Assembly: GCA_001275005.1 (NCBI GenBank)
Contig: JWZX01002871.1
Coordinates: forward strand, 1-53,903
Source: Chrysochromulina tobinii
Lineage: Eukaryota
DNA length: 53,903 nucleotides
Direction of reading: 5' to 3'
The notes under the pieces: generated by a model
What the model was told of the DNA's origin: nothing
The model's input: the letters and a program-made list of their open reading frames with translations, nothing else
Databases searched by the model: none
Part shown: positions 1 through 53,903 of the stretch, in pieces
How the letters are laid out: every line of letters begins with the position of its first letter
How positions within the stretch are numbered: position 1 is the first letter of the stretch
Made by a program: the position numbers and the translations under genes

Positions 1-75
1 GGAACGAAATAGCTCTGTGGAAAGGCCAGGAACCTCAAAGACAAAACCCAGCAGTTCGAATCTCAAAGGGGAAAT

Positions 76-490
76 CCTGAGGGGAGCGACCTGAGGGGGA
101 TAGCCTGAGGGGAACGCCCTGAGGGAAATATCCTGAGGGGAATACCCTGAGGGGAGCGCCCTGAGGGGGATAGCCTGAGGGGAGCGTCCTGAGGGAAATA
201 TCCTGAGGGGAATACCCTAAGGGTATTCTCCTAAGGGTGCTATCCTAAGGGCATTCCCCTAAGGGTGATATCCTAAGGGTATTCCCCTAAGGGTGATATC
301 CTAAGGGTATTCCCCTAAGGGTGATATCCGTCCTAAGGGTATTCCCCTAACGTGTGTAATATCCAAAGGGTAAACCCCTACAAGGGTGATATCCTATTTC
401 CCCTAAGGATAAGTTCCCCTACAAGTATTACCCTTGAGGGCTCACCCCTCAGGCCCTCAGGGCTCGCCCCTCACACACCCCTCAGGAGGG
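76..490. repeat. Phased 14-bp tandem array with palindromic CCT(G/A)AGG core and variable 7-nt spacers; degenerates after ~350
   Basis: CCTNAGG starts at 76,90,104,...,314 (exact 14-bp period, 18 units). The first 10 are CCTGAGG and the next 8 CCTAAGG. Degenerate CCTCAGG copies occur at ~448-487. Confidence 0.9.
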
Positions 491-838
491 AGGGGCCTCA
501 CACACAGTCCCTTAGCACTGCGTGAATCGGCTAGAAAAGGTCGTGCCTGGTGAAGTTCCCATGTCGAAGATTCATTCATTCAACGCAACCCTCGTGCCCC
601 CGGGTGTGCCTGGACACGTGCCCTGAGTGTAGAGCGCGAAGCCGCCCATCCGAGCGGGGGCCCTCAACAGTTGCAACACGCATGTGCGAGCGGGACGGAG
701 AGCGGAGAGATAAAATACACGTGTGAAAGCGCACGATAGCCGCTAGCCGGCGCCTCCCGGGCACGGCCGGGCTCGGGGCTGACGAGCCTGACGCGCGGTC
801 AACAATCAAGTCAAGCTCCATGCCTAACACCTCTACCA

Positions 839-1819
839 TCACGAGCTCCGGCCGGTAATCCTCTGGTACTCCATGCAATCTGACCCACCCGAGACGCGAA
901 CGCATTCGGCGGCGACTTGCGTCCACGCGCGAGCCGCCGCATGCTCGCCTGCCTCACCGGCGATCATCACGCCCCGTACCACCCAAGTCTTGGCCCACGG
1001 CATGGGCATGCGCTCCTCCCTCATGAGTTGCAGCACCTCGGGTATCAGCCGTTGAATGCGCGCATACGGAGGTCGTGGCTCGCTTCCGATGACACCGATC
1101 ACAGCAGTGAGCTCGGCCAGTCGTCGCTGCCGCATATCGCTCTGGAGAAGGGCCTCGCCTGTCAGGCGGCAGGTGAGGCAGCCACAGTGGAAGCCGAAGC
1201 GCTCGAGGAGAACCAACTGCCGGTCAGACCGCACCATGCCGCTGATGCCGTCGAGGCCGTGGTATGCCACTGTGAGCTCCTCGCCGCAGCGAATGTCGCG
1301 CACGGCCTGCAATGTGAGGCAGCCCAACTCGGGGTGCCACTGCACCATAGTATTGGGCATGCACGCATGATTGATTCTGCTCAACTCTGCAAATGCGCCC
1401 ATCCCGTCGCAGCCACTCGGATTGTTGGAATCCCGCGCAGCGACCGTCGGATAGACATTCGAAAGCCAAGTGCCGATGGCAGACTGCTCGTCACCGAAGG
1501 ATGGGTGCTGGCTGAGTGAAAAGAAGGCCAAACGCTGCGACTCGCCAAGCGAGCCGATCACTTTATCGACGAGGAGCTTCGCCTCCTTCTTGCTTATCCG
1601 ACCCTTATCCGGCACTGCAATGCTTGCAAGCGGCCGTTCGGCCAGAATACGCGCGCCCTTTTCGTACTGGTGGATTGCAAACGCGCCGAGTCCTTGACCA
1701 TTGACGCTGCGAAAAACCATCCTCCCAAATATCCACTGGCTTTTCCCCCCATCGGTGATGGACAGTGCCAAGCCCGCAGTGGCCAACTCCATCTGCGGCA
1801 CTGCAGTGGTCATCTCCAT
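839..1819 (-). CDS. SET-domain lysine methyltransferase (SMYD/Set5-like)
   Basis: Motifs GLGAFA, SRINHACMPN, RDIRCGEELTVAY and post-SET FGFHCGCLTC. First ATG at 1819; the ORF is open to 1936. No intron needed. Confidence 0.85.
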   Translation of the reverse strand: MEMTTAVPQMELATAGLALSITDGGKSQWIFGRMVFRSVNGQGLGAFAIHQYEKGARILAERPLASIAVPDKGRISKKEAKLLVDKVIGSLGESQRLAFFSLSQHPSFGDEQSAIGTWLSNVYPTVAARDSNNPSGCDGMGAFAELSRINHACMPNTMVQWHPELGCLTLQAVRDIRCGEELTVAYHGLDGISGMVRSDRQLVLLERFGFHCGCLTCRLTGEALLQSDMRQRRLAELTAVIGVIGSEPRPPYARIQRLIPEVLQLMREERMPMPWAKTWVVRGVMIAGEAGEHAAARAWTQVAAECVRVSGGSDCMEYQRITGRSS

Positions 1820-2212
1820 CTCTCCGATCCACAGCGCTTTGCCTGTGATTTTTACCGCGGCGCGTGGACGGACCGAGGTCTCCTTTTGGCCTAAGCCCAC
1901 ACAATTTGTGACCACCACCAAGCCCCTTGCCACCACACGTTTGAGAAAGGGCGAGAAGTTTGCTCGTCAGCCGCCGCAGCCCCACAAAACTCATGTGAGT
2001 GGCCGTAAACAAAGGGCCGGTGGGGGAAGGGCATTGGGGTCCGCACCGTCCTGTACGACGTTACGAGACTTATCCAATTCTAGCTCTTTTCGCCGCGACA
2101 AACTCACCACACAAAGGGGCCAAATCGCCCAAGCGCGCGTGACTCAAGGGCCGTGGCGACACCTCGTGTGTCGCGAAGACGTGTTTGTTTCAGTGTTCAA
2201 AACGACTGGACG

Positions 2213-4225
2213 ATGGAGGTTTTGTCCATATTGAAATTCCCCACGCAAGAGGGATCTCAGCTCGAGGTCGGTAACCGAGTCAAGAAGATACGTGGAGTAC
2301 ATAAAGGCCAGCTCGGGGTCGTGACGATGAAGACCGAGTCCTCGAAAGGGACCTGGAAAATCAAAGTACGCCTGGACGACAAAGAGAAACCAGAAACACT
2401 GCAGGCGGAGAAGAATTACAAACGCGTGGAGGTCGCGTTGGAAACTGGTGACGTCGATGATCAGCAGGCCGATCAGCAGGCCGACATCGCGGCTGCTCCG
2501 CCGGCCCATGTTGCGACATTCTCTGAGGACACCACCGTCAACTTTGAGAAACAAGAGGCCTTGGAGATGATCAGCAAAGTGCTTCAGATTCGGCCGCCGA
2601 TGAACAGCGTGGAAGAATTTCAATCGACCCACGTGGCGAATATGGTGAAGCACATCGAGGACTGCATCAAAGCGTTCCGAGTCGTCCGCCAGCTGCAGTG
2701 TACCTCAGGAGATGATGGGCAGCCAGATAACGACACAGCGAAGCTGCTCGACGCGCTGAGATCCAAGCTATTTCTACCGGAGGAGAAAGAGATGGAAATC
2801 TCTGTCTCTTCTCCGAAAGAGGTCGAGGTGGGCGTGAACGCCCCTACCGACGGGGCACTGCCGTCGGCCTCGAAACCCTGGTACATGTACCCCTTTCTAA
2901 CACGCAAATGGCCCAACGGTGCTGGCACAGGCAACGCAGAAGCTACCGAGGACAACGCAAAGGCGACGGTCAAGTCAACGCCGCAATCGAAGGCCAAGAT
3001 CAGGCCTCCGCCGCAATCAGACGTCAGCACGTACTACCTCACCCACGACGTCACCGATGACGATGGGGAACCCGATCCGCGCATCGTACCAGTGATGGTG
3101 GAGGCCGACTCGTACAAGTCCGGCGCAGACTGCTCGTTGAGGCGGGTGCCATGGACGCAAAAGGATATGCTGAATCCGGCAGTCGACCCGCTGCTGAAAG
3201 AAGTCCCGCGATGGGACCCCAAATCCGAAAAGGTCAGGGTCGGGAAGGATAGGCTCTTCACACAGAAGGAGTGGGTTACCCAGCTGGAGAAATGGCAAGC
3301 TGCTTACCCCAATGTGACGAAGCCCGACGGTTCCAACCCTTTCGAGACCGCTGCCTTCCGGACCAAGAAGACTTCTGACGACAAGATCATCGAGGCCACG
3401 TTCAACGCGTTACCAGCATTTGGTTCGCCCACCTGGGGCGAGTACAACGCCAGCTGGGGAAAATCGACGAAGGCGCTGCTCAGCATGTTCCGACCGGACA
3501 TGTGGGGCAACATGGTGTGCTTGCCGGACAAGATCGACCCGCTGGGAGCCACCAACGGGTCCTTGTGCTTTTTCGACGTGGACCACCTTTTCCCCTTCTC
3601 ACGGGGGGGGCAGTCCATCAAGGACAACTTCGCGGCTGTGCAATGCGTGGCCAACCGGTACATCAAGGGCGACAACTTGATTCCTTATTTGAATCCGGTC
3701 CAAATGGCGTGCGGCATTTCGTCCAAGCAGCTCGTGGCCATGGTACTCTCCGTGGAAAAGAACAGCATAGGGGAGCTCAGATCGCGGAAGGACCAAAACA
3801 GTTTACGCGACAGAATGCTGACGTGGTTGACCAGGTCGTCCATCAAGGGCGAATCGTTTCGCACCTTCCAAGCGGACGTACGGAGAAGTACTGACGGCCA
3901 GACGTTGGTGAATTACTTCAGGGAACGGCAGAGACGCGAGGACGAGGCCTTGTTGGGTCGCGTCGAACCCCGTTCTGCCGACCGTTGCCTCACTGTGCGC
4001 ATCATCAAGTGCATGCTGAGGCTGGAGGTCCGCGGACAGTCCACGTACTACGTCCAGCTCGTCCAAGACCGCTTGAAGAGCGCCAAGTACTGGTGGGACA
4101 ATGACAACGAAACGTGGGCGAAAGAGCTCGGTTCTCAGACGGAAAAGGAGGACCTCTTGAAGAACTTGCGAGATTTGGCGCGCGAGTACGGCTTTCGATA
4201 CACGGAGCTTACGATTGGGAATTGA
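2213..4225 (+). CDS. HNH endonuclease-domain protein with N-terminal KOW-like motif
   Basis: DVDHLFPFSRGGQSIKDNFAAVQCVANRYIKG matches the HNH signature. LEVGNRVKKIRGVHKGQLGVV resembles a KOW motif. Single long ORF, first ATG at 2213. Confidence 0.75.
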   Translation: MEVLSILKFPTQEGSQLEVGNRVKKIRGVHKGQLGVVTMKTESSKGTWKIKVRLDDKEKPETLQAEKNYKRVEVALETGDVDDQQADQQADIAAAPPAHVATFSEDTTVNFEKQEALEMISKVLQIRPPMNSVEEFQSTHVANMVKHIEDCIKAFRVVRQLQCTSGDDGQPDNDTAKLLDALRSKLFLPEEKEMEISVSSPKEVEVGVNAPTDGALPSASKPWYMYPFLTRKWPNGAGTGNAEATEDNAKATVKSTPQSKAKIRPPPQSDVSTYYLTHDVTDDDGEPDPRIVPVMVEADSYKSGADCSLRRVPWTQKDMLNPAVDPLLKEVPRWDPKSEKVRVGKDRLFTQKEWVTQLEKWQAAYPNVTKPDGSNPFETAAFRTKKTSDDKIIEATFNALPAFGSPTWGEYNASWGKSTKALLSMFRPDMWGNMVCLPDKIDPLGATNGSLCFFDVDHLFPFSRGGQSIKDNFAAVQCVANRYIKGDNLIPYLNPVQMACGISSKQLVAMVLSVEKNSIGELRSRKDQNSLRDRMLTWLTRSSIKGESFRTFQADVRRSTDGQTLVNYFRERQRREDEALLGRVEPRSADRCLTVRIIKCMLRLEVRGQSTYYVQLVQDRLKSAKYWWDNDNETWAKELGSQTEKEDLLKNLRDLAREYGFRYTELTIGN

Positions 4226-4559
4226 ATCAATCTTAAGCCTGCCAGTAAAATGAGTTGTATAAAAGATGTCATCGCGGTGAGAGTATGGACCGTATCGCGT
4301 ATGAGATGCAGATGGCCAAGAACACAATTGGTACCTCGATTGCTCGAATAACCACGAATTGACCACGAAAGGGTTCGGTAACTATCGACGCCCACTTAGT
4401 AACTAGAGGTTCAGAGGAGAGGAGCGCCGCTGCCGCCGCGAACTCACCGTGTGATGAGTGCGGCGGAGGGTAAGGGGGAAAGGGAGATGCGGGGAGATCC
4501 TCGTGCGCGCCGCTCTCTCCCGGGGGCCTTTTGGACGGGATATTAGTAAACGAGTGCGG

Positions 4560-5333
4560 ATGTATCACTCGCGACCGCTGTCTTATCTACTGTCCTTGCT
4601 GCTCGTGCTTCTGGCAGCTGCACCGAGTGCCGGCACGACAGGTATCGTTGTGCACGGGTATCACCGCCAGGCACACAACTGGGAGGAGGTCGTCTGGGGT
4701 GACATGGCCAACCAACACCTTGGACGCCTTCCACAGGCTGCGCTGCTGGCGTGGGAGTCGCGGCACGAGCTTGCCACGTTTATCTGCGGTTCTGGTGCCT
4801 CGTGCGATGCAGCTGGCAGGATCGAGGCGGATGCAATTGTGGCCCTTCTTTTTGAGCGTTTGCCAACGCTGGCGGCCTTTGAATGTTTTCGCGGCGTGGA
4901 TCTCGTCGAGCTCGCCCAGTTGCTGCACCGCACAGTTGTGACGGACACCGTGTCTACAAACACCGAGCAGGAGGTGAGGTCTGCGCTGGCGCGACTGCAA
5001 CAGGCTGGTGTGCGACGTGCAGTACTGATCTCTTCGCCGACGCACATGCCTCGTTGCTTGAGAGACGCATGTCGTGTAGCTTCTAAGGTGGGCTATGTCG
5101 GCAGCTTGGCTGCATGCCCATGTGATACATCGTGGTCTTCAGAGGCGCCGATCGTGCTCGAGCCGGCACATCGGCCGGATGCCGTGCGTTCTGCTTCCTT
5201 CTATCATCTGGCGAGACGCGCTTCAGCCCTGGCCTTTGAGGCGCGATCAGAGGACGAACGGCGGCGCTTTCTAGCTGCCTTGGATGCTTTGCTGTCCTCC
5301 TTTGAGTCCCATGGTGATGAGTCCCTACAGTGA
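4560..5333 (+). CDS. DUF218/YdcF-like protein with N-terminal signal peptide
   Basis: Hydrophobic leader MYHSRPLSYLLSLLLVLLAAAPSAG; motifs ICGSGA, STNTEQEV and LISSPTHMPRC resemble DUF218. Confidence 0.6.
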   Translation: MYHSRPLSYLLSLLLVLLAAAPSAGTTGIVVHGYHRQAHNWEEVVWGDMANQHLGRLPQAALLAWESRHELATFICGSGASCDAAGRIEADAIVALLFERLPTLAAFECFRGVDLVELAQLLHRTVVTDTVSTNTEQEVRSALARLQQAGVRRAVLISSPTHMPRCLRDACRVASKVGYVGSLAACPCDTSWSSEAPIVLEPAHRPDAVRSASFYHLARRASALAFEARSEDERRRFLAALDALLSSFESHGDESLQ

Positions 5334-5416
5334 AGCACGCGACCGCGTCCGTAAAACAACATAAGGTTCGTCTTCACAGGTGGACGCGGCTCCGGTTCGG
5401 AGTGTGAACAAACACG

Positions 5417-7104
5417 ATGGCCACGTCCGCCTCGGCGTCGCTCCCCAAGTCGATCGCCGTGCTCGGCGCGGGCCACGTGGGCGCGCCACACGCGATCATG
5501 CTCGCCAAGAAATGCCCCGACATCAGGGTGACCATCCTCGACAACGACGTTCGCAAGATCGCCGCGTGGAATAGCTCCACGCTGCCTTTCTTCGAGCCGT
5601 CGATGATCGAGGCCGTGGAGGAGGTGCGTGGCGTGAACCTCTTCTTCAGTTCGAATATGACGCAGGCGATCATTGAGGCCGACCTCATCCTCGTCTCCGT
5701 GAGCACACCGATCAAGTCGGACGGCATCGGCGCCAACTTCGCGCCCGACATGCAGCACTGGGAACGCATGGCACGGCTGATCGCCGCGTCGACTTCGAAG
5801 CCGAAGACGATCGTGGAGCGCTCGACGGTGCCCGTCAAGACCGCCGACCTCATGGCCGCCGTCCTCTTCGCCAACAGCGGCGGCCAGCAATGGACGGTCC
5901 TCTCCAACCCAGAGTTCGCGCGTGAGGGCACGGCGATGATGGACCATGCTGCGCCGGAGCGCGTGCTGATCGGAGCGCCGCCGACGGAGGCGGGCGATGC
6001 GGCGGCGGCCATGCTCAGCGCGCTCTACGCCAAGTGGGTCCCTCGCGATAAGATCATCGTCGCGGGCCTCTGGTCGGCAGAGCTCTCCAAGATGACTGCG
6101 AACGCGTTCCTTGCGCAGGTGCGACGAGTGTCCCTATACGAGTGTCCCTGCTTGGCCTCGGAGATTGGCCTCGGAGATTTCGCCTGATGGGCACTAGATT
6201 GGCCCATGAAAGTGAGCTCGGATCGCCTTCCCTGACGGTCTCCACCGCCTTTCCTCGCGTGCAGCGCATCTCTTCGATCAACGCGATCTCCGCCCTGTGT
6301 GAAAAGACAGGCGCGGACATTGGTGAGGTGGCGCACGCTGTGGGCATCGACTCGCGCATTGGGCGCAAGCACCTGGTAGCGTCCGTGGGCTTCGGTGGCG
6401 CGTGCTACGACACACACCTGCGCAATCTCGTCTACTTGTGTAACCACTATCGTCTCAAGGAAGTCGCCAACTACTGGCACCAAGTCCTCAAGATGAACGA
6501 GTGGCAGAAGAAGCGCTTCGCGATGCAGATCGTCTCGGCCATGTTCAACACCGTCTCGGGCAAGAAGCTCGCCATGCTCGGCTTCGCGTACAAGAAGAAC
6601 ACGTCCGACGTGCGTAACACGCCCGCGCGCGACGTGTGCTTAACGCTGCTCGCCGAGCGGGCACAGATCACAATCTCAGATCCGAGGGTCGCCAAAGAGG
6701 CGATGATGGTGGCGCTCACGGGCGCCGACGGAGCTGAGGAGCACATCCACGTGAACGCGGACCCTTACTTGGCGTGCGAGGGCGCGCATGCGATCGTGGT
6801 GATGACCGAATGGGATCAATTCACAACCCTCGACTATGGACGCATCTTCGAGTCGATGGAGAAGCCCGCCTTCATCTTCGACGGTCGCAATCTGCTCGAT
6901 CACGAGGCGCTCCGGGCGCTTGGGTTTATCGTGCATGGGATCGGCAAGCCGCAGCCGACCAGGAAGCCGACGACGGAGGAGGAGGCCCTCGCCACGCAGG
7001 CCGCCTTAGCCGAGGCCGCACGCTGGCGAGTGGGCGGCGCTGGGATGCCCACGCCTCCGCCTAAAGTGCTCAGCACGGCGGACGGATTCGGCGCGATCGC
7101 GTGA
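5417..7104 (+). CDS. UGDH: UDP-glucose 6-dehydrogenase-like protein, two exons (5417-6118, 6265-7104)
   Basis: GAGHVG, RSTVP, SNPEF, SAELSKMTANAFLAQ|RISSINAIS, GFGGAC, LGFAYKKNTSDVR, FIFDGRN. The GT-AG intron 6119-6264 joins AQ to RISS in frame. Confidence 0.93.
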
Positions 7105-7540
7105 GGCGGCGGGCCGGCGTCCAGCACCGACCGATCCCCTCCCCGCTCCCCACTTCCCGCCCCACCCCCTCCCGTCCCATCCATACTCTGCCGACGGCGA
7201 CGTGAGGTGGGTCTGGTGGGTGCGAGGCGGCACGGGGGCGGGCGGGCGGGATATGGCGTTGCGAGGCGCGGCTCGGTGGCTGACACCGTGAGGCTCTTGT
7301 GGCGGCGGTGAGATGATCTCGGGGGAGGCAGAGCGCACTAAGAACCTCTACGTGGAGAGAGGAGTCCTCGAATCGGAGAGAGTGTGTTTGGGGGCGTGGG
7401 GGGAGGGGGGGGCGAATCTTTAATGAATTTCCCGAAGACAAATTCATTTCCAATTCGGCACCTCGGAGCTGGAGACAAGAACTCGGCCGATATCCTAAGC
7501 TCTTCGATTAGCTGCCATTCTTCCAGCCGCGCTCGGCGCC

Positions 7541-9280
7541 ATGGGCAAGGATGATGAAGTAAAAGGCAAACAATTGGCGCAGAAAACGCTGCAGAAGCAC
7601 GCAGACACGCCGTTGGCTGCACAGGCAGGCGCGGGCGGTACTTCCACGGAGGCTCGCTTCCTCGCAGCCCTCCAGGCGATGATGGGCGATGTCGAGCTCA
7701 CGGACGAGAGTGTGAGGCAAGCGATCGCGAAGATGACTCCTGAGCAGAAGCAGCAGCTGATGCAGGACGCTGGCGGCCAGCAGCTCAAGCGCGAGTTGTT
7801 AACCAACGAAGAGACCAAGCAGGACCGCTCGCTCTACTTCAAAGAGGTGAATCGCTCAGCAGAGGCTGCTGGGTTGCCTGTCGACAAGGACAACAGCCAT
7901 CTGACTAAAAAGGTGCGCCGTGCGCAGCGCAGGCTCGCGGCGGCAGCAGCTTGGCCGATATGCGTGCGCTGTCCTTGCCAATGGGCTCCTCATATTAGCT
8001 GATAGCCTGCCTAATGGGCTCTTCATTTTAGCTGATTGCCTGCCTCCTCGGCCACAACGTCGCAGATCTCGAGCTTCATGTTAGGCTCGAGTGACGATCT
8101 GCCGCTGCTGCTTCTTGAGGAAGGCATCGCCTCGACGCCGTATATGGTCAAGGCAGCGCTGAGCGAGGCGCGCAGCGAGACGGCTGCCACCGTCGCGGCC
8201 GACTTAGCCGAGATCGAGACAGCCCTTGCTCTGCTCAAGGTCCATGGATGGGCTGCTGCCGAGACGGCCGGCCGGCCGCCAATCGTGCGGCGCAACCTGC
8301 TGCTGCTGCACTCGCACCTGCATCGCGAGCGGCTCAAGGCGCTCGTGCTGAGCGAAGCGACGAAGATGGCCACCGCCGAGGTGGTCGAGAAGGGCGGCCG
8401 CCTGCTCGATGGGCTCCTCTCATACTCAATCCAGCTGCAGTGGGTCAAGGCGACGCTCGCGATCACCGCGCTGCAGGCGCTGCTGACCAACGGGCTGTGG
8501 GACCACGCTGACGACGAGTGCCGCGCGATCATGCGCACACGCCTCTCCGCGGTCGGTCTCAAGCTACCAAAGCTCTCTCTCCGGTGCACAGCAGCCGACG
8601 TATTCGCGGGAGAGACTGTGACTGTCAAGGTGAGCGCGCAGCGACTGCACGTGTTCACAGCAGCGGAGCTCGAGCGCTACAACGCCACCGCCTCGGGCGT
8701 GCCGGCGGATGAGGGTGCTCCTCCCCAGAGCAACAGTGCCCAGAGCGACAGTGCCCAGGGCGACGCTGTCGTGCGTGTAGCGGACGCGCACGAAGGCTGG
8801 TGGCTGCTTGTGGAATCGGTCCGATCGGCGCTGATCAAGGACGCTCAGCTGATAGACCGCGAGGTGCACCACAACGTGCTGGTGGGCCGGCAGACGCTCG
8901 TACCCAGCCTGGACGACGCAACAATGGAGAGCTCGATCGAGTTCACCGCGCCCTCCGCGCCTGGCGAGTACAGGGTGCTTGTGCACCTGCGCAGCAGCAG
9001 CATGGTCGGCGTCGACGTGAAACGTAAGGTGTCGTTCACCGTCAAGAGCGGCAAGCGTTCACAGCCGTCCACCTCGTCCGGCACCTCAACCGACGATACC
9101 AAGAGCATGGAGGAGATCGATGGGACCATCGCCGACATCATCCAGGAGGAGGAGGCCAGCACAGCGCCCAGCACAGCGCCCAACACAGCGCCCAACACAG
9201 CGCCCAGCACAGCGCCCAGTACAGCGAGCCTCCCTACCGCGACGCCCTCACCTGCCGCGCTGGCCGTGCCGGTCTCATGA
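7541..9280 (+). CDS. Protein with Sec63-like C-terminal domain, two exons (7541-7912, 8066-9280)
   Basis: EGWWLLV...IEFTAPSAPGEYRVLVHLRSSSMVGVDVKRKVSFTV resembles the Sec63/Brr2 Ig-like end. The phase-0 GT-AG intron 7913-8065 joins the two ORFs. No J domain or transmembrane helices seen. Confidence 0.65.
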
Positions 9281-10030
9281 GCGAGGGGCCGCAGACCCTC
9301 CGAAGCTCACCCTATACTCCCACCCGAGGGGAGGGGTACTCACTTGATTCCGATCCTAATATGGACTCTGGACACAAGGACAGTTGGCATGTCATGCATA
9401 GAGTCAGTGGGCCGCAACATGCGGACGCGCCCGGTTGCGCGCGCGGGTGTTGCGAGGCGCGCAGAGGGCGCGCGGCGGCGGAGACCGGCGAGCAGCGACA
9501 CGAGGTGACGAACCCCAAGCAGCCCTCAAGGCGAGGCCAAGCGAAGCGGCGCGCGCATGCCTCGCTGCGGTCGGAATCGGTGCTGGGGAGCCGGGAGCGA
9601 CATGTATCATGTAGAAGCAAGAAGGGTTGCATGGATATTTTTGAGCTCGAACTAAAGCTCGAACGCCCCCCTTGTGCCCTCAGCTTAGAGCTTGAGGTTG
9701 AGCTTTCGCGCGCCGTGATTGCGGCATTGCGCCGTCAGCGTTGAAGTCCGGCCAGAGCAGGCGCCAACTATAGGCGTAAAAAGAGGTTTTTCCCGTGATT
9801 CAGGGGACGACAATTGGGGGACGAGGTACGCACATGCCCGCGCACATGGTTAGCAGAGGTCCAGAGGAAAAGGAAAAAGATAAAGTGTACGATCAATATG
9901 TTTATGGCGAGGCGAGCCCACGGAAGAGCCCACGGATCACAGCTGTGGCCAACACGGGCCAACTTATGGTCTCTTACGAAACAACCATTAGGAAAGGTTA
10001 GAAATCAAACGGACCCGAAGTAGCCGATCG

Positions 10031-11411
10031 ATGTCGAGCAGCACCATGTATCAGACGGCGCCAGTTGCGCATGCTGAGCCTATCGCGCAGGGCGTGCCCA
10101 TTTATCATGAGTCTTCGATGCCACTCTGCGCAGTGCAGGACCACCCCATGCCGGCGGTGCATGCAAGCGAGGCGCTGCAGGCGCTAGCTGGGTGCGGATT
10201 CCCGAGAGGCCTCGCGTCAGAGGTGGTCAACAGCGCTCACAACTCCTTTCCCATCCGCCTCTGGATAGTCGATAATTCCGGCTCCATGCAAACCGGGGAC
10301 GGCTCGCGCATGGTCCAAACCAGCAACGGTTCTTGCCGCATGATACAGGCGACGCGCTGGCAGGAGTTGGTGGACACCCTCGGAGCCGTCGCCGAGATGG
10401 CGTGCGCGCTCGGTGCGAGGACCGACTTTCTCCTGCTCAACCGTCCCTCGACAGGTCAAGTGCAGTTCGCCACCGTCGGCGGCAAGGGCACGGGCAACGC
10501 GGCGCTCGTGCCCGTGTTGGGTGCGCATCTCGAGGCTAGGCAGGTGAAGCAGGCGATGCAGCAGCTGCAGCCGAGCGGCGGTACGCCCCTCACAGAGGCC
10601 GTCCTGCAGGCATGCAACCTCATTGAGATCGCGGCGCCTGCGCTGCTTGCGAGCGGCCAGCAGGCGGTCGTCACCCTCGCCACCGACGGCCTGCCTAACG
10701 ACAACGACACATTCATGCTTGCGCTGCAGCGGCTGCAACGGCTGCCCGTGTGGCTCGTCGTGCGCCTGTGCACCAACGACGAGGGCGTGGTTCGGTACTG
10801 GTCTGATCTCGACCAGTCACTTGAGATGCCACTCGAGGTGAGAGGATGGACTGGCACTGAATTGCGAAGGGTAGACGCTGATTGCGAAGGGTAGGCGCTG
10901 ATTGCGAAGGGTAGGCGCTGATGAGAGGCACCGATGGCTTCGCTCGCAGGTGCTCGATGACGAGCGCGGCGAGGCCCAGGAGATCTACGCCTTCAATCCT
11001 TGGCTCACCTACGGGCCTCCGCTCCACCGCGCGCGCGAGTTTGGGCTCAAGCATCGCCTGTTTGACCTGCTTGACGAAACCCGGCTCATGCCCTCGCAGG
11101 TGAGTGTGCCCGATGAATTGCGTCTGATGGGCACTGATTGCCTCTGATGAGCACCGGTGATTGGTCTGCCCTCACCTGACGAAACCCGGCTCATGCCCTC
11201 ACAGGCGCGTGAACTCTGCGAGGTGCTTCTCGGCTGCGGCCCATTGCCCGAGCCCGAGCTTGAGTGGAGCGCCTTCGTGAGCGCGCTGCGTAATGCCCTC
11301 CTCTCGGCGCCGTCGACGGTGGACCCGAGCACTGGTCGGAGGCGCGCGTGGATCGACCTGCGGCGCATTGGCCGGCTGCGACCTGGCTACATCGGCTGCC
11401 CGTGCTTGTAG
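10031..11411 (+). CDS. von Willebrand factor A domain protein, three exons (10031-10837, 10950-11099, 11205-11411)
   Basis: MIDAS motifs IVDNSGSM, GGTPL and LATDGLP. Two phase-0 GT-AG introns give a continuous frame ending in CPCL-stop. Confidence 0.85.
11100..11204 (+). other. Intron whose 3' end duplicates the upstream exon end
   Basis: TGACGAAACCCGGCTCATGCCCTC(G/A)CAGG at 11072-11100 and 11177-11205 (1 mismatch), with CTGAT motifs in between. Confidence 0.85.
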
Positions 11412-11828
11412 CGGGCAATCTCCCCCGAGCTCGCGAGCCGTGGGACCTCATGGAGGAGCGGGGGGTGCGGCATTCGGCATTGTCGGTACATTGTCGGGTT
11501 TCGACAGACCGTCGTCCTGACCTTTAAAGATAAACGTTAACGCCACGACGCGCGAGCGCAGAGCTCTGAGCTCAGCGCCGCGTTACCCAGTCCTATAGAG
11601 AACCCAGAGTGACGAACACACATATTCTATTCGTACATTCTAGATGATTCTTTCGCATAGACTCTATACATGCTATAGGCCTCTCTGAGTTCACATCTAT
11701 AGTACTTTCCGCAACGGATACGCGCGTTGTTCATGTACACGAAGTACACTGAGCGTTCATGTACAAGGGAGTGATCATACACAGACGAGATACAAAGATA
11801 CACACATCGCATCGTCCTTCGGTTAAAT

Positions 11829-12060
11829 CTTACGAGGTGTCAGTTCACATGCGTCTGACTGGTACTAGAGATGAGGCCGTGCGGTGTAGTTTGTTGTGAA
11901 CGTGCGCATCATCTGGTGCAGGCAATGGACCTGCACAGCAACCAGGGTTTCAAGCACATGTGGCGGTGAATAGAGCATTCACTGCAGTGCGATGCATCAT
12001 GGGACATGGCCTCAAGCGGTTGGAAACTCCTGACTCGGATAACAACTCATCTTGTATAAG
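11829..12060 (+). ncRNA. Candidate structured RNA of unknown family
   Basis: Seven mutually nested helices found by eye, with G-U pairs that work only on the + strand. No known family motif recognised. Confidence 0.35.
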
Positions 12061-12828
12061 CCACACGTAAACGTTCGGCGTGGTATCGGAATGACGTGAT
12101 CGTCATTGTCGAGGAGCTTGCGTGAAGGGTTTGCGGAGCACAAATCACGAGGCGCGCGGCGGACAATCAGCACGACCCGTGGACCGCTCCATGAAATCTT
12201 GCACACTCGGTTGTTCCGCCCACGCGGATTGAAGAACCGCGCGGCGGAAATATTTCGAAGTGCAGGGCGCGCCCGCGTTCATTGCCCTCTCGCCTCGTAC
12301 CGTCACGTCATCGAAGGAACGAAGGGCACGAAGGGGCGCGTGGCATCTTCACAAAGTTCAAGGATCCCCTTTTGGGACCTTTGACGAGACACGTCTCCCA
12401 AACTTAGCCACATAGCAATTGCTGTCGGGTTTAGTTACCCCCGACACTTCTGCAAACAAACAGGAGGTGCATGCGCAGGCTGTGCACCTCGATTGACAAT
12501 TCCTAAATTGGCTTGATCCTTTCTTGATTCCGCCTCGCGTCGGGCGCGGGCGCGCGGCCGCGAGTGTTCTACGATTTGAGTGGCGTGAGTGGCGTGAGTG
12601 GCGAGATGAGAACGTGCCATGCCATCGTTTTGTACGCGTCGATGTGTTGTGTGAATAAACGTGATTGGAACTATCCTGATGAATGAACTAGAATGAACTC
12701 GCATGCTCGTTCACGTTCACGTTCATTTGCAACCGCGGCGAGATCTGCACACACCCACCAACTCACCAACCGGTCCCGTGGAGACACACCGTGGGAGGCG
12801 CAGACAGTCACGGAACAAACTCACTCGC

Positions 12829-13377
12829 ATGCTAGGAGCCTACTTGCGATTGTTGCAGTCGCACCCGCTGCGGACCAATTCAGCATCCGCCGGCTGCATA
12901 GGTGCGATCGGTGACAGCATAGCGCAGCGCATTGAAGCGAGGGGGCATGAGGGTGCCGACAAGTTTGATATGGTGCGGACGGCGCAAATGTTCGCCTTTT
13001 GCTTCACTTGGATGGGTGCGCCGCAATCCATCTGGTTTGGAGGTTTGGCACGACTATTTCCGGAGGGCACACAATACAAGTTGGGGAAAACTCTCACAGT
13101 GCACCTCGGGCTGATGGCACCGACGACAAATACATTATTCTTTGCTTATCGAGAAGCCATGCGTGATGAGCCGATCAATACCTGGGCATCGCGCTTCAGC
13201 CTGCGCATGCGCCGTGAATTTCCGACGGTGACAGCACGTTCACTGCTCTTCTGGACGCCTGCGCAGACGGTGAACTTCATGCTCGTGCCGCTGCATCTAC
13301 GCCCGCTTTACTTGAACTCGATGATGGTCGTATGGACCACGTACCTCAGCATTGCCGGTCACCGTCGGTATAGCTGA
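12829..13377 (+). CDS. Mpv17/PMP22 family membrane protein
   Basis: YLRLLQSHPLRTN, GDSIAQ, FDMVRT, FWTPAQTVNFMLVPLHLR, WTTYLS. Confidence 0.9.
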   Translation: MLGAYLRLLQSHPLRTNSASAGCIGAIGDSIAQRIEARGHEGADKFDMVRTAQMFAFCFTWMGAPQSIWFGGLARLFPEGTQYKLGKTLTVHLGLMAPTTNTLFFAYREAMRDEPINTWASRFSLRMRREFPTVTARSLLFWTPAQTVNFMLVPLHLRPLYLNSMMVVWTTYLSIAGHRRYS

Positions 13378-13786
13378 AACGCGCGGCACACTGGTGTGAG
13401 CTGTGCGTGTCCGACTGCGTTCCCACGGTGCGTTTTGATCTTAAGGAATACAGATTACTACACGAATTCACATGCCTGAACTCAATATCGTCTATCCCGA
13501 GTTCCCGACCGATCGCGTCTGTCTCGAGACTGAGCGGAGTCCATCGTCATCATTTCATTGTGGTTATAATCCGCTTTAATCCGCTGGGACTTCTCTGACT
13601 ATAGATCACGCCGTCATTGCACATGAGACACGCCGTACGTGCGTCCGAGAGCGGAGTGAGCAATGGCGCGGCAAAGTGACGGTTCGTGGTGCAACGAAAC
13701 TGCGATCTACGGGCCGCGTATCGCGAGTACTCATACCTAATTGGCTAATACGAAAACGCCATGTCGCATGTGCCGTGCCGTGTCGA

Positions 13787-15149
13787 TCACGCGGACATGT
13801 TGATGACGTCTTCCCACACTTCGTGACTCTCAGTCTCTCTCACAGGGCCCTTGGGGGTCATGTAGTAGGCCCCTTGGGTGTCATACAAGATGGTGCGTCC
13901 GTTGGGTCCTTTGGCGCCGCCTGTGCGGGCGGCCTTCTCCTTGTCAGTGAGCGTGCGGCGCGGCGGCGACGGCGTGCTGCCAGGACCAGCCAGCCTTGCC
14001 AGTAAGCTCTCTGTGTCAGTCAGCACGGTCGGCGAGGATGAGAGCGCGAGCGCGGCCCGAGAGTTTGGGGAGTACTCAAGCAAGTAATTGGTCGCCGCCT
14101 GGGTCGGCGAGGGCGCCAACGTGAGCGCTGCCAGGTCGGGCCTCGCTGCCAGGTGGCGTGGCTCGGGCTGAGAGACAAGCCGCTGCAAAGTGGCAAGGTT
14201 CTCCTTTCGATGTGAAGGCTGGTCGATGCGGGGGCTGGTCGCTCTGAGGATCTCCGCTGGAGATCGCGGCCGGCGAGCGTTGGCGTGAAGGGCAGTCGCA
14301 TAGCTGAAGGCCACAGCGCCTTCTATCCACTCATCCTTTGGCGGCGAGTCTCCAAACCCTACCTCCTCGAGCGGGGAGCTCTCCCGCGGTGCGTGCCGGT
14401 TCCACGGGAAGAGTTCCATGCGCATGGGAGTTCTCCAACTCGCCGGCGCCGAGGTCGCCGACGCCGGGCGCCCACTCGCTGGCGGCGTGCGCCCACTCGC
14501 TGGCGGCGTGCGCCCACATGACGGCGCCGTGCGCCCGCTTGCCGGCACCGTGCGTCCGCTCATCGGCGCCGCCGTCACCGCCGCCACCTCAAGGGCACCA
14601 AGGACATCCTCCTCGGCTGCCTGGAGGAAATCGGAAGCTTGACTCAGGATGTTGGACGTCGCGCGAGCGCGAATGGCAAATTTCTCTGGCGACTCCCCCC
14701 ACTTCGGCTTCGACTTTGCTGCCTTGGCACGCATCACCCGCTCTTTCGCCTTGCGCTGCGCCTCCTCAGCCGCCCGCGCCTTAGCGAGCTTCCTCGCCGC
14801 CTCCTTATCGGCACGCAGCCTCCATTCTTCGCTCATCTGCGCCTCCTGTTGCGCTCGCTGTCTCCATTGGTCGAGGAGCTGCTGGTTGAGCTGGTCGAGC
14901 ACCTGCAACCGCTCCAGTCGCGGCGACCCCGGTGGAGAGATGATCTTCACTGCTGCTGGCCGCTCGCGCTCGAGAACGTCATACTCGGCGCTCATACTCG
15001 GCGGCCCTACCTTGCCCGCTGCTGCCCGCTGCAGCCCGTTCACAGCGGCTTGGGCCCGCAGCAGCAGCTCGGCATACTCTTTGCCACTTGCCACCTCGGG
15101 CTCTCCAGAACTGTCTTGAGAGCCAAAGGTCGAGCTCATTATTTCGACG

Positions 15150-15220
<71 letters not shown>

Positions 15221-15262
15221 CTGCTTCTGCTGCTGCTGCTGCTCGTCCTCCTCCTCCTCCTC

Positions 15263-15341
<79 letters not shown>

Positions 15342-16438
15342 CGCTCCTGCTTCGAGTCGGCGCTCGAGTGCCCCCACGTGTGCGCTAACGGCATGAAGAC
15401 TCGCCACGTCCAGCAAGACTCTACCGGTAAGCTCGCCAGCCGTGTCGAGGTGCTTTGGACGACGTCGATGTCGATGTCCGGCAGCTCGGGCAGCGACGGC
15501 ATGGGCAGCAGGCTGGCGCCTAGTAGGAAGGCAAACGGCGGCAAGGGCGAGGGCGCCGCCGCCGCCGTCGCCTGAGACATCGCGCTGCCGGAATACTCCT
15601 TCGAGGTGGCAAACGTTACTTGGGCAGGGCTGCGCGCCTCAAGACGGGCCATCGCCTCGAGAGCGGTGTAACCGACGCCACGAGGCGTCTTGGCGTCGCG
15701 CGGTCTGCCATTTGTCATGCCGTCGAGCGCGCCCGCACTGCGCGCGCGGCTCGGTGATGCCGGCGATGACGACGCCAGTGGCGGCAGCCCAGGCCAACTG
15801 TGAGAGGCGGCGCGCTGCCGTCCCTCCAGGATGAGACCCAAGCTGTCCGCGCCGGCGACGCTCGCGAGATCGGCTTCGGGGGGGAGCGGCGGAAGGCCCA
15901 GCTCAGGCGGCAACGGCGGGAGGGACGGCTCAGGCGGCAGCGGTGGAAGTCCCAGTTCGGGGGGCAGCGGCGGCAGCACCGGCTCGGGCGGCAGCGGCGG
16001 CATCCAGGACGGGCTCGCGGGGGCGGTCGGGGGCGTGACGTCGGAACTCATGCCGGATGGCAGCGGCGGCATCCACGGGGTCTCCGGCGGCAGCGGTGGC
16101 AAACCAAAGGGCGAGCCAGGGGACTGATCCAGCAACATCATCAGCGAGTCGGGCGAAAAGGCCGCCTCACGGCTGCGTATGGTGGAGGGCAGGTTGGCGT
16201 TCGGTCCGTTGCTGTGGCGGAAAGTGCACCGCTCACCGAAGCGGCAGTAGCCCGCAGCCCAGTACTCGCACACCGGCGCGAGAGGCTGCGCATGGTCGAC
16301 CACGCTGGGTACCCTGGCATGAGTGTCAACGCGCAACACGTCCACTGGCCGTGGGAGTTGGGACTTGAGGATGCGCCCGCCCAACGCCGCTGAGATGACC
16401 GTGGGCGACTGCACAGCGGTACCCCCGGCCTGGGTCAT
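13787..16438 (-). CDS. CCCH zinc-finger protein with proline-rich repeats and polyQ tracts
   Basis: CEYWAAGYCRFGERCTFRH (C-x7-C-x5-C-x3-H); LPPLPPE repeats; long single ORF. Internal introns or two fused genes are not excluded. Confidence 0.65.
15150..15339 (-). repeat. (CAG)n-(GAG)n-(CAG)n microsatellite encoding polyQ-polyE-polyQ
   Basis: Two long CTG runs on the + strand separated by CTC repeats. Confidence 0.95.
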
Positions 16439-16728
16439 GCGGCCGGCAGTTCGCCGCGGCAGCGGCTGCAGGCGAACCCCCCCCGCCTTGGGGTCGCTCT
16501 GCCTTTCTGAATCGAGTTTCTCATGGTTTCTTCGCTAGTTCGCGACGAGAAGTTCCACGGAATACTTCTCGAGCTCGATATTTCGAGGTTCTCGAGGTGA
16601 GGTGTGCCCCACGTGGTCGAGTTTGATCCCAAATCGGAAATTCGAGAAAAAACGATCGAAAACGCGCTTTCGCCAGCGCTCCGCTCTCCGCTCTCCGCTC
16701 TCTGGACGGCAACTCGGCTCTCTGAAGG

Positions 16729-17191
16729 ATGCCGGTCACAATGAAGGGCTCCCCCAAAGCGGCCATCGTGCCGGGTTCGGGCCAGGACTGGAACAATACG
16801 CCGCTCGACCGCTTCAACAAGGTAAGCCAGTGTGCCACCTACCTGCGCGGCAATCTGTGTCCCCATCAACCCGCGCTCCGCTCACATGCACATCGCCCCA
16901 TCGCGCGTGTCTCGCCCGCAGTTTAGCATGCAGCCGGTCTCTGCGTGGCCCGTGGGCGACGGCACACTTGGCACCTTCTCCTCGCCGGTCAAGTCCCACC
17001 AGCTCTTTGCCCACCAGCTGCGCGACCTCGGCGAGTTTGGCGTGACAAATTCTACCGCCAGTGACAAACTCGACCTGAAGCATCCCACGTGGAAGACGCC
17101 GGTCGTTCCCGAGATTCCGCTCGTGCGCGTCCCGAAGCGCATGCGCTTGGGGATCGCCGGCGGCGAGCTCGGCCCCGCCTTCGTGCAGTGA
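16729..17191 (+). CDS. Small hypothetical protein, two exons (16729-16821, 16922-17191)
   Basis: Strong donor AAG|GTAAGC at 16822 and acceptor CCCGCAG at 16921 join two ORFs in phase 0. Confidence 0.6.
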
Positions 17192-17706
17192 TCCTCCCGA
17201 TCACTTTTAGAGCTTAGGACATCGAGGACGTCGGCAACGATGCTGTGTCTCTCCACGTGTGCGGGTGCACGCGTGTTGCGTGCATCTGGCTGGCCTCAAT
17301 CTTGCATGTGCGCCACCGCGCGGCGGGGATACGCGCAACGCGTGTCGTGTGACGTGTCCATGCCGCGGCGATCCGGCCCGGGGCCGGGCTGCCGAACCGC
17401 GCACGTCAAACGTGATCTAGCTGAATACGTACCGCTGTTGTCGCACGATTTGTGTCACCTGTGGCCGTGTCAGTCTTAAGTTGAGCATCTAGCGGCCCGG
17501 GGTCACACTAATCTCAGAATGGAGAGGCGAAGACGCCCGCGGCGCCGTTTGCAGATTGCACACAGCGGCGAGTCTCTATGCGCCAGTACGGTCATACATG
17601 CACAGCTCCATGCAAACCCATGCAACTGAGGGGCCCGCCAACGGCCTTTCCGCAAACACGAGGCTACATCGCGAGCAGAAAGCGCACGCACTGCTACGAG
17701 ATCAGC

Positions 17707-18060
17707 TCATTGTAAGCTGCGCTGTGGCACTGGGCTGCGCGAGGCTCTTCGAGGCGCTTCGATTACGATGAAGTCGTGAGCCTCATCGCCGTCCTCGTCA
17801 AACCTGAGCGCGGCCTTTATTTCCCCGAGCGATTGGCAGCCGCCATCACCCTTCGGTGCGTCGCACACCACACTCGCTGACTCTGCTCGCACCTCCTCGA
17901 GCGATGACCGTGTGGGCTTCGCGGCTGCTGCACGATGCCTGCCGTGCTGATGCTGCTGGAACTGCTGCTGATGGCTGTGCTGCTGGTCAGGTGATGTGTC
18001 ACTTACGCTCTCGGGCTCGCCGAAGAGCGCGTCAGCCAGTTTCGTGAAGAGGCGTCTCAT
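17707..18060 (-). CDS. Hypothetical 117-aa protein
   Basis: ATG-started ORF divergent from the kinase, protein-like composition with a Q/H tract. No domain recognised. Confidence 0.35.
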   Translation of the reverse strand: MRRLFTKLADALFGEPESVSDTSPDQQHSHQQQFQQHQHGRHRAAAAKPTRSSLEEVRAESASVVCDAPKGDGGCQSLGEIKAALRFDEDGDEAHDFIVIEAPRRASRSPVPQRSLQ

Positions 18061-18250
18061 GACGCCCGACCTCGTTCACGTCCGACCTGTCGAGCCAGGT
18101 TCTCCGCCAAGGTTCTCACGGCGTTCCACACGGGGGATTGCAAATTTATGCCGTTACGAAACTTAGCTCAAATGCGCAAATGACCTGACCTGACGTGGAG
18201 GGGTGACCGATTGGCGGGAAGAGCTGAGCGCCCGCCCACGCGCGCCAACT

Positions 18251-21200
18251 ATGGGTGGCGACGCGGGTCGATACGAGCGCGTCTCGCTGCTGGGCAAGGG
18301 TGCGACAAGCACTGTTTATCGTGCACGCCGGCTCAGCGACGGCCGTCACTTTGCATATAAGCTCGTCAAACTTACGGGCTTCTCAGAGGTACAGCGTGCA
18401 GAGATCCTCAACGAGGTCGAGTGCATGACGCGCCTGCACCATCCAAACGTGGTGTCGTACGAGGAGTCGTTCGTGCACAGCGATCATCTGCACATTGTCA
18501 TGGAGCTGCTCTCGGGCGGCGACCTGGCCCGCGAGGTTGAGTCGCGGTCAAGTGGCCCCAACGGAGAGCGGCCGCCGGCGTACCTGGATGAGGAGGTGAT
18601 CTGGTCGATCTTGGTGCAGGTGTGCGAAGGGCTCCACCACATGCACTCGGTGCGCGTGCTCCACCGGGACATCAAGGCCGAGAACATCTACTCTGACGGC
18701 CGCGGTGCAGTCAAGATCGGTGACCTTGGCCTCGGGCGGCTGCTGTCGACGCAGTCAACGCATGCACGCACAGGTGTGGGCACGCCGCTCTACTTCTCGC
18801 CCGAGATGTGCGAGGAGCGCCCGTACAACGCCAAGTCGGACGTGTGGGCACTCGGCTGCCTCGTGTACGAGCTGTGCTCGCTGCAACCGCCCTTCCTCGC
18901 CGCCAACCAGCTCGCGCTCGCACGCAAGATTATGACGGCGACGCCAGCGTCCCTCCCGAGCCACTACTCGCGCGAGCTGCAATTCCTCGTGATGAAGATG
19001 CTCGAGAAGGACACACAGCGCCGCCCGACGGCCGCCCAGATCCTCAACTACTCGCCCGTCCGCTCGCGTATTCCGAGCGTCCACGCACGCTGCCCGCAAC
19101 TCAACCACGCTCGGGACGACGCTCGGTCGGCCATCGCGGCTGCTGCGTGCGGCGGGAGCGGTGGCGGCGGGTGCTGCGGCGGCGGGGAGAGCGGCAGAGG
19201 CTCGGCTGGGAGCGCGGCGTCGGAGCTGCACGCGGCTGCGGCGATCTCATGCGACAGCGACAGCCTCATCGAACTCGCGGCTGAAGAGGAGAATGTCGAC
19301 GAGAGCGCTCTCTCCGCTCTCGTGACGCCGCCTCGCTCGCTCAACGCCCCACCCGCTGCCGAGCCCGTGATCGCCGAGGTGATCGCCGAGGTGGCCGCCG
19401 AGGTGGCCGAGATCGTCCGAGATCGTAACGAGATCGGACGAGATCACCACGAGATCGCCCAGCCCGCCGCCGAAGTGGCCGAAGCGGCTGCGGCGCGGGT
19501 GGCTGCAGCGCACGCCGAGGCGGCGCAGAGCACTTGCATGCAAGGGTACCCTCCTCCGACGGAGTACGCGGCCGCGCGCGCTCTCGAGCGGGCGATGCTC
19601 GAGGCAGTGGATGCCACTGCCGCTGAGATGAACCTCGCTGGAATGCCGATGAGGACCCCGGCTCCAAGGGTGAGGCCAGGAGAGGCGTCGCCGCCGGTGA
19701 CGACGATGGTCGAGATGAATGCCCTCCGCAGCGCCAACGGCCGCCTCGACAGCAGCAGCATCGACGACAGTGGCACACACGGCCGGGATGCGCCGAGCAG
19801 CTCATCCTACTCCAACGACAGATCTCGGGACAATCTCGACAGATCTCGGGATGATCTCGGCAGCCCTCCCTACCCCTCCACACCCCAACGGCAGAGCGAG
19901 CGCGCCGTCGAGCCGCGCCACGTCACGCCGCCGCCCGCGTCCCCCGGCGGCTGGTCGTGCGCGAGCGGCGCTGGCGGCGGCGGCGTGGACAGCATGTCGT
20001 CCACGCCGCGACCCGGCAGCGCGACTAGGGTGCGTTGCCGGTGCATGAGCGGAGGGGGCGGCGCTTCGTCAATGGCCCCTGCGGCACAGGCCGGCATGTC
20101 CCCTCGGATCGGGAGTGGTCCCAATGACGGAGGTGCACGGCTGGCACGCGCTGCGCTGCTGCCGAGGGTCGGCGAGGTGGAGGACATTGTCGAGGCCGCT
20201 GAGACTACCTTCGAGGCTGCCGCTGAGGCAGGCGCCATGACGAGCGCACAGGTACCAGCATGCGGAGAGGGGGAGGGTGCGCTCGAGACGGCGCTCGATG
20301 AGGCGACTCCGTCGACGATCATGGTGGCGACGGCAGAGGTGAGCACCCCTCCGGGAAGGGCCGCCGCTGCGACGGACACCACCCCTGGACGCGAGGCGAG
20401 CATTGAGAGACGAGCTGTGAAAGGCGGACTTGTCTCGCCTCCGCCACCCGGCGGCGCGCGCCTCACGACCCCGATGACGGTGGCGGCCACGCCCACCAAC
20501 GGTGACGGTTCGCGCCGGCGCCGCCACCGCCTGACGCTTTCAGTCACAGAGCCCTGCCTGAGCTACGCGAGCCCGCCTGGCGCCGCCACTGGCGGCGCCC
20601 TTGCGGCGGGCAGTGCCGAAGGCGTGTCCGAGACGAGTGCGGCCATGGATGCGCGCGAGCTGCCCGAGGCGGCGCGCGCGCGAGAGAGGCGTACTTTTGA
20701 GGCGGCGGAGCCGAAGTACACGTGGCCCACGCCGCAATCCGTCTTCACACCGCCGCAGCCCATCTTCACGCCGCAGCTCTTCCCCACACCGCCCCGGCCC
20801 ACTGCCCACAGCCAGCCACAGCAGCCGTCCCCTCTTGCGCCCAATGCAGCGCCCAATGCAGCGCCCAGTGGCACCACCATCCCGAGCTGCGCGGCGTCCA
20901 TTTATAGGCGCGCGTCGCACCGGCACAGCGCGCTCCAGATGGAGACGAAGCTTCGCGAGGCGGCGCAGGACGAGGCGGCAGGGCTGCGGGAGCGCGTGGC
21001 GATCCTCGAAGGCCGCTTGGCGCGCTCCGAGCGCGAGCGGCGCCAGGAGGACGCGGCGCACCGCACCGCTGTGGAAGCTCTCCGTGTGGCGCGTGTCGAC
21101 CTCCTCCGTCAGCTGCAGGCCCAGTCGAGCCAGCTCGCCCAACTCACCTCCGAGCGGCTCGCCTTCGAGCACCTCGTGCCCACTCTGGAGGTACGCCTCG

Positions 21201-22657
21201 AAGAGACCCTCGACTCCGTTGCGGAGCTCAGCAAGGCGCTCAGCAAGGCGCTCGAGCGGTGCGCCGAGCCAGGCGCCGAGCCGGGCGCTGAACCGGGCGC
21301 CCGGGCAGGCGCCCGGGCAGGCATGGACTGGTCGCCAACGCGCCAGTGGCACGTCAACGTGCCCATGCCCGCGATTGGCATGGTCGATCCGCCTGAGAGG
21401 CAGCGGGCAGACACGGCCCGCGCAACGACCGCCGACGCAGCAACGACCGCCGACGCAGCAGCGACGGCCGACGCAACATCGATGCCACCCCGGCGCGAGT
21501 TTCCATCGTCCCTCTCGCAGCGCATGGGCTCGCTGAGCTCGTCTCTGAGCTCGAGCTCTCGAAGCAACGATGGGCTCGACGGTCAGAGAGCGCTCGGCAC
21601 AGCGCTCGGCGGCGCGGGCGGCGGCGCGCTACTGCACGTCGAGGCTGCCGAGGTGCGTCACTCGCATCATGCAAGCCACACGCACCCCTCCACCGGCTCT
21701 TTAGACGCTCCCGAGGTCGCTCCTCCGGTCGCTGGCGAGGCGACCCCAACGGCCACGTCGTCAGCTGTGGCCGTTGAGGCGACCCCAACGGCCACGTCAT
21801 CAGCTGTGGCCGGCGCCCAGGTACCGCAGCCAGCTCCGCCAGCCGTCGCTGTTCACACCGGAGCCAGAGCGGTTCACACCGCCCCGATAGCCGTCGAGCC
21901 GTTACCTATCGCGCCACCGCTGGCGCCGCTCCTTCCAGAGCTGTTCACACCGTTCCGCTTCACGCTGCCTCCCGCGTGCCCGTCGCCAACGGCAGCCTCG
22001 CGCTCGGGTTCTTCCCTCGCAGGCCGCCAGTGCGCGGCGGCCTGCCCGATCGGCAGCCGACCGCCCTCATCCTTGGGCCTCACAACGAACGGCAGCCGGC
22101 CGCCCTCTTCGCTCGGTTGCCATGTCGACTCGCTTGGCTTGCTATCCGATCCGATCCCGTGCACGCCGCCACTCGGGTCGACCGGCGAATGCCCAGGCAC
22201 GAGCGCCGCCTCGAGCGCCTCTCGGCTTGGCTCTCCTCTGACGCTCTCGCCGCCGACGCTCTCGCCCCTCACCCTCTCACCGCGCGCAGCCTCGCCGCCG
22301 CTGTTCACACCGGAGCAAGAGCCTCATGAACAGACGGAGGCGGAAGCGGCGTACCGCTTCACGCGGCGCGAAGACGCCTTTGCAAAGCGCGACCTGCTGC
22401 CTCGAGACGACCTGCCGGACGCCATCGCCGCCGCCGCCGCTGCCACCAAGGCTGCCGCCGCGGCCAAGATTGAAGCTGCCAAGGCCGCCTTCCTGCGCCC
22501 GGCACAGCGCCCGTCCGCCATCCCCGTGCCCGGTCGCCGCGCGGCGTCGGTGCCGGCGTCGCCCGCCGCTGTGCACTCTCCTTCACCCACCCATGCCTCC
22601 ATCTGCGGCGAAAGCCTCTTCAATACAGGCTCGCTCCTCTCCTCGCCACGCCAGCAA

Positions 22658-22694
<37 letters not shown>

Positions 22695-23998
22695 ACAACA
22701 ACAACAACAACGCCAACGCCGCCAACGCCGAAGGCGCCGCCGCCGCCGATGGCGTCGGCACGGGCGGCGGCGGCGATGCAAGGTCTCGCGAACGCCATTC
22801 CAACGCACCGGCGACCGATCGCAGCGCCGGCACGCCGGCGGAGGAGCGTGGCGGAAGCGAGCTCCGACGGTCACACGGCCAGCAGCAGCTACGAGCGCTT
22901 CGCCGCTCGTCACAGCGTCACGATCCACACCGTCGCTCGCCGCCGCGCCGTCGTGGCGGTGCCAACTCGGCGCCTTCCACGCCCTCCAGGGCCTTTCCCG
23001 CCTCACCCGCCGGAGTTCACCAGGCGGCGTCCGCCACCGCCACTGCCGCCGCCGCCGCCGCCGCCGCTGCCGCGTTGCCCTCCTGGCTCTCCGCCGGCCG
23101 GCCGCTCGCCCCTGGCATGCCTCCGTCGGAAGGTGCCGATGTGGAAATGACGACGCTGCGAGGCTCACGCGACTTCCGCGCGCTGCTGCCGGTGGTGCGA
23201 GCCGCGGCGCTGCTGCTGCCCCCGCTCGCGCTGCCCGAGGGCCACGAGGCATTCCACCTGCTCTACGCCTGGCGGCGTCAAGGGCTGCGCCTGCCCACGC
23301 AGTTGCAGCCACCACCCAACCACGCCGCCGAGGCTGGTCTCAATTGGCTCAACACGGCGCCAGGATGGGTCAATCGGCAGCGCGTGCAGTTGCTGCAGGG
23401 CGCGTCGTCGCTCCTCATCCTCTATCGTGCTAGCGGCGTCGGCGTTGGCGTCGGCGTCGGCGGCGTCGGCAGCGTTGGCGTCGGCGGGGACGGCGGCGTA
23501 GGCGGCGCTGCCGATCGCGCTCGCGACGGCGCTCGCATCGGCGACCCGACGGTGCCGATGGTGCGCGTGCTTCGTGTGCGCTTCCGTCACGAAGCTACCT
23601 TCCGCCGGCTCAAGCTGCCCGAGCCGCTGCCGCTCCCATCCTCGGGGTGGCGCTCCAAGCCGAGTGAGTGGCACGTCATCAGCCTTGCGCATCCGCTCAC
23701 GCGACACCGCGAGATCGTCGAGCTCGGGCTTGAGTTTGACGAACCGCAGCACATTGAAGAGCTGCTCGCCATTCACTCCTCCGCCGCGCTGCTACGCGCC
23801 ACCATCCTGCACGCACGCTCGTCGGCCCGCGCCGCCGCCGCGGGCGGCGACGCCGGGGGTGCTGGCGGCGCGGCGCGTAGCAGCGCGGCGAGCGGCGTTG
23901 CGATGAGCCTCTCGGCTTCGTCAATCTCGGCTTCGTCCATCTACGGAGGCGAAAGCCTCTTCAATACAGGCTCGCTGCTCTCCTCGCCACGCCAGCAA

Positions 23999-24036
<38 letters not shown>

Positions 24037-25606
24037 CGCCAACGCGCTCTCCGCTGCTGCCCCTGCTGCCGGAGCCGTCGATCTCCCCGTCGATCTCCCC
24101 GCCGTCCCCGGGACGAAAAGCTTCGCCATCGGGAGCAGCCCCGCGCCAGCCGCGCTGCCGTCGGTGCCGTACGGCTGGGTTTCGCACGTTTCGACGGTCA
24201 GTTCGCCCGTGAGTCACCATCCAAGCTCGCCCAACTTGTCTACCGCTTCTCCCTTTGGAACCCATGGTCTGCCGCCAGCGGGAGCCTCGCCGTTGCACAG
24301 CCACCGCAGCTCGACCAATGGCATCAATGGCACCAATGGCACACTGCCGATGGCCTCGTCGTACGATCGCTTCTCGCCGATGGCCTCGCCGCTGTGGCGC
24401 CCTTCGAAGCCGCTGCTGGATACTTCGGGTTCCGGGTACCTATCATCCGCCGACGGCTCTGCATGCAACAGCCCGTGCGTGGCCGCCACGCCAGCCTTTG
24501 GCGCCCCCTCGTCGGCAGCATCCTCCGCCACCGCCTCCCCTGCCGCTCTGGCGCTGCTGAAGGCCAAGCACCCGCCTCGAGCGGGAGCCACGGGCGGCGC
24601 CGGCGCGAGGTTCAATCTCGAGGCGGAGGTTCAATCTCGAGCGGGAGCCACGGGCGGCGCCGGCGCGAGTGCGCAGGGCGCGTCGCCGAGCGTTGCCGTC
24701 CCAGAGCAGTCCGCTCTGTCGTCAAAAGAGGCGGAGGGATCGGCTGGGGTGCCTGCGCTGGCTGTGGCGCCGGCTGAGCGGGCTGAGGAGCAGGAGGCAA
24801 CATGGATGACTCACACCAGCGTGCCGTCGGCGCCCGCGCTGCCGCTGCCCCTGACACGTCAGCAGCGCGCCGAACTGCGCTTGCAGAGGCGGCAGCACCC
24901 ACCATCGACACGGCCGCCGCCACCCGCGCCGCCGCCGGCTGCAGCCTCTGCTGAGAGCAGTCCCGCCAATGACGTCAGCGGCAGCCGCACTGTAACGGCC
25001 GGGAGTGCCGCGGCGCCAGCGCTCGTCCCGTCGGCGCTCGACACAGCGCCCGCCCCGTCGTTCCCCCCCGCGCAGCCAACGGCCGTGGCCTTCCCCGAGC
25101 GGCATGGATGGGCAGTGGCCAGTTCACAGCCACGGGAGCCGTGGCTGCCCGGGCCTGAGGCTGCAGCGGGAAGTGCCGCCTCGCCCGAGGCGTCGGCCGA
25201 GGCTGCCTGCGCGGCTCTGCTGAGTGCGGCTGGCGGAGCGAGTGGCCCGAGCGGTGCAGGAGCTGTGGGCAGCTGCGCTGAGCGCTTCAAGCGCCTGATG
25301 CTCGAGGAGGCTCGTCGTATGGATCGACAGCAAGAGCATCAGCACGGCCATAGCCACAGCCTGCACGCCCCTGAGAAAGGCCAGCCGGGCACGCTGCCAC
25401 CGCACCTGTCGCTGGCGCCGCTCTCGCCGCTCTCGCCGCTCGGGGAGAGGCGGCAGCGGCATGAGAGTGAGGAGGACGAGGAGGAGCGCCAAGAACTGAT
25501 GCTCGAGCTGCGACGCTTGCGCGCGGCCGCCAAGGAGAGGGAACGTATGGCTGCGGCGGGCGTCGCTGCCCAAGCGGCAGCAGGAGGAGCAGCAGCAACC
25601 CGATGA
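18251..25606 (+). CDS. NIMA/NEK-family Ser/Thr kinase with a very long low-complexity tail
   Basis: LGKGATSTV, AYK, HRDIKAEN, DLGLGR, GTPLYFSPE, PYNAKSDVWALGC; coiled coil near 20940-21260. Confidence 0.88.
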
Positions 25607-25969
25607 ATCGAATGTGATACGTGTCCGGAAACCCAACCTCGCATCGCCCTCGGCAAGGCCTATTAAACGAACCACAAGTCAGCGTTAACGAACGAACGTC
25701 CTATCCGGATATGATGATGTATATCTCCGCAGATAGGCGGCGGCGCGTGCAGGAGCCCCCAATGTAAATATTAATATGTCGTGTATTAGTGCGGATGATG
25801 TGTGTGCGTGCTGTGCGTGCGGCTTGTTATGCATTTCGAATTCGAGTATGGTCTGTCCACTGGCACGGCCGGTCCCGACTCCCGTCCAACGAACTGCTGC
25901 GCCGCTCTCGTCGCCCGGGCCTCTACGCGCGAAAAAAAGCAAACTTCGTAGCGCATGCCGCCGAAGCGG

Positions 25970-27178
25970 TCAGTAGGTGAACTCGCCGTGCTCGCTCTTG
26001 ACAATCACTTCGGGCTTGCCCTCCTTGGCCTCGACGCGCCCCACGACCTGTGCGTGGATGCCAAACTTCGCGCTCACGTCGATGATGGCTTGAGCCTGAT
26101 CGGCTGGCACGTAAAACTCGAGGCGGTGGCCGCAGTTGAAGACCTTGTACATCTCCTTCCACGCAGTACCCGAGCACTCCTGGATCATTCGGAAGAGCGG
26201 CGGCACTGGCAGCATGTTGTCCTTCACCACGCGCAGCCCGTCCACTAGAAAGTGCCCGATCTTGGACTGCGCGCCGCCACTGCAGTGGACCATCCCATGG
26301 ATGTGCTCACGTGGGATGAGATCGAGCACGGCCTTGACGACGGGTGCGTAGGTGCGCGTGGGGCTGAGCACGAGCTTGCCGACGGTCATGCCCGTCTCGG
26401 GTTCGATGTCCGTCAGCTTGTACTTACCGCTGTACACGAGAGCCGCCGGCACGGCAGGGTCAAAGCTCTCTGGGTATTGTGTCGCAAGGCTTTTCGTAAA
26501 CACGTCGTGGCGCGCGGAGGTGAGGCCGTTGCTGCCCATGCCGCCGTTGTACTCGGCCTCATACGTCGCCTGGCCGTACGATGCGAGTCCAACGACCACG
26601 TCGCCGGCGCGGATGCGGTCGTTGCTCAACACGTCGCGCCGGCGCATGCGCGCGGTCACCGTGCTGTCCACCACAACCGTGCGCACCAGGTCACCAATGT
26701 CGGCCGTCTCGCCGCCCGTGCTGATGATGCCGACGCCCGCATCGCGCAGGGTCTGCAGCACATGCTCGGTGCCTGCGATCAGCGCGCTCAGCACTTCGCC
26801 GGGAATGACGTTCTTGTTCCGCCCGATCGTGGAGGAGAGCAGAATGTTGTCGACGCAGCCTATGCACAGGAGGTCGTCAATGTTCATGATGACGGAGTCT
26901 TGTGCAATCCCGCGCCATACGCTTAGGTCGCCGGTCTCCTTCCAGTACATATATGCCAGGCTGCTCTTGGTGCCTGCACCATCGGCGTGCATGCATGTGC
27001 ACCACTCTGGATCACCCGCAATGTCGGGCACCACTTTGCAGAAGGCGCGCGGGAAAAGGCCCTTGTCCACATTGGCGATCGCAGTGTGCACGTCCTCTTT
27101 GGCTGCGCTGACGCCACGCGCCATGTACCGCTCGTCGGGCGCTGCGGGTGGCGGCGGCACAGGAGCGGTGTCGGCCAT
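25970..27178 (-). CDS. purM: Phosphoribosylformylglycinamidine cyclo-ligase (AIR synthase), bacterial-type
   Basis: RGVSAAKEDVH, HADGAGTKS, MNIDDLLC, GGETAD, GMGSNGLT, VHCSGG, EMYKVFNCG. Intronless. Confidence 0.93.
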   Translation of the reverse strand: MADTAPVPPPPAAPDERYMARGVSAAKEDVHTAIANVDKGLFPRAFCKVVPDIAGDPEWCTCMHADGAGTKSSLAYMYWKETGDLSVWRGIAQDSVIMNIDDLLCIGCVDNILLSSTIGRNKNVIPGEVLSALIAGTEHVLQTLRDAGVGIISTGGETADIGDLVRTVVVDSTVTARMRRRDVLSNDRIRAGDVVVGLASYGQATYEAEYNGGMGSNGLTSARHDVFTKSLATQYPESFDPAVPAALVYSGKYKLTDIEPETGMTVGKLVLSPTRTYAPVVKAVLDLIPREHIHGMVHCSGGAQSKIGHFLVDGLRVVKDNMLPVPPLFRMIQECSGTAWKEMYKVFNCGHRLEFYVPADQAQAIIDVSAKFGIHAQVVGRVEAKEGKPEVIVKSEHGEFTY

Positions 27179-27466
27179 AGGGATGAGCGTGACGCGCGAA
27201 CCACGTGCCGCAGTGCCACAGAGGCCAATTTCCGTGCGTCTCCCGTGAACGTTAACACGACAGACGCGACAGCCCGTGTGCTGTTCGTGTCATAGTGGAG
27301 TTGCGATTAATCTCCTCGATTGACGAAACTTGATTTTCCTTTGACAAACTTGTTATTGGCTCGGATAGAGAGCAGGAGGCGAAAGGCGCTTCGGCATTGC
27401 CGTCTACCAGCTCCAGCTCACTACAGCACACGCTCTAGCGCGGCTCCAGCTCACTACAGCACACGC

Positions 27467-30400
27467 ATGCCGCGTGACGACAAGACTCCAAGGAAAAAGA
27501 GCGAGGGAGGCAAGAAAAAGAGAGGCGGAAGCAAGAAGAACACCGATAAAAATGCGACAGTTCCTAATACGCCCGAAGACCTTGACGAGGGTCAACACAG
27601 GCCGAACTGGCTGTCGGATGCCGACATGGAGGCGTGGGCGTCCGATTTAGGTGGGCCGTCCAGCGAGGCGGATGGCGCGTCGCTGGGTGAATTGACGTTG
27701 TTGGAGGAGTCATTCGAGCCGTGCTCACCTGATGTTGACGTGCCGAAAACAGCGCCGCCAGCAGCACCGGCAACAGCATCAGGCATGTCGCCATATCTGG
27801 GGTCGCTCGCGGCCATGCGACCGTCCGTGAATTACTTCGTGCGCATTTGCTCCAGGCCATCAACACTCTCAGTCAGCTCGGCTCCCGCACCAGCGGCGAG
27901 CGATGCAGCCGCCGCAGCACCGACAGCAGCCGTGCCTCCTTCCCACAAGCCCTTCCGCGTGGGTGAGCATGGCTTCGCCCTGAATCCTTTCTTCAAGGAT
28001 GGGACACGGCTTCGGATCGACCCCAAGGTCGAGTCGGAGTTTAGCGACCAGTTCATCCTGAATGACCACGAGGTCGAGATTCTCGAGATCTCGGGCGAAG
28101 GATTCGTGCGGATTCGGGCAGCGGGTAAGGACGCCGATGACGGGGCCGAGGGCTGGCTACGTGAGACCAACCTCTCCCGTATCGAACGCAAGGCTGGGCT
28201 TGTCGGCGTGGAGGAGCTGGCGCAGATGGCCGTGGACGCCCTTGCGACGAGCGAAGTCAATGTGCGCGAGCTCGAGGCACAAGTGCGCATGGGGCACACC
28301 GAGCTGCTGCTTCGCGACGAGATGCTCGCAGATCGAGATAGCGATCTGGCTGAGCTTCGTGAGGAGCTCGCAGCGATGGAAGTGAAGCTGGCTAAGGTGG
28401 CGCACCTGGCGAGAGCGCCTCACGGAGAGGATCCAGAGCCGTTGGCCAGTGCGGGCGCCACGCCAGAGGCCCGGTCGGTACCGGTGGCCCAGTCAGTACG
28501 AGCCGAGCCGCCCTACGTCGCGCACCAAGGCTCGCCACGAAGATCTCCCATGCGGCGATCCGGCGGCGTTCATGGCGGCGAGGCCGAGTTCCAGGTTGGT
28601 GATAGGGTGTACATGCTGAACCCGTACTTCACCGATGGGACGCGGCTTCGAGTACGCCCCGATCAGGATGCCGACTTCAATGAGCAGTTCATCCTCAACG
28701 ACGCACCGATTGAGATCGTCGCGATTGAGAATGGCTTCGCGAGGGTGCGTGATCTGGACCATCCAGATGCCGAGGGCTGGGTCCGAGAGCGCAACCTGGC
28801 GCGCCATAAGCGCGAGAGCGGGCTGGCCAGGGTGCGCCGGTCACTGCTGGAGCATGGGAGGAGCGCATGGGAGGAGCGTCAGTCACTGCCTGAGCATTCT
28901 TCCGTCTCATCCGCTGCTGAGCATTCTTCCGTCTCGTCTGCTGCCGCCCCGTCGGCCGCCCCTGCCGCAGACGCAGCGGCGGCTCCGGCGGCGGCTCCGA
29001 CGGCGGCTCCGGCGGCGGCCGTGCGCCGACCGGACGAACAGATCTTGTCGAAAGCGACCTCTTCTGCCTACGAAGCCGCGACGAAGGCGCAGCGCATCGA
29101 GGAGCGAGCCAGGGAGATTGCCCATCAGCTCAAGACAGCGCTCGAGAAGGCCAATCTGAAGACGATTGAGCTCTTCCGGGACTGTGATGAGGATCGCAAT
29201 GGGACGGTCGACAAGAAGGAGTTCCAGACGGCGATGCTGCGCCTCGGAGTGCAGGCCACCAAGGAGGATCTCGCCGCCGTCTTCGATCGGTGGGACACGA
29301 GTAGCACGGGTACTTTGGACTTCAAAAGTTTCGACCACGCCATCCGGAGCGTCAAGGTCGTCCCGCCCGTCGAGACTGCCACGACCGCTAAGGACATCCA
29401 AAAGGCGCTACGAGAACGCATGCAAGGGAAGAAGACCGCCTTGCCACCCGCCCAGCCGCCGCCGCGCCCGCCCGCGCGCCGGCCAGCCGGAGGTGGCAGG
29501 GAGGAGGCGGACGAGAGAAAGGGCGGCGCGCAAGTGGGCCAGGCGGCGGTCCGTCGGAAAAAGGAGGAGAAGAAGGTAGAGGAGGGCGAGGGGCAGCAGT
29601 GGAACGTGGCTCAGTGGCTGCAGTCCCTTGCGCTGCACGACGTGGTCGCTGCTACCCTCGAGCTTCCGGAGGCTGGCCAGAAGCAGTTTCAATTTATGCG
29701 CGCGCTGGAGCGACCGCGGCTCGAGAAGCTGCTGAACGAGTCAGATCTGATCTCGAACATGTGCGACGTGATCATGGAAGGTGCGCGCTTTCTCACAAGC
29801 AGTGACCGAGGCAGCACCGTCGCCAACGACAAGTTCCAGGCGAGCGGCAAGTTCCAGATGAGCTATGGCTCGCTGAGCCTCTTCTACGGCGGCCTCGAGT
29901 CGCTCATCGGGCCGCCCAAGATGCTCAAAGGGTCCCTTTTCCACTCGATGGAGCAAGAGCATACGGGGGAGAGGGACGCGCGGTGTGAGTTCACCACGTC
30001 GAATGGCGTCACGTCTACATCGGCGATGGAATGGGAGGTGGTCATCAACCCGAAGGAGGAGACACGAGGCAAGTTTCGGGACCATGGGCTCGAGATTTAT
30101 CCGGAGCGCAAGGATTTTCGCGAGCTGTATCCCGACTGGTGCCGCGCGATCCGCCCAATCGACGAGATGATGGGCGTGATGGAGACGGAGTGCAATGCAC
30201 GGCTGCGCCACGAAGGGCACACGGAGCTCATCCGCGAGGAGCTCGTCGGCGGGAGATTGTACACGGGGCCCTTGTACGCCAAGTACAATGCGGTGCTTCG
30301 CTCCAAGTCGGGCGACGCGTGGCTCGTCGAGCAGTGTAAGCTGCTCACGCTGGGCAACACTTACACGACGACGATCCACGCCATCAACTCGTGCGTCATC

Positions 30401-32116
30401 AAGCTGTCGAAGCTGACCAAGGCAGTCAAGGTGTGGCGCGGCATCAAGGATGCGAAGCTGCCCAAATCATTTTGGGTCGCGAATTCGATGGGCGTGCGCG
30501 GCGGCATTGAGTACGGCTTCTCGTCGACGACAACTGATAAGGAGCAGGCGCTGCACTATGCCGGCGCCGAAGACGCCCATACTCATCACTTGTCGACGGT
30601 CTTCGAGATGCAGATGGGCATGGTCGACCGCGGCGCCGATCTGACGTGGCTCTCGCAGTACCCACACGAGCGCGAGGTGCTGCTCCCGCCTCTGACCGGC
30701 TTGGAGGCCCTTGAGACGCGCGTCTCGAGCGGGATGCTCGTCATCCAGGCGCGCCTCTCGCTCAACATGGCTGCCCACACGCTCGAGCAGGTGCTCCCCT
30801 CTGATGACCTCTGATGACCTCTGATGACCTCTTGATGACCGCTTGATGACCGCTGATGACCTCTGATGACGCTCGAGCAGGTGCTCCCCTCTGATGACCT
30901 CTGATGACCTCTGATGACCTCTGATGACCTCTTGATGACCGCTGATGACCTCTGATGACGCTCGAGCAGGTGCTCCCCTCTGATGACCTCTGATGACCTC
31001 TGATGACCTCTTGATGACCGCTGATGACCTCTGATGACGCTCGAGCAGGTGCTCTCGCGCCGTCGCAAGATGCTCATGGACATGCGCGATGGCATCGGGC
31101 TCGAGCTGCGCGACGTGCTAGACACCAAGCTCGCGCCGTTTAGCGTGGACGTCCTCTCGCACGCGATGGATTTCGACGCGCTCAAGCACGAGCCCGAGTG
31201 GTTCAACAACGACGAGAACTTTGCGAAGGTGATGCAGTCGACGCTCCGGCTGCAGCATAACATCGTCAAGGAGGCGTCCAAGCTGCACGGTCATCTCGAG
31301 AAACCCGAGATCTCCTTTCACAAGTGGGCGGAGCGCGGGCTACACGGCTCGCGTGCCACGATGCTCGTCGGGTGGGTGCTCACACGGGATGCGAGTTTGA
31401 CGAATCCCGTCGACGTGGCCCTCGATCTGCGGGATGCGAGCTTGACGTCCGAAGATGGCCTCGTGCTCGCCGAAGCGTTTCGGACCATTGAGACGATCAC
31501 CTCGATCGACGTGCGGGGCAACCCAGCCCTTGAGGGCGAGGCCGTCGCGGCGATCGTCGAGGCGATGAAGAACGAGAAGCCTGGGAAGCCGCGCTCCATC
31601 TGCGGCGTCACCCCACAGAACACGAGGCTCGAGGTGCCACGCAACTTTGCGGGCGCGTCGGAGTCTGTCGACACGGCGCTCATCGTCGCAGAGCTCGAGA
31701 GCCACTTTTACTCGGAATCGGTCACTGCGGGCATGGGCGGCCCCGTCTCCGTGGACGTGGTTCCGCTCAACCGACGCGGCGGGTTTGGCGCGGCCGAAAA
31801 GGGTGGCTGGCTGCCGCTGATCTGGGCCGCTAAGATGAACCACATGCAAATTGGAAGGCAGATGATCCGTAACGGCACCAATGTCAATGTACAAGAGCCG
31901 GCGGGCGCAAAGTCGAAAAAGTACACAGCGCTCCATCAGGCGTGCTATCTGGGGCATCTTGAGTTTGCGAAGATGTTGCTTGACGCGGGTGCCGACCAGA
32001 GCATCCAGGACGTGTCTGGGCAGACTGCCAAGCAGATTGCTGACAAGAAGGGCCACACGCAAGTGACCAAACTCCTCGAGGGGTATAAAGCCCCGCAAAA
32101 GAAGCGCGCGGCGTAG
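27467..32116 (+). CDS. Multidomain mono-ADP-ribosyltransferase: 2x SH3-like, coiled coil, EF-hand pair, ART, degenerate LRR, ankyrin repeats; exons 27467-30790, 31049-32116
   Basis: R-S-E motifs VWRG, GFSSTT, SQYPHEREVL; EF loops DEDRNGTVDKKE and DTSSTGTLDFKS; ankyrins PLIWAA and TALHQAC. The intron 30791-31048 restores TLEQ|VLSRRRK. Confidence 0.85.
30791..31048 (+). other. Compound intron: three GT...AG units of (CTGATGACCT)n separated by copies of the exon junction
   Basis: ACGCTCGAGCAG|GTGCTC at 30779, 30869, 30958 and 31037; units of 90, 89 and 79 nt. Confidence 0.9.
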
Positions 32117-32600
32117 ATTAAATCTTAGAGTGCTGAGAGTCCTCAGAAAGCGAGCGTGTCACACAGTCGATTCGAGCAGACCGACGAATGCAACGCGGAT
32201 ATCCAGAAGGATATCCATTTCACGGTGTTGAAGGTATTAATTTTGCCACACGCCGACGTCGCAACGCCGCACGCCCGGGCGCGGCAACCGAACCGGTCAA
32301 CCGAGAAACGCGGACAGTTACGTGTTACGATCGGATATTTACATATAGCAACTCCTGAGTCGATTGGCAGGTTGGATACAGCATGAGCATTATCAAACGA
32401 TTGCGCAAGCCTTGGGCCGGCAAGCGTTCACCAACACGCTATCTTTCCAACAACCAACCTATGTTTAAGCTCTTAACATGTAAACATCGAGTTAAATGTA
32501 GAGTATAGCTCACATTCGAAACCTGGAAGAGATTTTTGCTAAAATCACTTTGTCTCGCCGGCGGCGATTTCTGGTAGGGGGGTAGGTCTGACCTTCCCCC

Positions 32601-35600
32601 ATGTTTCTGGACAGACTTCGCGTATCGTCAAGTCTCGCGGGCCGGCCGGCGCGCGCTCTCGCGGAAATCTCTTCACTGGACGGCGGAGAGAAGACTTCAG
32701 GGCATACCCCAGGATTTCTGGTCTTCACACGTGTCTTGACTTCACTTGTCGTGTCTCTCGCGGAAAATCTCACATCCTCTGGACGGCGGAAAGACCCTTT
32801 TCGCTTGACCAGCTATCGGACAATGTCTCGGCCGATTTCGACTCCATCGTGCGGCGCAGTGCGGCCGGCGTCGCCTCCTGCAAGGAGGTGCTAGGCTTGA
32901 TGCGTGCTCGACAGGCCACTGAGGAGGCGTACGGACAAGCACTGCTGAAGCAGGGCCGCAGCGCCGCCGGCCTCATGGGTGCCACTCCCGACGCTGATCG
33001 AACCCGCCACCGTTGTGTTTGGGCTCTCACGGTGCTGTCTTTCGTCCGTCTGCAGAGCGTGGCACGTGCCGGATGGGTCTCGTCGCCTTCAAGTCCCAGT
33101 CCGAGAAGAGCGCCGTGCTGCACATGCAACTGGCTGCACATCTCTCTGCGGATGTGACGGCGCTCACCTACCTGCGCGATCGGTGCGCCAACGCACACCG
33201 CGCGCTTGTCGCCGAGAATGCCAGCCATGTGCGCGACATGCGCACGAGCAAGGCGGCGCTGCAGAAGGCGCGCGCATGGCACGCCCGAGCTACAAATGAG
33301 TTGGATGCGCTCGCGGAGCTGGAGGGCTCTGAGCTAGCTGGCGAGGAGGGCGGCACGGCCGCATCGGTGTCACCCCCGCCGGTCAGTGCGTCGAGCCGCG
33401 CCTTTGCTTCGGCCATGCTCGACGAGCCGCCGTCTCCGGACCTGCGCAGAGTGAACACGGACCGCGCGCTGCAGCTCGGACTGCGTGAGGTCGAGGCAAG
33501 CTCTGCAGCGCTCAGTGAGAGCCTGCGTCAGCACCTCGAGGCGGTGCGCCTCATGAGCGCCTCGCTGCCCAAGCTCCTCTCAGGCTTTGAGCGAGGCGAG
33601 GGGCAGCGGATTGACTCGATCAAAATGGCTTTGAAGAAGCTCATCAATGCGCAGGTGTGAACTGGGGCGCTGCGAAGCACTGCCTTCGACGACGCACCCT
33701 GCACCCAGTACCCTTCCCCTCCCCTTCCCTCCCCCCCCTCACCCCCTCACCCCCTCACCTCCCCTCCCCCCCCTCTCCCGTTGCAAACCCCTTCTGCTCG
33801 CCCTCTCCTACTCCACCGCCGCAGGAGGCCATGCTCTCGCAGCAGCGCCCTTCGCTCTATGCGACCGCAGACTTGGTCGACGCGATCGATCAGTGTGAAG
33901 ATGTCTCCTCGTTCACACGCGACCTCTCCTCCGCGCAGCAGGCGCACCTGATCGTGCAGCTCATCGACGAGCAGGCACGCCAGCTCCGCCACCTCGATCC
34001 CAAGCACCCAATGGGCCCCGATACCCACCTGCCGTTACGCCCACTCGTACCCGCCGTCGCCTCGAGGACCATGGTAGCTGGCGCTGTCGCGGGCACAATG
34101 GTCGGTGGCGTGGCGGGCGGCGTGGCGGGCGCGGTCGCGGGCACGATGGTCGGCAGTGTGGCGAGCACCGTCGCCAGCAGCATGGCCAACCGACTCGGGG
34201 AGAGCGTCGCAGGCACCGTGGCCAGTAGCATGGCCCACAGAGTGGCGGGCAGCGTCGCCGGTACTGTGGTGAGTGGCGGGCTAACTCGCGCGGGTGAGAC
34301 CATGGCCGCCGCGCGCGCGGCCGCGGCCGCCGCTGCCGCCGCTCCGATGGCCAGGCTAGGGGATAGCGTCGCGGGCAGCGTCGTTAGCGGCGGCTTGACC
34401 CGTGCAGGTGCAACGACTTCTGATGACCACTGATGACCTCTGATGACCACTGATGAGCCCTGATGACCTCTGATGATCACTGCAGGTGCGGCGATCGCCG
34501 ATGACCACTGATGACCTCTGATGACCACTGATGAGCCCTGATGACCACTGATGACCCGTGCAGGTGCGATGATCAACGATGACCACTGATGAGCACTGAT
34601 GAGCCCTGATGACCTCTGATGACCACTGATGACCACTGATGACCCCTGATGACCTCTGATGACCCCTGATGACCCCTGATGACCTCTGATGACCCCTGAT
34701 GACCTCTGATGACCTCTGCAGGTGCGACGATCACCGCCGCCCGTGCCGCCGCCGCCGCAGTCACGGAAGATCCCGTGGCCGCAGCGCGCGCCGCCGCCGC
34801 CGCCGCCTCCAGCGCCGCCTCCAGCGCCGCCTCAGGAGAGGTTCCGAATCTCAAGGCGGTGGATCGGGCTGTGAAGGTGACGAAGAATCGGCTCGTGCGC
34901 AATTCGCACGACGAGCTCGTCCTTGAGGGCGACACGAAGGTGAGGATCGAGCCGCTCGGCCACGGGAGCGGCGGTAGCGGCAGCAGCAGTGGCGGTGGCG
35001 GCGGCGAAGGGAGCGGCAGCAGCAGCGGCGGCAGCGGCAGCGGCAGCAGTAGCGGCCCCGGCGCGTCCGTCCCCGCCACGAGCATCGGTGGTGGCGGGCT
35101 CGACCGGCCCGACATCGAGCTTAGCATGCAAGTGCAGCACGCCGCCCTGTTCACGAGCTCAGCCGACGCGCTCGATGCGCCGCTGGGCATCAACCTGACC
35201 GTGGTGCTCGTTGGCGCATCGGGCGCCGTCGCGGGCGGCCACGCGGCCGTCGAGGGCGCCGTCGAGGGCGCCGTCGCGGGCGCCGTCGCGGGCGCCTCGG
35301 CAGTACAGAGGCTCGATCTCGAGATCGGGAGCTCGCCAGATCGCATCTCGTGCGAGCTCGTGTGCGACGCGCCCACGTTCGTGGCCATCGCGCGCGGGCT
35401 ACTGCCCTCCTCGGTGGCGGTCCTCACCCGCCTGGCGAGTACCACCAACCTCGCGGCGCTCCTCGCGCTGCAGCGGGCACACGTGTGGGAACGCGAGCGT
35501 TACATCTCCTTCGTCGCCGAGAGAGCGTGCGCCGCGCGTAACCGACGGCGCGCGGAGCCGTTGGGAGCATCCACGGGCCCAGCCACTCCCGCCCGGAACG

Positions 35601-35609
35601 GCGCCGCAG

Positions 35610-35645
<36 letters not shown>

Positions 35646-37945
35646 CCGCTCACGGGCTCGGCGCTCATCACGACGCGCACGACGACGCGCACCACGCGCA
35701 CCACGCGCACCACGACGCCGACGCCGCTCTCATCGAGGGTCTCAAGGCTCAGATGCGCCGACGGGCGGAGGAAGGCAGCAGCGGCGCCGCCGGTGCGGGC
35801 GCAACCACGTACGGCCTCGTGGGCGATGGCCTTGCAGGCAGCCTTGTGGGCCGGATTATCGGCGCGATCTCAACGGTCGAGAGCCTGCGCACGAGTGAGA
35901 ACGAGCGCAAGGCCGTCTGGGGCCAGTTGCGCTCCCTCACGCTCCGTGGCCTGCGCGGCGGCTACGTCGATGTTTCGTCACGAGCTGCGGCGGTCGACGG
36001 CAGCGCCGCCGAGGGCGCGAGCGCCGTCCCGAGCGCTGAGGGCGACCCACTCCGACCCGCAGCGGGCGACGTGGCGGACATGGCAGATTTGGATCTAGAG
36101 GCACAGAAAGAGCTTGACGACGCGAGCTTGCGCGTGCACCTGGGCGGAGATCTCGAGCTCGCGCAGGGCTTCCTCTTCATGCCGCACGCCTTCCTGGGGT
36201 GCGACTGGACCGGCCCTCGACCTCGCATGCTGATTGCATGCTGATTGCATGCTGATTGCATGCTGATTGCATGCTGATGGCCTCCCTCATCAGGTGCGAC
36301 TGGACCGGCCACGTGCACGTGAGCGTCGCGTACCAGCATGGCGTCCATCAGCTCACCATCAGCGTCAGCCCGCAGGCGGCGAAGCTCCTCGCAGGTCTCG
36401 TGGGAGGCGCGCCGATGCTGCTCGTGAGCGCCAAGCGCGACGTGCTGCTCGATGTCGTGGCCGGCAAGCTCGAGGCTACCCGCGCCGTCATCACCGGCCG
36501 CGTGCAGGTGAGCGACCTGGGGAAGCTCCTCGTATTCAAATCGGCCTTCCTGATTGCATGCTGATTGCCTCCCTCATCAGGTGAGCGACCTGGGGAAGCT
36601 CCTCGTGTTCAAATCGGCCTTCCGGCTCAAACGCGCCGTCTTCGACGCGTACAAGGCGTCCCTCCAGCTCACACAGCAAGCACGTGCCACGCCAGAGCAT
36701 CTCGACCCTCTCACCAAGCTCCAGCGCTCGCCGCCCAGCGCCGAGCTCCTCGCAGAGTTGGGCATGCTGCTGCCGGCCCCAACGGTCGGTGGCGCGAGTG
36801 CGTACGCCAGCTCTGAGGGCGGTGCCTTCGAGCTGAGCGAGGCGCTGCTGTTCGCTGTGTACGCGTTCACAGCGACCGATTGGACCGGGGACGTCCTCTT
36901 CAATCTGAGCAGCGAGCTCAACCCGAGCAGCAGCGTGGCCACAGCCGCCACGGCCGCCACGGCCGCCACGGCCGCTATGCTCTCGTCCAGCACACCGCCC
37001 CGAGTCTCGAAATCCGCCTCCGACGGCGCGGCGGTCGCCGTGCTCTTCCGCCTCTCTCCGAGCGGTGTCCGGCTGATCGTCGCGCCTGTGCGCTTGGCCA
37101 GCGCGCCAGCGTGCAGCGTGGCGTGCGAGCGGCGCGTGCTGCTGGCGGTGCTCACTGGCGACTTTGAACTGACCGCAGCGCTCATGAGCGGCCAGATGCA
37201 CACGGATAACTTCGTCTCGATGATGAAGTTCAAGCGCGCCTTTCAACTCGATCGAGGTGCATGGCGCGAGTTCCAAGCCTGGCGGCGTGCTGATTGCATG
37301 CTGATTGCATTCTGATTGCATGCTGATTACATGCTGATTGCATGCTGATTGCCTCCCTCATCAGGTGCGTGGCGCGAGTTCCAAGCCTGGCGGCGTGAGC
37401 ACGCCACACCGCCGGCGCCGGGCGTCGAGATGCTGATCGATCTGAGCTCTCCCATCAAACTGGCCGCACCGCTGCCCGCCCCACCGGCGACGCCGCCGCC
37501 GCCGGCCACCGCGACGATCAGCCCACCGCCCGCCGCGGCGGACATTGGCCTTGAGCGGCTCGTGGATGACGCCGAGCTGTACATGGCCGCGTCGTACCTG
37601 CCTGTGGCCTTCGAGGCCTCGTCGATGGACATCGGGGTCCTGTGCCAGCTCTCGCGGGAGGACGGAGCCGCCCCGCGCACGCTCGGGATATGGGTGAGTC
37701 CAGCGGGAGTGCGTGTGTACGCGGACGAGGAGGCGCCCAAGATGCCGGCGGTGACGTGCAACATCAGCTGCGAGCGCGAGGTGCTCATGCAGATCATCCG
37801 AGGCGAGATGGAGGCGACGAATGCGATCATGTCGGGCTTGGTGATGGTGGACGACCTTGGGCAGCTGATGGCGTTCAAGATGGCGTTCAAGCTCGAGCGC
37901 GCCACCTTCGAAGAGTACCTCGCCAAGTCGAAGCGCGGCGCATGA
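32601..37945 (+). CDS. F-BAR (FCH) domain protein with three C-terminal SCP2-like sterol-binding domains; ~8 exons, 5' end uncertain
   Basis: FDSIVRRSAAGVASCKEVLGLMRARQATEEAYGQALLKQ and ERGTC...HMQLAAHL are F-BAR-like. Three repeats of ..G.LE...A...G.V.V.DLG.L..FK.AF.L are SCP2-like. Frame-restoring introns: 32979-33055, 33655-33824, 34408-34721, 36199-36293, 36508-36580, 37257-37364. First exon 32601-32621 and intron 32622-32812 are tentative. Confidence 0.7.
34408..34721 (+). other. Compound intron: three GT...AG units of (CTGATGACCH)n with diverged junction copies
   Basis: TGCAG|GTGC at 34403-34411, 34481-34489, 34559-34567 and 34717-34725; units of 78, 78 and 158 nt. Confidence 0.85.
36199..36293 (+). 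other. Intron = 17-nt exon duplication + (CTGATTGCATG)n + GCCTCCCTCATCAG
   Basis: GTGCGACTGGACCGGCC at 36199 and 36294; removal gives FLGCDWTGHVH. Confidence 0.9.
36508..36580 (+). other. Intron = 43-nt exon duplication + short CTGATTGCATG array + GCCTCCCTCATCAG
   Basis: 36508-36550 equals 36581-36623 with 1 mismatch. Confidence 0.9.
37257..37364 (+). other. Intron = 33-nt exon duplication + (CTGATTGCATG)n + GCCTCCCTCATCAG
   Basis: 37257-37289 equals 37365-37397 with 1 mismatch; in-frame stop inside the intron. Confidence 0.9.
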
Positions 37946-38868
37946 GGTTACTAGTAGCTCTCGATCCTCGTGCGGTGTTGCTTATGCCCGGTGGGCCCCC
38001 GACCCCGCGCCCCACCACAAGGAAAGCGCCGCCTAGAAGAGCGCCGCCTTATAGCGGATTAGCGCCGCGCACGCCCCGGAGCCAGGTCGGATGATACCGA
38101 CGTACACAGTGATGATGAATTTGCTGGTGTAAGTCGTGTAAAATCTCAAACTTCAACCTAGCTAGGACTCATCAAGGTCGACAAGGACCCAAATGAGCCA
38201 ATGGCTGTACCAGAGTCTTTACTGGAGGACTGCATGACAAGTGCAGCCAGGACGCACAGCGTGAGCGTCGTATACACAATGAGGCAGTAGAAGGTCTCAA
38301 GCAAAACCAAAGCACGGAGAACCGGCGTAAGGCCCATGGTCTCGAATTGAAATCTGCCACGCGATGGCGACGAACCCATGAGCTCACACAGACAAGTCGG
38401 CAGGATGTGTGTCTCATTCACTGTGGCTCTGGAAACCGACAAGAGCTAGTCCTCAGCCGTACTGTCAGACTGCACTATCAGCACTTCTCGGTCTTCGACG
38501 TCGCCGAGGAGCACCAGTGCGGGCGGGCGGGGAGGGTTCGGTCGAAGCGGGCCGGGCAGCTCGCGCACCTGGAGGTGCCCGTGTGTCGTGGTCGCGATGG
38601 CGTTCGTGAAGGATTCCGTCTAGACGCCGCGAAGTGTGTGGGAAGTGCATGTGGGGTGCCTGTGGGGAGTCGGGGCACGTGAGAATAACGGCATGGGCTG
38701 GCTCACAAGAACTCCGCCAGACTTTGACTTCGCACGGGCCGATAGTCGGCCGACTCCCTTGCGCGGCGCGGAGGCGGGAGGGCTGATCGGCGGGCCGCCG
38801 CCGCCCCCTGCGAACCCGTCCCGTGCCCCGCTCCTGCTCCCAGTACGATCAGGCGAGGTGCCGCGACG

Positions 38869-39927
38869 ATGCCCGACCAGGCTGTGCAGCAGCGCTGGGA
38901 GCCCTTGCGCACCCTGAGACGCGCCTCGTGGCGCGCGCATGCAGCGTTGCTGCCTCTACTGCACGTCACCGACCCGGTCGCGCCCGCCAACACCTGCGTC
39001 AACCTGCAAGTATTGTGGCTCAAAGCTCTCGCTGGCACGCGAGGCGAGACCGCCGACTATATTTCGTACCGCTGCCTTCCGACGCACACCAGGTGGATCG
39101 TCAGCCGGCCGCTCTGCTGGCTTTACCCGCCATGGATGCACACGACGATAGCTCGGCGGAGCCTCTTCATCGACGACGCGCTTGCGGACGTGCTCGGGCT
39201 GATCCGAGAGCGGGATCATCGCCACTTCCACGTGGTGACGCTCGGAGCGGGGTTCGACACGCGTCCCATGCGTCTTGGAGTGCTCGAAAACGTGCAACGG
39301 CGCACCGCCACAATCGACACACGCCTGACGTGGTCCGAGGTAGACCTTCCGGAGGTCATCCAGCAGAAGCGGCGCATGCTCGAGAGGCTCACTCGCCGGC
39401 GTCCGTGGCTCTCACCGCGCATCCCCTTGCTGCACAGCGCCGACCTATCGACGCGCTCGGGACGGCGCGTTGTGCACCGTGCGGCTCAGTGTGATGCCCT
39501 ACGCAGCAGCCAGGCGCACACGACCGTATTCGTCCTCGAGGCGCTGCTCATGTACATGGATCCAGCTTCAGCCCGAGAGCTGCTGCGGGTCTGCGGCAAT
39601 GTGCCTGGATCTCTGGTCGTCTTCGCCGACAGGCTGCCTGGGGGCGTCGACAACCGAGCGCAAGCGGAGGCAGTCTTGAAGGCTGCCGGCCTCACGTTGG
39701 ACGAGTGGCGTATCAATGCCAAATTAGAAAGGGCGACGGCTTGGCCCTTTGGCTTCGGCTGGCCTCCACGTGTTCGCACAAGCGGCGCTCCACAGCACCC
39801 ACACCAATCGCAAGATTTGGCCGGCCAGGCTCTTGCTGAAGGCGATGCGCGGGCCCTCGTGGCAGCAGGCGCCTGCGTGTCGCACGCCAGGCACATGGGA
39901 ATCGCCCACAGTACCGGTAACCGGTAG
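38869..39927 (+). CDS. Leucine carboxyl methyltransferase-family SAM methyltransferase
   Basis: RSLFIDDAL, VVTLGAGFDTR, EVDLPEVIQQKRRML, ADL, VFVLEALLMYM. The true start may lie upstream. Confidence 0.8.
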   Translation: MPDQAVQQRWEPLRTLRRASWRAHAALLPLLHVTDPVAPANTCVNLQVLWLKALAGTRGETADYISYRCLPTHTRWIVSRPLCWLYPPWMHTTIARRSLFIDDALADVLGLIRERDHRHFHVVTLGAGFDTRPMRLGVLENVQRRTATIDTRLTWSEVDLPEVIQQKRRMLERLTRRRPWLSPRIPLLHSADLSTRSGRRVVHRAAQCDALRSSQAHTTVFVLEALLMYMDPASARELLRVCGNVPGSLVVFADRLPGGVDNRAQAEAVLKAAGLTLDEWRINAKLERATAWPFGFGWPPRVRTSGAPQHPHQSQDLAGQALAEGDARALVAAGACVSHARHMGIAHSTGNR

Positions 39928-40317
39928 GATTACGTTGTTGAACGGCCGCCGGGTCTTGTTTAAGGTTCCCGGGTCTTTTGATCGATACCACGGGCGTCCT
40001 CGTGGGCGAGATTTCCTCGGTGCTTTCTTTTCCATTCCGCGCTTCTCCGTCGGCTTCGTGTACAGTCTCATCTTCTTGCTTGACGGACGAACGCGATGCG
40101 ACCTAACTGTTGGCTCATTGTAGGCGGCTACCCACTGACTGCACAAGACCGAGGCCTGTCCAACTTTTTCTCATCATTTTGCGCCAAGTTGCTGATCGTG
40201 GTCCAAGCAGAGCTCGTGCACCTTGGCCATCGCCACATAGCGGTCGGCATCCTCTCGCCGTCAGCGGAAGGCATTAGCAGCTTGGCACTGCCCTTGTTGT
40301 CACTTGGACGCTCTTCT

Positions 40318-41997
40318 ATGCGAACGCTTCACCTTGCCTCCGATGTGGCGAGCGTCCACGCTTGCGGTGCGGTCGAGCTCTTGCTGGACGCCGAGCACCC
40401 ACTCAGTGCGGGACTCAGTGCTGGCCACGTGCCAGTGTCTGCAAAGCCCGTGACTCTTCTGAGTGCGAGACCGTGCAGCCGAGAGGCCATACAGATCGCA
40501 CGACCGTCCGAGGCCTACGACGCACCAGCGAATTCGTTCAGCATGCTGGCCTTCGAGCCCGGCGCGGCTCTGTGCGATGGCCGCCACGCGATCGCACGGT
40601 ACGTTGCGTTCGGGCTCTGGTCAGACGCGCTCGTGGACGACGCCCAGGCACAAGCCACTGCACAGGCGCGGGCCCTGCTGCGTGCCGCCTTGTACTGGCT
40701 GGCGGGCACTGCTCCCGTGGCGGACGACGGAGCTGAAGCCGTGTCGTCGTGGGCGTCACAGGTCGCCGAGTTCCGAGCGTATGCGCACGCGCGGACCTCG
40801 CTTGCGAAGGCGATGCAGCAAGAGCGGAGGGTGCGAGCGCGCGCCAGTGGCTCGCCCGGTCTACGCGGCGTGGTGGACGACGACGACGATGACGTGCTGC
40901 CTCCAGCTGTGCGGGCGAGCCACGTCGCGGGCGGCTGTACCGGCACGATCGAGGGGACCCGACTACCAGCTGGGCGTTCATGTGCACGTCCCGATGATCG
41001 TGTGAGCGTGCTGCTGCACACGTGCGACGCCTACGCGCGCTTCTGGACGGGTTGGTCCCGCCGCTATCAACGGTACTGGCCCGGTGCGGAGCTCTGTTGG
41101 CCGTTACACTTTGCCAACGAGGTGGCGGCGGTCCGAACACACGTCCTCCGGACGTGTGACGGTGTGACGCCCACCCACCTGCCCACAGGCACTGGCGAGT
41201 TCTCATCGCGGCTGCGGCACGCCCTGCTGGCGCTGCGCACGCCCCTTGTGCTGCACATGCAAGAGGACATGTGGCTCATACGAGCACAGCGCTCGACACA
41301 GCGACACGTGGCATTCGTGAAGCACGAGCCTCGATCACGTGGTCACAGGGAAGCGGTGGAGGAGGAGGAGGGGGAGGAGGAGGAGGAGGTGGTGGTGGTG
41401 CGAGCCTCAGAAGGGAGCGATCGGTCTCCCACCGTACTAGTCGACGTGGACATGAGCGTGCTGCTCCGATGCGCGCAAGAGCTCATCGAGAACGACGCGT
41501 TCGATGGCATCCGATTCGAAGGTGCGGCGATGGTGCGGGCTGGCTTGTACCATCTCGAGGCCACCAACTACTCGTGTGGCGACGAGCGCGATGCTGGGCG
41601 GCCGCCGCTCCCAATCTACCGGATGGCGAGCCGCACGAACCGGTGGCTCTTCTCCCACCAGCCTGGGTTGTGGAACCGACGCCGCCTGCTCTTCGACGCT
41701 GACGGCCATGGTGCCGACGACGACGGTGCCAGCTACGGTGGTGCCGCCGCGGCTGGCGTCCACAACAGTACCGCCGATGGCACTCAAGGGCCGGTCGTGC
41801 GCGCTGGTGAGGACCCCTGGCTCAACGAGTTGATGGGCAGCCTGCGCGCGCAACGGCTGGGCCTGCGTGTCGGCCTCGTGGTGGTCGAGTGGTTTCGGGC
41901 CGTCTCGAGCGGAGGCGTGCTCAACGAGGAGGGCAGGGAGCTCGTCGTCGAGGAGATTCAGTCCGTGATGAATAGGGGTGTCACGAAGGGGTTGTAG
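40318..41997 (+). CDS. Hypothetical protein with C-terminal GT-A glycosyltransferase-like domain
   Basis: VSVLLHTCDAYARFW...YWP, FSSRLRHAL, VLHMQEDMWL, FSHQPGLW, PWLNE. The ORF is open from 40096, so the start is uncertain. Confidence 0.5.
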   Translation: MRTLHLASDVASVHACGAVELLLDAEHPLSAGLSAGHVPVSAKPVTLLSARPCSREAIQIARPSEAYDAPANSFSMLAFEPGAALCDGRHAIARYVAFGLWSDALVDDAQAQATAQARALLRAALYWLAGTAPVADDGAEAVSSWASQVAEFRAYAHARTSLAKAMQQERRVRARASGSPGLRGVVDDDDDDVLPPAVRASHVAGGCTGTIEGTRLPAGRSCARPDDRVSVLLHTCDAYARFWTGWSRRYQRYWPGAELCWPLHFANEVAAVRTHVLRTCDGVTPTHLPTGTGEFSSRLRHALLALRTPLVLHMQEDMWLIRAQRSTQRHVAFVKHEPRSRGHREAVEEEEGEEEEEVVVVRASEGSDRSPTVLVDVDMSVLLRCAQELIENDAFDGIRFEGAAMVRAGLYHLEATNYSCGDERDAGRPPLPIYRMASRTNRWLFSHQPGLWNRRRLLFDADGHGADDDGASYGGAAAAGVHNSTADGTQGPVVRAGEDPWLNELMGSLRAQRLGLRVGLVVVEWFRAVSSGGVLNEEGRELVVEEIQSVMNRGVTKGL

Positions 41998-42271
41998 ACG
42001 AGAGAGATCAACCCCTTGGAGTGACTGTCAAGATGGATCTGTTTCTTTTTTTCAGAGAATTTCCAGAGAATAACCACTATAAGAACGATTCCGCAATTTC
42101 TGTGAAATAATCACCGGAAGGCGAGCGCGCGTGGACGGGTTTGGCAAGCACGCACGGACGTGGCACGAACGATGCACGAACCGCGTATGCTGACACATTG
42201 TTCTAGTCCTACGTGATCGTGCTCATTTCTCGAGGCCCGAAGTGCAACGCTGCCACCTAGAGTCAAGTCTG

Positions 42272-44381
42272 ATGGGACTCTTTTGCTTTTGGCTCAAATG
42301 CCGGACCTTCTCGAGCAGAAGGCGGCGTAAGGCAGAGGAAGAGGAGCGCGAGAAGAAGGAGAAGGAGGAGGCGCAGAAAGTCATCGCGAGGTGGTGGCGA
42401 CGATTCAACAAGTTACAAAAAATTCAACAAGGCCTGAAGGTCATGTTATTGGAAGGGCACGTGGCGCGTGCTTTGGAAAGGCACCGGGGCGCGCGCGCAC
42501 GCGCGCGCACGCGCTGATTGGAACAAGTTGATCCGCCACGTCCGACAGGACCAGCGAGTCGCCATAAGTTGGCGAGCGCTGGTAGACGGGGCGCTCGAGC
42601 ACGAGAAGCAGCTCGACGCAGCACCTTTCGCTTGGTTTGAGGGGGCGGGAAAGACTCCCATGTTATTGCAAAGAATCACTTACCCGGCGAAGAAATACAA
42701 GGCGCTCTGCAAGTTGCGCCACCCGGCTCTCGCTCGTCGTCCGCCAGGTTATGGCGCCTTGTTCAGCCAGCGCCCAGCATCGATGCCCATCAACGACACG
42801 CCCATCTGCCTCACCCAGCTGCGTCGTCGCCTCGCTGTTTTCCACGACAACGGTTGGCAAGCAGTCAATGTGGGCGGTGACGGCAACTGCTTCTTCCGTG
42901 CGCTTGCGAAGCACTACTTCGTTCTGGAGCGAATGGATCCAGCGCCGACCGCGCGTGGGGCAAGCAATCGGCCTTCGAACAAGGTAGTGCCTAGCTCTCT
43001 TATGTGCAGGGGTGTCGAGTGCACTCGCTCTCTTATGTGCAGGGGTGCCGAGTGGGGCTTTCTTCACCACAACTTTTCCGGCGTCTGGCAGCTCTCGATG
43101 GCCGCTTCTCAACGGACGCTCCTCAACGGCCGGCCTCACTATGTGCACAAGACCAAGTCCGCCGGGCAGGCGCACCTGTTCCATATCATCGACCCGACCT
43201 ATCACGTGCCGCGCTGGGTAATCGGGCCAACGGCAGGCGGCAATGACGGGTGGGCGTACTGCGAGTCAGATGCGTCGACGCCGCACGAGATCCTTGGGAC
43301 ATGGATCTCATTCGATGGCTTCGAGTGGAGCTTGTGCAAGTCGTTGCGGTTTGAGCCCAAGGAAGGTGAGGGCAACGACGGCTCTTTTGCAGCCGCGCCG
43401 GCGCCCCTAACGTTCCCCGCCGCCGCACCCGCGCCCGGACGGCGCAAAGTCTTTGTAGACGCGCGTGGCGCCCCCGCCTGGTCCGCCTCCAATGACGCCC
43501 AGATTGCCGCCCATCAAGAGAGAGAGAGGGCTCGGGCGGCGCTGGACGAGCGGCGCAAAGCAAGTACCAACCTCGACCCCGCGGCATCTCCTCAGAACGC
43601 GACGCGCTTGGCCGAGCTAAAGGCGGAGCTGACTCAGGCGATCGAGGCACGGGACTATGCGACGGCAGCCGAGCTCGCATCGCAGATGAACGCGGCCGTG
43701 GTGGCGCCTCGTAATCCCGCTGCCGCCGGGCCGCTGCCAGATGGATGGCAGGAGCTCAAGACGGCAGAAGGCAAGGCGTACTACTACCAGAAGGCGACGA
43801 AGAAGACGCAGTGGAGGCGGCCCGTGGAGGCTCCAGCGGATAAGGCAGCGGCAACCAGCAAGCCTGTCGCCAGGGCAAGCAATCGTCAGGTCAACGCCGC
43901 GATCGACTCGGCCACTGGTGCATTAAGAACTCCTCCACTGTACCCTCCTCCACTGTACACCCGTCCCAATGGTTCCAGGTTCTCGCACGGGCGTCAACGG
44001 GATTCCCGAGGGACGCCCACGTCGCGCGGACCGCCGTCCATAAGTGCCCAGGCGAACTTCGACACGCTTGGCATTCCTTTCGCCCTTCGCCTGCGCGGAC
44101 CTTCATCGTCGCATCTGGGCATGAACAACGCCAATGACACGCTTGGCGATGCTTTCAACACTGCCGGCCAAGCCCATGGGACTCCTCGATCGCGGAGCCG
44201 CTCGCCGGCGCTCATGCCGACCGAGCGCGGAAGCTTCGATAGTCTGGATTTCGACGATAACCCGGATGTACGTGCATGGCCGCGTGAAGGACGCGGTTCT
44301 CAGCGCTTCGACAACGGTCCAGACTCGAGCCCCTTTGACAACGGTCGGGCTCCGATTCACAACAGCGAGTTGGATGCGTAG
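42272..44381 (+). CDS. Mosaic protein: MGLFC N-terminus, internally deleted OTU, UVR-like coil, WW domain
   Basis: GGDGNCFFRALAK|HYFVL; RLAELKAELTQAIEARDYATAAEL; LPDGWQELKTAEGKAYYYQKATKKTQWRRP. Probable intron from 42440 to 42527 or 42548 (both keep frame). Confidence 0.6.
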
Positions 44382-44924
44382 GCGCTTGACCCGGTCAGGC
44401 TCCAAGCCACTTTTATCTTTTAACCGTTGACTGTTGACTGTTCGAGCAGTATGAGGCCACCGCCCTGCGCGCATTCAACGCGCATCACATTTGATTAAAT
44501 GTCACATTTAAAGCATTGAGTGCATGATTGCATGGCCCATGGGGGCAGGTGATCCGCGCGCATCACCACAGCAGGTTGCCTTGATCTGGCTCACAGGGTC
44601 ATCCTCTTATGTGCGAAGGCAGAGTGGAGACTGGAGAGATCTTTGATCTACGTCGTACGTACGTGCTGTCGCGTGCTCGTCGCGTGTGTCGTTCTCACGT
44701 GTGAGATCTTTTTTTTCAGAGAATTTTATATGAAAGCTTCACACTTTTCTTTTCTGTGAACGATTCCGCGCACCTCGGCAACAAATCGCTATGAAATACA
44801 TGTAATCACAGGAAGGCGAGCGCGCGTGGACGGAGTTTGGCAAGCACGGACGTGCCACGATTTTTACACGCGCGTTTCTGGTGGAGTCCTACGTCATCGT
44901 GCTCCTTTCTCGAGGCCAAGTCTG

Positions 44925-47323
44925 ATGGGACTCTTTTGCTTTTGGCTCAAATGCCTGACCCTCTCGAGTAGATGGCGGCGTAAGGCAGAGGAAGAGAAGC
45001 GCAAGAAGGAGGCGGAGGAGCAGCACAAGGCAGCACAGATGCCTTCGTACGAGGAGCAGATGGTGTGGGCCGCCATCGTCGTGCGCACCTCCCCCACGCG
45101 CCGCTGACGACCCTCGCTCCGCCGCCGTCGTTCTCCGCGTGCCCGCGCCGCAGGATGGCTACACACCGGCCGACTTCTTCGCGAGCGTCAATGTGTGCTG
45201 TGGAGCGCCGCTTGAGCGAACACGTGGAGGCCAGCCGAAGCCGAAGGGCCAAGCCGTCGGCCACATCGCGTGCTGAGCGTGCGCCGCGTGTGTGCGTGTG
45301 CGCGTGTTTGCAGCACTTGGTGGCGATGAAGGCGGCGGCGGATAAGGCGGCGGCAGACAAGGCAGCGGTGGACAAGGCGTTGGCGGACAATGCGCAGCCA
45401 GACGCTCAGCTTGCTGCAGCTATCGCTGCGAGCCTCGGCTTATCCGCCCTGTTCACACCACCTACCCCGTCTTGGGCGGCGGACACGGCGTTTAAGGGCC
45501 GGGTGAGCAAGGCCGAGAGTGAGAGGTCGTCGCGCGGGCACCTACAGGATCTCTCCCGAGGGACGCCCACCGAACGTAGGGCCATCACCTTCAATCCCCC
45601 AGCAAGCATGCGTCAGGCCAACGCGGCGATCGACTCGGTCAACGCGGCGATCGACTCGGGCGCCGTGGCGGGCGTCACGGCGCGGCCGCGTCTCGACGAC
45701 GTTCTCGAGCATGTGAAGATGCTTCGTCGCCTCGCTGCTCTCCAAGCCCGTTGGCCATCAGTTGACGCGTCTTTTAAGTACGTCAACAGCTTCTTCCGCG
45801 TGCTTGCGAAGCAGGTGTATGGGGACGAACAGCTGCACGGTCTCGCGCGCCATGAGACCATTCGAATCATGCATGAGCACCGCGAAGAGTTTGAAAAGTT
45901 TGTGCACGGGGACTTTGACTCGTATGTCAGCCACTTGTCCAGAGAGGGCACGCACGTCAAGGAACCAATCAGAATACTCGACGGAATACTCGATGGGCTT
46001 CTGAGCCTTGCGCAGATGAAGGCCGGTGCCGTCGTGGCTACCGCTCCCGCATCGATGCCCATCAACGACACCGAGCTGCGTCGTCGCCTCACTCCTGTCC
46101 GAGCCAACGGCTGGCAACCAGTGGACATGGTCGGTGACGGCAACAGCTTCTTCCGTGTGCTTGCGAAGCAGGTCTATGGGGACAAGCAGCTGCACGGTCG
46201 CGCGCGCCAAGAGACCATTCGATACATGCGTGAGCACCGCGAAGAGTTCGAGCAGTTTGTGCCCGGCGACTTTGACTCGTTTGTCGACAACTTGTCAAGA
46301 GAGGGCACGCACGTCGAGGGCACAGACGTCGAAATCAAGGCGGCGGCCGACGCCTTCAATATGTGCGTCACGGCGGTATACGGCCGGTCCACAAATCATG
46401 ATAGAACTTCCACGCCGTCCCTCCTGCTGCCGCCGCCCCTAGCGCCGGGCCGGTCCACAAATCATGATAAAACTTCCGCGCCGCTGATTAGCGACTTGGA
46501 GACACGCGGCGTATACATGGCTCACTACCAAGCAAAACAGCACTCCGTCGTTCTGGAGCGAATGGATCCAGCGCCTCTTCGGCCAAAGGGAGCAAGCGGC
46601 GGGTGCGCTGGTGGAGAGCCTTGCGTGGGACGGAAGAGCATCCACGAGGGTGAGTACAAGGCTGGCAAGAAGGAGGGGCGCGGCATCTTCCGGTCCGCCG
46701 ACGGCGCCGTCTACCTCCCTCGGGCGTCTCGGGCATCTGGCTTGCCGCGTGCCGACGTGACTAGCGCGATGGCTCAGGCCCCCCAGCGTCTCCCACCACC
46801 GAAACGTCGTGTTCCAGCGACGGCAGGGCCACCGCCGCAGATGCGGTCGTACGAGGAGCAGATGGCGTGGGCCCTGCAGCAGTCGACGCTCGATGCCCAA
46901 GCCGAAGCGCCGACAGAAGCTCAGAAGGCCGCCTTCTTTGCGAAGGTTGGAGCCTCGCTTGAGCAAGTGCGGTCTGCCACTCGACTGGACTGGTCTCGTA
47001 AGGGGTTGTCGGCTGGCGACTGCAAGGTCATCGCTCATCTCATTGCCGCCAAGTTGCCGGTGTTGACCACCCTCATCCTCTGGAAGAACAACATCGGGGA
47101 TGAGGGAGCCAAGGCGATCGCGGAGGCGCTGAAGGTCAACACGGTCCTGACCGTCCTGTACTTGGGCGAGAACAACATCGGCGACGACGGTGCCAAGGCG
47201 ATCGCAGAGGCGCTGAAGGTCAACCCCGTCAAGACCACCGTCCTCCTTGGAGACAACAACATCGGGGATGAGGGTGCCATCGCGATCGCGGAGGTGCTGA
47301 AGGACATCGCAGTAGTGTGCTGA
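44925..47323 (+). CDS. UIM + 2x pseudo-OTU + MORN-like + RI-type LRR protein; exons 44925-45062, 45314-47323
   Basis: DAQLAAAIAASL and YEEQMAWALQQS are UIM-like; VGDGNSFFRVLAKQVYGD; HEGEYKAGKKEGRG; 3x NNIGDEGAKAIAEALK. Phase-0 intron 45063-45313. Confidence 0.75.
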
Positions 47324-47800
47324 AAAAAATACCGAAAGCGAGCACGTGCTCAGGATCACGCGAAATGCCGCGGGTGCAGGACTTGTCACAGGACTTGGTC
47401 ATGACGTGCGACATGTGGGCGCGTGCAGCGTCACTCGCGGCGCTTCCGCGTGCAAATGCCATGTGGGACGATGGCGTCGACGGCGTGCTGCTGTGTTCTC
47501 TGCTCTTGAGTTCTTGTGTGTTCGCTTCATTGTCTCGATTTCATGCTGCATTCGTACTAGTACAGTATGGCTTACATGTATGCTTATGGGTCCCGCCTGG
47601 GCGTGGGACCTGTATTGTGTGAATATAGCGTGAATTTGGCGAGTTTTATCTTCAACAGGCTTAATGTTGGCGAGGGGCGCGCGCGACGACACAAACAATA
47701 TCGGTCTCCCCCTCCGGCACCGGATGGTCATCGGCCACGTGTCTGCGTTTCGCGCCCTCGTGAGCGCACTTCGATCGCCACGCGGCCGTCGCCGAAGGGG

Positions 47801-49816
47801 ATGCAGGGCGACTTGCCGCTCGCCTACGGCGTTCCTTCAGCCAGCACCGGCTTTCTCAAAAAGCTGGAGCAGGAAAAAGCAGGGCCCTCTGGAGCAGCAC
47901 CTGCACCGGCAGAAGATTCAGTCGCGAGGAGACGTCGCGCCGATTCTCAGTCACTCGGTGACTTCATCTCCTTTGACGAGCTCTCGTATGAGGCGCCTGC
48001 TGCCGAACCCGCCGAGCCGACGCGCAGGCCGGCTGCGCAGCGTGCCGAGCTCTGGAGCACTGCAAGGCGCTATGATGGCCCGTCAGCGCTGCTGCGACTG
48101 CACGAAGAGCTCCTCGACTTTGCGCATGCCTTCAAGCCGACGCGTGCGGAGACCACGGCGCGCAGCGATCTCGTCTCGCGCGTGCGCGACGTGGTCTCGT
48201 CCGTGTGGCCCGCAGCTGAGATCCGCTGCTTCGGCTCGTACGACACGGGCCTGTGGCTGCCCGAGTCGGACATCGACCTCGTCTGCCTGAACACGGGCGT
48301 CCCCAGCAGCCAGAAACTCAAGGGCCGCGCGCTGCATCGGCTGGGCGAGGCGCTGCGACGGGCGCCGTGGCGGGCGACGCAGCTCGAGGTGGTGGACAAG
48401 GCGCGCGTGCCCATCGTCAAGTTTGTCGACGGCGCCACCGGCGTGGCGGTCGACATTTGCCTTGAGGAGCTCACAGGGCTGCAGTCGTCGGCGCTTGCTC
48501 GAAAGGCGTTGGCCAAGTTCCCACAGTACGGACCGCTCGTGCTAGTGCTCAAGCGATGGCTGAATGCGCGCGGGCTGCACGACACGTACCACGGTGGTGT
48601 GGGCTCATACTTGCTCCAGCTGCTCGTGATCGCTTCGCTGCAGCACCCGCCAGCAGAGCGAAAGCCCTCCTTACGCGGCAACCTGGGCAGCTGCGTGCTG
48701 CACTTCCTCGAGCTGTTCGGGCTCCGCCTGAACTACGAGGCTGTCGGCATCTCGGTCGCTGATGGCGGCGCCTTTTTCTCCAAGGCGGAGCGGCGCGTGG
48801 GCAACACCGACCGTCCTGGGCTCATCTGCGTGCTCAATCCGCTCGACACGACGCATGACGTCGGCGCCAACTCGTATAACATCGGATGCGTTCGACGCGC
48901 GTGGAGTCACTGCTACGTGGCGCTCGTTGCGGCGCTCGACGACCGCCAGGTCGTGCCGGGCGCCTCGGGGCGTCGGCTGCAGGTCCTGAACGCACTGGTG
49001 GACTGCGAGGCCGAGATGAGTGCTCGCTTTGTGCAGCATGCGTTGGACGGTTCCGTGCTGGGCGGTGCGGAGACGCTCTCTGCCGAAGTGGGCGTGGCGC
49101 TTGCCGATGCGGCGGCTGGTAAGCGAAAGCGCGGCGCGCCAGAAGCCGATGCGCCGGTGGTCGACGGCGGTGGAAAGCGACGCCAACGAAGCTCTTCGTC
49201 TGCCGATGTGACGTACTACGCGGCAGGTAATGACGAGGAGGACGAGGACGAGGTGGACGAGGACGAGGACGACGACGAGGAGGAGGACAGCGACGAGAGC
49301 GAGGAGGGCGGCGAGGAGGAGGAGGGAAGCGACGACGAACAGGCTCGCTCGGGCAGCTACAGCCGTCGTGCTGAAGAGAAAGCTCTCTTGCGTGGCGTCG
49401 GTCGGGGCAGGTGGGACAAGGACACCACGGCATGGTCCGACGATGGAGAGGACGACGACGACGAGGACGAGGACGAGGACGAGGATGGCTCCTCCATGCG
49501 CGAGACGGTGCAGTGGAGATCTCATCCTATCTCGGCCAATATCTCGGCCAAGGAGCTGCGTGCGATGCCTCCCAAGCAGCGTAAGCAGGCACTCCGAGCG
49601 CGCAAGCTTGCCAATCGCGCTCTCGCCAGCTTGCACTCAAAAAGGCAAGGAGCGGGGCGCCAGAAGGCGAAAGGTCGTCCGTCGGATTCGCGGTACGCAC
49701 CGTACAAGCTCCGCGACGATTCGCTTCGTGCTGATGCGAAAGTCCATCAGCCGAAGCGAAAGCGCGAAAAGGACAAGAAGAAACACCGCAGCGGCGGCGA
49801 GGAGTATATGATGTGA
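47801..49816 (+). CDS. Non-canonical poly(A) polymerase, TRF4/PAPD5-like
   Basis: RLHEELLDF, FGSYDTGLWLPESDIDLV, KARVPIVKF, VDI, GGVGSY, NLG..LHFLELFG; acidic then basic tail. Confidence 0.9.
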   Translation: MQGDLPLAYGVPSASTGFLKKLEQEKAGPSGAAPAPAEDSVARRRRADSQSLGDFISFDELSYEAPAAEPAEPTRRPAAQRAELWSTARRYDGPSALLRLHEELLDFAHAFKPTRAETTARSDLVSRVRDVVSSVWPAAEIRCFGSYDTGLWLPESDIDLVCLNTGVPSSQKLKGRALHRLGEALRRAPWRATQLEVVDKARVPIVKFVDGATGVAVDICLEELTGLQSSALARKALAKFPQYGPLVLVLKRWLNARGLHDTYHGGVGSYLLQLLVIASLQHPPAERKPSLRGNLGSCVLHFLELFGLRLNYEAVGISVADGGAFFSKAERRVGNTDRPGLICVLNPLDTTHDVGANSYNIGCVRRAWSHCYVALVAALDDRQVVPGASGRRLQVLNALVDCEAEMSARFVQHALDGSVLGGAETLSAEVGVALADAAAGKRKRGAPEADAPVVDGGGKRRQRSSSSADVTYYAAGNDEEDEDEVDEDEDDDEEEDSDESEEGGEEEEGSDDEQARSGSYSRRAEEKALLRGVGRGRWDKDTTAWSDDGEDDDDEDEDEDEDGSSMRETVQWRSHPISANISAKELRAMPPKQRKQALRARKLANRALASLHSKRQGAGRQKAKGRPSDSRYAPYKLRDDSLRADAKVHQPKRKREKDKKKHRSGGEEYMM

Positions 49817-49865
49817 GCGAAAAATGCCCGTGACAGCGCTGTGAACGAAAAGACTTCGTCGCACG

Positions 49866-50894
49866 ATGGGGTCGAGCCTCCATTCCACTCCGATCATGCA
49901 CGTGGCGCACGTGCTCGCCGACACGCCGCTTTACAACGCGCACGTGCAGCGCATGGCCCGAAGCTGTGCACGCCACACCCCAGGGCCCATAGCCTACCAC
50001 CTCATCGGAGAGTCCAGCCTGCACGGGAGCACGTTTGTGACCAGCATGACACGGACCTTTGCGCAACTGGGTGTTGTGCAGTGGTACTTCGTCGCGCCTC
50101 CGCATGCTGCGCGCCGACCATCGCACCACAGCTCTGTGCTGCTCAAGCTCATGTTGCCAGATATCTTGCCTGCGGCCGTGACGACGGTGCTCTACCTTGA
50201 CGTTGACGTGGCGTGTGTCGGTTCGCTCCGGTCTGTCCTTGCCTTCTACGACGAGGCACGCGGCGCCGCGCCGAGAACCGCGGCCAGGCCTATGGGCATG
50301 GTGCATGCGTTCGGCGGGCCCGATCCTGAGTTCAACTCGGGCGTGATCGCCTTCTACCTGCCGGAACTGCGCCGGATGAACTGGACTGCGGTCGTGCGGC
50401 ACGTGCTTGGCCATTCAAGCATCCTGGACACATTCAAAGCTCCGTGCCACAGCAACACCGTCATCCGCCGGTGGCAGTCGTGCTCGGGTTGGGCGGATCA
50501 GGACATCTTCTGCGGGCTTAACCGGCGCAATGGCGGCCAGCTGATCGCGCGGCTGCCATGTACGACCAATGTGCAACTGGTCCAGTCCCAGGAGCTCACG
50601 CGCTGCCTCAGCGACACCACGCCGCCTATTGTATTGCACACGCATCGCTCGATCTGGAAGCAGCGCCTCATCAACGACTCTGCAGAGGCGGCGCATGAGT
50701 ACCAGTACTATCGAGGCTCCACAAGCGCCAGCAGCTTGTCATCTGCGGCTCGCAGAGGGAGAGGCAAACGCGCAGGTCGTCGTCGTGGCAGCCGTTCTCA
50801 ATCTCATGCACATTCAGGGCCTCTTGTGTCTCCTTCGGAGTTGCAGGCTGCCCGGCTCTTTTGGGCCGCGGCCGAGGGCGAAGATCTTCAATAG
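49866..50894 (+). CDS. Glycosyltransferase family 8-like protein
   Basis: LLKLMLPDILP, VLYLDVDV, FNSGV, WADQDIF, VLH. Confidence 0.8.
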   Translation: MGSSLHSTPIMHVAHVLADTPLYNAHVQRMARSCARHTPGPIAYHLIGESSLHGSTFVTSMTRTFAQLGVVQWYFVAPPHAARRPSHHSSVLLKLMLPDILPAAVTTVLYLDVDVACVGSLRSVLAFYDEARGAAPRTAARPMGMVHAFGGPDPEFNSGVIAFYLPELRRMNWTAVVRHVLGHSSILDTFKAPCHSNTVIRRWQSCSGWADQDIFCGLNRRNGGQLIARLPCTTNVQLVQSQELTRCLSDTTPPIVLHTHRSIWKQRLINDSAEAAHEYQYYRGSTSASSLSSAARRGRGKRAGRRRGSRSQSHAHSGPLVSPSELQAARLFWAAAEGEDLQ

Positions 50895-51260
50895 TCTTAG
50901 ATCCATGAGAATTGAATGACCGGCGAAATACACACGACATTTACAACGCAACGCGTGGCGCGACCACCGGACGGGAGCACCAGCAGGAGCCAGGACTCTT
51001 TAATTCCGTTCGTGGTGCATACGTTTTGAAGTCCATAGAGCGTAGTCGCGATGTCCTCACGCCATATATGATATGATAGGAAGGGCGCACGGCCGCCCGC
51101 GCTCACGCACACCTTCCATCGCGCCACGTCGAGCCGTCATCACATGAGAGAGAGGAGAGCATGGCCAGGGTCCAGACCGCCATTTAGCCACGAGTGTGTC
51201 CATGAGGAGTCCAAGTAGAGTCATGCCGGTAGATGAAGGGGCCGCGCGCTCTGAGCTGGG

Positions 51261-53832
51261 TCAGTGAGAGAGCGAACGCGCCAGTGCACGGTCGGCAAGA
51301 GCGGGCGGCTGCAGCAGGGTTAAACTGCCACTGCCACTGCCGGTCTCGAGTCGCATCGATCTTGGAGTGGCAGCGGCGGCGGCCATGCCAACGGCAACCC
51401 CCGCGGAGATGGCCGAAGGTGGCGGCTCGGGGGCGCCCGGCGACGTGAGGCTACGCATGTCGATCCATCTGGTCAAGAAGCCGGAAAGGTCTCCGCCTTC
51501 ACACGTAGCCATCCCGAGCGAGGCGCAGGCAGAGAGCAGCCCCCCCGACGCGCTGCAACCCGACGGAGAGCATCCAGCGCCAGCGTTGCCGTCGCCATTC
51601 TCGCCGTCGCCGCCGTCGCGGGCGGTGCATAGCTTCCGAGCGAGACCGCCATCGGCCGCGAACGCAGAAGGGACCAGGCGAAGCCCTGCGGCGGCGGGTG
51701 GTCGCCACTGGATTCCGCCATTGTGCGACGGCGGTTGGCCGGCGGCGGGGGCGAAAGAGGCGGAGCCCCCATTTGAATGGCAGCACGCCTCTTCGATGGC
51801 CGTGACGGCGGCCGCCGTCGCGCTGCGTCCGCGTCGGCTGCCCGCGCTGCCGCTGCCGCTGATTTTCGCGCCAGCGGTCGTCGCGCCTCGCTGGACGGCG
51901 CCCGAGACAGCGCGCCAGCTGGCCGGTGCCGGGCCCGCAGCCGCACTCGCCGGGTAGGCCGCGGCGCGCACGCTCGCCTTGGCCTTGCCCAAAGCCACGT
52001 CACAGCCTTCGGAGTGACGAAGCTTGCCCAAAGCCACGCTGCGCACGCCATGCATGCGGAGGCTCACTTGCATGTAACGGCCGCCGTCGGTTGGCGCCGC
52101 CTTGGGCACTTCCGCCTCGGCGCAGCAGCCGTCGAACCGCTCGCCATCGGGGGGGGGCGTCATCGGCAGCGAGGAGCGGGTATCGAGGGGCGGAGGCGAG
52201 AAGGAAGACGACGTGGAGACTCCGGCCGAGATGGCTTGGGGCGGCACTGTCCACGTCGCCTCACTGCTGCTCTCGCTCTCGCCTCGACGACAGCTCGAGC
52301 GGCGCTTGTAAGCGCCTCCGCTGCCCCCGCTGCCCCCACTCGCCCCCTCCTCATCCTCCTCGTCCTCGGCCTCGTGCACCGCCCGCCGCAGGAGAGGATC
52401 CGCGCCGCACATCCAGAGGGCCTCGAGAGGGCCGCGCGTCACCGGCGAGGCGGCGACTGAGAAGAGAGGCTGCGCACGCGGCGAGCCGTTGGATCGCGCG
52501 CCGTAGTGAGCACTTGCATGCAGGTCATCCGCAGCCCGTGGCGAGGCGAGCGGCCATGGGGATGCTTCCCGCGCATCGCGCGCTCGCTTGCAGGAGACGA
52601 TCCGGAGCAAGTCGTCCACGTCAAAGGCAAACGGTCCCGTTGGGGAGAGGGGCGAGTCATCCGACGCGCGCGCGGCCGCGCCGCTCGCGAGGGCGCCGCC
52701 GCCCGCGCCCACACCGCCACTACTGCCAGCGCCCATCACAGCGCCTCGGGGTCCAGCACCGCCAGCGCCCGCGACGGCGCCCATCGTACTCTCGGGGGGC
52801 GGCATGAGGCGTCGGTCGGCGTCGGCCGTTCTGAGGGCGGTGGCGCCGTCGCGGGCGCCACGAGGTGTGTGGGACGTGCTGGAGGGGCGTGAGTCCAACG
52901 GCTCGCCCTCCATGATGAGGACTTCATCCATGTCGCTGCCGCCGTCCATGTCCGCCGCCGCGGCGCTGTGATGGGCGCCGCTGGGCGCGCTGTGATGAGC
53001 GCCGCTGGGCGCGTCGGCGGATGCTGCCCTAGTGCCCGATGCTGCCGCGGCGGCGGCGAGGTCGCCAGGCTCGGTGCTGGCACGCATAAGGATGCTCGAG
53101 ATCTGGCGACAGCTCGGTCGCGATGCGCCGTCGCCGTGCGTCATGGCCTCACGAAGTGCCCACGGCAGCGGCTCATCGAGGGGGGTGGGAGGGCCGCCCT
53201 CTGCCGTCGCAAACGCGCCGCACAGCTCCATCGAGTCCGCCTCGAGCTCGTCCGGCTCCATCTCCAGCTCGTCCTCCTCCTCCCCGAGGTCGGCATCCTC
53301 CTCGGCTTCGGCTTCGCCCTCGGCCCCGCCCTCGTCCTTCACCACCGGCGCCTTTCGCGAGCGCTTCTTTTTCTCCGCCCCGCCGGCGCCGCCGCCGCTG
53401 TCGCCGTCCGCGCCCTCGCCTTTTTTGCGCTTCGCGCCGCCGCCGGCGCCGCCGCATGCCTTCTTGGTGCTCTCGCCTCGCTCCTTGGCCTCTTTGGCCT
53501 CTTTCGCCGCATTGGCGCGCTGTAGCGAGCGCAGGAGCGAGTTCTCGACTAGGTGGTCGCAAAACTCCTGCAGCCACTGCACCTGCGCTGTGATCGACTC
53601 GATGCTCTGCTCCGACAGCGGCAACTGGGCGCGGTTCCAGAGCTCATCGAGGCTCGCCGTCGGTTGCGACGCGCAGTCGTTGGACGACGTTCCGCCGCTC
53701 GCCGCCGTCGTGCCGGAACCGACCGGGGCCGCAGCTGTGTCGGTGCTGCTGGTGCTGCTGGTGCTGCTGGTGCTGCTGGTGCTGCTGGTGCTAGTGCTGC
53801 CGGCTCCCGGAGCTGCTGGTGGTGGGGCTGCA

Positions 53833-53870
<38 letters not shown>

Positions 53871-53903
53871 AGCGGCAGCGGCAGCGGCAGCGGCAGCGGC
53901 TGC
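51261..53903 (-). CDS. Hypothetical low-complexity protein, 5' end outside the window
   Basis: The frame stays open upstream of 53624 through TSS and poly-Ala repeats to the window edge; basic NLS-like KRKK and KKKRSRK; no domain recognised. Confidence 0.55.

What the first reader, a model, noticed from the sequence alone, without database searches (positions are those of the whole stretch)
36199..37397. Candidate intron-generating system: variable-length exon duplication + CTGATTGCATG array + fixed 3' end
Seen: three introns in one gene (36199-36293, 36508-36580, 37257-37364) share one build. Each starts with a near-exact copy of the downstream exon start (17, 43 and 33 nt; 0, 1 and 1 mismatches). 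An 11-mer array of variable length follows, then an identical GCCTCCCTCATCAG end. The duplication supplies the GT donor, the insert supplies the AG acceptor, and splicing restores the coding sequence with no scar. Known: described Introner elements mostly behave as non-autonomous DNA transposons with short target duplications and defined termini. Inference: a fixed right end, a variable left end and long variable duplications fit target-primed reverse transcription of an RNA ending ...CAUCAG (possibly an intron 3' end), or templated repeat synthesis at a staggered break. Low divergence implies recent events.
Basis: partly seen in the sequence, partly recalled or inferred. Interest (0 to 1): 0.9.

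Follow-up and report, generated by a model that had tools for sequence, protein, structure and literature searches.

The report
Introns seeded by upstream neighbour introns
Three spliced introns in one gene of a likely haptophyte alga are each built from a copy of the next exon's first bases plus a repeat-rich intron tail, and related cases suggest such introns are newly made by copying a nearby upstream intron of the same gene, possibly through its RNA, which would be a readable, ongoing route of intron gain.

Summary
Observation confirmed. The three introns carry 17-, 43- and 33-nt copies of the downstream exon start (0, 1, 1 mismatches), an 11-mer array and a shared 14-nt end. RNA contigs splice them out; DNA contigs keep them. 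They belong to a large family: 49 of 103 distinct family ends in metagenome loci carry such a copy, against 0 of 600 shuffled pairs; copies are 13-51 nt. The scan noted this family before on another piece of this genome (e1-2577349) and read it as a mobile element. New here: (1) one precise presence/absence case in DNA, whose filler matches an intron 438 nt upstream and which is spliced; (2) fillers match an intron of the same contig piece in 15 of 40 cases, 2 expected; (3) the donor is upstream in 9 of 10 assignable pairs; (4) microhomology at the copy/array joint. Best reading: local, polar copying of an upstream intron's 3' tail, likely RNA-templated (0.45); DNA template switching is close behind (0.30). 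No reverse transcriptase or transposase was seen nearby; no whole genome was available.

The parts
36199..36293 (+). Intron 1, 95 nt, GT-AG: exon copy 36199-36215, 10-nt spacer, 11-mer array (36225-36278), fixed end 36280-36293
   Evidence: spliced in 3 of 3 RNA runs
36294..36507 (+). Exon whose first 17 nt are copied into intron 1
36508..36580 (+). Intron 2, 73 nt: exon copy 36508-36550 (1 mismatch at position 27), short array, fixed end 36567-36580
   Evidence: spliced in 3 of 3 RNA runs; site read through without insert in raw ORFs P0008 and P0032, which keep introns 1 and 3
36581..37256 (+). Exon whose first 43 nt are copied into intron 2
37257..37364 (+). Intron 3, 108 nt: exon copy 37257-37289 (1 mismatch at position 5), 11-mer array (37288-37352), fixed end 37351-37364; filler best matches intron 1
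   Evidence: bridged in RNA contigs of X16 and X17
37365..37945 (+). Last coding exon with stop; first 33 nt copied into intron 3
34703..36198 (+). Long upstream exon of the host gene; homologs carry an N-terminal FCH/F-BAR domain and SCP2 sterol-carrier domains; gene start not mapped
   Evidence: Pfam on homologs P0014, P0007
34408..34721 (+). Three head-to-tail intron-like units with 10-mer arrays and a repeat spanning AG|GT, likely in the same gene; related build, splicing not tested

Best explanation
These are real spliceosomal introns that were likely gained recently by copying the 3' tail of an intron lying upstream in the same gene into an exon site, probably with that gene's own RNA as template. 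Shown: splicing; the build (exon copy + array + fixed end); its recurrence in many genes; one precise filled/empty pair; local similarity of fillers; microhomology at the left joint. Inferred steps: (1) a nick or staggered break forms in a transcribed exon just before G(T/C); (2) the 3' end of an upstream intron RNA (just excised, or in the nascent transcript) is joined to or primes at that point, which fixes the right end at AG; (3) copying runs into the array and stops at a variable place; (4) the left DNA end, extended 13-51 nt past the site, is joined through 1-4 nt of microhomology with an array unit, leaving the exon-start duplication; (5) the duplication gives the donor GT/GC, the tail gives branch-point-like CTGAT motifs and the AG, so splicing restores the coding sequence and the allele survives. 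Nascent RNA holds only upstream sequence, which would explain the polarity. Each new intron can then seed the next; simple tandem duplication adds twins and array length changes.
For: Splicing. Family: 49 of 103 ends with copy vs 0 of 600 controls; 99 of 103 ends followed by G. Gain: L032 has a 79-nt intron that L060 lacks precisely, while both keep the neighbouring intron; the new filler shares a distinctive 20-nt stretch with the intron 438 nt upstream, including the base that marks the L032 allele; it is spliced in 2 of 2 RNA runs and lies in one DNA contig. Local donors: 15 of 40 with p<=0.05, 2 expected; 12 of 55 near pairs vs 457 of 9519 distant pairs; all best matches on the same strand. 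Polarity: of 12 significant pairs, 10 had at least half the filler explained; donor upstream in 9 (two-sided p 0.02); the one exception is an internal twin without a GT start. Mirror/spanning classes show no such local signal (1 of 18). Microhomology mean 1.58 vs 0.39 nt, n=19 of 56. Host gene on the motif strand in 19 of 19 loci with Pfam hits. Raw ORFs of close relatives show forms with intron 1 only, 1+3, 1+2(+3) and none, consistent with the most upstream intron coming first; distant relatives on 287-kb and 42-kb contigs read through the sites.
Against: No RT, endonuclease or RNA intermediate was shown. Polarity rests on 10 pairs, with a threshold and recipient rule set after seeing the data; the window's own pair (introns 1 and 3) is a near tie (0.75 vs 0.79) and intron 2 fits either neighbour. 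25 of 40 introns had no significant local donor in the 1-7 kb held. 14 of 56 copies are adjacent twins, and mirror (about 12 by eye of 19 raw), spanning and intron-internal exon copies exist, which DNA-level duplication explains without RNA. Fillers (30-206 nt) run past the last branch-like motif, so a lariat tail alone is too short. The empty alleles come from short-read assemblies, where a 30-nt direct repeat could collapse, or the intron could have been lost by recombination between the repeats; the raw ORFs' DNA was not seen and haptophyte RNA often retains introns (PMC4028052 passages). The class B test used another method and has low power.
Confidence: 0.45

Rival explanations
1. Same local copying and real gain, but with DNA as template: microhomology-guided template switching (replication slippage or polymerase-theta-type end joining) in which a 3' end slips onto an array unit of a nearby intron, copies through AG|G and returns 13-51 nt short. 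Selection keeps only sense, splice-competent products.
For: One process would give all classes: twins (14 of 56), mirror and spanning forms and dispersed copies. Microhomology at the left joint. Templated insertions with duplication from nearby DNA are known outcomes of break repair (PMC7407515 passages). Some donor/recipient pairs share 4-6 exon-start bases.
Against: A symmetric break-repair model predicts no polarity (9 of 10 upstream seen). Distances of 200-2800 nt exceed the within-200-bp templates quoted. Exon-start sharing is not raised overall (p 0.11). No local donors for the mirror class.
Confidence: 0.3
2. Old intron positions remodelled: a tandem duplication across an existing acceptor, then loss of the older 5' part, so the exon copy is secondary and no new intron position arises.
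For: True for the twins and for exon copies inside introns. Arrays are unstable between strains.
Against: Does not explain L032/L060, where nothing of an older intron remains and the sister assembly is empty, nor fillers shared by introns hundreds of bases apart, nor read-through in distant relatives' genomic ORFs.
Confidence: 0.13
3. A non-autonomous mobile element (introner, SINE-like) with a fixed 3' end, spread in trans from master copies by a retrotransposon or transposase.
For: Fixed end in many unrelated genes; summed contig depth over the array/end is 19,000-40,000 against about 45 on exons (a rough sign of high copy number only); variable duplication and 5' truncation resemble target-primed insertion (recalled). 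Something must carry the end between genes.
Against: Fillers follow the neighbourhood, not a master sequence; almost no end lies outside a splice context (99 of 103 followed by G); no terminal inverted repeats or fixed duplication length; no RT or transposase domain near the ends; none in viral or prokaryote collections.
Confidence: 0.1
4. Assembly artefact at repeat arrays.
For: All DNA evidence is short-read; X9 may be the window's source.
Against: Copies differ from the exon at single bases; raw ORFs from many contigs read into the same copy-plus-array; RNA skips exactly these lengths; the same intron is in three assemblies of different name series (L006, L032, L060).
Confidence: 0.02

Closest known systems
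Introners / introner-like elements (PMC9860276, passages; PMC12130899, passages; bioRxiv 10.1101/2020.10.14.339549, parts 1-2 of 4)
   Same: Many similar introns; one splice site carried, the other taken from the duplicated target (as Symbiodinium and Polarella classes 4, 5, 6, 8, 10); scar-free splicing. A Chrysochromulina sp. introner is pictured in PMC9860276.
   Different: There duplications are fixed and short (3-9 bp) and similarity runs end to end; the pictured Chrysochromulina family has 4-bp duplications and carries its 5' site. Here duplications are 13-51 nt, only the 3' part is shared, the body is a minisatellite and it follows the neighbour intron. That survey filters out low-complexity and part-length similarity, so it would miss this.
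Intron gain by staggered double-strand-break repair in Daphnia (PMC4202315, passages)
   Same: New, polymorphic introns with a direct repeat shared with one adjacent exon.
   Different: Repeats there are 4-12 bp and the source of the insert is mostly unknown; here 13-51 nt with an identifiable donor intron and a fixed acceptor end.
Tandem genomic duplication of AGGT-containing exon sequence (PMC3443670, passages)
   Same: Duplicated exon sequence supplies splice sites; matches the spanning class and the twins.
   Different: In the focal class the acceptor comes from another intron, not from the duplicate; 20 of 42 dispersed copies are not preceded by AG.
Intron transposition / reverse splicing into R-loop DNA (PMC4540971 passages; PMC3443670 passages; Oikopleura via PMC4122922 passages)
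   Same: Sense-only, within transcription units, template an intron RNA; the R-loop model would favour sites near the donor.
   Different: Those models insert a whole intron cleanly; here only the 3' part is copied, with a long duplication and a microhomology joint.
Target-primed reverse transcription by non-LTR retrotransposons, and one-step retrohoming of linear group II introns (both recalled, no call)
   Same: Exact 3' joint, ragged 5' joint with microhomology, variable duplication.
   Different: No poly(A) tail, no encoded or neighbouring RT seen, donors local.

Membership tests
Spliceosomal intron | GT-AG ends, removed from RNA, present in DNA | tested here: met
   (intron 3 in 2 of 3 RNA runs)
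Introner | Many introns of similar sequence in unrelated genes | tested here: met
Introner | Similarity reaching both splice boundaries | tested here: not met
   5' ends are site-specific exon copies or unrelated
Introner | Presence/absence showing gain | tested here: met
   one DNA pair; indirect raw-ORF patterns; collapse or secondary loss not excluded
DNA-transposon-type introner | Fixed short target duplication and terminal inverted repeats | tested here: not met
   13-51 nt, variable; only a 5-6 bp hairpin within the 3' end, not consistent across the three folds
Non-LTR retro-element (TPRT) | Fixed 3' end, variable 5' truncation, variable duplication, 5' microhomology | tested here: met
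Non-LTR retro-element (TPRT) | Autonomous RT/endonuclease partner with the same 3' end | tested here: inconclusive
   none in 94 locus ORFs and 19 window ORFs; no genome held
Non-LTR retro-element (TPRT) | Copies dispersed regardless of gene, strand and donor position | tested here: not met
   99 of 103 before G; 19 of 19 sense; local donors; selection could hide exonic exceptions
Tandem-duplication intron | Both splice sites from a duplicated AG|GT | tested here: not met
   focal introns take the acceptor from the tail; met by the spanning class
RNA-templated or reverse-splicing gain | RNA-DNA intermediate or RT dependence | not testable with these tools
   needs experiment

The most novel reading that the evidence does not exclude
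[quoted passage not shown] Introns thus seed new introns in cis, upstream to downstream, with no transposon: a host-encoded, self-propagating intron-gain route that is still polymorphic in natural populations.
Probability: 0.3. Interest if true: 0.93.

Novelty: new variant of a known kind. Interest (0 to 1): 0.8.

Why it matters
The source of most newly gained introns is unknown (stated in PMC4202315 and PMC3443670 passages). Here donor, target, both joints and an empty allele can be read for single events, in a lineage with many such introns. That makes the choice between RNA-templated and DNA-templated gain testable by counting donor positions in one genome. It also shows a class that published introner screens discard by design, and it explains array-derived junk at the ends of automatically called proteins.

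Tried and rejected
Viral and prokaryote scans for the end: 0. A codon model for orientation was dropped: one training exon was out of frame; the ORF list for the Pfam scan came from that script and is not exhaustive. Homolog search at near length for exon 3 found nothing. Freshwater run X21 holds no usable cover of L032. L002/L004 and L054/L118 gave array-length or flank differences, no clean filled/empty site. An early idea that absence of intron 2 follows one haplotype failed: P0032 has the window's haplotype and lacks it. Donor direction for mirror and spanning classes: inconclusive. Exon-start sharing between neighbours: not significant. No relation between copy length and filler length (n=31). 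Folding: only intron 1 beats shuffles (z -2.1). One search gave 14 of 34 local matches without correcting for the number of neighbours and was replaced. Replitrons (PMC10288648 passages) considered: no Rep gene or terminal direct repeats seen. Ten literature searches found no description of this build; the library lacks most subscription papers, Denoeud 2010 and Read 2013 were not held, and I did not open the supplements or family lists of the introner surveys, which may list related haptophyte families. PMC4580454 and PMC12480563 (passages) say nothing on such introns.

Full report
Observation. The end occurs only at these three places without mismatch. Removing them gives one frame; homologs carry FCH and SCP2 domains. 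The only named homolog is from a Prymnesium sp. genome bin, and the published Chrysochromulina tobin genome has 63.4% GC, like the window; I infer a haptophyte, and Chrysochromulina is a guess partly from recall.

Splicing. Contigs of three RNA runs skip introns 1 and 2 (3 of 3) and intron 3 (2 of 3; the third contig ends there). The DNA run has no joined form for introns 1 and 2 and holds both copies of each repeat; it may be the window's source.

Family. Of 242 matches, 125 were the last end before exon-like sequence with enough flank, 103 distinct. 99 of 103 are followed by G (74 GT, 17 GC). 49 of 103 have an upstream copy of the exon start, against 0 of 600 shuffled pairs. With a looser end, 56 of 139 passed a stricter score: copies 13-51 nt, median 25, 33 perfect, 97.5% identity overall; 14 of the 56 sit directly behind another family end and are head-to-tail twins; of the other 42 only 22 are preceded by AG. 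At the copy/array joint the copy's last bases match the array's expected preceding bases more than other exon positions do (mean 1.58 vs 0.39 nt; 19 of 56 testable). In all 19 loci with Pfam hits a hit lies on the motif strand (one also has a neighbour gene on the other strand); no RT or transposase domain in 94 locus ORFs or 19 window ORFs.

Gain. L032 and L060 are two assemblies of one PPR gene, about 98% alike. Both keep one family intron; L032 has a further 79-nt intron with a 28-nt exon copy that L060 lacks precisely. Its filler begins with a distinctive stretch found in the intron 438 nt upstream and shares the base that distinguishes the L032 allele from L060 and L006. It is skipped in both RNA runs laid and lies within one DNA contig. 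For the window gene, raw ORFs of close relatives run into or through the sites in different combinations: introns 1+2 (P0030, P0031, P0033-35), 1+3 without 2 (P0008, P0032), neither 2 nor 3 (P0001, P0009), none (P0007), and P0006, which starts at exon 3 and lacks 3. More distant ORFs on 287-kb and 42-kb contigs read through all three and two sites. Their DNA was not seen; partly spliced RNA, repeat collapse or later loss can mimic absence.

Local donors. For 40 duplication-bearing introns with another family intron in the same contig piece, the best filler match was local at p<=0.05 in 15, 2 expected, after allowing for the number of neighbours; reciprocal hits reduce these to 12 pairs, 202-2781 nt apart except one at 160, all on one strand. 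An independent pair measure gave 12 of 55 near pairs against 457 of 9519 distant pairs. Taking as recipient the member whose filler is better explained, and dropping 2 pairs with under half explained, the donor is upstream in 9 of 10 (p 0.02); the exception is an internal twin. These rules were set after seeing the data, and 25 of 40 introns show no local donor in the DNA held.

Other classes. An unbiased repeat scan also found mirror introns (copy of the upstream exon end at the acceptor; 19 raw, about 12 real by eye), repeats spanning AG|GT (23 raw, with false hits) and exon copies inside introns. Many are twins of an adjacent intron, so plain DNA duplication across splice sites is common here. 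They show no local-donor signal (1 of 18; low power, different method).

Mechanism. Shown: splicing, build, recurrence, one filled/empty pair, local similarity, microhomology. Inferred: a break before G(T/C) in a transcribed exon is repaired with the 3' tail of an upstream intron of the same gene; the right joint is exact at AG, the left joint ragged, and the 13-51 nt duplication supplies the donor. I favour an RNA template (0.45) because nascent RNA holds only upstream sequence and an intron RNA ends at AG, and because the local signal is specific to the 3'-end class. DNA template switching (0.30) explains all classes at once but not readily the polarity. Remodelling of old introns (0.13) holds for twins. 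A trans-acting element (0.10) is not excluded and something must move the end between genes.

Comparison. It works like an introner whose 5' site comes from the target duplication (bioRxiv 10.1101/2020.10.14.339549, parts 1-2 read; PMC9860276 passages) but fails end-to-end similarity and fixed short duplication, and would be filtered from that survey; non-LTR-derived introners are reported (PMC12130899 passages), details not seen. It resembles Daphnia break-repair introns (4-12 bp repeats, source mostly unknown), AGGT tandem duplication and the R-loop reverse-splicing model, each only in part. Ten searches found no description of this build; coverage of the literature is incomplete.

Verdict. 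Real, recurrent and likely ongoing intron gain with readable local donors; a new variant of known intron-gain routes, mechanism open between RNA and DNA templates. Interest 0.8.

Noticed in passing
window 34408-34721 (+): Three head-to-tail intron-like units with 10-mer arrays, each bounded by a diverged repeat spanning AG|GT; likely the same gene as the finding. Splicing not tested.
   Followed up: partly
window 30791-31048 (+): Three head-to-tail units with 10-mer arrays and an 18-nt repeat spanning AG|GT.
   Followed up: partly
window 11100-11204 (+): Mirror-type intron: its last 28 nt copy the end of the upstream exon (1 mismatch). Neighbour 10838-10949 has a 20-mer array and no duplication. 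Splicing not tested.
   Followed up: partly
window 7976-8045: Two copies of a 33-mer with CTGAT-like motifs in a likely intron.
   Followed up: no
window 67-396: 14-mer tandem array that shifts from one unit type to another along its length; unrelated to the intron arrays.
   Followed up: no
window 27311-32116 (+): Gene with EF-hand, SH3-like, ankyrin and a weak ADP-ribosyltransferase-type Pfam match (E 2e-6).
   Followed up: no
window 15150-15351: About 67 triplet repeats inside a long minus-strand frame with a CCCH zinc finger.
   Followed up: no
window 19408-19457 and 19816-19863: Short 10-mer arrays inside the long kinase frame 18194-25606; not introns by frame.
   Followed up: no
L008 minus strand, end at index 1520: Perfect duplication starting GG rather than GT, filler identical to an intron 390 nt upstream; a clean cut is not possible at the usual place.
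   Followed up: partly
L072/L073: An upstream intron contains a stretch like the exon-derived copy of an intron 1249 nt downstream; a possible downstream-donor case or an internal gene repeat, not resolved.
   Followed up: partly
L011, L018, L059, L061, L062: Runs of 2-5 head-to-tail intron units with no exon between them; whether they splice as one intron or recursively is untested.
   Followed up: no
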